A stretch of 56,874 nt of DNA from IMG/VR virus record IMGVR_UViG_3300049491_000539, positions 1 to 56,874 of that record. The stretch is one strand, 5' to 3'. The stretch is from a virus. Its lineage: Duplodnaviria > Caudoviricetes. The notes beneath the pieces were generated by a model. The model had not been told where the DNA came from. It made no database searches and saw only the letters and a program-made list of their open reading frames with translations. This document shows, in pieces, positions 1 to 56,874 of the stretch. Position 1 is the first letter of the stretch. The number at the start of each line of letters is the position of its first letter. The position numbers and the translations under genes are program-made.

Positions 1-82
1 AAACTATTTTGGGAAAAATATTCTAAATTGTTCAGGGAAAGCCATCATATTGCAGAAAATGAATCCAAAAAATGTGAAATAC

Positions 83-380
83 TTTTGGCAACCTTCGTAT
101 AGGTAATTTAGGAGTTCTGGCAACCGGTCAGAAAGGGTCAATTTTGATGAAAAAACTAGAAAAAACGACAATTAAGGGTTTTGGCAACTTATCGGTTTGC
201 CGAAACTAATTTTGGAGGAGTTTTGGCAACCGACAATAAATCAATGAAATCATATAGTTGAATAGTTTTGGCAACTTTGGCAACCTTCCTCTTAATACAC
301 ATTTTAATAATCTCTCTCTATAAACACTCGTTTTCATGTATATACCCATATCGGTTGCCGGTTGCCAAAGTTGCCAAAAC
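83..380. repeat. Iteron-like TTGGCAAC repeat cluster with a 21-bp perfect inverted repeat; putative replication origin
   Basis: (T)TTGGCAAC copies near 83, 115, 179, 221, 266 and 276, with inverted copies at 353-380. GTTTTGGCAACTTTGGCAACC (265-285) is the exact reverse complement of 360-380, around an AT-rich spacer. It lies just downstream of the primase gene. Confidence 0.7.
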
Positions 381-426
381 TCGAAAACCCAATCGCAAAA
401 TTATTCTAATCGGTCGTTTGTTAGTC

Positions 427-450
427 AAAAAAAATCCCGCCGAAGCGGGA
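427..450 (-). terminator. Rho-independent terminator of the primase gene
   Basis: Minus strand reads TCCCGC-TTCG-GCGGGA followed by a T run, 6 bp after the primase stop. Confidence 0.85.
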
Positions 451-455
451 CGAGT

Positions 456-2903
456 TCAATCAATAATTTCCCATAATCGCTCGTTCACAATGAAGTCCTT
501 CGCAGGTCGTCCTTCTTTATGATTTTCGCGATTAGGCCTTATCCACTTCAATTGAACGAGATGTGCAATTGCTTCTTCAAGAATGACGACATCGGTCTTT
601 GCTGAGATTCCTCTTATCCCCGCCTCACGCCGCATTTGTCGAAGGTTGAACTTATCAATGTCGTTCGACGCGATCCACGTTGCGATGATTTTTGCCATAT
701 GAACATCGGCACTCAGAATGCTGTGGCCGTAGACACGACGTTGCATCGGTTTAATATACTCTTCGCGAAAGCGGATAGCGCACTTAACGGCCTCAATTGA
801 GATCACGTCTGGCGCGTCATCTTCAAACTCATCTTGAGACCACCAGAGCATTTCGAGTATCAGCGCTATTCTAGCGACGTGGCCGTGCGCTTTACCGTAT
901 GCGCCTGAAAGTGTGGCTGGCACGTAGCGCTCGTCGAAGGTGCGTTGATTCACCCAGGCTCCAAAGGCAGCAAGCGCCTCGCGGCTGAACGGAACGCGAA
1001 TGGGTTCTTTGATCTCCCCATCAGCTGTGTGCATGGTCAACTCGGAAAGCCGCTGGATAGCCTCGCGCATTCGATTGGCGAAGGGTGCGTTGGCTTCGAA
1101 GGGACGGATGGTGTTCTCAGGCCAGAAAGGTATGAAGCGAGCCTGTAGACCGTCGTCTGAACTGTTGAGCATGTCAGTTAGACGCTCAGGCTGGATGCCG
1201 CCTAGGATGCCGACTGAGAAGTGAGGGATGCGAACGGGAACGCCGTTGTCCTTGACTCGGTCAATCACGTAGGGTCCGCCGCCGTAGGCTTCCAGCCACG
1301 CTGGCCGGTCAGAGCCGCTGTTATAGCGTGCGAGATTGGAATACCAGCCGCTCATTTCGTCACGAAAGTTCAGGAACCCTCTTGGATTACCCGCCAAAGC
1401 CCGCTGTAGGGCTTCCAGCGTGGCGTCAGTGAGGTAGGCGCGACGTTTCTGTGGTTCGGCTGGTGGAAGACAGTCAGCTGGCATTGGCGGCGGGTTCTCG
1501 CCCTTTTCAACAGTAGCGGCGGATATGGCTTCCCACTGTTTGCGTTTTATGTCGGCGATCTTCTTCTCGCCGGTCCACTGACGATGCCGCTCGATGTGTG
1601 ACGGGAGCCACATTTGCTCAAGATCAGACATGATTTTGACGAGAGGTCGAAAGGCTGGTGATTTGCTGGCGCTCGGCGGTCCAATGACCTGACACCAGAG
1701 GATCGGCGGCTCTGACCAACCTTCACGAACTTGAACCCACCTGGCGTTACCGATCACCGAACCTGCAATAGCCAACAGTGCGGCAGCGGCGTAGTCAACG
1801 GGTGCGGCTCCGGTCTTTGCTAAAGCCACCACTTCCTTTGCCCAAAAAGGGCCGAGAATATCCAGCGGGAAGTCTGCTGAGTCTTGTAGAACCTGATTGA
1901 GAATCGTCAGATCAGGGTCATCAATCCGCGTGTGTGACTTCTCGTCGTTTTGTTCTGATTCTGGTTCTTCCAGATCATCAAACTCGTCTTGGATGGTTAA
2001 CAGCTCGGCGCGGTAGTGAGCGTCCCGCGCTGCCTGAATGATCGTCGCCATGCGAATCGGGTTCTTGCGACCAAGTTTAAAGTGACGCCAGCTTTGGCGC
2101 TGAACGTCGCCGTCATACTTCTCTGATTTCTTCGAGAACTTGTTCCAGAGCTTGAATGCAGCCGAAGAACCTTCAAACTCGTGATGCAGCGCCATACCGA
2201 GATGAAGCCAACCGTCGCGGTCGTCGCACCAATGGTCTAACGGCAGATCACGAAGTGTTTCTTCCGCCTCCTCTAAGGTGATGCCAAGGATTTCAGAATC
2301 AAGCTCGTCTTCTTCACTTTCACCGACCAAATCTTCGATGATTCGGCTGGAAATAAGCGGCAAACCATCAAATTCTAGGTCAAACGCGCGCTCCCAACGG
2401 TATTTTTTGCCCGTTTCAGGATGGATTGAGGGTGGTATAGCGACTTGTTTTCCGGTGCCGAAAAGTTCAATTTCCCAGAACCTATGCTTCTTTCCATCTT
2501 TCCCGACGAACCGATCATCGCTGTAGGCGAGCTTTTTTGAAGGGAATTCACGATCCGTGACGAAATAAATGTGCCGAGATTCGCCACCTGAACCAGAAAT
2601 AACGATTGGAAACTTTGATATTTTGACCTTTTTGAACAGGTCTTTGAGACAATCCCAGGCTTCTTCCGCAAAATCAGCGTCACGAACGTCGAGATCAATA
2701 CAGTGAAGATACTTCCCGTCGATTTTTGACCACTTGCCGAGGCGAACTCCAACATTCATCCCGTCGCGATATTGTTGCTTGAGCGCGTCCAAACTGGCAA
2801 CAGGTTTCTTTGACCAGTCGTCGCCTATTGGTGCTTTTGATCGAGGTTTTAGCCAGTGGATGGCAAAACCGTCGTCAACGAGTGATTGGATTTCCTTGAT
2901 CAC
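456..2903 (-). CDS. Primase-polymerase (Prim-Pol + PriCT-2) fused to a DUF3987/YfjI-like P-loop domain
   Basis: N-terminal KAPIGDDW...NVGVRLG...IDLDVR...GGESRHIYF...QVAIPPSIHP; PriCT-2-like WLHLGMALH...W.KFS..SEKY; C-terminal GPPSASKSPA, DATLEAL, RDEMSGW, GGIQP, DDGLQARF. Confidence 0.85.
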   Translation of the reverse strand: MIKEIQSLVDDGFAIHWLKPRSKAPIGDDWSKKPVASLDALKQQYRDGMNVGVRLGKWSKIDGKYLHCIDLDVRDADFAEEAWDCLKDLFKKVKISKFPIVISGSGGESRHIYFVTDREFPSKKLAYSDDRFVGKDGKKHRFWEIELFGTGKQVAIPPSIHPETGKKYRWERAFDLEFDGLPLISSRIIEDLVGESEEDELDSEILGITLEEAEETLRDLPLDHWCDDRDGWLHLGMALHHEFEGSSAAFKLWNKFSKKSEKYDGDVQRQSWRHFKLGRKNPIRMATIIQAARDAHYRAELLTIQDEFDDLEEPESEQNDEKSHTRIDDPDLTILNQVLQDSADFPLDILGPFWAKEVVALAKTGAAPVDYAAAALLAIAGSVIGNARWVQVREGWSEPPILWCQVIGPPSASKSPAFRPLVKIMSDLEQMWLPSHIERHRQWTGEKKIADIKRKQWEAISAATVEKGENPPPMPADCLPPAEPQKRRAYLTDATLEALQRALAGNPRGFLNFRDEMSGWYSNLARYNSGSDRPAWLEAYGGGPYVIDRVKDNGVPVRIPHFSVGILGGIQPERLTDMLNSSDDGLQARFIPFWPENTIRPFEANAPFANRMREAIQRLSELTMHTADGEIKEPIRVPFSREALAAFGAWVNQRTFDERYVPATLSGAYGKAHGHVARIALILEMLWWSQDEFEDDAPDVISIEAVKCAIRFREEYIKPMQRRVYGHSILSADVHMAKIIATWIASNDIDKFNLRQMRREAGIRGISAKTDVVILEEAIAHLVQLKWIRPNRENHKEGRPAKDFIVNERLWEIID

Positions 2904-2920
2904 GGCATTCTCCCGTTGGG

Positions 2921-3172
2921 TCAGGAGATGACGGTGAATTCAAGCAGCTTCTTCTTTTTGATCTGACATCCGGCAATTTCCAGAATGGGCTTCACCTGCC
3001 TCGCTGGCAACTCGTTGGCGTCGAGCCATTTATAGACGGCTTGCCAAGTCACTTTGAGTTCGACTGCCAGCTTTCTGACGTTCAATTTACCTCTATCATT
3101 CGTGAAGTCGGGAAGCCCCGCTGCAAGCTCGTCGGATAGGCATGAAGCCTCAGTGTTAGTGCTGTTATTCAT
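2921..3172 (-). CDS. Cro-like helix-turn-helix regulator
   Basis: VRKLAVELKVTWQAVYKWL HTH; start moved to ATG 3172 after GAGG; divergent from the replication operon. Confidence 0.7.
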   Translation of the reverse strand: MNNSTNTEASCLSDELAAGLPDFTNDRGKLNVRKLAVELKVTWQAVYKWLDANELPARQVKPILEIAGCQIKKKKLLEFTVIS

Positions 3173-3224
3173 TACGGCCTCACGTTCTGATTTGGCCGGA
3201 CCATAGACGTGCAAAAATTAATAA

Positions 3225-3264
3225 TCAACTATTTGTTGACACTTCAACCAGAAAGTGGTTTTCA
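3225..3264 (+). promoter_or_regulatory. Palindromic operator TCAACTATTTGTTGA overlapping a TTGACA -35 element, plus a second degenerate copy
   Basis: Perfect TCAAC-N5-GTTGA at 3225-3239, TTGACA at 3236-3241 and a degenerate copy at 3244-3258, all in the divergent intergenic gap. Confidence 0.7.
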
Positions 3265-3310
3265 ATGTGAAGCCGGTCACGGCCCATGCAAACACAATTT
3301 GGAGAACACC

Positions 3311-3742
3311 ATGTCATCACTTGAACAGCGACTTGCCGAGAATACGGAAGCCTTGAAAGAGAACAACGAACTCATCCGCGCAATGTTGTCAGCCGCTGCC
3401 GCCACGACCGCGAAGCGTGCAACCAAAAAAACGGCGTCTGACGACGGCAAAGCACCCGCAGCTGCTGAAAAAGCTGCGGCAAAAGCACCAACCACCCGGA
3501 AGAAGACGAAGTTCTCTGAGACCGACGTGAAGGAAATCGCGGCGAAGTATCTCGATGTTGAAGACGAGACCGAGCACGCAGAGCGCAAGGAAAAGGCGAA
3601 GAAAGTTCCGGCGAAATACGGCGTGAAGAAGCTTGCAGAAATCCCCGAAGCTGACCGCGCCGAGGCGATCCAGATTTTCGAAATGTTGATCGCTGGCGAG
3701 GACTACGACTTCGACGGCGCTGAGGAAGACGACGAGATTTGA
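3311..3742 (+). CDS. Hypothetical replication-module protein (Ala/Lys-rich linker, acidic tail)
   Basis: GGAGA RBS then ATG 3311; SLEQRLAENTEAL N-terminus and KYGVKKLAEIPE C-domain resemble the gene preceding DUF2800 in Chi-like phages. Confidence 0.75.
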   Translation: MSSLEQRLAENTEALKENNELIRAMLSAAAATTAKRATKKTASDDGKAPAAAEKAAAKAPTTRKKTKFSETDVKEIAAKYLDVEDETEHAERKEKAKKVPAKYGVKKLAEIPEADRAEAIQIFEMLIAGEDYDFDGAEEDDEI

Positions 3743-3755
3743 TTCTCGTCTCGTA

Positions 3756-3786
3756 AGAAGCCCTAGCCGAAAGGCTGGGGTTTTCT
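3756..3786 (+). terminator. Stem-loop terminator/attenuator
   Basis: CCCTAGCC-GAAA-GGCTGGGG followed by TTTTCT. Confidence 0.65.
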
Positions 3787-3835
3787 GTTGAACGGTCCCG
3801 TGACCGCTTTACCGAAAACCCGCAGGTAAATTCAG

Positions 3836-5038
3836 TTGGCTGAACACGCAAGACTTTCACCTTCATCGGCCTCACGCTGGATGCGTTGCCCCGGCTCTGT
3901 GACGTTCATTGAGGCTGAGGAAATTGGCGATGAGTCTGGTGTTCCAGCGATGGAGGGAACCATTCTCCACTCGTTCTGCGAAACCTGCTTGCGGGATGAG
4001 GTTTCGCCCTTCGACCTGATAGGCGAGGTTCGCAAATACTCTGATTGTAACGATCACTTCAAGGATGGCGATCAGGACCACAGCTACGAACTCACTGAGG
4101 ACGATGCTGACCAAATTCAAGATGCGCTTGACCGGATTGATTCTATTGCGGGCAAATTGGTCATTGAACACAGGGTCAATTTGAAGCGCTGGATGCCGGG
4201 TCAATTCGGCACACTCGACATCGGAATAGTTGGCAAAAAGTGGATCACGATCTGGGATTGGAAGTGGGGATGGAACCCCGTCTCACCGGTTTTCAACGAA
4301 CAACTGATGACTTATGCGCTGGGGTTCTGGGATAATATTGCCCGTCATGAAAGCGATGCCACAAATTTCAGGCTGATTATTGAACAACCACGCATAAGCA
4401 GCGGCGGCGGTGTCTGGGAAACTACGCTCGACGAGCTTTCTGAGTTTGGCGCGAGGTTGAAGAAGCAAGCTGCAAAAGTGCTGGACGGGGCTGCCGAGCG
4501 CGTTCCTGGCGCTAAGCAGTGTGAGTATTGCCCCGGTGCAAAGAACATGTCTTGTCCGGAATACAACAAGTTTAACTACGATTTGGTGTGTCAGGACTTC
4601 GACGAGCTTGACGATCTCGCCTCGGCTGGTCTTCCGGCGCGAATGCCGCGATTCCTGACATCAGAGCGTCGCAGCTTCATTCTTGAAAACAGAGCGATGT
4701 TTGAAAAGTGGCTTGAGCGGATGCACGCTGAGGCTTTGGACGACGCGCTTAAAGGAAGACCCGTTCCGGGACTGAAAGCTGTCAGCGGACGAAATCCACC
4801 GCGCAAGTGGAAAGACGACGAAGCTGCCAAAGCCATGCTTACTGAGACGCTCGCGGAAGACGCTTGGAACAAAAAAATCATCTCACCGGCTCAGGCCGAG
4901 AAGATTCTCAGACCGTCAATTTGGGTGAAGGCGGATGAGATGGTCGACAAAGGAAAACCCAAACCAATCCTCGTTTCGGAGTTTGACAGTCGCGAACCAT
5001 TGCGAACCGTCATTGATGAATTCGACGATCTGGACTGA
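3836..5038 (+). CDS. DUF2800 Cas4-like PD-(D/E)xK exonuclease
   Basis: HARLSPSSASRWMRCPGS, EGTILH, FGTLD...IWDWKWG, QLMTYALG, C.YCP...C Fe-S cysteines. Confidence 0.9.
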   Translation: MAEHARLSPSSASRWMRCPGSVTFIEAEEIGDESGVPAMEGTILHSFCETCLRDEVSPFDLIGEVRKYSDCNDHFKDGDQDHSYELTEDDADQIQDALDRIDSIAGKLVIEHRVNLKRWMPGQFGTLDIGIVGKKWITIWDWKWGWNPVSPVFNEQLMTYALGFWDNIARHESDATNFRLIIEQPRISSGGGVWETTLDELSEFGARLKKQAAKVLDGAAERVPGAKQCEYCPGAKNMSCPEYNKFNYDLVCQDFDELDDLASAGLPARMPRFLTSERRSFILENRAMFEKWLERMHAEALDDALKGRPVPGLKAVSGRNPPRKWKDDEAAKAMLTETLAEDAWNKKIISPAQAEKILRPSIWVKADEMVDKGKPKPILVSEFDSREPLRTVIDEFDDLD

Positions 5039-5061
5039 TCAACTTAACGAAGGAGGGCCAA

Positions 5062-5853
5062 ATGGCCGACAAAGATAACGACCGGACAGTCGGAAAAATT
5101 CAGTTGAAGGATGTCAGACTGTCATTCCCCGCGCTCTTCCGTCCAAAGGCTTTTGCTGACGGCGGCGAACCTTCTTATCAGGCGAGCTTCTTGATCGACC
5201 CTGAAACGAAGGCTGGCAAGTTGATGTGTGACCTCATTGAGGACACCATTGATGATGTTAAAGACGCCAAATGGGCGAAGAACCCGCCCAAGATCAAGAG
5301 CGACAAGCAGCCGTTCCATGATGGTGAAGATTACCAGTATGACGGTTACGAAGGTATGATGGTTCTGTCGGCGCGGAACCAGAAAAAGCCGCGAATTCTT
5401 GACCGTGACAAAACTGATCTCGACGAGTCAGACGGTCGACCATATGCTGGATGCTACGTCGACGCGATTGTTCGGATTTGGGCGCAGGACAACCAGTATG
5501 GCAAGCGCATCAACTGCTCATTGGAGGCGATTCGCTACCGCCGCGACGGTGAGGCGTTCGGCGCTGCTCCGGTAGACATCGAGGAATTTGACGACCTCGA
5601 AGAAGAGAAGTCGGACCGTAAACGGCGCAGCGGTGACGACGAAGATGATGTGCCAGCAGACCGTAAGCGTCGGTCGCGTGACGATGATGAGCCGACTGAA
5701 CGGAAGCGCCGATCCCGCGATGACGACGAACCTTCTGAGCGCAAGCGTTCGACGAGTGATGATGAACCAACCGAACGGAAACGGCGCAGCCGTGACGACG
5801 AAGATGACCGCCCCGTTGAACGCAAGCGCCGGTCGCGAGACGACGATCTGTGA
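5062..5853 (+). CDS. DUF2815 ssDNA-binding protein with a repetitive charged C-terminal tail
   Basis: VRLSFPALF, PYAGCYV, NQYGKRINCSLEAIRY..DGEAFG; tail of ERKRRSRDDDEP-type repeats. Confidence 0.9.
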   Translation: MADKDNDRTVGKIQLKDVRLSFPALFRPKAFADGGEPSYQASFLIDPETKAGKLMCDLIEDTIDDVKDAKWAKNPPKIKSDKQPFHDGEDYQYDGYEGMMVLSARNQKKPRILDRDKTDLDESDGRPYAGCYVDAIVRIWAQDNQYGKRINCSLEAIRYRRDGEAFGAAPVDIEEFDDLEEEKSDRKRRSGDDEDDVPADRKRRSRDDDEPTERKRRSRDDDEPSERKRSTSDDEPTERKRRSRDDEDDRPVERKRRSRDDDL

Positions 5854-6947
5854 GCACATACTTCATTGACAGTGAGGTCTACAAAAACTTCTTTCTCGTC
5901 GGCGGCAAAACCGCTGACGGGAAAGTGTTTTCGTTGGAGATGTCGTCCGGCGAAAGCTTAGATACGAATCGCCTGAAACGCTTCATGTTGATGAACAAGA
6001 CGGTTGGCTTTAACAGCCGTTCATTTGATCTTCCTGTCATCTATGGGGCGATTGCGGGACTTCCCACAACTGATCTCAAGGCGATTGCTGACAAGATCAT
6101 TCTTGGTGGCGCGAAGTCCTGGGATATTGAGAAAGAATACGGTTTCGAGATACCAAGAAAACTCGATCATATTGACCTCATTGAGATACCGATTGGTCAG
6201 GCCAGCTTGAAGATTTACGGCGGCCGAATTCATGCACCACGAATGCAGGATTTGCCAATTGAGCCAGAAGCTTTGCTCACTACGAAGCAGATGGACGAGA
6301 TTTACGACTACTGGATCAATGATCTGGACACGACACATCTTCTCTTTGAAAAGTTGAAGCCAGAGATAGAACTTCGCGAAAAAATGAGCGAAGAATATGG
6401 TCAGGACTTGAGGTCAAAGAGCGATGCCCAGATCGCCGAGGCAGTCATCAAGGTTCAGGTTTCCAGCTTACTCGACATGAAGGTTAAAAAGCCGGAAATC
6501 CGATCTGGAACCACCTATAACTATACCATTCCGTCATTTATCAAGTTCAAGTCGGGCGACCTCAACGACATGCTGGAAGAAATTCGGCAGTCTAAATTCA
6601 TCGTCTCCAAGACCGGTAATATTCTAATGCCGAAGGCACTTGAGGACGCAAAAATATCGATTGGTGAGGGCGTCTACAGACTAGGCATCGGCGGGCTGCA
6701 TAGCTCGGAACAGACGACATCCCATGTTGCTGACGACGAAACAATTCTGATAGATCGGGATGTGGCGAGTTATTATCCCGCGATCATCATTAATCAAGGT
6801 CTTCATCCCGCGCACATGGGATGGGCATTTCTGCGGGTCTACAAAAAGATCGTCGCACGCCGTCTGAAAGCGAAGGCGCGTGTTGCTGAGCTAAAAAAAC
6901 AGATCGAAGACCTCAAAGTAAGTTTGAAGGAATTAGATTTTGGCTGA
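5850..6947 (+). CDS. Family B DNA polymerase, N-terminal fragment (3'-5' exonuclease, motif A, first fingers helix)
   Basis: Exo motifs DSEVY, GFNSRSFDL and YWINDL; GIGGLHS; motif A DRDVASYYPAII; ends after RRLKAK with a heptad tail. Confidence 0.88.
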   Translation: MSTYFIDSEVYKNFFLVGGKTADGKVFSLEMSSGESLDTNRLKRFMLMNKTVGFNSRSFDLPVIYGAIAGLPTTDLKAIADKIILGGAKSWDIEKEYGFEIPRKLDHIDLIEIPIGQASLKIYGGRIHAPRMQDLPIEPEALLTTKQMDEIYDYWINDLDTTHLLFEKLKPEIELREKMSEEYGQDLRSKSDAQIAEAVIKVQVSSLLDMKVKKPEIRSGTTYNYTIPSFIKFKSGDLNDMLEEIRQSKFIVSKTGNILMPKALEDAKISIGEGVYRLGIGGLHSSEQTTSHVADDETILIDRDVASYYPAIIINQGLHPAHMGWAFLRVYKKIVARRLKAKARVAELKKQIEDLKVSLKELDFG

Positions 6948-7599
6948 AACGTATCATAAACGCGGGGAGTTAATAGACGGTTATAGAGTGAGAGAACATC
7001 CTTGTTACAATGCGTGGTCTGGAATGAAACAAAGATGCATTAATGATAAGAACCCGTCATTTGAAAATTACGGGAACAGAGGAATTTCATATTGTTCAAG
7101 ATGGGCGCATTTTAGAAATTTTGTTTTTGATATGGGGATACCTTCTTTTACCAACGCTTCAATTGATAGAATAGACAACAATAAAGGTTATTCTGCTGAA
7201 AATTGTAGATGGGCGACAAGAAATATTCAGGCATCTAATAGAAGGTTATTTAAGTCAAACAAATCTGGTTTTACGGGTGTTTCAAAAACTAGGTCCGATT
7301 CATTTCTCGCACGACACCAATGTGAATTGGGTAGATTCAATCTAGGGCGGTTTGAAAGTGCTGCGGAAGCTGCACAGGCAGTGACAAAGTTTTCCAAGTT
7401 GTTATTCGTTGACCCTGCCTCCGCTATGATGATGTGTGAGAGACGCGCCAGACTAGATTCAGCAACAGGAATCAGAGGTATCAGTTCGCACGCATCGGGG
7501 TTCATTGTTAGAAAAACACTCAACGGCGAGCGTATTTATTTAGGACACTCGACCACCCTAGCAGAAGCGGTGAAGATTTTATTGGTGGGTCAATCATGA
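6940..7599 (+). CDS. HNH homing endonuclease with AP2-like DNA-binding domains, inserted in the polymerase gene
   Basis: YNAWSGMKQRC...YGNRGI...SIDRIDNNKGY..ENCRWAT; AP2-like NKSGFTGV...LGRF and a second TGIRGI...YLG; visibly AT-richer than its flanks; overlaps both pol fragments. Confidence 0.9.
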   Translation: MAETYHKRGELIDGYRVREHPCYNAWSGMKQRCINDKNPSFENYGNRGISYCSRWAHFRNFVFDMGIPSFTNASIDRIDNNKGYSAENCRWATRNIQASNRRLFKSNKSGFTGVSKTRSDSFLARHQCELGRFNLGRFESAAEAAQAVTKFSKLLFVDPASAMMMCERRARLDSATGIRGISSHASGFIVRKTLNGERIYLGHSTTLAEAVKILLVGQS

Positions 7600-8417
7600 C
7601 AACAAGAGAAGAAATCTTGTTGAAAATATCAAATCTTGAGAAAGAACTTTCTGCCGAAAAATCACAAGCAGACGGTGGAAAAATTCAAATTAATGGAAGC
7701 TTTGGAAAATTTGGAAATCGATGGTCCACACTTTATTCGCCGCAGCTTTTGATTCAGGTGACTATCACCGGTCAGCTTGCGTTGCTGATGCTCATTGAGC
7801 GACTTCATGAGGCACGAATTCCGGTTGTCAGCGCCAACACAGACGGCGTGGTGATAAAATGTCCTAAGTCACTTCAACTGCGAATGGGAGACGTGGTGGC
7901 TGGTTGGGAAATTGACACTGGTTTTGAAACTGAGGCGACTCAATATTCTGCGCTCTACAGCCGAGATGTGAACAACTACGTTGCCGTTAAGCATGATGGC
8001 ACGGCTAAGACCAAGGGCGCATATGCGGACCCAGGACTTTCAAAAAATCCGACAAATCAAATCTGCGTGGACGCGGTGATCGCAAAGATCACGAAGGGTG
8101 AGTCGATCTCCAAAACTATCCGAGAATGCACAGACATCAGGAAGTTCGTGACGATCCGCGCCGTCCGTGGTGGCGCGATCTGGGATGGTTTTTATCTTGG
8201 AAAAGCCGTCAGGTGGTATTATTCGAAAACATCAAACTCAGCCATTCATTACAAAATGCCGAACAAAACTGGAAACCACAACAAGGTTGCCAGAACGGAC
8301 GGTTGTCGACCGTTGATGAACTTGCCTGACGCGTTGCCGAGCGACGTGGACTTTGCTTGGTATATTAGGGAAGCGAGGTCAATTCTTGAAGATATTGGCT
8401 ATAATGGTGGTCTCTGA
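7596..8417 (+). CDS. Family B DNA polymerase, C-terminal fragment (motifs B and C, thumb)
   Basis: Motif B KIQINGSFGK, VTITGQLALLMLIE, motif C SANTDG, RDVNNY, KTKG. Confidence 0.88.
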   Translation: MTTREEILLKISNLEKELSAEKSQADGGKIQINGSFGKFGNRWSTLYSPQLLIQVTITGQLALLMLIERLHEARIPVVSANTDGVVIKCPKSLQLRMGDVVAGWEIDTGFETEATQYSALYSRDVNNYVAVKHDGTAKTKGAYADPGLSKNPTNQICVDAVIAKITKGESISKTIRECTDIRKFVTIRAVRGGAIWDGFYLGKAVRWYYSKTSNSAIHYKMPNKTGNHNKVARTDGCRPLMNLPDALPSDVDFAWYIREARSILEDIGYNGGL

Positions 8418-8683
8418 TGCGCGAGTCTTACATAGTTTCAAAAGTCGTCGCGTTCGCTGAAAAACAAGGTTTCCTTCATAGAAAAGTCCTCTATGCCGGC
8501 CGAAAGGGCGCACCCGATGATTGGTTTTTTGGCGCTGGCGCTCGCCTTGAAATCATAGAGTTTAAGGCACCTGGAGAGCAGCCTGACGCTGTGCAAGAAC
8601 GTGAAATAGCTCGCCTTCGGAAGCTTGGTTTCAACATTCACGTCGTTGATGATGTGGATAAAGGCATAAAGATATTCTTATGA
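8417..8683 (+). CDS. VRR-NUC domain nuclease
   Basis: RES.I...GRKGAPD...IEFKAPG...Q.REI..LRKLGF..HVVD. Confidence 0.85.
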   Translation: MRESYIVSKVVAFAEKQGFLHRKVLYAGRKGAPDDWFFGAGARLEIIEFKAPGEQPDAVQEREIARLRKLGFNIHVVDDVDKGIKIFL

Positions 8684-10191
8684 GTCAGTTAGAGATCAAA
8701 AACCGTAAGTCACTTCGCAGAATTCAAAATTGGGGCGCTGAAAAGATTTACGATCAAGATATTGTCATCCTAGCTTGGGATATGGGTGCGGGAAAGACGG
8801 TTACAGTCCTCACGGCTTTGAGGGATTTGTTGGATGACTACAAAATCAACAAAGTGCTGATTGTCGCCCCGTTGTTGGTAGCCAAGGCAACATGGCCTGA
8901 CGAGATAGAGGAATGGCGTCACACACGCGTTCTCGACTACACGCTAATCCGATCTGAGGACGACGATGAAGATAATATAAGATGCTTTGAAGCCGTTAAG
9001 TCGTTCGTCAGATTTACGGGATTTCCGGCTACAGCTGCTGGCGTTATAGCCAAGCAAACGCTTACGCAGCATCGCGACAAAAAGCGCCGAGCAATGGCAA
9101 ACGATGACTCAGAGATTCACATCCTGAACAAAGAAGCTCTAGCTTGGTTGTGGGAGCACTTCAAAGAAGGAAAGACTTGGCCCTATGACATGATTGTGAT
9201 CGACGAAGCCAGCATGTTGAAAAATGCCAAACGCAGAACAAAAACCAAAGGGATAACGCGGTTCGGAGTTCTAGCCAAGGCCAGAAAATATGCAAAACGA
9301 GCAGTGCTCATGACAGGCACACCGGCTCCGAAGGGTCTGCAAAATCTTTGGGGCTTGGCCTACATCGCGGATTTGGGAGATCGATTGGGAAGCAGCAAGC
9401 ATCACTTTGAGCAGCGGTGGTTTGAGAAGGACTATATGGGTTACAATCTCACACCTAGGCCGCACGCGCACGATGAGATCATGGGGCGTCTTAAGGACAT
9501 TATGTTCAGCCTCGCGCCAGAGGACTACGCCGAGCTTCCAGGTGTTGTGACCAACAAGATTGAAGTCGAGCTACCGCCACGGGTGATGGGTGAATATCGG
9601 AAATTTGAAAGGACGTTGGTTTCTCAAATTTATGACGTTGAGGCAGTCAGCCGAGGCGTTCTCACGAACAAACTTTTGCAGTTTTCAAACGGCAGCATGT
9701 ATCAGGAGGACGGAAAAGACGTTTGGATTCACGACGAGAAGCTGGCAGCCCTCGAAGCGATTTCAGACGAAGCGATGGGTGATCCAATGCTCATCGCCTA
9801 TAGTTTCAAATTCGATTTAGCGAGAATATTGAAGAGATTTCCGAAGGCAGAAATTTTCGGTCGTGGCGACGTTCGAAGAATGAAGCAGCGTTGGAACGAC
9901 GGTTATATTACTCACATGATCGCTCACCCTGACTCAATTGGTCACGGTCAGAACGTTCAATTTGGTGGAAATATCTCTGTCTGGTATGGTCTCACTCATG
10001 ATCTGGAACTATATTTGCAGTTCAACAAGCGCTTAGATCGACCCGGGCAAACAAGAGTGGTTTTCAATCATCACATCATTGCCAAAGACACACATGATGA
10101 AGACATTTTGCCGCTTTTGTCGGGGAGAAAAGTAACTCAAGACGCCGTTCTCGAGTCGACCGTCGTTAGGCTCGGTAGAATCAGGAATTAA
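8680..10191 (+). CDS. SNF2-family helicase
   Basis: DMGAGKT, VAPLLVA, VIDEAS, MTGTP, GHGQN, RLDRPGQ. Confidence 0.92.
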   Translation: MSQLEIKNRKSLRRIQNWGAEKIYDQDIVILAWDMGAGKTVTVLTALRDLLDDYKINKVLIVAPLLVAKATWPDEIEEWRHTRVLDYTLIRSEDDDEDNIRCFEAVKSFVRFTGFPATAAGVIAKQTLTQHRDKKRRAMANDDSEIHILNKEALAWLWEHFKEGKTWPYDMIVIDEASMLKNAKRRTKTKGITRFGVLAKARKYAKRAVLMTGTPAPKGLQNLWGLAYIADLGDRLGSSKHHFEQRWFEKDYMGYNLTPRPHAHDEIMGRLKDIMFSLAPEDYAELPGVVTNKIEVELPPRVMGEYRKFERTLVSQIYDVEAVSRGVLTNKLLQFSNGSMYQEDGKDVWIHDEKLAALEAISDEAMGDPMLIAYSFKFDLARILKRFPKAEIFGRGDVRRMKQRWNDGYITHMIAHPDSIGHGQNVQFGGNISVWYGLTHDLELYLQFNKRLDRPGQTRVVFNHHIIAKDTHDEDILPLLSGRKVTQDAVLESTVVRLGRIRN

Positions 10192-10259
10192 CCAACCTAT
10201 TGACGCGGATACCTTTCATGGTTAAATGTCAACTTAATGTTGATATTTTAGAGGGTAAA

Positions 10260-10955
10260 ATGCTCGATAATCCCCGAAAAATTTTGGATAAGGAATTTGC
10301 CAAACGCTTGAATATGGCATGTGACAGCAACCCACATTGTCCGCCACTTCACCAAGGCAGACTAACTTGGCTTCGGAACGAGTTAAAGAGGCAGATAGGC
10401 TCAAAAGTCAGCGTCTCGATCGAGACGGTTCGAAAGTGGTTTTCAGGCGATTCAAAACCACGAACTGACAAGCTCAGACACATTGCACAGTTGTTAAAGA
10501 TTGACGAAGCTTGGTTGTCGCTCGGCACTATTCCTGAGCTTGAACTTGAGGAAAAGAAGGCCCGCGCTTTTTCAGTTGATGGAGCGGTCAGCGTCGTCAT
10601 AGGCGTGCTACAAATGAACGGTGCAAATTGTGCAGTCCCAGAAACGGATCACACCACCGATCTCCACATGATATACAAGGGAAAGCACCGCTCGTTGATA
10701 GTGTCGTTGGGGCGGCAGGTGGAGGGAAAATTCAAATTTTCAGTCAAAAATGACTATTTCATGAGTGCCGTAATAGCGGTGGTTCAGTTAGGTTTCAGCA
10801 AGTTTGATCTTTATATTTTACCAACAGAAATGATCCGATCTGCGGGACGGCCAAAGGGTGGGTATATTGAGGTTCTGGCAGAGAAGTCGGGGCAGGATTT
10901 TAAGGTTGGCGATCAAACTCTGATTAAGTTGAAGTCTCCCACTCAAATAGCGTGA
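10260..10955 (+). CDS. XRE-family transcriptional repressor (putative CI)
   Basis: FAKRLNMAC...VSIETVRKWFSGDSKPR...IAQLLKIDEAWLSLG HTH; ATG 10260 after GAGGG; operator palindrome at 10229-10243 upstream. Confidence 0.75.
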   Translation: MLDNPRKILDKEFAKRLNMACDSNPHCPPLHQGRLTWLRNELKRQIGSKVSVSIETVRKWFSGDSKPRTDKLRHIAQLLKIDEAWLSLGTIPELELEEKKARAFSVDGAVSVVIGVLQMNGANCAVPETDHTTDLHMIYKGKHRSLIVSLGRQVEGKFKFSVKNDYFMSAVIAVVQLGFSKFDLYILPTEMIRSAGRPKGGYIEVLAEKSGQDFKVGDQTLIKLKSPTQIA

Positions 10956-11022
10956 TTTGTCATCTTTTAGTTGATTAAATTTCACCCATGTGGCAGTTCT
11001 CCATATTCAGTGGAGAACGATC

Positions 11023-12534
11023 TTGGTTGTCACTTATGGATCAGTTTGTAGCGGTATAGAAAGCGCGTCCATAGCTTGGGAACCTCTCGGCTGGCAACCA
11101 CTATGGTTCTCCGAAATCGAGCCATTCCCTTGCGCAGTTCTCAAACAACATTGGCCCGATGTCGTCAATTTGGGAGATATGCGACTTCTGCCGAAGCTTG
11201 TCTTGAATGGTGAAATTGACGCTCCTGATATTCTTGTCGGCGGCACACCGTGCCAAGGATTTTCCGTTGCCGGCCGGCGTGGTGGTTTGAAAGACCCACG
11301 TGGTCAACTGACGTTATCTTATGTGGAGTTGGCAGATGCAATTGACCAAAAGCGAGAACAGCGCGGGGACGAGCCTTGTGTTATTGTCTGGGAGAATGTC
11401 CCGGGCGTTTTCAGTGATAAAGGAAACGCCTTTGGCCACTTCCTTGCGTCCCTTGTCGGCGAAATCGTCGCGCTGGAACCACCAGGGGGAAGATGGTCAA
11501 ACGTTGGTTATGTGTCTGGACCCAAGAGATCAGCGGCGTGGATCGTCAAGGATGCCCAATATTTCGGAGTGGCCCAACGACGCCGCCGTGTGTTCGTTGT
11601 CGCAAGTGCTCGTGAGGGGTTCAACCCCGAAGAAGTATTGTTTGAGTTCGACGGCAGCCGTAGGGACGATGCACCGGAACGAACGCCGTGGCGCGAAGAT
11701 GCCAGCACAATTGAAGGAAGCGTTGATGGAAGTGGCGGGACCATTGTGGCAGCAAGAATGGTCGGCTTTGGCGGTTATGTGGAAGACGATATTGCTTCAA
11801 CATTGAAGTCACGAGATTACAAAGACGTCACAGACCTCATCGCATTCAACCAGTCTGGTTTTGCGCATTTTGTAGAGTCAGATGTCTGCTCCCCGATCCG
11901 ATCAGGTAACGCAAATGGAGACGGTGACGCGAGGTCGAGCACGCTATTGGCAATAGCCATTCAGGAGCGTGCCAGCAGCACGAATATGAGCGCTGGGCCG
12001 CAGGGGAAAGGTTGGCAGGAGGATGTGAGCTACACGCTGGAATCCCGTCACTCGGTGCAGTCTGTAGCCTATGCTTTTAGGGATGAAATGACACCCAAGT
12101 TCTCTTACGAGGTCACACCAACTTTGTTGACGACAAGTCCAACAGGCGGCGGTCATCCGATGCCAGTAGCCTTCAATTCACGAGAAGACACAGTTGTCTA
12201 TGGTGATGTGTCAGGGACGCTCGCGTCATCGAGTCCTCAAGCTCAGACGATTTATTTTGAGGGCGCTGGAAAATGGATAGTGCGCCGACTGATGCCTATT
12301 GAATGCGAGCGCCTCCAAGGATTTTCCGATCTACACACGTTAGTTTCATTTAAGGGGAAACTTGCTTTAGATAGTCCCCGCTATAAAGCGATTGGAAACA
12401 GCAAGGCTGTGCCGGTCGTTAGGTGGATTGGCCGTCGGATTCAACGAATGATGAGACAACTTGAGACAATAAAATACGGGAAACCGCCGTTTGAGATTTT
12501 ATTTGAAAAATTGACTGACGTTGAAAGTTTTTGA
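11023..12534 (+). CDS. C5 cytosine DNA methyltransferase (alpha chain) with a long repetitive variable region
   Basis: SVCSGI, GGTPCQGFS, ENVPG, QRRRRVF, RRLMPIECERLQGF, YKAIGNS; TTG start after GGAGA. Confidence 0.92.
   Translation: MVVTYGSVCSGIESASIAWEPLGWQPLWFSEIEPFPCAVLKQHWPDVVNLGDMRLLPKLVLNGEIDAPDILVGGTPCQGFSVAGRRGGLKDPRGQLTLSYVELADAIDQKREQRGDEPCVIVWENVPGVFSDKGNAFGHFLASLVGEIVALEPPGGRWSNVGYVSGPKRSAAWIVKDAQYFGVAQRRRRVFVVASAREGFNPEEVLFEFDGSRRDDAPERTPWREDASTIEGSVDGSGGTIVAARMVGFGGYVEDDIASTLKSRDYKDVTDLIAFNQSGFAHFVESDVCSPIRSGNANGDGDARSSTLLAIAIQERASSTNMSAGPQGKGWQEDVSYTLESRHSVQSVAYAFRDEMTPKFSYEVTPTLLTTSPTGGGHPMPVAFNSREDTVVYGDVSGTLASSSPQAQTIYFEGAGKWIVRRLMPIECERLQGFSDLHTLVSFKGKLALDSPRYKAIGNSKAVPVVRWIGRRIQRMMRQLETIKYGKPPFEILFEKLTDVESF
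11336..11806 (+). CDS. Alternative-frame ORF inside the MTase; putative M.EcoHK31I-type beta polypeptide
   Basis: Open +1 frame with GGAG RBS (11325) and ATG 11336; contains NISEWPNDAAVCSLSQVL...KYCLS...RRGAKMPAQLKEAL. Confidence 0.65.
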   Translation: MQLTKSENSAGTSLVLLSGRMSRAFSVIKETPLATSLRPLSAKSSRWNHQGEDGQTLVMCLDPRDQRRGSSRMPNISEWPNDAAVCSLSQVLVRGSTPKKYCLSSTAAVGTMHRNERRGAKMPAQLKEALMEVAGPLWQQEWSALAVMWKTILLQH

Positions 12535-12797
12535 CGGTATTTTTGACGGTATTTTACAAAATAATCAACTTTTCACAATAAAATCAATGCTTATGGTGAA
12601 TGTCGGGTGCGCCACCAAACTCAAACATGTTGTATCACTTTGTCCAAAACTAACAGAATTTAGTAATTTTTTCAGTGATTTCTCCTGATATTCAAACTAT
12701 TTTGTAAAGCCAGTTCCCATACTGTCTCATTGCGTCTCAGAAAATTTACGGTATTGTTGGCGGTATCAGAAAATATCAATCAAAGTGATACCGTCAT
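12528..12797. mobile_element. attP region: integrase arm-type repeats flanking a core that resembles a tRNA 3' end
   Basis: TTTTGACGGTAT tandem at 12529-12552, TTTACGGTAT/TTGGCGGTAT at about 12745-12766, inverted ATACCGTCA at about 12789-12797; core TGTCGGGTGCGCCA at 12601-12614. Confidence 0.8.
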
Positions 12798-13982
12798 ATG
12801 GCCTTAAATGACTTGCAGATTCGAAACATCAAACCGACTGGTAAACAGTTCAAGGTTCATGACGAGCGCGGGCTTTTTCTACGAATCAAACCCAATGGCT
12901 CCAAACTTTGGCAGATGGACTATCGATTTGCCGGTCTTCGAAAGACCATTTCATTCGGCGCATACCCGGAGCGAACGTTGGCTGAGGCCCGTGAAAAACG
13001 AGATCAGGCCCGCAAGCTAATCACCAACGACGTTGACCCTTTAGAACATAAAAAATCCAGCCGAGTTACCGTCGAAATGGGTGAAACTTTTGGCGATATT
13101 GCTGTTGAATATTTAGCTCAATGTGAGCGCGATCTGTCGCCAATAACCTACTTCAAATATGATTGGCTTCTTCGAAAATTGGCGAAGGCTCTGTGGAAAA
13201 TTCCTATTGATGAAGTAACTTCAAAAGACATTCTTGGCATACTTTTGGCGGTGGAAAATTCCGGTCGCAGGGATACGGCAATCACGTTGCGCTCAAGAAT
13301 TGGAGGTGTCTTCCGTTTCGCCATAGCGCGTCAGAGAGCCAAGTTTGATCCAACACAAGCGATTAAAAATGCTCTCAGGCCACCCAAGGTGAAGCACAGG
13401 GCTGCGCTTGTGGAAAGACGACCATTTGGCGGCTTACTAAGGTGTATAGACGAGTATGACGGTTGGCCGACATTGCGTCACGCTCTCAGGTTTGAAGCGC
13501 TTACTTTCCCTCGACCTGTTGAATTACGCAAGGCTGAATGGGTCGAATTCGACCTTGGTAATAAGGTCTGGCACATCCCGGAAGAGCGGATGAAGGTGCG
13601 TCGACCACACGATGTGCCTTTGTCTCGACAAGCCATTGACGTTCTATTGAATGTCAAGATCATCAGTGGCGCGGGTAGATTGGTGTTTCCGTCAATACGA
13701 TCAGCTGACAAAATACTTTCTGAAAACGCGCTTAACTCTGCTCTTCGCCGAATGGGGTTCACCAAGGATGAAGCCACGGCGCATGGGTTCAGGTCGAGCG
13801 CGAGCACCATATTAAATCAAGCTGGCTACCGCAGTGAAGTCATAGAAATGCAGCTTGCACATATCGACCACAACGAAGTCAGGCGATCCTATAACCGTGC
13901 TCAATATTGGCCTGAGCGGGTGAAGATGATGCAGAGTTGGGCCGATCTCATTGATGAAATGAAAAAGCCAACCGCCGATTAA
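12798..13982 (+). CDS. int: P4-type tyrosine integrase
   Basis: Arm-binding domain GLFLRI.PNGSKLW...YRF.G...FGAYP..TLAEAR; catalytic R (PRPVELR), K (ERMK), HGFR, QLAH, YNRAQY. Confidence 0.95.
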   Translation: MALNDLQIRNIKPTGKQFKVHDERGLFLRIKPNGSKLWQMDYRFAGLRKTISFGAYPERTLAEAREKRDQARKLITNDVDPLEHKKSSRVTVEMGETFGDIAVEYLAQCERDLSPITYFKYDWLLRKLAKALWKIPIDEVTSKDILGILLAVENSGRRDTAITLRSRIGGVFRFAIARQRAKFDPTQAIKNALRPPKVKHRAALVERRPFGGLLRCIDEYDGWPTLRHALRFEALTFPRPVELRKAEWVEFDLGNKVWHIPEERMKVRRPHDVPLSRQAIDVLLNVKIISGAGRLVFPSIRSADKILSENALNSALRRMGFTKDEATAHGFRSSASTILNQAGYRSEVIEMQLAHIDHNEVRRSYNRAQYWPERVKMMQSWADLIDEMKKPTAD

Positions 13983-14005
13983 AGCGATTGGCATTGCAGA
14001 GGAGG

Positions 14006-14029
14006 AATGCTCATTTCGGGAGCATTTTT
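14006..14029 (+). terminator. Putative terminator after int
   Basis: AATGCTC-loop-GAGCATT followed by T run. Confidence 0.5.
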
Positions 14030-14108
14030 AGATTTTATCATTTCGACTTGATTGTCAACTAAAAAGTGAGTAATCAACCAATGAGACAATATGATATGGA
14101 TTTAGACG

Positions 14109-14354
14109 ATGCCAGTTTCTGTTGATGAAGACATAGTTCTGTTGAGCGTTCCAGACACACTAGCGCTTCTGCCGTTCCGCAGACCCACCCTTTATCGAAA
14201 AATTAGGTCAGGTGAGTTTCCTCAGCCAGGTAGGTTTGGGGGACGTGTCTTTTTCTCAAAGAAGGAAGTTCAGGACTACATTCGCCGAGTCTTCAATAAT
14301 CGACCGAGCCGATCCGCAAAGATCATGGCTGACAACGAAGACCTGTTTGGTTGA
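14109..14354 (+). CDS. AlpA-family excisionase / recombination directionality factor
   Basis: RPTLYRKIRSGEFPQP..FGGRVFF...EV; adjacent to the integrase. Confidence 0.85.
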   Translation: MPVSVDEDIVLLSVPDTLALLPFRRPTLYRKIRSGEFPQPGRFGGRVFFSKKEVQDYIRRVFNNRPSRSAKIMADNEDLFG

Positions 14355-14355
14355 T

Positions 14356-14967
14356 ATGGTGAAGCGTGAATTTGATGACATGGAAGATTACACGTTGCGC
14401 ACCGCTGAGGTTCACTCGGTCGTTAGCGGTGTCACAATTCCTTGGTTGATGAAGGCGTTCCGAATGGGGCGCGGCACGATTGAGAAGAAGATGATTGGCT
14501 GTAAGTCAATTGGAACAGGCAAGCACAATACGCCAATCTACGATCTACCGGAAGCCGCTGCCTACCTTGTTACTCCGCGAATGGACGTTGAAAAATATTT
14601 GCAAGGAATCAAACCAGACCAGCTTCCTGAGCGCCTTCGTGAAAGTTACTGGAACGCGATGTTAAAGCGGCAGCGCTGGGAAGAGAAAGCACGCCACCTT
14701 TGGCGAGATGAGGACGTGTTGAATACCTTCTCAGAGATTTTCAAATTGGTGAGAACGTCGTTGCAGTTGCTGCCAGATCGAATTGACGAAGCCAACGGTA
14801 TTGATGAACCTCAGCGTTTGGCAATCACCTTAGCCATTGATGAAGTGCAAGATGAAATGCACCGTGAGATAGTGCGTCGAAGCACGCTCAAGACGACACC
14901 AAGCCAGATTTCAGAGGTCTCGGACGAAGACGCCGAACCCGAAGACGACGATGATATTTTCGGATGA
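14356..14967 (+). CDS. Terminase small subunit (DUF1441-like)
   Basis: GVTIPWL..AF.M, PIYDL.EAA.YLV.P, LP..L...YW.A..KRQ..E..A..LW; lies immediately before TerL. Confidence 0.85.
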   Translation: MVKREFDDMEDYTLRTAEVHSVVSGVTIPWLMKAFRMGRGTIEKKMIGCKSIGTGKHNTPIYDLPEAAAYLVTPRMDVEKYLQGIKPDQLPERLRESYWNAMLKRQRWEEKARHLWRDEDVLNTFSEIFKLVRTSLQLLPDRIDEANGIDEPQRLAITLAIDEVQDEMHREIVRRSTLKTTPSQISEVSDEDAEPEDDDDIFG

Positions 14968-17069
14968 CCATTCATTTTTCAAGCATAGAAGAAATGTTGT
15001 TCACGACGGCAGAAGCTGTCAGGCCACCAGAACGGCTGACCGTTTCTGAGGCTGCTGAGAAGTATCGCTACTTGAGAAACGAAGGTGCTTACATCGGCCC
15101 GTGGAAGAACGAAAAAGTTCCCTACATGGTCGAGCCTATGGACGTGCTCACCAGCACTGAATACACCGGCATGATTTATTGTGGACCTGCTCAGTCTGCA
15201 AAGACTGACAGTCTGATTCTAAACTGGATAACCCACTCCGCCAAATGTGACCCAGCTGATATGATGGTCATTTTGCCGTCGAAAAGCGCGGCCCGTGACT
15301 TCTCTATGCGAAGAATGGATCGCCTATTCCGCCACTCTCCGGAAGTTGGTTTGATGCTTATGTCAGGCCAACAGAACCAAAACACCTTTGACATGCGATT
15401 CTTGAGCGGCTGGTTGCTCACTCTGTCATGGCCGACGATCAACGAGCTTTCCGGCAAGCCTATACCGCGACTGATTCTAACCGACTATGACCGCATGGAT
15501 GAGGACATTGGTGGGGAAGGTGACCCATACAGCCTTGCAGCCAAACGAGCCACAACCTTCAAGCGGTATGGAATGACTGCTGCTGAGTCTTCGCCGTCCT
15601 ATGAGGTTGAGAACCCGCGCTGGCTCAAGAAAACACCACACGAAGCGCCGCCGACGCGGGGCATACTGGCAAAATACAATCAGGGTGACCGCCGCCGTTA
15701 TTATTGGCGCTGTCCGAACCCGAAGTGCCGTCTAGCGTTTGAACCCGACTTCGATCTATTGAGCTACCCAAACTCGAAGGATCATCTTGAGGCCGCAGAA
15801 ATGGCGACGATGGATTGTCCTCATTGCAGTTTCAGTATGACGCATGAGGCAGGGCCAGGACAGGCGGGGAAGAGCGAACTTAACTGCCTAGGTAAGTGGA
15901 TCAAAGACGGGATGTTGTGGTTGCCTGATGGAACGGTCGCGGGAACGCCCTTTCGGTCTCAGATCGCTTCCTTCTGGCAAAAAGGCGTGACGGCTTCTTT
16001 CATGGACTGGAAGTCAATGGTTTTCAAATATCTCAAAGCAATTGAGGAATATGAGGCCACTGGCAGCTATCAGGCATGGAAGTCCACAGTAAACACAGAC
16101 CAAGCCCATCCATTCGTGTCTCCTTCCATGCAGGGCAACAGGCTGCCGGAAGACCTCAAGTCGCGTGCTCTTGATATTGGTGAGAAGGTTGTTCCCGAAG
16201 GCGTCAGGTTCTTGATTTCTACGGTGGACGTTCAAGGCGGCGCGAACGCTGGTGCGTTTATAGTTCAAGTTCACGGATTTGGTGAAGGCGGGGATGTCAC
16301 CATCATTGACCGGTTTTCCATTCGAAAGTCGACACGGTTGGATGAAGACGGGGAGCGCTATCTTCTATCGCCAGCCAGCTATGTTGAAGACTGGAAACTG
16401 TTGATTCCAGAAGTCATTGAGAAGACCTACCCGCTGGCGGACGGTTCTGGCCGGCATATGGCGATCAAAGCAGTTGGTAACGATCTTGGTGGCACTGATG
16501 GCGTCACGGCAAAAGCTTATGACTTCTGGCGTTGGCTTCGAGATCATCATCCAGGCGATCACCATCGCCGTTATCAGCTAATCAAGGGTGATCCGCTGGT
16601 TTCGTCTCCCCGCGCAAGAATCACTTATCCAGACACAGACAGAAAAGACCGCAGAGCGCTCGCACGCGGGGAAGTTCCGGTTTTGATGCTGAATTCAAAT
16701 TTGTTGAAGGACCAAATTTCAGCTATGCTCGGTCGAACCATCCCAGCGGGCGGCATGGTCAATTTTCCAAACTGGTTACAAGACAGTTTTTATACTGAGT
16801 TGACAGTGGAGTCGCGAACTCAAAAGGGATGGGAGAACCCTAAGCGCCTACGCAACGAATCATGGGATTTACTATATTATGCTGTGGGTGTTTCAATTTC
16901 TCGTCACGCACGCATAGAGCAGATTGACTGGAACTCACCGCCAGATTGGGCAAAACCATGGAATTCAAATTCTCTTGTGTTCCTGCCTGAGACATCAAAA
17001 CCGTTCGTTCCAGAGAAAAAACCATTCGATTTGTCGGCACTGTCGAAATTGGCGGAAGACCTTGCTTAA
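14964..17069 (+). CDS. Terminase large subunit, lambda GpA family (cos packaging)
   Basis: RPPERLTVSEAAEKYR, PAQSAKT, LTDYDR, ESSP, GDRRRYYWRCP, TVDVQ, RNESWDL. Confidence 0.95.
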   Translation: MTIHFSSIEEMLFTTAEAVRPPERLTVSEAAEKYRYLRNEGAYIGPWKNEKVPYMVEPMDVLTSTEYTGMIYCGPAQSAKTDSLILNWITHSAKCDPADMMVILPSKSAARDFSMRRMDRLFRHSPEVGLMLMSGQQNQNTFDMRFLSGWLLTLSWPTINELSGKPIPRLILTDYDRMDEDIGGEGDPYSLAAKRATTFKRYGMTAAESSPSYEVENPRWLKKTPHEAPPTRGILAKYNQGDRRRYYWRCPNPKCRLAFEPDFDLLSYPNSKDHLEAAEMATMDCPHCSFSMTHEAGPGQAGKSELNCLGKWIKDGMLWLPDGTVAGTPFRSQIASFWQKGVTASFMDWKSMVFKYLKAIEEYEATGSYQAWKSTVNTDQAHPFVSPSMQGNRLPEDLKSRALDIGEKVVPEGVRFLISTVDVQGGANAGAFIVQVHGFGEGGDVTIIDRFSIRKSTRLDEDGERYLLSPASYVEDWKLLIPEVIEKTYPLADGSGRHMAIKAVGNDLGGTDGVTAKAYDFWRWLRDHHPGDHHRRYQLIKGDPLVSSPRARITYPDTDRKDRRALARGEVPVLMLNSNLLKDQISAMLGRTIPAGGMVNFPNWLQDSFYTELTVESRTQKGWENPKRLRNESWDLLYYAVGVSISRHARIEQIDWNSPPDWAKPWNSNSLVFLPETSKPFVPEKKPFDLSALSKLAEDLA

Positions 17070-17073
17070 AATA

Positions 17074-17113
17074 TCCACTATTAATTGATTAACCAAAATA
17101 AACGTGATACCTC
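17074..17113 (+). promoter_or_regulatory. Putative late promoter (operator-like box plus AAACGTGAT)
   Basis: TCCACTATTAATTGA with GTGAT exactly 30 bp downstream, as at 23876 and 25426. Confidence 0.55.
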
Positions 17114-17146
17114 GCCTTGAGATGTAGCGGATCAGGGCATTAATTC

Positions 17147-17356
17147 GTGGCAACCCAAGCAGACCTGACGGCAGCCGAAACGGCCTATCGCAACCTGATG
17201 ACTGGTCAGGCGGTGAAGGTGCTTGTGGACCAAAACGGTGAGCGTGTTGAGTTCAAACCAGCCGACGCGTCAAAACTGGCTGCCTACATCTACGATCTCA
17301 AGTCACAATTGGGGATGGTGTTGGCAACCAGAGGCCCAATGAACGTGTGGCTCTGA
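17147..17356 (+). CDS. Head-tail joining protein (lambda gpW-like)
   Basis: AE.AYRNLMTG....LVDQNGERVEF..A....L..YI. Confidence 0.85.
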   Translation: MATQADLTAAETAYRNLMTGQAVKVLVDQNGERVEFKPADASKLAAYIYDLKSQLGMVLATRGPMNVWL

Positions 17357-19101
17357 TGGCGCTGGATATTTCAAACGACCCAGAACTTGCGGAATTGTTT
17401 GGCGCGGCTCCGGGCCAAACATACCCACCCGCGCCTGTTGGAGTTCTCCCCGCTGGCGCGGGTGGCGTCAACGCTATGGTTGGAGGCGCTTATGATGGTG
17501 CTGACCGTTTTGATCGCCAAATCGCCATGTGGTCACCATCAACTGGCTCAGCTGATTCAGATATTTTACCGAACAAGTTGACGCTGGACTCACGCGCTCG
17601 CGATACATTTCGTAATGATGCGTATTTAGCTTCTGGCTCGAACATCCACAAAGACAACATTGTCGGCGGCATGTTCATGCTCAATTCCAAACCTGAGTAT
17701 AAGTTGCTCGGTCTGGATGAAGTTTGGGCGCAAGAATATCAGGAAGAGGTTGAAACAAAATTCGGCCTGATCGCTGAAAGCCCCAATCATTGGCTCGACG
17801 CCAGCCGCATGAATACCTTCACGTCAATGATCCGCCTAGCGGTCGGCATTTACTCGATGTGCGGCGAAGTTGTCTCGACGGCGGAATGGATGGGGCGCAC
17901 AGGTGGCCGGCCATGTGGCACAGCCATTCAGATGATTGATGTGGATCGCCTGTCCACTCCTCCTGAGTTCATGGACGACCGAGACGTTAGAGGTGGTATC
18001 CGCCGTGACTCTTACGGTGCTCCACAAGGTGCTTATTTCAGAAAGGCTCATCAGAGCGACTGGATGAACCCTGACGCCTTCGACTGGAAATACGTTTCCA
18101 TGCGTAAGAAGTGGGGACGGATGCAGGTCATACACATCCTTGAGCAGTTTCGGCCAGATCAGTCACGCGGCATCGCTGAGATGGTATCGGCTCTGAAAGA
18201 GTCACGGATCACCAAAAAGTTCCGCGATGTCGTTCTTCAAAACGCCGTCGTGAACGCTACCTACGCTGCATCTATTGAATCTGATCTTCCGCCAGAAGCT
18301 GCGTTTCAGGCGCTTGGCGGCGGCAATGTCAGCGAAGACAGAATTGCAGCCGCGATAGCAACGTATGCTGGTGGATATCTATCTGCGATCAATGCTTATT
18401 CCGGCTCGTCCAAAAACATGCAGATCGACGGGGTTAAAATCCCGCATCTTTTTCCTGGAACCAAGCTGCAAATGCGGCCGGCAGGTAACGGCGGACCTCT
18501 TGGAACGGATTTTGAAAAGTCACTTCTGAGATACATCGCTTCTTCGTTGGGCATCTCTTACGAGCAGCTGTCCCGCGATTACAGCCAGACCAATTACTCT
18601 TCCGCTCGCGCCGCCATGACTGAGACATGGAAATACATGCAGTCGCGCAAGCGCATGGTGGCCGACCGCTTTGCGACCATGATTTACATGCTCTGGCTGG
18701 AAGAAGCCATTGAGAGCGGTGAGATCACGTCTCTGTCGAAACGTAAGGCTCCAAATTGGCGCGATCACATGATTGCCGAAGCCTACTCCTCTTGTGAGTG
18801 GATTGGGGCATCCCGTGGTCAGATTGACGAGTTGAAGGAAACTCAAGCCGCGATACTGCGCATCGAGCGAGGTCTCTCGACTTACGAAGACGAACTTGGC
18901 CGTTTGGGTAAGGATTTCAGAAAAGTTTTTGCTCAGAAGGCTCGTGAAAAGGCGCTTGCTGATTCCTACAAGTTGGAACTCAGCCCCGCGAGCAATCAGA
19001 TGAATGCTTCCACGGGCGCGATCAGGGATAAGTCTCAGCCGCGTTCAGATTCAGAACTTCGCCAGTTCATAGAAACCATTGTGGAGGACATGAATGCTTG
19101 A
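17356..19101 (+). CDS. Portal protein, lambda family
   Basis: RARD..RND, DNIVG, RPDQSRG, YEQLSRDYSQTNYSSARA, W.G..RG.IDELKE. Confidence 0.95.
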   Translation: MALDISNDPELAELFGAAPGQTYPPAPVGVLPAGAGGVNAMVGGAYDGADRFDRQIAMWSPSTGSADSDILPNKLTLDSRARDTFRNDAYLASGSNIHKDNIVGGMFMLNSKPEYKLLGLDEVWAQEYQEEVETKFGLIAESPNHWLDASRMNTFTSMIRLAVGIYSMCGEVVSTAEWMGRTGGRPCGTAIQMIDVDRLSTPPEFMDDRDVRGGIRRDSYGAPQGAYFRKAHQSDWMNPDAFDWKYVSMRKKWGRMQVIHILEQFRPDQSRGIAEMVSALKESRITKKFRDVVLQNAVVNATYAASIESDLPPEAAFQALGGGNVSEDRIAAAIATYAGGYLSAINAYSGSSKNMQIDGVKIPHLFPGTKLQMRPAGNGGPLGTDFEKSLLRYIASSLGISYEQLSRDYSQTNYSSARAAMTETWKYMQSRKRMVADRFATMIYMLWLEEAIESGEITSLSKRKAPNWRDHMIAEAYSSCEWIGASRGQIDELKETQAAILRIERGLSTYEDELGRLGKDFRKVFAQKAREKALADSYKLELSPASNQMNASTGAIRDKSQPRSDSELRQFIETIVEDMNA

Positions 19102-20404
19102 GATGTTGTTGTCACGCTTCAAGTCCTCGGCCTCTTTCGTAGCGCCGGAATTTCAGGCTGAATTTCAAGCCGCTCTGGTCGCTTTGGCTGCGCATGTTGA
19201 CGCGCCAAAGCTTCTTGAGGAACGCGCTGGAAGCGACGAAACGTTCTGGTATCCGGCTGACGATTGGCGCTCATACTACCGTCCATATGTGGTCAAGGAT
19301 GGTATTCTGTATATTCCCGTCAAGGGCGCTTTGTTGAATGATTTTCCATGGCAGTTTGGCTCCTACGCCACCGGTTACATATACATTTGGAAAGCCTTTG
19401 AGCGCGGTATGGCGGATGAAGAAGTGAAGGGCATCGCCTTGATGCTTCACACGCCTGGCGGCGCAGTTGCAGAGAATTTTGACCTTGTTGACCGTATGTA
19501 TGCCATGCGCGGAACCAAACCAGTTCGTGCGTTCGCACATGAATACGCATACTCTGCGGGTTATTCTATCGCTTCGGCGGCTGACCATATTGTGGTTTCA
19601 AGAACAGGTGGCGTCGGATCAATTGGCGTCGTCACGGCTCACGTTGATCTATCAAAAGCGATGGACAATTACGGCGCAAAAATCACTTTTATATTTGCTG
19701 GTAAACATAAAGTTGATGGCAATCCGTATCAGGAATTGCCCGATGATGTGAAGACTAGAATTCAAGCTCGGATTGACGAGCTTTATGCAGTGTTCGTCGC
19801 CACGGTGGCGCGAAATCGGAAGATGGATGAACAGGCTGTTCGGGAAACCGAAGCGCTCACGTTCACAGCTTCCGAAGCAGTGTCGAATGGGTTGGCCGAT
19901 TCAGTCGGTTCACTTGACGATGCCATGGCCGCATTTGCGGCTGATCTCTCTAACCAAGGAACAGGAGACGAAGTTATGTCAGAGAAGAACACGGCAGTTG
20001 ATCAGGCTGCCCTTGATACCGCTCGCGCCGAAGGTCACGCTGCCGGTAAGGCAGAAGGTCTTACTACCGGTAAAGTCGAAGGACTGAAAGAGGGCACTAC
20101 CACTGAACGCACCCGAATTTCGGCAATCATCGCCAGTGATGTTGGAGCAAAGCGTCCTATTGCCGCGCTTGCGTCAGCACTTGATACAGACATGAGCGTT
20201 GAACAGGCCGCGACATTCCTCGCAAAGTTGCCGGAAGAGTCGCCGAAGGGGAAATCCAGTTCCTTCGAGAACCAGATGAACGACGGAGATCACCCGAACG
20301 TTGGTGCTGACGAAAGCGCTGGCGCGACTGGCGACGATTCCATCGCGGCCCGTGTCCTGAAAAATCAGGTCTCTGTGTCAGGGGCAATTCCGAAGAAGGC
20401 GTGA
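19094..20404 (+). CDS. S49 prohead protease with C-terminal scaffold (lambda C/Nu3-like)
   Basis: TPGG, AYSAGYSIAS, GSIGV, AGKHKVDGNPY; internal RBS AGGAG and ATG at 19976. Confidence 0.92.
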   Translation: MLEMLLSRFKSSASFVAPEFQAEFQAALVALAAHVDAPKLLEERAGSDETFWYPADDWRSYYRPYVVKDGILYIPVKGALLNDFPWQFGSYATGYIYIWKAFERGMADEEVKGIALMLHTPGGAVAENFDLVDRMYAMRGTKPVRAFAHEYAYSAGYSIASAADHIVVSRTGGVGSIGVVTAHVDLSKAMDNYGAKITFIFAGKHKVDGNPYQELPDDVKTRIQARIDELYAVFVATVARNRKMDEQAVRETEALTFTASEAVSNGLADSVGSLDDAMAAFAADLSNQGTGDEVMSEKNTAVDQAALDTARAEGHAAGKAEGLTTGKVEGLKEGTTTERTRISAIIASDVGAKRPIAALASALDTDMSVEQAATFLAKLPEESPKGKSSSFENQMNDGDHPNVGADESAGATGDDSIAARVLKNQVSVSGAIPKKA

Positions 20405-20459
20405 ACCGCTGAACACCCAATGAGCTAACCGCCTACGGGCAAGAAAAAGGACTGTTGAA

Positions 20460-20864
20460 ATGACCAATATTCCCTACACCGAGAACGGAATTGCCAAGTT
20501 TGAGGAAAGCTCCAGCTTTCAGCAGCTTGAACTTTTCAACGGCTCAATCCCGCAGATCGTCACCGAAGATTTCCTGGTCGCAGATAGCCTGACGCTGCTT
20601 GCGAACTCGGTTGTTGGCCTTGACGCGACGAACAAACTCGTGATGGCGAAGACCAGCGCAACGGCGGTTGTTCCGCTCGGCGTGACGCTTCACGCGATCA
20701 CGACCGGCGTTGGCAATACTGACCGTGTGGCAATCTACCGTTCCGGCAATTTCAACCGCGATGCCTTGGTGTTTCATGCTGACTACAGCACGAACGCGCT
20801 CAAGGAAGCTGCCTTCCGTGGTTCACCGACACCGACGAACATCGTTGTTCGCGGGCGTCTGTAA
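20460..20864 (+). CDS. Head decoration protein (lambda gpD-like)
   Basis: Position between protease and capsid; VAIYRSGNFN.DAL. Confidence 0.8.
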   Translation: MTNIPYTENGIAKFEESSSFQQLELFNGSIPQIVTEDFLVADSLTLLANSVVGLDATNKLVMAKTSATAVVPLGVTLHAITTGVGNTDRVAIYRSGNFNRDALVFHADYSTNALKEAAFRGSPTPTNIVVRGRL

Positions 20865-20919
20865 CCGTCGTTTGCAGCGGCGATAACCAAAACACAGGCA
20901 TTCCTGAAAGGACGAAAAA

Positions 20920-21978
20920 ATGGCCTTCGATAAATATGAATTGTGGAATACCCACACCCTTCTAGCGGTCATGCGCGAACAGGAACAGAAGTCGACCTAC
21001 TGGCTTGACCTGCTGTTTCCGAACGTCATGACCTCGGAAGACGAATACGTCGACTTCGAGAAGATTCCGAGCACTGGCCGTAAACTGGCCCCATTCGTTG
21101 CGCCGATGGCAAACGGTCGTGCAATCTACACCGAAGGTTCGCGGGTTGGTCGCTTCAAGCCCGCCTACATCAAGGCGTCTGATCCTGTTTCACCAGGACG
21201 CGTTCTTACCAAGCGCCCCGGCTCGCTGCTGTCGCCTCAGAACGCATCTCCACAGGCCCGCTATGACGCGATCAAGGCGGACATCCTCGGTGTTCATCGT
21301 AGCGCTGTTGACCGCACTTGGGAGTGGCTTGCTGCTAAGGCTGCGATTGACGGCAAGGTGACAATCTCTGGCCCTGATTACCCAGATACTCTGGTTGATT
21401 TTGGCCGTGCTGCGGGTCACACTATTGTTCTCGGCGCGGGGGCACGTTGGGGAGACGCTGGCGTCAAGATCAAGCCTCTGCTCAGCGCGTGGTCAAATCT
21501 CATGCACTTGGCTGAATTTGGCGGTCGTCCAAATCGCATCACCATGGGTGTTGACGCATGGGCGGCGTTCGAAGCAGCGACGGAAGAAGGTGGCGAACTT
21601 CACAATCTTCTGCGCACTGACCTGCGTGGTGCGACTACAACTATTATCCGTGACATGATCGGCAACGATGAAGTCATGTATGCCGGCCGCATCGGAACCT
21701 TGGATGTCTACATCTACAACGACTATTACACGGTTGACGGCGTTGTCACACCGTTCATGTCGGCGAAGGACATCGTGCTCTCAAGCCCTGCCGTCAACGG
21801 CTATCGTTGCTTCGGCGCAATTATGGACATGAATGCACGATTCACGGCTCTTCCCGTGTTCACGCGCAACTACGTCACCACTGGTGATACCGCAGTCGAG
21901 CAAATCTTGACTCAGTCTTCGCCGCTAATGGTCCCGGTCAACACCAACGCCACTCTCAAGGCAACCGTGGTCGCCTAA
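20920..21978 (+). CDS. Major capsid protein, lambda gpE family
   Basis: KLAPFVAP, FKPAYIK, EWLAA.A...GK, VDFGR, TQSSPL. Confidence 0.95.
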   Translation: MAFDKYELWNTHTLLAVMREQEQKSTYWLDLLFPNVMTSEDEYVDFEKIPSTGRKLAPFVAPMANGRAIYTEGSRVGRFKPAYIKASDPVSPGRVLTKRPGSLLSPQNASPQARYDAIKADILGVHRSAVDRTWEWLAAKAAIDGKVTISGPDYPDTLVDFGRAAGHTIVLGAGARWGDAGVKIKPLLSAWSNLMHLAEFGGRPNRITMGVDAWAAFEAATEEGGELHNLLRTDLRGATTTIIRDMIGNDEVMYAGRIGTLDVYIYNDYYTVDGVVTPFMSAKDIVLSSPAVNGYRCFGAIMDMNARFTALPVFTRNYVTTGDTAVEQILTQSSPLMVPVNTNATLKATVVA

Positions 21979-21997
21979 CTAGGCAACCACATGTTTA

Positions 21998-22024
21998 CGG
22001 CCTCACCTATAAACGGTGAGGCCG
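21998..22024 (+). terminator. Stem-loop after the capsid gene
   Basis: CGGCCTCACC / GGTGAGGCCG 10-bp stem; no clear U tract. Confidence 0.5.
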
Positions 22025-22076
22025 AGTATACTGGTCGCGGATTACCGTGAACAGCCTTCAACAGGAGCCAACTATC

Positions 22077-22394
22077 ATGGTCAAAGTGAAAGCAATTGGA
22101 ACCGTTTATCATCGCGGTGGAGTCGCGTTTGACGGTCAGGAATTTGATCTAAGCCAAGAAGATTTCGATGATATTTCGAAGCTTCCGACGCCCGCCGTCG
22201 AAAAGATCGCTGCGTCGGCTGACGACGGAAAAGCGGGTAAGAAGTCTAAGAAGGACGACGACGCAGCAAAGAAGGCAGCCGATGATGCTGCGGCCAAACA
22301 GGCAGCCGATGATGAGGCAGCGAAGAAGTTAACTGACGAAGAAGCTGCGGCCAAACAGGCAGCCAATAAACTCAATGAGGAAGACGATCTCTGA
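22077..22394 (+). CDS. Hypothetical virion-module protein with Ala/Lys/Asp repeats
   Basis: AGGAG RBS, ATG 22077; AAKKAADDAAAKQAADD repeats; position after the capsid gene. Confidence 0.7.
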   Translation: MVKVKAIGTVYHRGGVAFDGQEFDLSQEDFDDISKLPTPAVEKIAASADDGKAGKKSKKDDDAAKKAADDAAAKQAADDEAAKKLTDEEAAAKQAANKLNEEDDL

Positions 22395-22786
22395 TGTTCG
22401 ACTTCCGCGCAACCAAACGCGCAGCACGCCGGATACTCCATGATTTCTTGGCGTGTCCGGCAGTGTGTTTTTTTCTGCCTGACCCAACTACCGATCCAAT
22501 AGTTATTACTGCCGCGCCAACAGTCAGAGTTCACGACCGCTGGCTTAGAAACGGTGACCTGAAAGGCACAAGTTTCAGCTATGCCGAGATGGCGGATGTG
22601 TCCCCGCGAATCATTTTCATGAAGGCCGAAGTTATTCCTATGCGCAATATGATCGTCTCACTTGAGGCAGGTCTTGCGTATCGAGTGGATAACGTTTTGC
22701 CTCACGACGATCTCACTATCACCGCCGAAGTTGTCAGATTGGAAGACAACGAGACTACCGGCTTTCCTGTGCCAGTGAGCGTGTAA
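22394..22786 (+). CDS. Head-tail adaptor protein
   Basis: Synteny; KRAARR.LH...YRVDNV.P.D..TITAEV. Confidence 0.7.
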   Translation: MFDFRATKRAARRILHDFLACPAVCFFLPDPTTDPIVITAAPTVRVHDRWLRNGDLKGTSFSYAEMADVSPRIIFMKAEVIPMRNMIVSLEAGLAYRVDNVLPHDDLTITAEVVRLEDNETTGFPVPVSV

Positions 22787-23376
22787 TGGCGCGGCGCGGT
22801 GATTATGTTGTGGTAGTAGAAGGTCTCGCGGACCCAAAAGAAATTCAACGACTCAAGCCAGCAATCCGCAAGTCAGCTTATCGCGCAATCAACTCAGGTG
22901 CAGATTTTGGCCGCGCTGAGTCCGTCCGCAAAATGCGCCGAGAGGTCAATTTCCCAAGCGGTTATCTGAATGGGCAGGACGCAAGATTGAACGTCACTCG
23001 CCGAGCAAGTTTCGACTCACTTGAGGCGGTCATCAGTGGTCGTCGACAACCTACATCGTTGGCGAGATTTGTCGTCGGCGCGACGAAACCAAAGAGTGGC
23101 GTCAATGTTTCAATCACGCCAGGTTCAACAAATCTGTTGAAGCGTGCGTTCATTATCAAGCTCAAGACCAACAATCTTGGTCTCGCAGTGCGAACCGAGC
23201 GCGGCGGCAAGCCGACCAATGCCTACAAGCCAAAAGAGTTGGGCGATGGGTTGTGGCTTCTTTACGGGCCGAGTGTGGATCAGGTATTTCAGAGCGTTCG
23301 AGAGGACGTTTCACCAACGATCAATGACCACGTTCGTCGTGAATTTGAAAGATTGATGGAGGTTGAAATTGCCTGA
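22786..23376 (+). CDS. Neck / minor tail protein (lambda gpZ-like)
   Basis: RAIN, R.TSLARF, AFIIKL, LLYGPSVDQVF. Confidence 0.8.
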   Translation: MARRGDYVVVVEGLADPKEIQRLKPAIRKSAYRAINSGADFGRAESVRKMRREVNFPSGYLNGQDARLNVTRRASFDSLEAVISGRRQPTSLARFVVGATKPKSGVNVSITPGSTNLLKRAFIIKLKTNNLGLAVRTERGGKPTNAYKPKELGDGLWLLYGPSVDQVFQSVREDVSPTINDHVRREFERLMEVEIA

Positions 23377-23860
23377 TCCTCTGCGCCTAAAAATATTGAA
23401 AGCATTGACCGTCACGTTGGAAGAAGTGAGGCCGGTCAATGGCTATACGCACGATCTCCTGGGAAAGGTGTTTCGCGGGCGCACGCGTTACGGCAAAGAA
23501 GACCCTTTGCCTATGATTTCAATCCTCGAAGCGCCAATTCCCCTCGACCCAATCTTGTCACGGAACACCAACACTGATTCGTCTGGGATGTGGGAATTGC
23601 TGATTCAGGGCTTCATCAAGGACGATATAAAACACCCAACGGACCCGGCACATTTGCTCATGGCGGAAGTCAAGTCTGTCCTAGTCAAGCAGAAGAAAAT
23701 TGATCGTGGTAACAACATTTTTGGAATGGCCGGACGCGTCGTTGAGATGTTCGTTGGGCAAGGGTCAGTGAGACCTTCCGATGAGGCATCCGACAAAGGA
23801 TATTTCTGGCTTACGCTCTCTCTGCGCATCGCAGAAGACCTTGAGAATCCCTACAGCTGA
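23369..23860 (+). CDS. Tail terminator / completion protein
   Basis: NGYTHDL..KVFRGR..YG..DPLP.ISILE; synteny; GGAGG RBS before TTG. Confidence 0.7.
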   Translation: MPDPLRLKILKALTVTLEEVRPVNGYTHDLLGKVFRGRTRYGKEDPLPMISILEAPIPLDPILSRNTNTDSSGMWELLIQGFIKDDIKHPTDPAHLLMAEVKSVLVKQKKIDRGNNIFGMAGRVVEMFVGQGSVRPSDEASDKGYFWLTLSLRIAEDLENPYS

Positions 23861-23936
23861 GCTATGGAGTCACAATCAACTGTATGGTATGTGCAAAACG
23901 ATAAAGTGATTTTGTCAATCTGAAAGGACGAATAAA

Positions 23937-24731
23937 ATGGCCAAAAACTACACCCTCGGTCGTGGCGAAATTCACTTTTCGCGCTTCAAGACCGGCACTC
24001 AAGATCCGGAAGGTTTCCGCTATATCGGCAACTCGCCTGAGTTCAACATCACGGTCGACTCCAACTATCTTGACCATTATGACGCTGACCAGGGGATCAA
24101 GCAGAAGGACCAGTCGGTCCCGCTCGAAGTCAACCGCACGAGCACTTTCACGACCGACAACATTGATCCTGAAAATCTCGCCATTTTCTTCTTCGGCTCG
24201 GCGTCCAGCGTTGCCGTTGTCGCGGCTACTGTGACGGACGAGTCCATCACTGGCGTCATCAAGGGTCTTTCCTATCAGTTGGGCGTCACGGTTGGAAATC
24301 CGCAGGGCGCTCGCGCTCTGGACATTCACACGTTACCAACAACCAACGTCATAGTCACGAATTCGGCTGGCACGACAACCTATGTTGAAGGAACCGACTA
24401 CACGATTGATATGACGCTTGGTCTTCTCACAATCGTGGCCTCCGGCGCTATTGTTTCAAACACGAATATCCTTGTTGACTACAAGGTAAAAACCTCCACT
24501 CGCGACCGCATCATCACCGGATCGACGCCCGTCGAAGGCGCGATCAAGTATATCTCGCGCAACCCTGTCGGCAGCAACTTTGATTGGCTCATGCCCTACG
24601 TGAAGCTTTCGCCGAATGGTGACTTTGCGCTCAAGGGTGATGATTGGCAGATCATTCCCTTCAACGTGGAAATCCTCAAGAAGGCCAACGCCGAGGCGAT
24701 CTACGTTGATGGGCGCGGCTTGACTGCGTAA
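23937..24731 (+). CDS. Major tail tube protein
   Basis: NYTLGRG...RYIGNSPEF...LSPNGDFALKGDDWQ; synteny. Confidence 0.88.
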   Translation: MAKNYTLGRGEIHFSRFKTGTQDPEGFRYIGNSPEFNITVDSNYLDHYDADQGIKQKDQSVPLEVNRTSTFTTDNIDPENLAIFFFGSASSVAVVAATVTDESITGVIKGLSYQLGVTVGNPQGARALDIHTLPTTNVIVTNSAGTTTYVEGTDYTIDMTLGLLTIVASGAIVSNTNILVDYKVKTSTRDRIITGSTPVEGAIKYISRNPVGSNFDWLMPYVKLSPNGDFALKGDDWQIIPFNVEILKKANAEAIYVDGRGLTA

Positions 24732-24761
24732 TTACTAAACCACCACTGATAGGAGAACACA

Positions 24762-25202
24762 GTGGCCCTTGCTGACCTGAAACTACCTGAACACGAGATC
24801 AAGACCACGGGCGGCAGCTTTACCGTCCGTGGTCTGACGCTTCCCGATGTCGCCGAATTGTTTCGAGTTCATGCTACCAAGATGGAAATGCTCTTCCGTC
24901 AGTATGCTGGCAGCGAAGACAAGTCTGATGACGTGGTGAATGCCAGCGTCGATCTGCTTCAAGCCGCGCCTGAACTTGCGTGTGAGGTCATCGCCCTAGC
25001 TGCCGGTGAACCGAACATGGTTGCGAAGGTCGTCAAGCTTCCGTTCACTGTGCAGATCGAAGCCTTGGAAGCGATTGGTCGGATGACTTTTGACGCCGAG
25101 GGTGGACCAAAAAAAGTCATAGAGACAGTCATCAACGTAATGGCAGGTCTGACCGATCTGTCGAAAGACCTGCGAACTGCGCAGACTGGCTCAAAGGAAT
25201 AA
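24762..25202 (+). CDS. Tail assembly chaperone (gpG-like)
   Basis: Follows the tail tube gene; FTVRGL, LPF.VQ; A7 slippery run at 25109-25115. Confidence 0.8.
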   Translation: MALADLKLPEHEIKTTGGSFTVRGLTLPDVAELFRVHATKMEMLFRQYAGSEDKSDDVVNASVDLLQAAPELACEVIALAAGEPNMVAKVVKLPFTVQIEALEAIGRMTFDAEGGPKKVIETVINVMAGLTDLSKDLRTAQTGSKE

Positions 25203-25417
25203 GGCGACAAGTTAGCTTATTGCTGGCTAATGGTCACCTTGACGCTCGATCATACCCAATTGGCATGGTCATTGTAGAGTCAGAATACGTTGTGGATCGG
25301 CTCAACAGTGACATGGCTAGTCGCTCTGTGCTTTTCCAAATGGCCGTCTCTTCTGTAATCAGTTCAAAAGCCAAGAAAAACTTTGACGCCGAGATCAAGA
25401 AATTGAACGGCGACTAG
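25115..25417 (+). CDS. Tail assembly chaperone -1 frameshift extension (gpT-like)
   Basis: The -1 frame from CCA AAA AAA G is open through WLKGIRRQVSLLLANGH to the stop at 25417. Confidence 0.75.
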   Translation, partial: SHRDSHQRNGRSDRSVERPANCADWLKGIRRQVSLLLANGHLDARSYPIGMVIVESEYVVDRLNSDMASRSVLFQMAVSSVISSKAKKNFDAEIKKLNGD

Positions 25418-25484
25418 AACCTATTTCAACTGTATGGTAACAAATCACTTCAAACGTGATTTTGGCGATTTTGGAGGCGGATGA

Positions 25485-28400
25485 ATGAAGGATGTAAAAC
25501 TCGTCATCCGCGCCAAAGACGACGCTTCCAGAGCGATTGACGCCACCACTGCCGCACTACTCGAACTCAAGAACCTCCAAAACGCAATTACCAAATCTGC
25601 TGGTAAAACAGACACTGTGATTGGTCAGTTGACCGAGCAATACGGTCGTCTGAACAAAGAACTCTCGACCGTTTCAGCGATAGGAAAAGTCTCTCAGGAG
25701 TTCGATAAGGCGGCTTCATCCATTGGCCGGATGCAGGAAGAAACGCGATCTGCGGCGGAAGATTTTGCCAAATATGCGCGTGAGCTTGAACAAGCCGCAA
25801 ACAAGACCGCTCGGTTGAAGGGTGAGCAGGAAGCCGCCTCTAAGTCACTTAAAGATCAGAAGGCTGTCATATCTGATCTTCGACGTGAACAGTCTGCCTC
25901 AACAAAAGAGATTAAGAAAGCTGAGGCTGCGCTAGCTAAGCTGCAAACGAAACTCTCGAAAGGCACGTCTTTACCATCTCCAAAGTTGGCTGCTGGCTCA
26001 TTCGAAACATTTCTGAGAAGTGATGTTGAGAATGCAAAGCGCGCTGCTGATGATGTGTCAAAAGCACTCTCGAAGGAAGTTGCCGAACAAACACGTTTGT
26101 CTGAGTCTTCCCGCAATTTGGCGGTTGCGATCAAGGTCGCCGTGGACAATCAGAATAAGCTTCAACTGACCACAAACCGCTCGTCTGAGGTTCTGTCAAA
26201 AAGCAATGAATCGCTCAAGGCGGCTCGGTCTGAATATGGTAAGATTGAAGGTGCTGCCAAAGACGCAGGTCTCGCACTCTCGTCTTTGGCAGTAAGTGAG
26301 CAAAAGCTTTCCGAAGACACTAAGCTGCTTGATGCCGATCTAAAAAAGACCGCTACCACCTTACAAGCTTTACAGCGCTACTCGTCTGGTGGGGGAACAT
26401 TTGCAGACCCAAAAACAGCGGCAGCGATTCGATCTCAGCGCGAAGAAATATCCAAGACAGAGGTAACTTGGCGTCTGTTGCAAGAAGAAGTTCGCCGCCT
26501 CGCCGCCGAGATGAAGGCTGCGGGTGGACCAACGCAAGAGCAAGCCGCCGCATTTAAGCAGTTGGTTGGCGCAAGCCGTCAAGCTAAGCAGGAATATCAG
26601 AGCCAGATCGCTACACTTGCCAAATTGCAGGGAAGCGCCAGAACCACGTTTGGAGAGTTTTCACGCGGATCAGCAGAACTCAGAAAATACATAACTGATT
26701 GGAAGAGGCTGAACGATCAGGCGTCCCAGACGCCAGCCAAGTTCAACGGACTCAAGTCACTTATTTCTCCGTTCTATGGCGAGTCACGCAAGGCTCTGTC
26801 CTTGTTGCAGCGTATTCGTGGTGAAGTGCTCGCGCTCACGTCGACCTACATTGGTCTTTACGGTGTCATTAACAACGCGTCCGCTGTCACTAAGGCTCAA
26901 CAAACCTTGGACGCCTCGAAGAACCGGCTTGGCGCTGTGTTCAATCAGGATCAAGGTAAGACGGCTGACGAGCTTCGGTTCTTGCAGGGCGAAGCGGATC
27001 GCCTCGGCATTTCGTTCGGCACGTTGTCAGATCAATACACAAAGTTTCTTGTCGCCGCTGATGCTGCTGGTTTTACGCTGTCCAACACCCGTAAGATTTT
27101 CCTTTCAGTGGCCGAAGCTGGTCGCGTCAACGGACTGTCGAATGAGCAGCTGGAAGGCACGTTCAACGCCCTTCAACAGATCATATCCAAGGGTAAAATT
27201 CAGGCGGAAGAACTCAGAGGACAGTTGGGTGACCGACTTCCTGGCGCTGTTCAAATCCTCGCCAAGGCGCTAGGAGTCACGACCGGTGAACTTGAGAAGA
27301 TGTTGGAGGCTGGCGATGTTAGCGCTACCCAGACGACGTTGCTCAAGTTTGCGAAGACGCTGGATGAAAAATTTGGTTCTCAGTTGCCGGCCGCTTTGCG
27401 CAACACGGCTGCCGAAATTGGCAGATTTCAAAACAACCTTTTCAATGCTCAGCTGCTCGTCGCAAAGGGTGGCTTCGTTGATGCTCTGAACAATGGCCTT
27501 CGTGAACTCGACAAGTTTTTCAAAAGTGAAGACGGGCGTTCTTTTTTCCTGAGCTTGGGCGCAGCGGCTGGAAACTTTATTGACGTTTTAGCTCTCGTTC
27601 CTGCCAACATCGGCTCAATCAGCACGATCATTCAAGGTCTTATAGCGCTCAAGCTGGCGTCCTATTTCCTGAACGTCGCTGAGTCGATGGGGATTACGCG
27701 AATTGGCGCAAAGGCGGCCGCTGACGCGCTGTTACAAACCAAGGTCCAAGCGGTTAGTTTTGCCTCGGCGTCAAAAGCGGTTGCGGGTGGAATCGGGGTA
27801 TTCGGGAATAATCTGAAACTGTTGAAAGCAAATCTTCTTTCGACGGTTTCTACACTGACGCTTGCAAAGGTTGGAACGACAACGCTGAACGGCAGCTTCA
27901 TTGTGCTGCGAGCAACGGCGGCGACATTAACCGCGACTATGCGCGGCCTCTGGACGGCTGTTGGCGGCTTCCCGGGCCTCATTATCAGCGCAGTGTCGTA
28001 TCTGGCATTTGACCTACTTGGATCGCTGGCAACCAGTGTGGATGACACCACAACGGCGTTGGACGAACAATCTCGTATAATAGATGAAGTTGCCGCTGCT
28101 TATCGTCGCGCCAAGGGTGAGGCTGTTGACTACGCCAAGGAAGTAAAAGGCGCGACGACGATTGAACTTAAAGTCAAAATTGGAAAAGCCCAAGAGGAAA
28201 TACAGGCGCTTCGTCAAAGTGTGGAGGCTCCTGTTGATGCACTCGGCGTCGATAAATTAGGAACTGTTAAAAAACTCCAAGAAGTAATTTCTGCATTCAA
28301 AGCGGGGACAATTTCAGCTGACGACTTCAAAAAAGAAATAAACTCAATTGCTGAGACTGACCCAAAGCTAAACACAAGGCTGGTCGTCGATCTGATAGCA

Positions 28401-30377
28401 GTTGCTGATAAGACCAAATCCGCCGAAGACAAATTCAAGACTTATGAAGCCGTTCTTGCCGTCGTTAGTGGAACCGCAACTGAGGCTCAAAAGTCGCTTC
28501 TTGGCTTGAAGGAAACCACTGCCGAAGTCGCTGATTCAATGGATGGCGGCAAGACGGCTTTGGATAGTTATACCTCTGCAATCGACAAGCTAAAAGCGAA
28601 GGTTCCAGAACTCGCCGTTGAGTTGAAGAAGCTCAAAGACCTTTCCGAGATTGATGCGGCATACAAGACTGCTGTCGAAAACGCCACGACGGTTGGCCAA
28701 GTTTACGCCGCCAATGCCGCCCGCACCCAAGCCGTCACAGCGGTCATGTCTGAGGCTGACACGAAAGTATTCCAAGAGATCGCGGCGAATACGAAGGTCA
28801 CAAAAGACCTGTTCGACACGATTCACAAGGCTGAGAATTTCCGTCCGAAAGCCTACGACGACGGCTACGGAACTCAGACGATTGGCTTCGGCTCGACGCT
28901 TGTAAGCGGGCGTAAGGTTCAAGCCGGTGACACGATCACTCGTGACGACGCTATGCGTCAGGCCGTCAATGACATTGCCAAGATCGTCGCTCAGATTGAA
29001 GCCTTGGTCAAAGTTCCACTTGCTGACAATCAGCTAAAAGCACTCGTCTCATACGCCTACAATGCTGGCATAGGTTCTCTGGCAAGAGACGGTATTCTCA
29101 AGAAGCTCAATGCTGGTGACTACGGCGGCACAGCTGACGCGATACGAAACGGCGTAGTCACGTCCGGTGGCGTGTTCTCTCAAGCTTTGAAAAACCGGCG
29201 TGCTGACGAAGCCAACTTGTTTGCTTCCGGCAACGATAGCCCAGAAATTTTGAAATCAAAGCTTGAGGCCGAGCAAAAGATCACCGAGGAAAAACAGAAG
29301 CAATCAGAACTCACTCAGCAGACTATCTCGGATAGCGAGTTTGAACTTCAACAGGGTGAACTTATTGCGGCGGGTAAAGGTCGTCAGGCAGCAATTGAAG
29401 CAGCTATCCGTCAAGCTCGCCAGCAGAACAAAGACATTTCCTCGGAAGAGATTGCCAAGATAACGGAGATCACTGGAAAGCTCTACGATCAGAAAAACGC
29501 GACCAACGGGATCAAGGAAGCGGAAGAACGTGTCAACGAGCTTTACTTGCTGCGCCAGCAACTTATCGAAAATATTGAGTTCGCAAAATCAGCGGGAGAC
29601 ACGACGAAAGGATCAGCGCTGCAAACTCAGCTGGCAAGTGTCAATTCTGAGCTTGATGCAGCCGTCGCAAAGTCCATTCAACTATATCAGACCCTTGGTG
29701 GTCCTGGCGCTGATCTTGCCGTCGCAAAACTTGAGGCAATCAAGAATCAAGTCCAGCAGACCGGTGAAAAGAGCATCGTCACTGGCGATCAGATCAATCA
29801 GATGTTGGCTGGTGGATTGTCAAACGCCTTCGACCGTTTTGCTGAAGCCATAGCCAATGGTGAAAATACCATAGAATCGCTCAAGAATGCGTTTTTGCAG
29901 TTCGCTGCGGACTTCCTTCGTGAAATTGCTCAGATGATTATCAAACAAGCGATCCTGAACGCGTTACAGGGCGTCCTTGGGGGCGGCGGTGGTGGGATTG
30001 GTGGTATCATAGCCAACGGCATCAACGCGCTCATCAGACACGACGGGACGGTGAGTCACGGCACTACAGGCCCAACCCGCTCTGTCTCGGCTGCGCTCTT
30101 CACGAATGCTCTGCGCTACCACGGCGGCGGTATAGCTGGTCTCAAGCCAAGCGAAGTTCCGACGATCCTCAAAAAGGGTGAGGTCGTTGATCCTGGTGAC
30201 GGCTCGATATTCAGCAAAGTCTTTGGCGGTGGCGGTGGAAATTCTCAGCCGAAGATCATCAACGCCTTTGACGCATCAAGCTTCTTGGATGAAGCGCTGT
30301 CGAGCAAAGTGGGAGAAAAGGCGATTCTCAATTTTGTGCGCGGCAACAGCGGTGCATTCAAAGCGGCGTTGGGCTGA
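25485..30377 (+). CDS. Tape measure protein with an internal lysozyme-like domain
   Basis: 1630 aa helical protein; tape-measure motif [27 protein letters not shown]; lysozyme-like [11 protein letters not shown].G..TIGFG...AYNAG...RRADEA. Confidence 0.93.
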   Translation: [1630 protein letters not shown]

Positions 30378-30380
30378 CCG

Positions 30381-31583
30381 ATGGCTTTTGTCACTGACGC
30401 ACGTCTATGGAGATTTCCCCCAAACTGGTCAAACGCCTTTGATCTTGAGTATGAATACAAGACTGACATCCTGATCTCGCGCTCAGGTAAAGAACAGCGT
30501 CACTCATTGAGACAGTCGCCAAGGAAGTCAGCTTCATTTTCATCGATGATCCACACCAAGACGCTGCAAGATTTCGTGCGCGAAATGTCAGCGGCGCAAG
30601 ACGCCAAGTTCATTTTCCCAGAATACACGCGCTGGAAATTGACTTCAAACCAACTGAACATCGGCGCGAACACAATCACGCTACCTGTCGTCCCCGAATG
30701 GGTTTTCATCGGTGCGGTTGTGGTCATCCGAAAACAGGCAACATTAGACTTCTTTGAAGTCGCAAACGTCATCGACAACGATGTGGAGTTCACCACTACA
30801 GCCACTTCGATCTGGCCTGTCGGGTCGCTTGTTCATCCTGGCATTTATGGCTTTCTGACCAACGACATCGCGGCAAAGATTGCGACTGATAGAGTCGGCA
30901 CTGTCGAAGTTAGATTCGATTTTGACCCTGGCGCTGAGCCGATCCCACTACCTCCAAGCACACCTGTTGTTTTCAACGGTCGTGAACTTTTCATGCAAAA
31001 ACCAAATTGGGCAGACGCTCTGGTTCTAGGTTTCTCCAATGGAACTGAAACTCTTGATTATGGCTACGGAAGGATGGCTCGGCGAAATCCTGTTGCCTTT
31101 CAGACACGTCAGCAAAAAGCAAGCTACGTCGGAAAGACCAACGCTGAATCATTTCAGTTGATCGACTTCTTTGACAGGATGCAGGGCCGTCGGGATGAGT
31201 TTTACATGCCGACTTGGGAAGATGATCTCACGCCATTGGGCGGCCTCCTAACTGGCGTTGCGAGTATCACCGTCGAAGGTGAGCAAGCGGCTGTCGACTA
31301 TCTGAATGATACTGTGAACAAAGCTATCGTGGTGTTTCTTGACGACGGCTCATATCTGCTGCGGAAAGTCCTCACCAACGGCATTGCCGTCTTGAGCGGA
31401 AACACGGTCATACCGATTGATACTGCGTGGGGCGACACAATTCCTTCCAGCCGCATCAAGCGTGTCAGCTGGTTGCCTGTGTGGCGTTTTGGCAGCGACA
31501 AATTGACGGTGCAGTGGCTGACAAACACGGTCTCGCAGTTCGCATTGACGTTTCAGACGCTTGAAGATTTGACTGGAGACTGA
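30381..31583 (+). CDS. Distal tail protein
   Basis: PPNW....EYEYKTDIL.SRSGKEQR..LR..PR; GR..EFYMPTW; follows the tape measure gene. Confidence 0.75.
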   Translation: MAFVTDARLWRFPPNWSNAFDLEYEYKTDILISRSGKEQRHSLRQSPRKSASFSSMIHTKTLQDFVREMSAAQDAKFIFPEYTRWKLTSNQLNIGANTITLPVVPEWVFIGAVVVIRKQATLDFFEVANVIDNDVEFTTTATSIWPVGSLVHPGIYGFLTNDIAAKIATDRVGTVEVRFDFDPGAEPIPLPPSTPVVFNGRELFMQKPNWADALVLGFSNGTETLDYGYGRMARRNPVAFQTRQQKASYVGKTNAESFQLIDFFDRMQGRRDEFYMPTWEDDLTPLGGLLTGVASITVEGEQAAVDYLNDTVNKAIVVFLDDGSYLLRKVLTNGIAVLSGNTVIPIDTAWGDTIPSSRIKRVSWLPVWRFGSDKLTVQWLTNTVSQFALTFQTLEDLTGD

Positions 31584-31584
31584 G

Positions 31585-34143
31585 ATGAGTTTTGACGCAC
31601 GCGAGAAGAGCCGTCGCAAGGGTGACCCAATAACGCTCTACAATTTCAGTGGAGGAACCGACAAAACGACATTTGCCGGTCGCTCGCTCGAACAGCTGCT
31701 GCAAAGCGTTACGATCATTCCGGGAACAACTGAGTTCGGATACGGGACGACACGCGTCGATAAGGTCACCATTCTCATTGACCCTGAAACGGAAGCGCCG
31801 ATTCCAACAGACCCGACGCCGGAAAACTATCTGGCTGACCGCCATTCAACTGACTTCGTGAACTCGATCGAGGACTTGCTCCGTCGTGCGCCAAATCTGA
31901 AACACGTTTCTCTCGTCATTAGTTGGCACGGTGATGATCTGAGAATCGGGACGTGTCAGATACGTCCAAAAATGGAATATGCGGGGAAGGACACTATCCC
32001 TTATGAATGGTCAGTAGGGCCGGTCTACCGTGGAAACGCGGAACTTGTCTCCTATATCGCCGGAAAGCCGGCCGTCGGCGGTGCTCCATCGGATCGTTCA
32101 GTTTATGAAGCGATTGTTTTCCTCAAATCCAAGGGTTTGAAGGTCACCCTATATCCGTTCATCACGATGGACATTGAAGCTGGTAATTCTCTGCCAAACC
32201 CATACGGCGGCGCGTCTCAGCCTGAATATCCGTGGCGTGGTAGAATTACTTGCACGCCAGCAGCCGGTGAAGCCGGAACTGTTGACAAGACCGCAGCCGC
32301 CGCAACGCAAGTCGCAAATTTCTTCGGGACAACAACACCTGCTCATTTTGGCTGGAATTCAGGATTTAAGGAAGTAAATTATACCGGTCCAGCCAATGAA
32401 TGGTCTTTCCGTCGTCACATTTTACACATCGCACAAATAGCACAGGCTGCCGGTGGCGTTGATGACTTCTTGATTGGTTCAGAGATGATCGGGATGACCA
32501 CGATCCGCTCTGACGCCAGCACATATCCTGCTGTGGCGCGATTGAAAACGTTAGCAGCTGATGTGAGCGGGATGTTGGGTTCTGGCACCAGAATATCTTA
32601 CGCCGCCGACTGGTCTGAGTTTCACTCTCATCGCCCTTCGGATGGCTCGAATGACGTATTCTTTCATCTCGACGACCTCTGGTCTGACACGAATATAGAT
32701 TTCATTGGAATCGACAATTATTTGCCGCTGTCGGATTGGCGCAACGGCACAACACACTTGGACTATGTGGCGGGCTATCACTCAATCTACGACCGTCAAT
32801 ATCTCAAGACGGGCATCGAGGGTGGTGAGAACTACGACTGGTATTACACCAACGACGCGGCCAGAAATTCTCAGACGCGAACGCCAATAACAGATGGGTT
32901 AGGTAAGCCTTGGGTGTTTCGAAACAAGGACATCAGAAATTGGTGGTTGAACAGTCATTTTAATCGACCAGGTGGAACCGAATCAGGATCAGCCACAACT
33001 TGGTCTCCTGAGTCAAAGCCAATTGTTTTCACGGAAATTGGTTGCGGTGCAGTCGACAAAGGAACCAACCAGCCAAATAAGTTCATCGATCCAAAAAGCA
33101 GCGAAAGTTCCGCTCCCTATTATTCTTCTGGTCTTCGAGACGATCTCATCCAACGCGTGTTCCTCGAATCAAACTTGTCTTATTGGCGACCGCTGGACGG
33201 CGTGAACCCAACAAGCTCGGTTTACAGCGCTCCGATGATTGATTGGGGACGAATTTCTGTGTGGACGTGGGATGCGCGACCTCACCCGACGTTTCCGGAG
33301 CAAAGCGACTTTTGGGGCGATGCCGGAAACTGGTCGACTGGTCATTGGTTGAACGGTCGTTTGTTGCTCACTGATGCGACGATCACGTCAGACAACAAGT
33401 ATCTCTACACTGACGCCGAGCGACCTGTTGAATGGAATGGCGACACTTATGAGCCAGTTCCGATCAGGCGGGGAAGTATCAACTCAACGGGTAATTCTGA
33501 CAAAACGACGTTGGAGATTCAAACCTCAACAGAGATCGCGCTTGCTGAATTATTCCGCGTTTATCCGCCTTCAAACGTCGTGACACTCGTCGTCTTGCAG
33601 GGTCACTACACTGATGGTGAGTTCTTGGTTGTGTGGACAGGTAAGGTCGCGTCTGCCGGCCGATCTCACGGTGAGCTTTCGCTACAATGCGAACCCATCG
33701 CTACGTCGCTTCGTCGCCCTGGCCTTCGACGACACTATCAATATGGTTGCCCGCACGCGCTTTATGGGCCTCAGTGTAACGCTGATCTGAATGCTTCAAC
33801 GATTACCGCGACGGTTGAATCAAAGACTACGACGACGATCACCCTGCCGGTTGGATGGATTTCCGTCGCACTCGCGCCGAAGCACATTGGCGGTATGGTG
33901 AAGTGGATAAATTCCAGCGGCGATGTTGTCATCAGGACGATCCTGAACGTCAACAGCGCACGCGTGCTCACACTGTCAGCCGCTATTCCAGAACTTCTGG
34001 TCGGTGATTCTATTCAGGTCGTCCTAGGCTGCAATCATCAAATGACCGACTGCCGTGATCTACACAACAACATTCACAATTTCGGTGGATGTCCTTGGAT
34101 ACCCTCGAAAAATCCACTTTCGCAAATCAACAATTTCTACTAA
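31585..34143 (+). CDS. Tail hub protein (DUF2163/BR0599-like) carrying an inserted GTA TIM-barrel domain
   Basis: N-terminus SFDAREKS..G.PI.LY.F; C-terminus YQYGCPHALYG..C...GCNH....C...HNN..NFGG.PWIP..NP; middle region IIPGTTEF, YPWRGRIT, YAADWSE, IDNYLPLSDWR, WTWDARP. Confidence 0.85.
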   Translation: MSFDAREKSRRKGDPITLYNFSGGTDKTTFAGRSLEQLLQSVTIIPGTTEFGYGTTRVDKVTILIDPETEAPIPTDPTPENYLADRHSTDFVNSIEDLLRRAPNLKHVSLVISWHGDDLRIGTCQIRPKMEYAGKDTIPYEWSVGPVYRGNAELVSYIAGKPAVGGAPSDRSVYEAIVFLKSKGLKVTLYPFITMDIEAGNSLPNPYGGASQPEYPWRGRITCTPAAGEAGTVDKTAAAATQVANFFGTTTPAHFGWNSGFKEVNYTGPANEWSFRRHILHIAQIAQAAGGVDDFLIGSEMIGMTTIRSDASTYPAVARLKTLAADVSGMLGSGTRISYAADWSEFHSHRPSDGSNDVFFHLDDLWSDTNIDFIGIDNYLPLSDWRNGTTHLDYVAGYHSIYDRQYLKTGIEGGENYDWYYTNDAARNSQTRTPITDGLGKPWVFRNKDIRNWWLNSHFNRPGGTESGSATTWSPESKPIVFTEIGCGAVDKGTNQPNKFIDPKSSESSAPYYSSGLRDDLIQRVFLESNLSYWRPLDGVNPTSSVYSAPMIDWGRISVWTWDARPHPTFPEQSDFWGDAGNWSTGHWLNGRLLLTDATITSDNKYLYTDAERPVEWNGDTYEPVPIRRGSINSTGNSDKTTLEIQTSTEIALAELFRVYPPSNVVTLVVLQGHYTDGEFLVVWTGKVASAGRSHGELSLQCEPIATSLRRPGLRRHYQYGCPHALYGPQCNADLNASTITATVESKTTTTITLPVGWISVALAPKHIGGMVKWINSSGDVVIRTILNVNSARVLTLSAAIPELLVGDSIQVVLGCNHQMTDCRDLHNNIHNFGGCPWIPSKNPLSQINNFY

Positions 34144-34163
34144 AATCCATAAAAGGTTGATTG

Positions 34164-34391
34164 ATGGCTTGGTTTCTGGCACTGCTCATAGGACTCCTGT
34201 TGAACGTCGTCAGCTATTTGCTGATGCCGAAGGCCAAGACTTCAAAGCCGGAAGCCGCGAAGGACTTGGAAAGCCCCACAGCCGATGCCGGAAGACCTAT
34301 TCCAGTCGTCTTTGGTGAGGTCAATGTGAAAGGTCTGAACGTGCTATGGTATGGCGAGAAGGCGAAGGAAACGATCAAGATCAGCCCATGA
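34164..34391 (+). CDS. Small tail assembly protein
   Basis: PTADAGRPIPVVFG..V.G.NVLWYG. Confidence 0.8.
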   Translation: MAWFLALLIGLLLNVVSYLLMPKAKTSKPEAAKDLESPTADAGRPIPVVFGEVNVKGLNVLWYGEKAKETIKISP

Positions 34392-34573
34392 TCTATATGA
34401 CCGACATTCGCTTGGCTAACCATTGCTCAAGCGGAACCCGCAGGTGGTTTGATTCTCACGGTCTGGACTTTCGTGACTTCTTAAAGAACGGCATCCCAAC
34501 CAAAAAACTCAGGTCTCTAAACGATGGCTTCGCTGACCGCGTTATCCAGTTGAAGGCTTTGCGCGGTGGGTAA
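34388..34573 (+). CDS. Small tail assembly protein
   Basis: C..G.RRWF..HGLDFRDFLKNGI; Chi-like tail synteny. Confidence 0.78.
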   Translation: MIYMTDIRLANHCSSGTRRWFDSHGLDFRDFLKNGIPTKKLRSLNDGFADRVIQLKALRGG

Positions 34574-36824
34574 GAAAAGTTCCAACAAAATTGAGGTCAC
34601 GAAGTATCGAATGTCGATCCACACCGGCATTTGTCACGGACCTGTTGACGAGTTGATTTCGATCACGGTTGGAGAGAAACTGGCTTGGGAAGTGGGTGCT
34701 GCGTCAGCGGGAACTTACACGATTGACAAGCCAGAATTGTTCGGTGGTTTGAAGAAAGAAGGCGGTGTTGGTGGCGTCTTTGAGTTCTTCAAAGGTAATT
34801 ATTTTCAGACGATGCCGGAGCGACTAGCTCAGCGCCTCGGCCTCACGACTGCAACTTCTCCCGCCTATCGAGGCATCGCCTCACTTTTCTTCACGGCATC
34901 AGGCGCGGGTGGATTTTATTGGGTCGCCAACAGCCCATATTTGCAAGCCGTTCAAAGTCGTGTGCGCAGAAAGCCCGTTGGCCTTTCAGAGGCGACCGCC
35001 GTTATCAATCAAACGCGTCCATCGGGCGCTATCGTCAAGGACGTAAATCCCGCTCACATCATCTATGAATGTCTCACCAACACAGATTGGGGAATGGGTG
35101 CGAGCGCAACTTCCATTGATCTCGTCTCTTTCACGACGGCTGCCCAAACACTATTCACGGAAGCGTTCGGCCTATCAATGATTTGGACAAAACAGACGAG
35201 CATCGAGGCGTTCGTTCAGGAAGTGCTAGACCATATTGAGGCCACCTTCTACATCAATCCACGCAATGGGCTGATGACCTTGAAGCTCATCCGTGGCGAC
35301 TACACGGTAGGAACGTTGCGCCAGGTCAACCCAAACAACGCTGATTTGACAAATTTTCAAAGAAAGCTCTGGGGAGAGACGACCAATGAAGTCGTTGTAA
35401 CATGGACAAACCCAGACAACGAAGAAGAAGAAACCGTCACCACACAAGACCTCGGAAATATCTCTGTTCAAGGTGGAATTGTCACAGATTCAAGAAACTA
35501 TTACGGCGTGCGGAACGCCAGTTTGGCGACGAAACTCGGACATCGTGATCTCAGAGTCGTCTCTGCACCACTACAAACGTGTGAAGGTCGTCTCGACCGT
35601 AGCTTCTGGGATATTTTACCAGGCGAGGTCGTCTCAATCGTTTGGCCGGAAGAAGGCATGAACGGCGTGGTTATGCGTGTGGGGACCGTCGATTACGGTA
35701 AGCCCGGCGACCGTTATATTCGTGTGACGCTGATGGAGGATATTTTCTCACTTCCAACTGCCAATTACACTGAGCCAGTCGGGACAGCTTGGGTTGATAC
35801 ATCAGAGCATCCGCGAGCGGTTGATTTCTGGAATATTTTTACGCTGCCTTATTTCCTTTTGAAGGCACTGACTGAGCCTCAATATCTCGCTGAGGCGACT
35901 TACCCAACGGTCACGAGTGCGGTCCTTGCTGCGCAGATCAGCCTAGACACAAACGAGTTTGAGTTGATTGATGCTACGACCGACGAGCCGATTGGAACCC
36001 GCAGTATCGTCAACCGAGGGACACTATTCGCTGCGCTCATCGCAGAAGTAGTCAGTGTCAATGTTCGGATTTTCAATCCTTCTGACGGTGCTACCGTGCA
36101 AGTTGGTGACTTTTGTATCATTGGTCCACACGACGAATCCTTACATGAGTTTTGCTTGGTCGTCGGTGTAAGTGTCGTTGGTGGAAATCAGTTCGTCGAT
36201 CTGCAACGCGGCTGCCTCGACACCATTCCTCATGCTTGGTCAGCCGGTGTGGAGGCGTGGTTCGTCAACGCCAACGACACCATTGATGACGACTCAGACC
36301 TTCAAGCGGGAATGACCGCAGAATATTGGATACTTCCACGAACGTCTTTTGGATTGCTCGACCGCGCCGATACTGACGTGAAGTCAGCTGTATTGACGGA
36401 TCGCCCTTGGCTACCGACGCGACCGGCAAACGTTTCAGTGGAAGGTGTTTTCTTTGATGGATTAACACCTATTGACGCGAGGGCGTTGACTCAACTAAAT
36501 GTGGATTGGTCAAATAGAAATAGATTGACTGAGGATTCTGTGATGCTCCCGTGGGATAGTCCTACGGTGACTGTCGAAGCTGGTCAAACAACGACGGTGG
36601 CCGTTTATGATTTGCTCGGAATTCTGATTACAGCGCATGACGGGTTGACCGGAACGAGTTTTATTCTGCCAAAAACTTCATTCGGAACGGCGGACTACGG
36701 CTTTGTCAAAGTCACTTCTAAACGCGCTGGTTTGGAGTCCTTACAAGGTCACAAAATATTGGTCTGGGCCGCTGACAATCTTGGCTACGGCTACAACTAC
36801 GGCGAAGACTATGGAGGTCCGTAA
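34566..36824 (+). CDS. Central tail tip / host-specificity protein
   Basis: GICHGPVD, PAYRG, NPAHIIYECLTN.DWG, KLIRGDY, RG.LDT.P..W; ends GYGYNYGEDYGG. Confidence 0.85.
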   Translation: MGKKSSNKIEVTKYRMSIHTGICHGPVDELISITVGEKLAWEVGAASAGTYTIDKPELFGGLKKEGGVGGVFEFFKGNYFQTMPERLAQRLGLTTATSPAYRGIASLFFTASGAGGFYWVANSPYLQAVQSRVRRKPVGLSEATAVINQTRPSGAIVKDVNPAHIIYECLTNTDWGMGASATSIDLVSFTTAAQTLFTEAFGLSMIWTKQTSIEAFVQEVLDHIEATFYINPRNGLMTLKLIRGDYTVGTLRQVNPNNADLTNFQRKLWGETTNEVVVTWTNPDNEEEETVTTQDLGNISVQGGIVTDSRNYYGVRNASLATKLGHRDLRVVSAPLQTCEGRLDRSFWDILPGEVVSIVWPEEGMNGVVMRVGTVDYGKPGDRYIRVTLMEDIFSLPTANYTEPVGTAWVDTSEHPRAVDFWNIFTLPYFLLKALTEPQYLAEATYPTVTSAVLAAQISLDTNEFELIDATTDEPIGTRSIVNRGTLFAALIAEVVSVNVRIFNPSDGATVQVGDFCIIGPHDESLHEFCLVVGVSVVGGNQFVDLQRGCLDTIPHAWSAGVEAWFVNANDTIDDDSDLQAGMTAEYWILPRTSFGLLDRADTDVKSAVLTDRPWLPTRPANVSVEGVFFDGLTPIDARALTQLNVDWSNRNRLTEDSVMLPWDSPTVTVEAGQTTTVAVYDLLGILITAHDGLTGTSFILPKTSFGTADYGFVKVTSKRAGLESLQGHKILVWAADNLGYGYNYGEDYGGP

Positions 36825-39800
36825 TGCCTGAACGCCAAGTGCCTGGCCTAGGACTTACCGCATTCTGGGATGCTGCTCAGGACGGATGGAACACAGGTAT
36901 GGACGCCAACTTGCGTCTGTTGTCGGTGCTCTGCCAGGGGCGTGTCATCAGCCGCGTTACTGCGCTTCCCGGGTCGCCGACAAACGGTCAAATCTATATC
37001 GTCCCGTCAGGTGGTGATGCCAACAAGATTGCAGTTCGTGATAACGGGGCGTGGGTCTATTTGATTCCGGCTGAGGGCTGGATGATCTACGTCAACGACG
37101 AGAACGAGTTCGTCAAGTTTGACGGTGCTGCGTGGGTCATCTTTGGCAGTGGTGGCACACCAACGGAATTGCAGAACATGACCTATATTGGTCTTGGAAC
37201 AACTGCTGATTCAACAAACCCTTTGTCTGTATTTCTGAACTCAGTTCTGTTTAACGCCAAGACGGCTGCATCAGGCGGCGATGGCGACATCCGTATCAAG
37301 CTCAACAAAGAAACAGCTGGCGACACAGCCTCATTCATATTCCAAGACGCGTTTTCCGGTCGCGCTGAATTCGGCTTGACTGGTGACGACGATTTCCATT
37401 TTAAGGTCAGCCCTGACGGAACGGTTTGGTCAGAAGCTCTGACGATCAACAGGACGACCGGTATTGTCACGCTGACCGCAAAGTCAATCTCAAATGCCTC
37501 TCTACGTGATAGCACAGCCACGTCGATTATTGGTCGCAGCGCTGGCACAGCTGGCGTTCCGGCCGACATAGCGGCGTCAGCAGACGGCCAGTTTCTTCAA
37601 CGCTCTGGTGGAGCGCTCAGCTTTGCGGCTGCATCGGCTGGTTCAATTGTCAACACGCCAGCTGGCGGCATCGCAGCCACAACCGTTCAGGCCGCTATCA
37701 ACGAGCTTGATACTGAGAAGTTCAACGCTGCTGGCGGCACGATTTCAGGCAACGTCACGGTGACTGGAAGCCTGACTCTCAACGGCTCAACGTTCGTCGT
37801 CAACGCCACCCAAGTCACTTACGACGACATCATCTTGGTCGTTGGTGGCGACACCGCTCCCGTATCCGACGACGCCAAGGACCGAGGAATTGAGTTCCGT
37901 TGGCACAACGGAACCGCAGCCAAGATCGGCTTCTTCGGTTTCGACCGTTCAACGCAGCGAATGGTCTTCATTCCTGACGCCACAGACACGGCGGACGTGA
38001 TCTCTGGCACAGTAGGAAGCTTTGAAGGCAACTTAGTCGGCAACGCCGACTCGGCCACGACTGCTACAACCGTCAGCAACGACGCGATTACGAACGCGAA
38101 ACTTGCGAACGTGGCCACGCAGACCATCAAGGGTCGCACGACCGCAGCGACTGGCGATCCAGAAGACCTGACCGGCACGCAGGTTACCGCGATGTTGGAC
38201 AATTTCACAACGACGTTAAAAGGTCTTGTTCCGCTGTCTGGCGGCGGAACGACAAACTTCTTGCGTGCTGACGGAACATGGGCTGTTCCACCGTCTGGCG
38301 GCAGTGGCGAGATCAATACTGCGTCAAACGTTAACGTTGGCGGCGTCGGTGTCTTCAAACAGAAGACTGGCGTGAACCTCGAATATCGTGGGATAAACGC
38401 AGCATCAACGAAGATTGGAGTCGCTCTCGACGCGGGCAACAACGAAATTGACATTGATGTCAACGAAGCAAATCTGACGCTCGCAAATATTGGTGGCTCG
38501 ATTGACTTGGGCGGCGCAAAGGCAAGTGGGGTTCTTGCAGCTGCCCGTTTCCCAGCTTTGACCGGCGACGTGACAACTGTTGCTGGTACGCTTGGCTCGA
38601 CCGTCAGCAACGACGCGATTACGAACGCGAAACTTGCGAACGTGGCCACGCAGACCATCAAGGGTCGCACGACCGCAGCGACTGGCGATCCAGAAGACCT
38701 GACACCGGTTCAAGTCAAGACTATGCTTGCCGTCACTGGTGCAGACGTTGCAAACACGCCAGCTGGCGGCATCGCAGCCACAACCGTTCAGGCCGCTATC
38801 AACGAGCTTGATACTGAGAAGTTCAACGTCGCTGGCGGAACTATTTCTGGAAGTATGACGGTTACCGGTGATCTCACCGTCAACGGCTCAACGTTCGTCG
38901 TCAACGCCACCCAAGTCACTTACGACGACATCATCTTGGTCGTTGGTGGCGACACCGCTCCCGTATCCGACGACGCCAAGGACCGAGGAATTGAGTTCCG
39001 TTGGCACAACGGAACCGCAGCCAAGATCGGCTTCTTCGGTTTCGACCGTTCAACGCAGGAAATGATGTTTGTTCCTGACGCCACAGACACGGCGGACGTG
39101 ATCTCTGGCACAGTAGGCGCAATCAGAGCCAACCTGAATGGTAATGCAGTTTCTTCGACTACAGCGGCGGCTTGGGCGACGGGCAGAACTGTCACCAATA
39201 CAGGTGATGTGACCGGCGCTTCTGCTTCTTTTGACGGCTCTGCTAACCTGTCCTACGCGCTGACTATCGCCAATGACGCCGTGACAAACGTGAAGCTCGC
39301 CAACATGCTCACGGCGACCTTCAAGGGCCGCGCAACCGCTGGCACTGGTGACCCAGAAGATTTGAGCACAGCACAGGCCACAGCGTTGTTGAACGCATTC
39401 GTGGCATCTGGCGCGGGTGCTCTAAAAGGTCTTGTCCCTACTCCTCCTGGGACCGCAGGAACGGCAAAATTCCTTCGTGAAGACTCCACTTGGGCTGATC
39501 TTCAAAACCTCGCTCTCGTCGGCGTCAACACGACTGCTGACGCCACGAATAAATTGGCCGTTGCATCACCCTCATTGCTCTTCACAAACACTGGCGCTGG
39601 CGTCCAGGTTAAAGTCAACAAGGCTGCCACTGGCGATACCGCGAGCTTCCTATTCCAGAACAACTTCTCTGGTCGAGCCGAGATCGGCCTGACGGGGGAT
39701 GACGATTTTCATTTCAAGGTATCGGCTGACGGTTCGGCGTTCTTTGAATCGCTGTGGATTTCTCGCGCCACTGGGCTTGTTACAATCAAAAACGGCTTCG

Positions 39801-40051
39801 TTATTGACCCACAAGCGGCTGATCCAACGACGCCGGTCAATGGGCAGATTTGGTATAACTCGACGTTAGGTTTGTTTCGCAAGAGAGAAAACGGAACGTC
39901 ATCAAACTTGGATACCACGTCAGGCGGCGGGTTGGCTGACGGTGATAAAGGCGACATCATCGTGTCTGCTTCGGGCGCAACTTGGGAACTTGATGCACAA
40001 GCCCATCTTGGACGCATCTGCGCTCACGCCAATAATGTTTTCATGAATTAG
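36824..40051 (+). CDS. Long tail fibre (DUF2793-like N-terminus) with internal duplications
   Basis: N-terminal W..GMDANLRLLS...PGSPTNGQIYIV...P.EGW; two copies of NK..GDTAS..FQ..FSGRAE.GL.GDDDFHFKVS; ITNAKLAN repeats. Confidence 0.85.
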   Translation: MPERQVPGLGLTAFWDAAQDGWNTGMDANLRLLSVLCQGRVISRVTALPGSPTNGQIYIVPSGGDANKIAVRDNGAWVYLIPAEGWMIYVNDENEFVKFDGAAWVIFGSGGTPTELQNMTYIGLGTTADSTNPLSVFLNSVLFNAKTAASGGDGDIRIKLNKETAGDTASFIFQDAFSGRAEFGLTGDDDFHFKVSPDGTVWSEALTINRTTGIVTLTAKSISNASLRDSTATSIIGRSAGTAGVPADIAASADGQFLQRSGGALSFAAASAGSIVNTPAGGIAATTVQAAINELDTEKFNAAGGTISGNVTVTGSLTLNGSTFVVNATQVTYDDIILVVGGDTAPVSDDAKDRGIEFRWHNGTAAKIGFFGFDRSTQRMVFIPDATDTADVISGTVGSFEGNLVGNADSATTATTVSNDAITNAKLANVATQTIKGRTTAATGDPEDLTGTQVTAMLDNFTTTLKGLVPLSGGGTTNFLRADGTWAVPPSGGSGEINTASNVNVGGVGVFKQKTGVNLEYRGINAASTKIGVALDAGNNEIDIDVNEANLTLANIGGSIDLGGAKASGVLAAARFPALTGDVTTVAGTLGSTVSNDAITNAKLANVATQTIKGRTTAATGDPEDLTPVQVKTMLAVTGADVANTPAGGIAATTVQAAINELDTEKFNVAGGTISGSMTVTGDLTVNGSTFVVNATQVTYDDIILVVGGDTAPVSDDAKDRGIEFRWHNGTAAKIGFFGFDRSTQEMMFVPDATDTADVISGTVGAIRANLNGNAVSSTTAAAWATGRTVTNTGDVTGASASFDGSANLSYALTIANDAVTNVKLANMLTATFKGRATAGTGDPEDLSTAQATALLNAFVASGAGALKGLVPTPPGTAGTAKFLREDSTWADLQNLALVGVNTTADATNKLAVASPSLLFTNTGAGVQVKVNKAATGDTASFLFQNNFSGRAEIGLTGDDDFHFKVSADGSAFFESLWISRATGLVTIKNGFVIDPQAADPTTPVNGQIWYNSTLGLFRKRENGTSSNLDTTSGGGLADGDKGDIIVSASGATWELDAQAHLGRICAHANNVFMN
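37652..39117 (+). repeat. Perfect intragenic DNA duplications in the tail fibre gene
   Basis: 37652-37727 = 38753-38828, 37779-37957 = 38880-39058 and 37971-38016 = 39072-39117 (offset 1101); 38069-38172 = 38600-38703 (offset 531). Confidence 0.85.
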
Positions 40052-40061
40052 GAGAATTCAG

Positions 40062-40478
40062 ATGCCGGGTAACAACGCGCCTATCTATTCCAAAAGTGCA
40101 AATGTTTCTTGGAATACCGTCAACATGACTGCGGCAAACACAAACAAGGACGGCACAGGAGTCGTCGATCTTATCTGGACTGCTGACGTGACGAACGGCG
40201 GTTATCTTGATTCAATTTCTATTGTTCCAAAAGGAACAAACGTGGCTACTGTCATGCGCTTCTTCGTCAATAACGGTTCGACGAACACCGTCGCCGCTAA
40301 CAACAGTCTTATTGACCATGTTGGTCTTCCTGCAAGCACGTTGAGCGAAGTGGCGGCAACCCCAAAAGCCGTGCTTAATGTGCAAAAAATCTTCCCGCTC
40401 GGCTACAGAATTTATGCGGTATTGGGAACTGCTGTCGCGGCTGGTTTTGGCGTTACTGCATACGGCGGAAATTACTGA
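40062..40478 (+). CDS. Tail fibre-associated structural protein
   Basis: AGGAG RBS; GTNVATVMRFFVNNG beta-rich fold; synteny. Confidence 0.65.
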   Translation: MPGNNAPIYSKSANVSWNTVNMTAANTNKDGTGVVDLIWTADVTNGGYLDSISIVPKGTNVATVMRFFVNNGSTNTVAANNSLIDHVGLPASTLSEVAATPKAVLNVQKIFPLGYRIYAVLGTAVAAGFGVTAYGGNY

Positions 40479-41497
40479 TGCGGCCGGCATTCAAACTTCC
40501 TGAGTTGGTTGGGTTTGACAAAAAGCCTGATCTTAAAATTGCTTATGAGAACTCAGCGGCAGACGCCATTTATCACTGTCTCTTAAACGGCAATCCCATC
40601 CCAGATTGGGCGCGGCGCGAAGTCACGATGAACTGGCCATTTCACTTGCCAAAAGAGAAACAAACCACACTATTCACGCCGCAGGGAAATTCAACAAATG
40701 CTTGGCAAGCGTGGCAAAAGCCATTGGGAACTAATCTTGTTGAGATTCTTACCATGGCTTCTGGCGGGGCGGGTGGTTTAGGATTTGCTGCGGCGGCTGC
40801 AAGCGCACGCGGCGGCGGCGGGGGTGGTGGTTCAGGTTCGATGTCACGCCTGATCGTTCCGGCTGACCTACTCCCAGAAACACTTTACGTTCAGCCGGGT
40901 ATTCGTGGAATCGGGGCAGCTGGAACAACGAGCTACGTTTCATTGATGCCGCTAGTAACCACTCAAATTTTGCTGTGTATTGCTTTTGGCGGTGGCTTAG
41001 GTGGAACCGGAACAGCCGCAGCGGTTGGCGCGGCTGGTGCGGCTGGGGTCATTGCAACTGCGTCGACCTGCCCATACTCAACACTCGGCCTGTTCGTTTC
41101 GCTTTCGGGTCAAGCCGGTGGTGCTGGTGGTGCTATCGCTGGCGGCGCGGGGACAGCAGTTGCGTGGGGTGGCGTCGGAACTCTGAACAGCGGCGGCGCT
41201 GGTGGCGGCGGAACGACATCGGCTGACTTTGCTGGTGGCAACGTCGCTGGCTCAGGGTTTGTTCCAACAATAGTAGGTGGTTTGGCCGGATCAAATCCTG
41301 GTGGGGCGGGATTTGATCTCTTCGTTCCACCATCGTTCGCTGGCGGCGGCGGCGGCGGCTCGTCGAATGCGGGAACTGGTGGCGCAGGTGGTAACGCTGG
41401 CTACGGTTCTGGCGGCGGCGGTTCTGGCGCTGGGGTTGCCGCTGGAACGCGCTCGGAAGGTGGTGATGGTCTAATTTGGATCACTGCCATTAAATGA
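40478..41497 (+). CDS. Glycine-rich tail fibre-associated protein
   Basis: W.KP.G...VEI...GG.GG; extensive GGGGG tracts; ends GGDG.IWI. Confidence 0.75.
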   Translation: MRPAFKLPELVGFDKKPDLKIAYENSAADAIYHCLLNGNPIPDWARREVTMNWPFHLPKEKQTTLFTPQGNSTNAWQAWQKPLGTNLVEILTMASGGAGGLGFAAAAASARGGGGGGGSGSMSRLIVPADLLPETLYVQPGIRGIGAAGTTSYVSLMPLVTTQILLCIAFGGGLGGTGTAAAVGAAGAAGVIATASTCPYSTLGLFVSLSGQAGGAGGAIAGGAGTAVAWGGVGTLNSGGAGGGGTTSADFAGGNVAGSGFVPTIVGGLAGSNPGGAGFDLFVPPSFAGGGGGGSSNAGTGGAGGNAGYGSGGGGSGAGVAAGTRSEGGDGLIWITAIK

Positions 41498-41569
41498 AAT
41501 TGATAGAAAAAGTTGGCAAATCAACCATATGGTGGTAGCTACGGGCAACAATACGGAGGCACGGTTCTT

Positions 41570-41839
41570 ATGGCGAAGAAAACAAATGTCTTTTCAGTTA
41601 CATCGTCAGCGTGGACAGAAATATCCAGCGGACTCGCCAACGTCTTCGTCCAAGCTTCCAAAGTCGCGCCAGTCAGAATCGCTGTTGCTGAGGCATCGGG
41701 CGACCTGAGCACGTCTGACGGTCACATCATTGAGCGCAATCGAGAGGGCGGTATTCCGTTCTCCAATCTCGGCGCGACCCATAAAGTGTTTGCCCGTGCG
41801 TTTGGCGTCGACTCAGAAGTTACAGTCACGGCTTACTGA
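41570..41839 (+). CDS. Hypothetical small beta-rich protein
   Basis: GGAGG RBS then ATG 41570. Confidence 0.65.
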   Translation: MAKKTNVFSVTSSAWTEISSGLANVFVQASKVAPVRIAVAEASGDLSTSDGHIIERNREGGIPFSNLGATHKVFARAFGVDSEVTVTAY

Positions 41840-41988
41840 TGTTTGAAAGAATGCTCATAGGTATCCGCTCAAAATTCATGCTGCGAAAGTCACTTCAATC
41901 TGGCGGTTCAAACCTGACGATGAACGGACTGACACTCCTACCGAATGAGTTTGTGACCTTCGCCGGAACACGCGTGATTATGGGATGA
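41839..41988 (+). CDS. Hypothetical 49-aa protein (not in the ORF track)
   Basis: TGATG coupling with the upstream gene; MFERMLIGIRSKF...VIMG; fills the gap before 41993. Confidence 0.5.
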   Translation: MFERMLIGIRSKFMLRKSLQSGGSNLTMNGLTLLPNEFVTFAGTRVIMG

Positions 41989-41992
41989 CCTG

Positions 41993-43726
41993 ATGGCTGA
42001 ACAGAACATCACCACATTCACTGAAAAGACGGTTCTGGACGGCACTGAGCTTCTGCCAATTTTGTCAGACCCATCGGGCACGCCGACGCCGAATTCAGTC
42101 ACAACACGCACTCTGGTTGACAAGGCTTTCAAAGCGCAGTCGCCAGCGCGGCAAACCATCGCGACACTCGTCGGCGACGAAGTTCTAACCGCCCGTAAAT
42201 CTGACGGGACGGTCGCAGAATTCACAAGTCAGAAGTTGGTTGATCTCGTTTCACCAGTGAATGGAGATCAGCTTTACACGTTGAGTGGGGACGAGACCAT
42301 CCGTGTGTCCGGCACGGATGGTCTCACGCATATTGTCGCCATGAAGGCTATTACACCTCACGCGGATCATACCAAGCCGCGACCGTTCTCAGGTCGTGTT
42401 CCTGTCTATCCAATTCGCGGCGTGCTTGATGTCATGTCTGACTCATCAGGCTACACAACAACCGTGCCGGCCGGCGGCGCAGTCACGAACATCACGGCTG
42501 ACGACGCCTATGGCACGAAGCAATGGCGCATGGTGACCGGTAATCTCGGCATCGGTTCATTCGCTGTCGTGCGGCGTAACGATAACGGTCGTCCAATCAA
42601 CACGACGGGACTTTGGGTTGGTGTTGACCTGATTTCCTCTGACCCTGACAAGATCAACGACATTCAGGTCTATCTGGGCAACACTGGTCTGACGGCGTTC
42701 TACAAGTGGAACAACATTCTTGGCAGTCAGTCGGTTCGACCGATTCAGTATGGCCGCAAGACGCGCATTTGCTTCCCTGTCGCTGTCTCAAACCTTGGGG
42801 CACTCGGTCACGCAAGCTCTGTAACGGGTTCACCAAACCTTGCGTCAATCAACGCTTGGCAGGTTCGGATTGATGACAAAGGTGCTGGCGCAGCTTACGT
42901 AACAATTGACCGGATATTCTTCTTCAAACCCACCATCGCCACGTCTGCTGTGTGCATGGACGACGGGTATCGTTCGTGGTGGGATTTGGGCAAACCGATC
43001 ATGGACAAATATGGTATCAGGTCAACGATTTATGCCATTCGTCTCTATCATGACTCGTCTCAGTCTGGGTTTTCTCAACCTTCAAACCGTTTGACTGAGG
43101 CACAACTACAGACGTTCGTCGAGCAAGGCCACGAACTCGGCTTTCACATGACCGGCAACAACGCTAAGGAAGATTTCTCGCCTTTAGAAGTTCACAATGA
43201 GATTAAAGCGTTCAAGAAATGGGCGAAGAATCGCTTCGGGTTTGACGTTCTGTCTGGCGCATATCCTGGCGGTGAGCAGGGTTACTTTGTTGGACCTAAC
43301 TATCCAGTTGGTCATCCTCAAGTCGGGCAGCCAAAACCTTTATGGGTATCAGGTGACGAGTTGAAGACCGTCAGAGATGTGTTCTCTGACCACTTCCCAT
43401 TTTCACGAACAATCGCCCGCGTCTCACCAGAGAGCTATCCAGCTGCCGACAACTCACTTTTGAAGTGCTTCCTATACCAATATGGTGAAGGTGTGTCCTA
43501 TACCACACCAGCAATAAATCAGAGTTACATCAACACGCTGGTCGCAACAGGCGGCGTTGGCGTCCATTCCTATCATGAACTGGTATCAGGAACTCCCGCC
43601 ACGGGTGTGACGACGCAGTATAACATCGCTGACTTTGAGGCGAACATGGCTTACATTGCCTCTCAGATTAATGCTGGCGTCATGGAGAGTTTGACGTTAC
43701 GTGAGGCGTTCGGTCGCGGCTTCTGA
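41993..43726 (+). CDS. Putative virion protein with a C-terminal polysaccharide deacetylase (CE4/NodB-like) domain
   Basis: CMDDGY, GHELGFH, AYPGG, SYHEL motifs. Confidence 0.75.
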   Translation: MAEQNITTFTEKTVLDGTELLPILSDPSGTPTPNSVTTRTLVDKAFKAQSPARQTIATLVGDEVLTARKSDGTVAEFTSQKLVDLVSPVNGDQLYTLSGDETIRVSGTDGLTHIVAMKAITPHADHTKPRPFSGRVPVYPIRGVLDVMSDSSGYTTTVPAGGAVTNITADDAYGTKQWRMVTGNLGIGSFAVVRRNDNGRPINTTGLWVGVDLISSDPDKINDIQVYLGNTGLTAFYKWNNILGSQSVRPIQYGRKTRICFPVAVSNLGALGHASSVTGSPNLASINAWQVRIDDKGAGAAYVTIDRIFFFKPTIATSAVCMDDGYRSWWDLGKPIMDKYGIRSTIYAIRLYHDSSQSGFSQPSNRLTEAQLQTFVEQGHELGFHMTGNNAKEDFSPLEVHNEIKAFKKWAKNRFGFDVLSGAYPGGEQGYFVGPNYPVGHPQVGQPKPLWVSGDELKTVRDVFSDHFPFSRTIARVSPESYPAADNSLLKCFLYQYGEGVSYTTPAINQSYINTLVATGGVGVHSYHELVSGTPATGVTTQYNIADFEANMAYIASQINAGVMESLTLREAFGRGF

Positions 43727-43794
43727 CGATTCAAGTTTCTATTAGCCACGGAATCAACTATATGGTGATTCATCACTTATGTGGAGATCGCGTC

Positions 43795-44013
43795 ATGAAG
43801 CTGCTTTGGAACTGGAAGCTCGTTCTTCTTCACGCTTGGAGCGTGAGATTGATGGTTCTTGCCGCAATCCTCTCAGGCGTGGAAGTGGCACTACCCCTCA
43901 TTGATGGGTTGTTTGAAGTCCCTCGCGGCATTTTTGCAACACTGACGGCGGTCGTGACTATCGCGGCGTTCATTAGTCGTTTCGTTGTTCAAACCAACAT
44001 TCCGGAGAAGTGA
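43795..44013 (+). CDS. Holin
   Basis: Two hydrophobic segments, NWK.VL..AWSVRL; precedes the endolysin. Confidence 0.75.
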   Translation: MKLLWNWKLVLLHAWSVRLMVLAAILSGVEVALPLIDGLFEVPRGIFATLTAVVTIAAFISRFVVQTNIPEK

Positions 44014-44014
44014 A

Positions 44015-44479
44015 ATGGCTGTATCGCGGATGAAGCGCAACGCTGGTTTGGCAGCTGCCGCAATCGCACTGGTTGGTTCATTTGAAGGTCTGCGCACATA
44101 CGCTTACCGTGACCCTATTGGTATTCCAACTGTGTGCTTCGGCGAAACCCGTGGCGTCAAGATGGGCGACAAGCATAGTGTGGCCGAGTGCAAGAATATG
44201 CTGGGGACGCGACTGATCGAGTTTGAAACCGGCATGACACGCTGCATGATCAATCCAGCAGCCGTCCCCAACGGCGCATATACTGCCTTCCTGTCATTCA
44301 CATACAACGTCGGCACAGGCGCGTTCTGCAAGTCCACCCTAAACAAGAAACTCAATGCCGGTGATCTACGCGGCGCTTGCAACGAGCTTCTGAAATGGGA
44401 CCGTGCGGGTGGCATCCGTTTGCCAGGTCTGACTAATCGCCGCCGCGCCGAACAGAAGCTGTGTCTGGGTGGCGTTTGA
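44015..44479 (+). CDS. SAR endolysin (GH24 lysozyme)
   Basis: N-terminal AGLAAAAIALVG; catalytic FEGLR..AY.D..G..T.CFG.T; FTYNVG; GL..RR..E..LC. Confidence 0.92.
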   Translation: MAVSRMKRNAGLAAAAIALVGSFEGLRTYAYRDPIGIPTVCFGETRGVKMGDKHSVAECKNMLGTRLIEFETGMTRCMINPAAVPNGAYTAFLSFTYNVGTGAFCKSTLNKKLNAGDLRGACNELLKWDRAGGIRLPGLTNRRRAEQKLCLGGV

Positions 44480-44901
44480 TGATCGCGCTTGTCGTCAAAG
44501 CACTAAAGTCACTTTTGTCAGTCCTGATGACCGTTCTGCCAATCCCACTCGGCCTGATATTAGCAGCTGGATTGTGGATTCATTTCGACAAGAATTCAGC
44601 GATTCGCACAGCTGTTGACCAAGCTATTTTCAAACTTGTGGCAGGAGCGCAAATTGATGCCGCGAATTCCAAGATTGAAGCTGAAAAAACCTTGAGGCTT
44701 TTCGTCCAAGGCCAGCTGACCGAGCAGCGTCGTCAGACGGCGGAAATCCAGAAATCAAATCAATCGTTCGCCGAGCGGCTGTCAAAAGCTGAACTCGATC
44801 GAGAGAGCCTTTCCCAGGAGCTTGATGATGTTCTCACAAAACCGACGCCAGCTGGTTGCTCTGTTGATGATCGTCTCATTGAGCGGCTGCGCAGCAAATG
44901 A
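44479..44901 (+). CDS. Inner-membrane spanin (Rz-like)
   Basis: N-terminal TM segment, coiled coil, C-terminal Cys; follows the endolysin. Confidence 0.75.
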   Translation: MIALVVKALKSLLSVLMTVLPIPLGLILAAGLWIHFDKNSAIRTAVDQAIFKLVAGAQIDAANSKIEAEKTLRLFVQGQLTEQRRQTAEIQKSNQSFAERLSKAELDRESLSQELDDVLTKPTPAGCSVDDRLIERLRSK

Positions 44902-45178
44902 GACTCTGAGGAAAGCAGAGATAGAGAAGTCGAACGCAAATGCAGCATTTGATGCGCTTATTGTCGCCAAAGATGAATTGAATCAGGCGAAGCAATTTCC
45001 TGAACAACCGCCAGATTGCAAGAAGAATGAAAAGTCTGGCGTAAAACTAAATGACCGGCTTGACGCCGCTGTCATCAAATATGACCGCGCCCTCTCAGCC
45101 GCAAATGCACGAAGTTCAAGGTGCTCGGAGTGGTATGATGCAACACGCAACGGGATCGCTGCTGATGTCAGAAAATAA
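44822..45178 (+). CDS. Outer-membrane spanin lipoprotein (Rz1-like)
   Basis: Lipobox LSGC; overlaps the Rz 3' end; P.QPPDC; exact start uncertain. Confidence 0.7.
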   Translation: MMMFSQNRRQLVALLMIVSLSGCAANETLRKAEIEKSNANAAFDALIVAKDELNQAKQFPEQPPDCKKNEKSGVKLNDRLDAAVIKYDRALSAANARSSRCSEWYDATRNGIAADVRK

Positions 45179-45530
45179 CCTAAACACACTGTTCGAGGTC
45201 ATTGGCGGTTTGAAGGAATCTGTCGACGGTATCAAGGACACTTTGGTTCGGCACGAGAAGCGCAGCGTTGACGACGCTCGTTTGGCCTCAGATCACAGAG
45301 CGGTCGTTCACCGTCGAATTGATGAAGTGTCTCGTGAGCTTGGAACAATTCACGGCGATATGAAGATGTTCAAGGAAGACCTCACAGACGCCAAGACCGT
45401 CACGGATGAAGTGAAACAGTGGAAGCAGCGCGGGGTAGGTGCTCTATTTGTCGCTGGCTTGACAGGAAGTGCATTCACGGCCGGCATTATCTATTTCTGG
45501 GAAGCGCTCTTGAAGACACTCAGACTCTAG
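45165..45530 (+). CDS. DUF1515-like coiled-coil membrane protein
   Basis: HRAVVHRRIDE...VTDEVKQWKQRGVGAL followed by a C-terminal TM segment. Confidence 0.7.
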   Translation: MSENNLNTLFEVIGGLKESVDGIKDTLVRHEKRSVDDARLASDHRAVVHRRIDEVSRELGTIHGDMKMFKEDLTDAKTVTDEVKQWKQRGVGALFVAGLTGSAFTAGIIYFWEALLKTLRL

Positions 45531-45545
45531 CTTCAAGAGCGCTTC
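45501..45545. terminator. 15-bp perfect inverted repeat at the junction of the convergent late and early arms
   Basis: GAAGCGCTCTTGAAG (45501-45515) / CTTCAAGAGCGCTTC (45531-45545). Confidence 0.6.
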
Positions 45546-45549
45546 TCTA

Positions 45550-45804
45550 TCACTGCATTGTAGCAACGCCGATTGCTGTTAGAAACCCAGCCTCGATACC
45601 ATTTATTTTCTTCTTCGCCGACATGGCGTAGATCACCTGTGACAAGAGTAATGGGTTGTTGTCAGTCTTCATCTTGATTACCAGCTGAGACGCATACTCA
45701 CGCCCCGTCGTGCAATCAGCAGCCCAATCTCCGGTATTGTTCACGCTCCAATAATCGCTGATCTTGTCTCCAAATTTAGAAATAAAGCCCAATTCGTTCT
45801 TCAT
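45550..45804 (-). CDS. Hypothetical protein
   Basis: GAGGG RBS; WSV..TGDW..DC..GREYA; own AT-rich upstream region. Confidence 0.65.
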   Translation of the reverse strand: MKNELGFISKFGDKISDYWSVNNTGDWAADCTTGREYASQLVIKMKTDNNPLLLSQVIYAMSAKKKINGIEAGFLTAIGVATMQ

Positions 45805-45904
45805 GACGCCCTCATACTTCTTCTAGTTGCGTGTGGTGTAAACGGCTGTTTCAGTTAAATTTGTAACTATTTCTCAAGCCAAATCTTAACTAAAACGGTT
45901 AATT

Positions 45905-47302
45905 TCAGTCGGTATTTATGAAAAGTTGATAGAAATCGGCTGCAATGGTTGATTGAATATTACGGAAGCGGTTACGTATTGCTTGCGCGTAAGGAGCTTC
46001 CTTCTCAACCAAAATGCAGTTGAAGCCCTCATTGATACAGGCTTGAGCCGTCGTTCCTGAACCGCCAAACAGGTCCAGAACCGTGCCTCCTTTTGGTGTC
46101 ACCAGACGACATAAGTGACTTATCAAAGCGACGGGCTTCACAGTCGGATGACCTGTTCCGGCGCGGTCTTCCTTCGACGCCTTCTTCGAGTAGATCACTG
46201 GGTCAGCATCTTGCGGGAAGCAGTTGAAATATCGTGCTGCGCTGCCGTCGTCAGTGCGGCGTTGACCAGGCTTCATCGCGAAATTGGTTGAACCAACATC
46301 ATCATACCGGCGCTCGGCTGACTCTTCGTTGTCCCGTGTGCTCTTCTTCCCGCCACTGTTAGACTGAGGGAAGCACGCGAGCACTACATCGGACCCATCA
46401 TGAGCAAGACCTGCCGGCCAACGTCCTTTCTCGCTCGGTATAACGACTCGACGGTTTTCCTCACGCGGGAAAATGTTGCCACCGTTCCCGCCGTTGATCG
46501 ACTGACGCAGGTGCGGATTGTCAGCGAGGTTCCCGCCGTTCACAGTGATTGGTTCAACACGGCAGCCGTCAATGTTGATCGCGCCGACACCGTGTTTCAT
46601 GACGTTGGCGTAGCCGGTCTTCTCAGAGAACGGTTTCTGCGCCATGTAGATCGGCTCGACGGCCGGCTTCTCGGCCTGTGTGCCGTAATACCAACCATCC
46701 CACTTTTTGGCTTCCTCTGAGGTTGCCTCAGTGATCTCTTGAATCATACGGTCGCCGTTACCCCGACCATAGCTGTCTCCGCGCATGTCTGGACCAACGT
46801 CCGGATGGCCCAATACTTTGCGGTTCACACCAAGCGCCTTATCAATTCCTCGTGAAACAGAATGAGCTTTGGGCATCCCTGAGCCGAACACCCACGTCTT
46901 GAACGGGTGCATGATGAAACCGGCTGTCTCCATGGCGCACGCTTGCCAGTGACCGGTTCTCGGCGACGAGAATGCCAGCACGTAAGCGCCGGGTAACAAG
47001 ACCTGATAGACGAGCTTCCAGAATTCAGAGTCTTGAGTGATGCGTGTCCCGTCGTCATCGGCGGCATCCCACTTCTGACCCATGAAACCCTTCGACTGGC
47101 GCGTGAAGCGACCGTCAGTGCCATACTTGACAGCCGCGTAACCTTTCTTACCAAAGCGCTTGACGACGCTGTCAAGGAAATACGGTGGGTCAAACACAGC
47201 CGACTCAACCATTTCCCCGCGCTCGATCATAGCGACAAGAACGTCACGGCAATCAGCTTCATAGAAGGTCACACCACGCGCAATTAATTCAGGCCGCATC
47301 AC
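45905..47302 (-). CDS. N6-adenine/N4-cytosine DNA methyltransferase (beta class)
   Basis: DPPY, GFMGQKWD, GSGMPK, INIDGCRV, GRWPA, HPTVKP, LDLFGGSGTT. Confidence 0.92.
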   Translation of the reverse strand: MMRPELIARGVTFYEADCRDVLVAMIERGEMVESAVFDPPYFLDSVVKRFGKKGYAAVKYGTDGRFTRQSKGFMGQKWDAADDDGTRITQDSEFWKLVYQVLLPGAYVLAFSSPRTGHWQACAMETAGFIMHPFKTWVFGSGMPKAHSVSRGIDKALGVNRKVLGHPDVGPDMRGDSYGRGNGDRMIQEITEATSEEAKKWDGWYYGTQAEKPAVEPIYMAQKPFSEKTGYANVMKHGVGAINIDGCRVEPITVNGGNLADNPHLRQSINGGNGGNIFPREENRRVVIPSEKGRWPAGLAHDGSDVVLACFPQSNSGGKKSTRDNEESAERRYDDVGSTNFAMKPGQRRTDDGSAARYFNCFPQDADPVIYSKKASKEDRAGTGHPTVKPVALISHLCRLVTPKGGTVLDLFGGSGTTAQACINEGFNCILVEKEAPYAQAIRNRFRNIQSTIAADFYQLFINTD

Positions 47303-47502
47303 AAATCTCCGTCGTGGCGCATGGCCCGTAAAATTGATTTCCGCATGGCCTGTTCAGGGTCATGATCGTGAATGATGCCGGTGCTCTCGAACGGCGCGAG
47401 CCTGACTTCACATGAATAGGGTCCACCCTCCGCACCGATTAGCGTGATGCTACGAATGTGTTTCTTTGACCTGAGTTCGCGCAAAAGCTCGGAGATGTTC
47501 AT
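47299..47502 (-). CDS. Hypothetical protein
   Basis: MNISELLRELRS...; coupled overlaps on both sides. Confidence 0.55.
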   Translation of the reverse strand: MNISELLRELRSKKHIRSITLIGAEGGPYSCEVRLAPFESTGIIHDHDPEQAMRKSILRAMRHDGDL

Positions 47503-47603
47503 GATGCTGAGATGGTTGCGATAGCGATGTAGAGAACCGCCCAGATCATCCCGACCAATAAAAAAGCAGCGGTCACAAACAAGAGGAACGCGATTTGCTT
47601 CAT
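47499..47603 (-). CDS. 34-aa single-TM peptide (not in the ORF track)
   Basis: [34 protein letters not shown]; TGATG/ATGA coupling to both neighbours. Confidence 0.55.
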   Translation of the reverse strand: MKQIAFLLFVTAAFLLVGMIWAVLYIAIATISAS

Positions 47604-47881
47604 CACGCCATTCCCAACGCGTGCATATACAAATCAAGGATCGTCTCTTCCTCTTGACGAGTTGCCTGATCCTTCTTGCGCAGCCGAACGATGGTTCGCG
47701 CCGCCTTCGTGTCAAACCCCACCCCTTTCATCTCAGCGTAGACTTCCTTGATGTCATCGCTGATAGTCTTCTTGTCTTCCTCAAGCAGTTCGATGCGCTC
47801 GATGAAGGCGCGCAGCTGACCAGCCGCAACCGTGCTTGAATTCTCGCCGCCCATCAGGTCACTATCATCTCGATCTGACAT
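47603..47881 (-). CDS. gapR: GapR-like nucleoid-associated protein (DUF2312/UPF0335)
   Basis: [43 protein letters not shown]...EEE.ILDLY..ALGM. Confidence 0.9.
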
Positions 47882-47908
47882 TGGTTGTCCCTTCACTGAA
47901 TAGTTGAT

Positions 47909-48499
47909 TCAACAGTCAAGCATTGCCTGACAAAGCTCGTTGTATGCGTCCATGAACATGCTTCTGGCGAGTTCAGGCATCCATCCGCCGATGTGGATTC
48001 CAAGAGGCTTTCCAGTGACACAGATATAGTCCTCAGTCGGGCGCATGAGCGCTGCCCATTCGTCGAAGATAATCCGGTCATCCACGTCCTTGATGAGATC
48101 ATTCATGATAAACGGAAGCTCGAACCGCTCCATAAACAAACGGCTGATCTGGTCGTCCTTACCACGGAAGTAGCTCATTCCGACTTGATGCTTGATGGGT
48201 CTGCAAACGTCGCCAATCACATATTCTGGACCGTCATGAAGCAGCGCAACCATCATCACGACCACATCGTCATGACTGAATTTTGCGGTCGCGCCGATGA
48301 GGTTTCTGATCTGCCGCTTGACCTGGCGGAAGACGTAAACGCTGTGCTCGGCTACTGAATAGAATTTGTTCGTCGCGCCGTTGTAACGGCAGATCATGGA
48401 AAGATGATGCGCCACGTCATCAATGACGATCATCTCGGCCGTCGGATTGATGAGGTCAAACTTGACGCCGCTACGGGTCATCATCCAATTCGTGCTCAT
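47909..48499 (-). CDS. HD-domain nucleotide phosphohydrolase (YfdR-like)
   Basis: DVAHHLS.ICRYNG...FYSVAEHS...LLHD..EY..GD..RPIK. Confidence 0.88.
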   Translation of the reverse strand: MSTNWMMTRSGVKFDLINPTAEMIVIDDVAHHLSMICRYNGATNKFYSVAEHSVYVFRQVKRQIRNLIGATAKFSHDDVVVMMVALLHDGPEYVIGDVCRPIKHQVGMSYFRGKDDQISRLFMERFELPFIMNDLIKDVDDRIIFDEWAALMRPTEDYICVTGKPLGIHIGGWMPELARSMFMDAYNELCQAMLDC

Positions 48500-49035
48500 G
48501 CCCTGATCCTCGGTTTTGAAATTTCAGTTCCGCGCTTGCGATGGTGACTGCAATAAGGTGAGCCTTCGTCTGACTGGTGACTGCAAAAGGCGTGTGGCTC
48601 CATCCTGGCAGCTTCTCCAACAGGCCATTTACAGGTCTTCTCAGTCAGATCGACGAGCGATAGGGCCAATATGTTGCGGTCATATTCTTCAGCGCTGACC
48701 TGAAAAACTACAATCTCCGTCGAAGGTGGCGCTGGCTGTTTCGTGGCGCTGTGGTTTCTGAAACCGCGATGAGCCAATGGGCGAAGACCGTCTGTAATTA
48801 CAGCGAGTTTTACTTCTCGCGTTTTTGTTGAACCAGGTGGTTTCTTTGCGCAAAACCCAATAGCCGCTAAAGTTTTGTTTCTCGCAACGATCCCAATGAT
48901 CGCGTTTCGAGTGGTCTCACGTCCTGCTGCATTGATCCTGGCTGCAATTCTGGACGCGCTTTGACCTTCACGCAGCAGCACTGCTATCTGGTCAATTTCG
49001 TCCTGCTGCCAGGCTTTGGCGGAAATTCTTTGCAT
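48496..49035 (-). CDS. gcrA: GcrA-like cell-cycle transcription regulator
   Basis: W..DEI......EGQSAS.IA...TRNAIIG...R; C-terminal LVDL....CKWPVGE...FC......SPYC..H. Confidence 0.85.
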   Translation of the reverse strand: MQRISAKAWQQDEIDQIAVLLREGQSASRIAARINAAGRETTRNAIIGIVARNKTLAAIGFCAKKPPGSTKTREVKLAVITDGLRPLAHRGFRNHSATKQPAPPSTEIVVFQVSAEEYDRNILALSLVDLTEKTCKWPVGEAARMEPHAFCSHQSDEGSPYCSHHRKRGTEISKPRIRA

Positions 49036-49063
49036 AAGTGATTACTCAACATTTAGTTGATTA

Positions 49064-49537
49064 TTAAGATGTGGAAATTGAGGAGTCAAGCTGACATAGA
49101 GCTTCAATAAAAGTTGATTGAGAAAGTTCTGATCTGGTTTGCGTCCACATCTGCAACGCCATAAAGACGGCTTCTTCCTTTCCCATTGCCAAACCGTGAT
49201 AAATGAGCAACGAACTCATTGACACTAGATTGATGGGTTTACTTTGAAGCTGAGAACATAACGTCGCAGATCGCTGTATGAGCGCGTAGGCGCGATGCCA
49301 GTGAATTGATCCGCCTCCAGTCACAAAGTAGCAAAGTTCGATCAGCGCCAGTGATTCCCATACCGGCCAATTGTTGTGAAAAGCGAAGTGGCTGGCTGCG
49401 TCGAGTAGTTCTTCCTGAGAGCGGAAGGCGTTCTTGGCAGCGAAGATTTCGTGATCCACTTTAGCCGTGCTGGCGAACGGATGAGCTTGTTTGATACGCT
49501 CGCGCTGGTCATAGAGATCATCAAGGTTGTCGTTCAT
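49064..49537 (-). CDS. Hypothetical protein
   Basis: 157-aa ORF in the leftward operon with coupled overlap. Confidence 0.6.
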   Translation of the reverse strand: MNDNLDDLYDQRERIKQAHPFASTAKVDHEIFAAKNAFRSQEELLDAASHFAFHNNWPVWESLALIELCYFVTGGGSIHWHRAYALIQRSATLCSQLQSKPINLVSMSSLLIYHGLAMGKEEAVFMALQMWTQTRSELSQSTFIEALCQLDSSISTS

Positions 49538-49770
49538 GTTGGATAACCTTCTGCCTTCATCTCTTCAATTATTCGACTGCCACGATGGGTGAGCGTCAAA
49601 GTCCATTTGTTGTGAACGATTTCCTCTTGAACCAAACACAAGGACACTAGACCGGCAACCATCCTGAGCGACACGAACGCGTTGCCCAAACGGCTGTTGT
49701 AACCAAGTTCAAACTTAAACAACTTCGTGTTGGCGATCTGGACAAGTGTTCGTCTTTCCGCTCCCGTCAT
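49534..49770 (-). CDS. Hypothetical protein, possible winged helix
   Basis: MTGAERRTL...LTLTHRG; start uncertain. Confidence 0.5.
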   Translation of the reverse strand: MTGAERRTLVQIANTKLFKFELGYNSRLGNAFVSLRMVAGLVSLCLVQEEIVHNKWTLTLTHRGSRIIEEMKAEGYPT

Positions 49771-50020
49771 CCCAGCTGCTGTGACACGCTTGACGAGACT
49801 CAATTTCCTTGTTCCGGCAAGCATGTGCTGCTGCCATAAAATCCATGATTTCAGATCGAAGCAAAAATCTGTTTTCAGTTGTGCTGGCGGGATGATGATT
49901 ATGAAGCCCGTGACGAAGTATCTTGCCGCATATTTGCACAACCTCTCCCGCCTCTTCCATGAGCATGGCAATACGCTCAGCAGAGGCCGGTGATAGTTTA
50001 TTAAAATGCTTCTCGGTCAT
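49715..50020 (-). CDS. MazG-like nucleotide pyrophosphohydrolase
   Basis: ERIAMLMEEAGEVVQ..GKILRHG...L..EI.D acidic motif pattern. Confidence 0.7.
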   Translation of the reverse strand: MTEKHFNKLSPASAERIAMLMEEAGEVVQICGKILRHGLHNHHPASTTENRFLLRSEIMDFMAAAHACRNKEIESRQACHSSWDDGSGKTNTCPDRQHEVV

Positions 50021-50256
50021 TTCTGTCGTTCCTCAAGTCTCTTATTGCGTTCAACACGCCGAGCGCGTTTCTGCTCAGCAGCTGACATTGCGGCAGCGTG
50101 GTCCCTAACTGGTGGAACAAATATTGTTGCTTTACGCGTCTGGCGTTTAGAGCATTTTTCCCGCTGTCCAATGTCATCCACTCGACGTGAGAAGGAGTGA
50201 GCACTGCCCATCACCAATGCCGCCATTGCAGCTGCAAACTTCCCAAACTGACTCAT
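50017..50256 (-). CDS. Hypothetical basic protein
   Basis: TAATG coupling; AAEQKRARRVERN. Confidence 0.55.
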   Translation of the reverse strand: MSQFGKFAAAMAALVMGSAHSFSRRVDDIGQREKCSKRQTRKATIFVPPVRDHAAAMSAAEQKRARRVERNKRLEERQK

Positions 50257-50714
50257 TACAATTCCTCGATGTCAAGCTTGTCGCGGATACCATCATAGTC
50301 CCAGACCTTCATGCGGATGATCACGAAGCCCATGTCGCGCTTGCTTTCATCAATCCGCGAAGCTTCAAAGGCCGAACGCAATTGGTCATGCAGGTTGACG
50401 CGTTTCTTCTTTTCGCCCTGCTCAATGTGCTTGCGGGTTACGCGCTCGCGGCCGGCGGATTTTGCTGCCTCAGAGGCTGCTGTGAGCGTTTCTACAGCTG
50501 CTTGGCTGTTTCCCGCCTTGGTGGCGACCTCGGCAGCCAGCGTGGCGGATACCTGGCCGCTGCGCACCATTGCTTTCAGTTCTTCGGGCTGCGCTTGTAG
50601 CGTCAACAGCTGGGTTATCCAATTTTGACTTTTTCCAGCCTTGGCGGCGATGTCCTTTTCGCTCCAACCGAGGTCGATCAGTTTCTTGAAGACCTTGCCT
50701 TGCTCGAAGGGTGA
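50256..50714 (-). pseudogene. 3' half of a ParB-like HTH protein with its N-terminus missing
   Basis: SPFEQGKVFKKLIDLGWSEKDIAAKAGKS..WI.QLL.L...V..G.VSATLA; no ParB N-domain and no proper start. Confidence 0.7.
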
Positions 50715-50832
50715 CTGGCCCAAGTTCCTTGTGTAGGATGCAGCGTATTCCGTCGAGCTTGGGTGAACACAGAACTGGAAACCGCAAGGTCTCAAGCTCG
50801 ACTGGTGATGCGAGCAAGGGCTTCATGGTCAT
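50709..50832 (-). pseudogene. 5' fragment of an ATP-dependent DNA ligase
   Basis: MKPLLA......LRFPVLCSPKLDGIRC contains ligase motif I (KxDGxR); similarity stops after GPVT. Confidence 0.75.
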
Positions 50833-50886
50833 TCCTGATATTCAACTTTCTATTGATATATCCCGTAAAACATGATTATCTGTCTG

Positions 50887-50901
50887 TCAACAAAAAGTTG
50901 A
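50887..50901 (-). promoter_or_regulatory. Operator palindrome overlapping a leftward TTGACA
   Basis: TCAACAAAAAGTTGA; second copy at 50842-50856. Confidence 0.65.
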
Positions 50902-51115
50902 TTATCCGCTCAAGAAAATTCATTTGGTAAAATGGCAAATCAAAATTTCAGATTCGTCCAAACGAATTCGTTTTTCAGAGTTAGTGTGATGTTATATTGT
51001 TACAATCACAGAGCTTGTAACCTACCTCAATTCGTGAGACGTTTTGAGGTAGCATGAGACTGATTGTGGTTTGACACAATTTGATACAACATGAGAAAAT
51101 TAGTTGGAGGATAAA

Positions 51116-51433
51116 ATGAACGGATGGGATAGAGACGAGAATGCCTATCAGCCCAACATCGGAATAGGCGGACGAATTGTGCTCTTGTTGATCGTGGGAT
51201 TAATTTTTGTCAGTTCGTTTGGATGGGTGTTTGTTTGTTTAGAGGTCGACGCGCATCTGCTGACAGACTTTCAAGATCGAAGTAGCTTTATCCTGGTTGC
51301 TGCCAATATCACCGACAATGAAGCGACCTTGAGAGAACACACCATAGTATGGCGACATTCCTACGTATCCGCCAAAACTGTTTCTCGCGTTGACCAATCC
51401 GCAGATCACCACAACTCCATCCAAATCCTTTGA
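51116..51433 (+). CDS. Possible small membrane protein convergently overlapping the lipoprotein gene
   Basis: Strong GGAGGA RBS, ATG 51116, TM segment IVLLLIVGLIFVSSFGWVFV; 3' part lies antisense to 51239-51622. Confidence 0.4.
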   Translation: MNGWDRDENAYQPNIGIGGRIVLLLIVGLIFVSSFGWVFVCLEVDAHLLTDFQDRSSFILVAANITDNEATLREHTIVWRHSYVSAKTVSRVDQSADHHNSIQIL

Positions 51434-51622
51434 TGCCGACATTGCGCCGAAACGTGCGCTATCTGGGTCTTTCAGACCTGCAAGCACAGCCGATTGAACT
51501 GTGCCTTTTTCAACTGCTGACAATGAATAGGCTGAGCCAGTCTTTAAGGGTGGTGTTGAGACTCTGGTTGAGCAGTTGCTCAGCGCGAGAACAGCCAACA
51601 AGGACAAATATACTGGCCTCAC
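51239..51622 (-). CDS. Lipoprotein (LKDPDSA / CG.VNARN family), moron-like
   Basis: Signal peptide with lipobox LSNC; LKDPDSARFG, ICGLVNARNSFGGYVG; GGAG RBS. Confidence 0.8.
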   Translation of the reverse strand: MRPVYLSLLAVLALSNCSTRVSTPPLKTGSAYSLSAVEKGTVQSAVLAGLKDPDSARFGAMSASKDLDGVVVICGLVNARNSFGGYVGMSPYYGVFSQGRFIVGDIGSNQDKATSILKVCQQMRVDL

Positions 51623-51932
51623 ATCAATTACTCCAAACCGACTGGTTGCAGATTAACGTGTAGGAGTTAAGGAATTTAACCAAAAAGGTTGCGCTTTCAC
51701 TTTGAATTTTTGGACGGCATTGATCACCAAAGTAGTTGAAAATTTGGACGGGACGACTCGCCTAAGTAGTGAGTGAACTCAGAAATTTTGGCCGCATATC
51801 TGAGCGTTTCAGATGTTAAACGAGCACAGTCGAAATTCAAAACGATTTACCCTCAAACCTATTTCTGAAATGGTAATGTAATAACGTAACAATTACATTT
51901 TATTGACAATCCGCCCATGACTCACGCCTATA

Positions 51933-51997
51933 GAAGCGTAGTCGCTAGGTCTGCCTTCACGCGGTTTGGTTGGGTTCAACTCTCAGCGGATGCTTCA
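51933..51997 (+). ncRNA. Candidate small structured RNA with a T-loop hairpin
   Basis: Closing stem GAAGCGT/ATGCTTC plus TCGCT/AGCGG; internal hairpins CTGC-CTTCAC-GCGG and GGG-TTCAACT-CTC; TTGACA at 51903. Confidence 0.4.
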
Positions 51998-52198
51998 TAT
52001 CCTGCCAGATCATGCGCGTTACCAGCCCGCACAAGAGGGCGTTCGCCGGTCAAACAAAAACCCGCCTAAGCTGGTAATTGTGCCTCTCAGCGTGAGCCTT
52101 GCTCTTACCATGGGGTTAGGCCAAATTGGCGACCGTCCAGTCGCGTCCTTCGAAGCGGCTCTATCGACTGGACGCGGGTTAATACGCTGATTCTCAGG

Positions 52199-52230
52199 CA
52201 AACAAAAACCCGCCTAAGCGGGTAATTGCG
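52199..52230 (-). terminator. Terminator of the leftward early operon; degenerate duplicate at 52051-52082
   Basis: Minus strand ACCCGC-TTAG-GCGGGT-TTTTGTTT. Confidence 0.8.
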
Positions 52231-52250
52231 TGAAGTGCGTTGGATTAGGA

Positions 52251-52421
52251 TCAATTAGGTTTTGCGTCCAATTCCTTGAGCTTCAAACCCCATTTGGTCA
52301 AATCATCAAATAGCTCGGCTTTCCGTTTCTCCAGCGGATCAATCTGCGCTTGAAGCCGGTTAATGTCAGCTTGTCGTTCGGCAATGACGAGTCGAATGTC
52401 TTCTTTGTCCATGCGGTTCAT
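52251..52421 (-). CDS. Hypothetical 56-aa coiled-coil protein (not in the ORF track)
   Basis: MNRMDKEDIRLVIAERQADINRLQAQIDPLEKRKAELFDDL... Confidence 0.55.
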   Translation of the reverse strand: MNRMDKEDIRLVIAERQADINRLQAQIDPLEKRKAELFDDLTKWGLKLKELDAKPN

Positions 52422-52433
52422 GACGTTTAACCT

Positions 52434-52682
52434 TCAATCCCAATCACTCACCAAATCCTTGCTGGTGAGCTCACCATCAAAATAACAATATTGCGCCTGG
52501 TCGTATCCGTTGGCGTCTGAACCAATCAAATAGATTGACCTTGGCCACAAATCATCATCCGGTATTTCACGGCTCATTTTTGACGCCTTCCGGCGTGTCG
52601 ACTGCAAAGAAAGCCCGGGTTTTAATTCGAGTGTTACCGTTCCAATTGGTGCTTTTTCATACTCAATGCGAAACTTGTGCAT
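52434..52682 (-). CDS. Hypothetical early protein
   Basis: GAGGG RBS, MHKFRIEY... Confidence 0.6.
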   Translation of the reverse strand: MHKFRIEYEKAPIGTVTLELKPGLSLQSTRRKASKMSREIPDDDLWPRSIYLIGSDANGYDQAQYCYFDGELTSKDLVSDWD

Positions 52683-52693
52683 GATTTTAACCC

Positions 52694-52828
52694 TCAATTC
52701 AACAGCGGCTTAAGCGCGGCCGTCACGATGATCAACAGAATAATGAAGCCGAAACTGGCGTCATTGGCCAGTGCTTGCACGATTGCAATGAAACCGAAAA
52801 TCCACAATAGCGGGGACAGTTTCACCAT
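52694..52828 (-). CDS. 44-aa two-TM membrane peptide (not in the ORF track)
   Basis: MVKLSPLLWIFGFIAIVQALANDASFGFIILLIIVTAALKPLLN; fills an operon gap. Confidence 0.55.
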   Translation of the reverse strand: MVKLSPLLWIFGFIAIVQALANDASFGFIILLIIVTAALKPLLN

Positions 52829-52830
52829 GA

Positions 52831-53193
52831 TTAAAGAATCTGCCAAACTTCATAACCGGCTTCCCGAATTCTGCGCTCCCATTCATAACCAGGACGTGAA
52901 TCTAGCGCCGCTTTGAAGGCGTCAATGTGAGCCTGATATTCGGGCGGAATGACAGCTGTAATCGCGGCAACAGCGGATTCACATGCAGCGCTTTGCTTGT
53001 TGTAACCGTAGCCACCCGCGTATGATCGCACCATTGTCGCACCTGAAACGTGAAAATAACAGTATATCCTTCCCGCCCCGTCGGCTGGAAACTTGAATGC
53101 AACAGTGGCGACCTTTTGGCCGTCCTTCACAATCACATATCCAGCCGAGTGTAGGAATGATTTATGGTAAAGATCATAGATGTTCGTTCTCAT
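52831..53193 (-). CDS. Hypothetical early phage protein
   Basis: AGGYGYNKQSAA motif; operon context. Confidence 0.7.
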   Translation of the reverse strand: MRTNIYDLYHKSFLHSAGYVIVKDGQKVATVAFKFPADGAGRIYCYFHVSGATMVRSYAGGYGYNKQSAACESAVAAITAVIPPEYQAHIDAFKAALDSRPGYEWERRIREAGYEVWQIL

Positions 53194-53948
53194 AATTGAG
53201 TCCTCACTGATAAGTTGATTGTTGAATATAGATCGGGACGGCTTGTTTCCAAAGAACGGGCAAATGATGTTGCCGCCATTTCCTTTTCGAGCTTGTTCAA
53301 CTCAGCACGCTTCATTGCCAGATCATCACAAACTTCTTGCCCAACTTCTAGGCAATATTTGTAGTCGCCAATGAAACCCCAACAGGATTCCGCGTGGTCA
53401 TCATCCAGCGTTGACAAGATGTAACCGTAAACTTCGCCGTCAAGAATTGACTGAACAATTGAGCAATCCGCATCGTCGCAAACATTACCAGCGTAAGCCG
53501 TGAACTCGGCTTCACGCCAAACACAATATATACGGCTGGAGTCGTTTGTGCGCATCAGCTTAACGCGCAAATCCCATAAGCCGAGGTGCTTCAAAATCCC
53601 GAAATACCGTGACTCTTCGCTCTTATAGAAGCGCCGGAATTCATCCGGATAGCACTCATTTTGGACGCCAAAACGCTTTGCCGTTTTGACTAGCTCGAAG
53701 TTGTTTTCGGCGCATAAACCCGCCAAAATGTCAGCACGCTTACCCTGGTCAAGAGCGCGGATTGTGTCGGCGCTTGGACATTCGTCCATGGCGTCATAAA
53801 GGACGCTGGAGCGTCCATACCGCTCAAAACTGATAACCGCCATTGGGCTGAAAAGATGATCAGAGATTGGCCGATATTCATCATCGACAACAACTTTACA
53901 AGTCACGTCAGAATTCTCGTAAGTCTCTACAACGTCATAATTAGACAT
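53190..53948 (-). CDS. Hypothetical early phage protein
   Basis: GEVYGY...ESCWGFIG motif; operon context. Confidence 0.7.
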   Translation of the reverse strand: MSNYDVVETYENSDVTCKVVVDDEYRPISDHLFSPMAVISFERYGRSSVLYDAMDECPSADTIRALDQGKRADILAGLCAENNFELVKTAKRFGVQNECYPDEFRRFYKSEESRYFGILKHLGLWDLRVKLMRTNDSSRIYCVWREAEFTAYAGNVCDDADCSIVQSILDGEVYGYILSTLDDDHAESCWGFIGDYKYCLEVGQEVCDDLAMKRAELNKLEKEMAATSFARSLETSRPDLYSTINLSVRTQL

Positions 53949-53974
53949 AGCTGCATTCTCTTTAGATGTTGATT

Positions 53975-54325
53975 TTATTGACCTGGTGCGAAATAGAAGC
54001 GGAAATATTCCGCCTTGTGAGATTGGCCGGCCGTCTCAGCTGCGCGGGCTATTTCTTCCCATGACATATCCGGCTTGTTCTCGAATTCACCCGTCAATCC
54101 GCGCAACCAATAGTCGCCAACGTCGGTAATGGGATTTTCAAGAAACACGCTGCAATTGTCACAATTTTGTGGATAGTCAGCTTCGCCGCCACCTTCCGAA
54201 TATGGACCTTGCGGGAACGTGTCAGAGTCGCCATCATCCTCAATACCGCTGCATTCACAGGAAAGCAGAAGATCATCCGCGCAATCTTCGCAGTATAGCG
54301 CTGCTTTGAACATGTAAGCTTTCAT
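53975..54325 (-). CDS. Hypothetical Cys-rich (CxxC...CxxC) early protein
   Basis: YCEDC, DSDTFPQGP, P.NCDNC..FLENP.T. Confidence 0.7.
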   Translation of the reverse strand: MKAYMFKAALYCEDCADDLLLSCECSGIEDDGDSDTFPQGPYSEGGGEADYPQNCDNCSVFLENPITDVGDYWLRGLTGEFENKPDMSWEEIARAAETAGQSHKAEYFRFYFAPGQ

Positions 54326-54465
54326 GACGTTTGGTCCTTAAGCTCAGACTTAAATTCAATAATCGCCTCTCTTTTTGTGTAGAAAAAATATTGACGGGTG
54401 AACAAATAACCATTGATCACAGTGGAAATCCGCCAAGCACCTTGTGAAGTCTTTTCAATAGTCAT
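54322..54465 (-). CDS. Hypothetical small early protein
   Basis: GGAGA RBS; MTIEKT.QGAWRIS..INGYL.TRQYF.YTKREAI. Confidence 0.6.
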   Translation of the reverse strand: MTIEKTSQGAWRISTVINGYLFTRQYFFYTKREAIIEFKSELKDQTS

Positions 54466-55267
54466 GATGCGTGTCTCCAAAAAGGTCCAGCGTTTGCGGA
54501 CAAAGAGGAAGCGGCGCGACGTAGCCAGGATCATTGAATTTCAAATCCTGCACAAGCAATTCGCGCCGCTCGCAACGCTTTTGCTCATATACTTTCCAAT
54601 CGACGGCGCTTTCCCATTCTTGTGACAATCCATCTGGATAGTCCTGATAGATGTTCATTTCCAAGTCTTTAGGATCGTCACCAGCTTGTGTCATGACAAT
54701 CTCAATGACGGCTAAAAGCAACGTTCCAACTTCGTTATGATCCCATTGCCGCAAAGGCTTGCGAAGGAATTCCGAAACTTCATTTGAGTAGGATGAAATG
54801 AAGCCGTCATAAGACGTGAAGCGACCTTTGATAGTGTCGCGCAACACGTCATGATCGTTCGCCATGGAAATAGCAAAAAGCCGCTTCACGTCGGCAAGGC
54901 TGATTTTGCAGAAAATTCTATCAGTGCTGAAATTGTATTCACGCGGCGAGTCCAGCACTTCAAACTTCAAGGATTTCAAATCAAGCTGGTATTCGTCTTT
55001 CAACTGATATCGGAACACGTCGACGTAACCCTTGGCGACGGCAACACTTGCTGCCTGATAGTTCGTCACGTCAAACAGGATTTTATGTAGAGTTGACTCG
55101 TCAAGGCGTAATTCGACTGGTTGCTTCATTTCGTCGGAATAGTCGTTTGACTCGTCAAGCTCCCATTCCACATGACGGTTAGCGTTTTCGTCTAGTTCTG
55201 AATCCCATATTGAACCGTAAAAGCCGGAAAACGGGATTGTTGTTTCAAGGATGATAGGCTTGGACAT
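54455..55267 (-). CDS. Hypothetical acidic early protein
   Basis: IPFSGFY, SPREYNFSTDRIF, TSYDGFISSY motifs; ends QTLDLFG. Confidence 0.75.
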   Translation of the reverse strand: MSKPIILETTIPFSGFYGSIWDSELDENANRHVEWELDESNDYSDEMKQPVELRLDESTLHKILFDVTNYQAASVAVAKGYVDVFRYQLKDEYQLDLKSLKFEVLDSPREYNFSTDRIFCKISLADVKRLFAISMANDHDVLRDTIKGRFTSYDGFISSYSNEVSEFLRKPLRQWDHNEVGTLLLAVIEIVMTQAGDDPKDLEMNIYQDYPDGLSQEWESAVDWKVYEQKRCERRELLVQDLKFNDPGYVAPLPLCPQTLDLFGDTHHDY

Positions 55268-55300
55268 TGTTGAATTCTCACTAAAAAGTTGAATTATAGG

Positions 55301-55753
55301 TCAAAAGCAACAACGCGGACAGTGTTGATTACCGCTGAAATACTTTATTGCCTCATTCCAGATTTCACGATGCACGTCGTCAGGTAGACGTTCTGACTCG
55401 TCAATTTCATCGTCGACGTCTATGCTGATTTCAACGGTCTCAGAAACACGGTCCCCATAGGACTCATGGTCAATGAAACCGAAATAGGTATCGTCAACTG
55501 ACTCGTATTCCCATTCACCATTGCGGTCTATAAACTCGTTAAGTGCATCATCTTTTCCATCTTTGGCGATAAACAGATTCTGCAAACCATGTGCGAACGA
55601 TGATGCTTGAACGCTGCATAGGTGAGTAGTTTCGCCTTTCATCACAAGATACAACCCGAAAGCTTTCTCAGTGTGCGGGGGAAGCTCACCATAGAATTCA
55701 GTCTCATTGTTGGCGAAAGTGAAAAATTCCCGTGTAACTGTTGTCATGATCAT
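55301..55753 (-). CDS. Hypothetical acidic early protein
   Basis: GAGGG RBS; 150-aa ORF in operon. Confidence 0.65.
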   Translation of the reverse strand: MIMTTVTREFFTFANNETEFYGELPPHTEKAFGLYLVMKGETTHLCSVQASSFAHGLQNLFIAKDGKDDALNEFIDRNGEWEYESVDDTYFGFIDHESYGDRVSETVEISIDVDDEIDESERLPDDVHREIWNEAIKYFSGNQHCPRCCF

Positions 55754-55757
55754 TCCC

Positions 55758-56408
55758 TCAAATCAGTTCCACACGCTCAGCCCAAAGCCAAGCTGCATTC
55801 CACAAGTCACAATCCTCTTGTGACGGTATGACGTTCTCGCGTCCTTTGACCTTCCGGAAAGCGTCGGCCATGAACACGTTAGCATCGCAGAAATCGTTTG
55901 CGCTAAGATTGGGCTTAGCGAGCTTCATAACTTCAAACTTCTCAGAACCTAGATAGTTCAAAAGCAAGTTGGCGAACTCGAACGCGATAGCCTGAATCTC
56001 AGCAATACCGTTCAATGTGAAAGATGAATCATTCCCCACAAAAGTATGCAGAACGTTCCGATAGAGATCGCCGCGCCAATCGTTGAAAGCAGGTCCGGTA
56101 AGCTCATTCTGCATTACCCCATAATAGTGGATTAGAGCCTCAGCTAGGCTGTCTGTTGTGCAACATGTCTCAGGGTAGCAACATGTCTCAGGGTAGCGAG
56201 AGAGTATGAACCGTCCTTGCGCGTCATCATTGTTGTCAACAGCGCGTAAGTCAGGGTTCTTGTGCTGACACCATAGAATCCAGCCTTTATTATCTCCACC
56301 TATGGGCAAGAGAGCGGGTGAGCCGTCATTGTGCCACGATGAGTCAGTGAAGCCGTGAAGCACGGGCAGAATATAGTCAAAGTCTGGAAACTCAGTGCGA
56401 TAGGTCAT
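55758..56408 (-). CDS. Hypothetical early protein
   Basis: YRTEFPDF, DSSWHND, DFCDAN.FM..AF; internal YPETCC duplication. Confidence 0.7.
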   Translation of the reverse strand: MTYRTEFPDFDYILPVLHGFTDSSWHNDGSPALLPIGGDNKGWILWCQHKNPDLRAVDNNDDAQGRFILSRYPETCCYPETCCTTDSLAEALIHYYGVMQNELTGPAFNDWRGDLYRNVLHTFVGNDSSFTLNGIAEIQAIAFEFANLLLNYLGSEKFEVMKLAKPNLSANDFCDANVFMADAFRKVKGRENVIPSQEDCDLWNAAWLWAERVELI

Positions 56409-56557
56409 GATGTGTGAGCCTTCCTGTAGAGCGCGACCAGTGCAGCGCCAGCGGACGTCGACGCGACTGTAACTAACTTAGCCTTCACCCGCTCACGGAT
56501 GATTGCGCGTATTAGGGCGTCCACATCGAAGCTTAATAGGGGTTGATTGCTAGTCAT
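56405..56557 (-). CDS. Hypothetical 50-aa first gene of the early operon (not in the ORF track)
   Basis: AAGGA RBS; ATGA coupling to 56408. Confidence 0.5.
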   Translation of the reverse strand: MTSNQPLLSFDVDALIRAIIRERVKAKLVTVASTSAGAALVALYRKAHTS

Positions 56558-56579
56558 TATGTGAGTCCTTGTGTCTGTT

Positions 56580-56621
56580 TACACCCTACATTCTATAGGT
56601 GATTTGTCAACAAATAGTTGA
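56580..56621 (-). promoter_or_regulatory. Leftward early promoter with overlapping operator
   Basis: Minus strand TCAACTATTTGTTGACA, identical to the + strand site at 3225-3241. Confidence 0.7.
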
Positions 56622-56851
56622 TTTTATTATCGGTTATTTGAAAGAAAAGTGACTTCATTTGAGGGTGAGCGGATAGCCGTGTTGACGGGTGGCAGGGTGT
56701 ATATGTGGCCTATGTTGAGCCGTGCATCACACCACCAGGGTGATACGTATTGAGACTTAATGAGACGCCGTTAGTCAGCGTCATACATCATAACATTAGC
56801 AGAGACTTAGTGAGCCTGTATGAGACGGCTTCACTGTGTGCGGGTGGCTCC

Positions 56852-56858
56852 GGGTCCT
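56852..56858 (+). other. cosQ-like packaging termination site
   Basis: GGGTCCT (in CGGGTCCTTCC), 16 nt from the window end; matches lambda cosQ and fits the GpA-type terminase. Confidence 0.65.
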
Positions 56859-56874
56859 TCCCAGCGTTTGTTCC

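What the first reader, a model, noticed from the sequence alone, without database searches (positions are those of the whole stretch)
11336..11806. Gene within a gene: alternative-frame subunit inside the C5 methyltransferase
Seen: a roughly 156-codon +1-frame ORF with its own RBS spans motifs VI-VIII of the MTase and encodes CSLSQVL...KYCLS...RRG..MP..L.EAL. Knowledge: M.EcoHK31I needs a beta polypeptide encoded in an alternative frame within its alpha gene; from recall that peptide has a similar TLSQVLE...ERG..LP segment in the same register. Many single-chain C5 MTases carry an L.DIL....KY.LS segment after motif VIII, which this main frame lacks. Inference: a dual-coded, two-chain phage MTase that standard annotation would miss.
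Basis: partly seen in the sequence, partly recalled or inferred. Interest (0 to 1): 0.7.

Follow-up and report, generated by a model that had tools for sequence, protein, structure and literature searches.

The report
Conserved hidden gene inside phage methyltransferase
A second, out-of-frame gene sits inside this phage's DNA cytosine methyltransferase gene; it is kept by selection in related phage enzymes, including that of phage P1, is missed by standard annotation, and probably makes a small partner protein for the enzyme.

Summary
A 156-codon +1-frame ORF (ATG 11336 to TGA 11806, GGAG 7 nt upstream) lies inside the C5 methyltransferase gene 10990-12534. Its length alone proves nothing: the window holds 8 nested open runs of 140 codons or more. 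The comparative evidence is strong. Among homologues found through the main frame only, 69 of 71 evaluable viral loci and 11 of 11 metagenome loci keep the +1 frame open. In the last 30 codons of a ~50-residue C-terminal core, +1 dN/dS is 0.55 (0.41-0.69), while the main frame evolves neutrally (1.20). The start codon is held by a synonymous choice (NAT in 46 of 48, background 42%), and the 85-codon leader avoids stops. Phage P1 dmt carries the same ORF, unannotated.

The main chain has all motifs including IX, so this is not an M.EcoHK31I-type split. A complex model places the core against motifs VIII and IX (0.79 against 0.00 for controls). This supports binding but does not show it. The window's own copy is intact but unusually diverged. 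My verdict is a real nested gene and a probable accessory subunit, a new variant of the rare two-chain C5 methyltransferases.

The parts
10990..12534 (+). Main-frame C5 cytosine DNA methyltransferase ORF (514 aa from GTG 10990). All conserved motifs lie in one chain.
   Evidence: ORF. (PF00145, E 1.1e-34, 2 stretches). (Foldseek best matches M.HaeIII 1dct_A at E 8e-10, M.HhaI, DNMT3A/DNMT1).
11248..11256 (+). Motif IV Pro-Cys-Gln (catalytic Cys), main frame
   Evidence: Read. P74 C75 Q76 are invariant in alignment A4.
11325..11328 (+). GGAG, a Shine-Dalgarno-like word 7 nt upstream of ATG 11336
   Evidence: In the family, an SD word of 4 nt or more lies at -16..-5 of the homologous ATG in 18 of 45 sequences, against 9% of all positions. 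A word of 3 nt or more is found in 40 of 45, against 38%.
11336..11806 (+). Nested +1-frame gene (156 codons plus TGA)
   Evidence: Conserved in homologues. ATG 11336 is the family-conserved start at -85 codons from the core.
11336..11590 (+). Leader of the nested gene (85 codons). Its sequence is dictated by main-frame motifs VI-VIII.
   Evidence: +1 dN/dS is 0.76 (0.53-1.01), while main-frame dN/dS is 0.42. AF2 pLDDT is below 60 over residues 1-85. The leader is depleted in +1 stops: 0.11 observed against 1.49 expected per sequence, and 56 of 61 sequences have none.
11383..11391 (+). Motif VI Glu-Asn-Val, main frame. It reads as Gly-Arg-Met-Ser in the +1 frame.
   Evidence: E122 N123 V124 are invariant in A4.
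11575..11589 (+). Motif VIII Gln-Arg-Arg-Arg-Arg, main frame
   Evidence: Here nucleotide variability peaks at main-frame codon position 3 (0.13/0.62/0.21).
11591..11740 (+). Conserved core of the nested protein (50 codons from the Cys of C.LSQVL to ..AL..VA)
   Evidence: Mean pairwise aa identity is 0.65 in +1 against 0.51 in the main frame. For codons 20-34 the values are 0.75 against 0.53, and for codons 35-49 they are 0.44 against 0.18. +1 dN/dS is 0.51 (0.38-0.66). AF2 pLDDT is 87-95 from residue 100. An HMM of the 66-column core alignment (A1; 14 codons before the core Cys to 2 codons past the 50-codon core; window 11549-11746) finds 4308 cluster representatives at E<=1e-3.
11741..11806 (+). 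Tail of the nested ORF, longer here than in most relatives, ending in TGA
   Evidence: the window runs 71 codons from core start to stop; most relatives run 49-60. AF2 models it as a continuation of the last helix, residues 124-155.
11650..11740 (+). Main-frame linker that shares its nucleotides with core codons 20-49
   Evidence: Main-frame dN/dS is 1.20 (0.96-1.52). The main-chain AF2 model has pLDDT below 50 from residue 213 of the 501-aa construct. The main frame is still kept open, with 0 of 51 sequences carrying a stop.
12280..12324 (+). Motif IX (V-R-R-L-M-P-I-E-C-E-R-L-Q-G-F) in the main frame
   Evidence: R419 R420 L421 P423 E425 C426 R428 L429 are invariant in A4. Predicted to contact the nested protein.
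12388..12420 (+). Motif X (A-I-G-N-S-K-A-V-P-V...) in the main frame
   Evidence: G456 N457 S458 are invariant in A4.

Best explanation
A genuine protein-coding gene is nested in the +1 frame of a phage C5 cytosine methyltransferase gene. Ribosomes start independently at ATG 11336 (GGAG 7 nt upstream) and read through an 85-codon leader whose sequence is a by-product of main-frame motifs VI-VIII. They then translate a conserved, helical core of about 50 residues (C.LSQVLE ... KY.LS ... GILRRAE.RGK.LP..L..AL). That core shares its DNA with the end of motif VIII and with an unconstrained, disordered linker of the main chain.

Shown: the ORF, its conservation, purifying selection on the core, a selected start codon, and stop avoidance in the leader. 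Inferred: the small protein docks on the methyltransferase at the junction of motifs VIII and IX, the hinge between the catalytic and target-recognition parts. There it would act as an accessory chain that completes, stabilises or tunes the enzyme, much as detached fragments of other C5 methyltransferases reassemble. It may be the displaced equivalent of the segment that follows motif VIII in single-chain enzymes. The window's own copy is intact but atypically diverged.
For: (1) Conservation under main-frame-only ascertainment. 69 of 71 evaluable viral loci (80 fetched) keep the +1 frame open for 45 codons or more from the core start. So do 11 of 11 evaluable metagenome loci and 15 of 17 of the first set, which holds 5 lineages.

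(2) In 61 non-redundant sequences the most variable codon position switches. Under motif VIII it is main-frame position 3 (0.13/0.62/0.21). In core codons 20-34 it is +1 position 3 (0.55/0.54/1.09), and likewise in codons 35-49 (1.31/1.05/1.71).

(3) An OLGenie-like test gives, for core codons 20-49, +1 dN/dS 0.55 (0.41-0.69) and main-frame 1.20 (0.96-1.52). The internal controls (leader and motif VIII) show no significant +1 constraint.

(4) The main frame is nevertheless kept open (0 of 51 with a stop), while +2 is closed in 51 of 51.

(5) The start ATG at -85 codons depends on a synonymous T: NAT in 46 of 48 sequences against 42% elsewhere. SD words are enriched upstream. An alternative ATG at -13 is not conserved (33 of 61).

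(6) The leader is depleted in stops: 0.11 against 1.49 expected.

(7) The HMM of the core finds 4308 cluster representatives at E<=1e-3 and 2848 at E<=1e-10.

(8) The complex model gives ipSAE 0.79 (runs 0.78/0.80/0.79), with the best of 3 controls at 0.00. The mark was reached by 58 of 80 solved complexes and 2 of 110 mismatched pairs. The runs share at least 87% of contacts, and the partner's pLDDT is at least 74. The interface comprises main-chain residues 172-182, 205-218, 415-429, 448, 462 and 466.

(9) One phage contig (L079) has two tandem methyltransferases, each with its own nested ORF.

(10) The precedent is M.EcoHK31I.
Against: There is no expression evidence of any kind (RNA ends, ribosome profiling or peptides). 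The main chain carries all ten motifs and could be fully active alone.

Binding rests on a model only, and my own alignments were used, so the calibration holds only roughly.

Natural knock-outs exist. A TGA lies inside the core in L002/L010 and L154, L168 has an internal deletion, and L107 and L135 have diverged second halves. The product is therefore dispensable in some settings.

The window's own core is the second-lowest scorer against the family HMM (98.4 bits against a median of 130.6). It departs at 10 columns that are at least 80% conserved, which fits relaxed constraint in this lineage.

No Pfam, PHROG or PDB sequence family and no informative fold match explains the core. The likeness to the canonical post-motif-VIII segment is weak (P=0.073). 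The sequences compared are related, so the counts are not independent events.
Confidence: 0.55

Rival explanations
1. The nested gene is real and translated, but its product does not serve as a structural part of the enzyme. It could be a regulator or inhibitor of the methyltransferase (timing or dosage of methylation), or it could have a separate phage function such as DNA binding or counter-defence, with the overlap merely coupling expression.
For: All the selection evidence fits equally well. The main chain has every catalytic motif. The core is a basic helical hairpin with no methyltransferase family match. Natural knock-outs are tolerated.
Against: The complex model places the core on conserved motif VIII/IX surfaces, with controls at 0.00. 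Each of two tandem methyltransferases in L079 keeps its own copy, which argues for a partner-specific role. Among the loci examined and the database hits read, the core was seen only overlapping a methyltransferase gene, never as a free-standing gene.
Confidence: 0.25
2. The family's nested gene is real, but the copy in this window is a decaying relic that no longer makes a working protein.
For: The window core scores 98.4 bits against a family median of 130.6. That is below L135 and L107, whose second halves are clearly lost. At 10 columns conserved in at least 80% of members it differs, and at 8 of these it carries residues seen in no other of 60 members. Its tail is unusually long.
Against: The ORF is fully open. 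Only 0.5% of synonymous shuffles leave this stretch stop-free. ATG 11336 and a full GGAG are kept. The complex model was run with the window's own sequences and scored 0.79. The main chain is also on a long branch, since no relative above 63-70% identity was found, so co-divergence is possible.
Confidence: 0.15
3. The core is not made from an internal start. Instead a +1 ribosomal frameshift in the main frame yields a truncated enzyme (motifs I-VIII, or I-VI) ending in the core.
For: Database proteins exist that join main-frame motifs I-VI to the +1 frame, for example P0201, named by a source as a 252-aa DNA cytosine methyltransferase. Three of them join near a G-run.
Against: The junctions differ among these proteins, as expected of DNA-level frameshift mutations. 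A frameshift near motif VIII would not need a stop-free 85-codon leader, a conserved ATG or an SD word. No conserved slippery site was seen.
Confidence: 0.04
4. The ORF is a chance open frame, and the conserved +1 peptide is only a shadow of main-frame constraint.
For: Within the window the length is unremarkable. Parts of the +1 peptide are indeed shadows: SG.(M/T)S mirrors motif VI and PNISEWPND mirrors motif VIII. The KY.LS string shares its nucleotides with the conserved main-frame VLFE.
Against: In core codons 20-49 the main frame evolves neutrally while +1 is constrained, and variability peaks at the +1 wobble position. The synonymous T that makes the start codon is conserved in 46 of 48 sequences. 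The leader avoids stops.
Confidence: 0.02

Closest known systems
M.EcoHK31I (two-chain C5 methyltransferase; beta encoded in another frame inside the alpha gene)
   Same: A small polypeptide is encoded wholly inside the methyltransferase gene in a different reading frame. Much of the N-terminus of EcoHK31I beta can be removed with activity kept (in vivo up to 50 residues, and 67 when fused to zinc fingers), so the functional part is C-terminal (passages of PMC2836561). Here too the leader is unconstrained and the C-terminal core is constrained.
   Different: EcoHK31I alpha lacks motif IX and beta supplies it. Here the main chain has motif IX (12280-12324), and the nested product has no PF00145 match. 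Sequence likeness could not be tested. A requirement for activity is shown for EcoHK31I and untested here. The present case is a large phage and prophage family, not a single enzyme.
M.AquI (C5 methyltransferase split between motifs VIII and IX into two polypeptides)
   Same: The break or overlap lies in the variable region after motif VIII (passage of PMC3404938). Rare relatives here (L112, L190) have exactly such a split: a main frame stopping after motif VIII, and a +1 ORF carrying core, recognition region and motifs IX-X. Database proteins such as P0010, P0037 and P0063 show the same.
   Different: In the window, and in all 65 core-ascertained viral loci where both motifs were located, the main frame runs unbroken from motif VIII to IX. 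The split forms look like occasional frameshift variants: 1 of 71 viral loci and 1 of 12 metagenome loci.
Fragment complementation of monomeric C5 methyltransferases (M.BspRI, M.BsuRI, M.HhaI, M.SssI)
   Same: Detached pieces of C5 methyltransferases can assemble into active enzyme in the cell (passage of PMC3404938). This makes a trans-supplied hinge piece physically plausible.
   Different: Those are engineered fragments of one chain. Here a natural, separately initiated, out-of-frame product would add to a chain that already has all motifs.
Phage P1 Dmt (bifunctional Dam-like / C5 methyltransferase)
   Same: Its C5 module belongs to the same family. It carries the same nested +1 ORF of 162 aa at L178 2787-3275, with an intact core.
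   Different: P1 Dmt is fused to an adenine methyltransferase module. The P1 RefSeq record lists no CDS inside dmt.

Membership tests
C5 cytosine DNA methyltransferase (Pfam PF00145): main chain | Pfam model above the gathering score | tested here: met
   PF00145 scores 120.8 bits against a cut-off of 22, E 1.1e-34.
C5 cytosine DNA methyltransferase (Pfam PF00145): main chain | Motifs IV (PCQ), VI (ENV), VIII (Q.R.R), IX and X in one chain and in canonical order (motif names and consensus recalled from the literature) | tested here: met
   Read. The residues are invariant in 47 homologues.
C5 cytosine DNA methyltransferase (Pfam PF00145): main chain | Fold of the catalytic domain | tested here: met
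   Foldseek gives 1dct_A at E 8.1e-10, followed by M.HhaI and DNMT3A/DNMT1, with 177 matches at E<=0.001. Model residues 213-411 are low confidence.
M.EcoHK31I-type two-chain C5 methyltransferase | Second polypeptide encoded in another frame wholly within the large-subunit gene | tested here: met
   The ORF 11336-11806 (+1) lies inside 10990-12534. It is conserved and under selection.
M.EcoHK31I-type two-chain C5 methyltransferase | Large subunit lacks motif IX; small subunit supplies it | tested here: not met
   The main chain has motif IX at 12280-12324. The nested product has no PF00145 match at E<=1.
M.EcoHK31I-type two-chain C5 methyltransferase | Both chains required for methylation | not testable with these tools
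   Only a complex model is available: 0.79 against controls at 0.00.
M.EcoHK31I-type two-chain C5 methyltransferase | Sequence homology of the small chains | not tested
   No EcoHK31I sequence was reachable. Lee et al. 1995 is not held, and supplements are closed.
M.AquI-type split C5 methyltransferase | Main gene broken between motifs VIII and IX into two ORFs | tested here: not met
   The window's main frame is continuous, as it is in 65 of 65 viral loci where both motifs were found. Only L112 and L190 are split.
Functional same-strand overlapping (nested) protein-coding gene | Alternative frame kept open across homologues found without reference to it | tested here: met
   69 of 71, 11 of 11 and 15 of 17.
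Functional same-strand overlapping (nested) protein-coding gene | Purifying selection on the alternative frame beyond what the main frame imposes | tested here: met
   For the core, dNN/dNS is 0.51 (0.38-0.66). For codons 20-49 the main frame is at 1.20. The codon-position switch supports this.
Functional same-strand overlapping (nested) protein-coding gene | Conserved start codon and ribosome-binding signal | tested here: met
   NAT in 46 of 48 sequences against 42% background. SD words of 4 nt or more in 18 of 45 against 9%.
Functional same-strand overlapping (nested) protein-coding gene | Direct evidence of translation | not testable with these tools

The most novel reading that the evidence does not exclude
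A very large family of phage and prophage C5 cytosine methyltransferases, P1 Dmt among them, are in fact two-chain enzymes. The segment that follows motif VIII in ordinary single-chain enzymes has been displaced into the +1 frame. It is made as a separate small protein from an internal start and is supplied in trans to the hinge between the catalytic and recognition parts. If so, thousands of annotated 'single-gene' methyltransferases lack half of their description, and activity, specificity or timing depends on an unannotated nested gene.
Probability: 0.35. Interest if true: 0.85.

Novelty: new variant of a known kind. Interest (0 to 1): 0.78.

Why it matters
Well-supported long same-strand nested genes are rare in bacteria and their phages. 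Annotation pipelines discard them by design. This one is conserved across a large methyltransferase family (4308 cluster representatives match the core) and is present but unannotated in the textbook phage P1.

If the product is a subunit or regulator, studies that clone, mutate or codon-optimise these methyltransferases will silently alter a second protein. This matters for methylome work, for evading restriction during transformation, and for phage engineering. It also gives a directly testable case of how an overlap evolves: the main frame is neutral exactly where the nested frame is constrained. The question can be settled in E. coli with P1 using silent mutations.

Tried and rejected
(1) ORF length as evidence: rejected. 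Shuffles and the window-wide count of 8 nested runs show that length is unremarkable.

I used the search for related loci instead.

(3) Family look-ups for the nested product found nothing. Pfam gave nothing for 4 nested-frame products at E<=1: the window's, L001's, and P0001 and P0074 from the protein library. PHROGs gave nothing for the window and P1 copies, and one weak hit for L001's copy (phrog_16143, E 0.0044). The PDB sequence profile search gave 0 hits at E<=10.

(4) Fold searches with the nested-protein model were uninformative. Foldseek found no match at E<=0.001. VIA-align wide had a best Z of 5.0, only generic helical hairpins. The first try met a busy machine. This shows neither a new fold nor absence of relatives.

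(5) I tried to build a profile of canonical Dcm-like enzymes to test homology of the core to the post-motif-VIII segment. The search returned only relatives at 78% identity or more, so I abandoned it. Only the single-sequence hhalign hint remains.

(6) A nearer start codon at -13 (M-P-N-I-S) is present in only 33 of 61 sequences, close to codon-usage expectation. Rejected as the conserved start.

(7) 'Type 2' proteins (core fused in frame to recognition region and motifs IX-X; 26 of the 150 best database hits) were first read as the ancestral or Rosetta-stone form. DNA of L112 and L190 shows them to be main-frame genes broken by a frameshift. They are over-represented among called proteins because nested ORFs are normally not called. 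I therefore did not use them as evidence of interaction.

(8) Programmed frameshifting: the junctions of chimeric database proteins differ from one another, so no programmed site is supported.

(9) The metagenome scan for close relatives of the window's gene had a best hit of 63% identity. No lineage-specific selection test for the window's own copy was therefore possible.

(10) Literature. Full-text searches, and a term search inside PMC8788219 (zero occurrences), found no report of a nested ORF in C5 methyltransferases other than EcoHK31I. Subscription journals, REBASE and closed supplements were not searched, so earlier description cannot be excluded. Lee et al. 1995 (PMC306636) is not held.

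Full report
WHAT IS THERE. The window is a virus record. Around the finding it encodes an SNF2-type helicase (8680-10191), a helix-turn-helix protein (10200-10955), a C5 cytosine DNA methyltransferase (10990-12534, 514 aa; PF00145, E 1.1e-34) and a tyrosine integrase (12798-13982). In the +1 frame of the methyltransferase gene an open run of 164 codons extends from 11312 to the TGA at 11804-11806. It has ATGs at 11321 and 11336. From ATG 11336 the ORF is 156 codons, and GGAG lies 7 nt upstream at 11325-11328.

IS IT MORE THAN CHANCE IN THIS WINDOW? No. Shuffling synonymous codons gives a +1 open run of 164 codons or more in 1.8% of trials, and such a run in any of the five alternative frames in 11%. 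The window contains 8 nested open runs of 140 codons or more, and this is the fourth longest. The case rests on comparison with homologues.

COMPARATIVE EVIDENCE. Seventeen homologous loci were found through main-frame peptide patterns. They represent 5 lineages and include a Clostridiales genome bin with only 23% main-frame identity over the region. Fifteen keep the +1 frame open over the same stretch. The other two, L002 and L010, share one sequence and have a TGA inside it.

The +1 peptide after motif VIII is much better conserved than the main-frame peptide made from the same nucleotides. To avoid selecting on the +1 frame, I searched viral contigs with an alignment of the main-frame N-terminal domain only (A2). 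Of 80 loci, 71 could be evaluated, and 69 keep the +1 frame open for 45 codons or more from the core start with the motif recognisable. The two exceptions are L154, with a TGA at the same codon as L002, and L168, with an internal deletion. L107 and L135 are open but have diverged second halves. The metagenome scan added 11 of 11 evaluable loci.

A search seeded with the +1 peptide kept the best 80 of 454 confirmed viral stretches. My regular expressions located the core in 76 of these and both motifs VIII and IX in 65. In all 65 the core lies in +1 relative to motif VIII, and the main frame runs unbroken from VIII to IX.

SELECTION. I used 61 non-redundant, main-frame-ascertained sequences. 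Four of 65 were dropped for a one-codon register difference. Nucleotide variability peaks at main-frame codon position 3 under motif VIII (0.13/0.62/0.21). It peaks at +1 position 3 in core codons 20-34 (0.55/0.54/1.09) and 35-49 (1.31/1.05/1.71). Amino-acid identity is 0.75 (+1) against 0.53 (main frame) for codons 20-34, and 0.44 against 0.18 for codons 35-49. The peptide-ascertained set gave the same picture.

An OLGenie-like count of differences at sites classed by their effect in both frames gives these ratios:
- Core codons 20-49: +1 dN/dS 0.55 (bootstrap 0.41-0.69), main frame 1.20 (0.96-1.52).
- Core codons 0-19: both frames constrained (0.48 and 0.59).
- Leader: main frame only (0.42), +1 0.76 (0.53-1.01).
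- Motif VIII: main frame only (0.21), +1 0.89 (0.23-4.53, not significant).

Distances were not corrected for saturation, and the pairs are not independent.

The main frame is nonetheless kept open through the core (0 of 51 with a stop). The +2 frame is closed in 51 of 51. Both frames are therefore read.

START AND LEADER. The first in-frame ATG lies exactly 85 codons before the core Cys in 39 of 61 sequences, and an ATG is present there in 45 of 61. It corresponds to window 11336. It arises from an Asn/Asp codon followed by Ala in the main frame and needs the synonymous T. NAT is used in 46 of 48 sequences that have Asn/Asp at that site, against 42% NAT for Asn/Asp codons elsewhere in the same slices. 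The two NAC sequences have an ATG three codons downstream.

SD-like words of 4 nt or more lie at -16..-5 in 18 of 45 sequences against 9% of all positions, even where the main-frame residues differ (V-E, V-G, C-E, V-R). The 86 leader codons carry 0.11 +1 stops per sequence against 1.49 expected from synonymous shuffles, and 56 of 61 sequences have none. A nearer ATG at -13 is present in only 33 of 61 and is not conserved. Independent initiation at the upstream ATG is thus the best-supported mode of expression. A frameshift near motif VIII would need none of these features.

WHAT THE PRODUCT LOOKS LIKE. AlphaFold2 with 58 homologues gives low confidence for the leader and pLDDT 87-95 from residue 100. 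Helices span 88-94, 105-118 and 124-155. Pfam, PHROGs and PDB sequence profiles do not recognise it, and fold searches return only generic helical hairpins.

The core profile matches 4308 cluster representatives at E<=1e-3. The near-length hits are mostly singleton 'hypothetical protein' calls. That is what one expects of a nested ORF that gene callers usually suppress.

Some longer hits join the core in frame to the recognition region and motifs IX-X (26 of the best 150). The DNA of two such loci (L112, L190) shows main-frame genes broken by a frameshift shortly after the core. I treat these as occasional variants, not as the ancestral state and not as evidence of interaction. Other hits join main-frame motifs I-VI to the +1 frame at varying points. 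These too look like DNA frameshifts.

THE MAIN CHAIN. All ten motifs are in the main frame. Its model matches M.HaeIII, M.HhaI and the DNMTs. In the AlphaFold2 model, residues 1-212 and 412-496 of the 501-aa construct are confident and 213-411 are not. The structured part ends about where main-frame constraint ends and +1 constraint takes over. The nested core is overprinted on the tail of the catalytic domain and on a disordered linker.

HOW IT PROBABLY WORKS. A complex model of the main chain with residues 72-145 of the nested protein scores ipSAE 0.79 (runs 0.78, 0.80, 0.79), against 0.00 for the best of three controls. The mark was reached by 58 of 80 solved complexes and 2 of 110 mismatched pairs. 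The runs share at least 87% of contacts, and the partner's pLDDT is at least 74. My own alignments were used, so the calibration holds only roughly. The contacts are main-chain residues 172-182 (motif VIII region), 205-218, 415-429 (motif IX), 448, 462 and 466. The model supports binding but does not show it.

In L079, two tandem methyltransferases each keep their own nested ORF, which fits a partner-specific role. The only hhalign alignment between the core profile and E. coli Dcm falls on Dcm 309-334, the L..LL....KY.LT segment after motif VIII. At P=0.073 it is a hint only.

My best reading (0.55) is a small accessory chain that docks at the hinge between motifs VIII and IX and completes, stabilises or tunes the enzyme. 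The chief rival (0.25) is a real gene with a regulatory or unrelated role.

THE WINDOW'S OWN COPY. It is intact, with the conserved ATG and a full GGAG. Its core, however, is the second-lowest scorer against the family HMM (98.4 bits, median 130.6). It differs at 10 columns conserved in at least 80% of members, and at 8 of these it carries residues seen in none of the other 60. No close relative was found. I therefore cannot tell co-divergence with its long-branched main chain from incipient decay, and I give decay 0.15.

COMPARISON WITH WHAT IS KNOWN. I read passages of two papers, PMC2836561 and PMC3404938. They state that M.EcoHK31I beta lies entirely in another frame of the alpha gene, and that alpha has motifs I-VIII, X and the recognition domain while beta has motif IX. 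They state that much of the N-terminus of beta can be removed. They also state that M.AquI is split between motifs VIII and IX, and that fragments of monomeric C5 methyltransferases can complement.

The present case shares EcoHK31I's gene architecture and the pattern of a dispensable leader with a functional C-terminus. It fails EcoHK31I's defining feature, because the main chain here has motif IX. It is not an AquI-type split either. It is best called a new variant of the two-chain C5 methyltransferase idea. It is found in a large phage family including P1 dmt, whose RefSeq record lists no CDS inside dmt. My full-text searches found no description of it. Subscription journals, REBASE and supplements were not searchable.

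VERDICT. The nested gene is real for the family (about 0.9). Its role as a methyltransferase partner is plausible but rests on a model. The function of this window's copy is uncertain. Interest 0.78.

Noticed in passing
L178 2787-3275 (phage P1, NC_005856.1, inside dmt 2486-4750 of the locus): P1 dmt carries the same nested +1 ORF (162 aa, core intact). The RefSeq feature table shows no CDS inside dmt.
   Followed up: partly
L068 895-2550: One family member has a long insertion, apparently an intein, between the Pro-Cys of motif IV and the following Gln. The flanks read GGTPC ... HNCQAFS.
   Followed up: no
L079 666-2003, 2017-3975 and 3801-4508: Two complete C5 methyltransferase genes lie in tandem, each with its own nested +1 ORF (820-1293, 2171-2719). 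A third ORF has motifs IX-X only.
   Followed up: partly
L002/L010 and L154, core codon after G-I-L-R: The same Arg codon of the core is a TGA in two separate lineages, while the peptide downstream stays conserved. This could be a recent CGA-to-TGA knock-out or a read-through site. Not resolved.
   Followed up: no
P0201, P0195, P0202 (database proteins); window about 11484-11492: Proteins of 246-252 aa, one named DNA cytosine methyltransferase by a source, are chimeras of main-frame motifs I-VI and the +1 frame. Three of them join near the P-P-G-G codons, where the window has a run of five G. This may be a mutational hot spot.
   Followed up: no
L191 and L192 (298-aa C5 methyltransferase of another family): The +1 frame of this unrelated small methyltransferase reads strings typical of other phage methyltransferases (LLPTP..., NP.F.EW.MG.P.G), from recall of such motifs. 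It may be a frameshifted gene or a second dual-coded case. Not examined.
   Followed up: no
window 26713-27270 (+) inside 25485-30374 (+); window 37822-38709 (-) inside 36776-40048 (+): Other long nested open runs in the window: 186 codons on the same strand inside a 1630-codon ORF, and 296 codons antisense inside a 1091-codon ORF. They were not compared with homologues.
   Followed up: no
window 8680-13982: The methyltransferase sits between an SNF2-type helicase plus an HTH protein upstream and a tyrosine integrase downstream. This is a temperate-phage early or accessory region.
   Followed up: no
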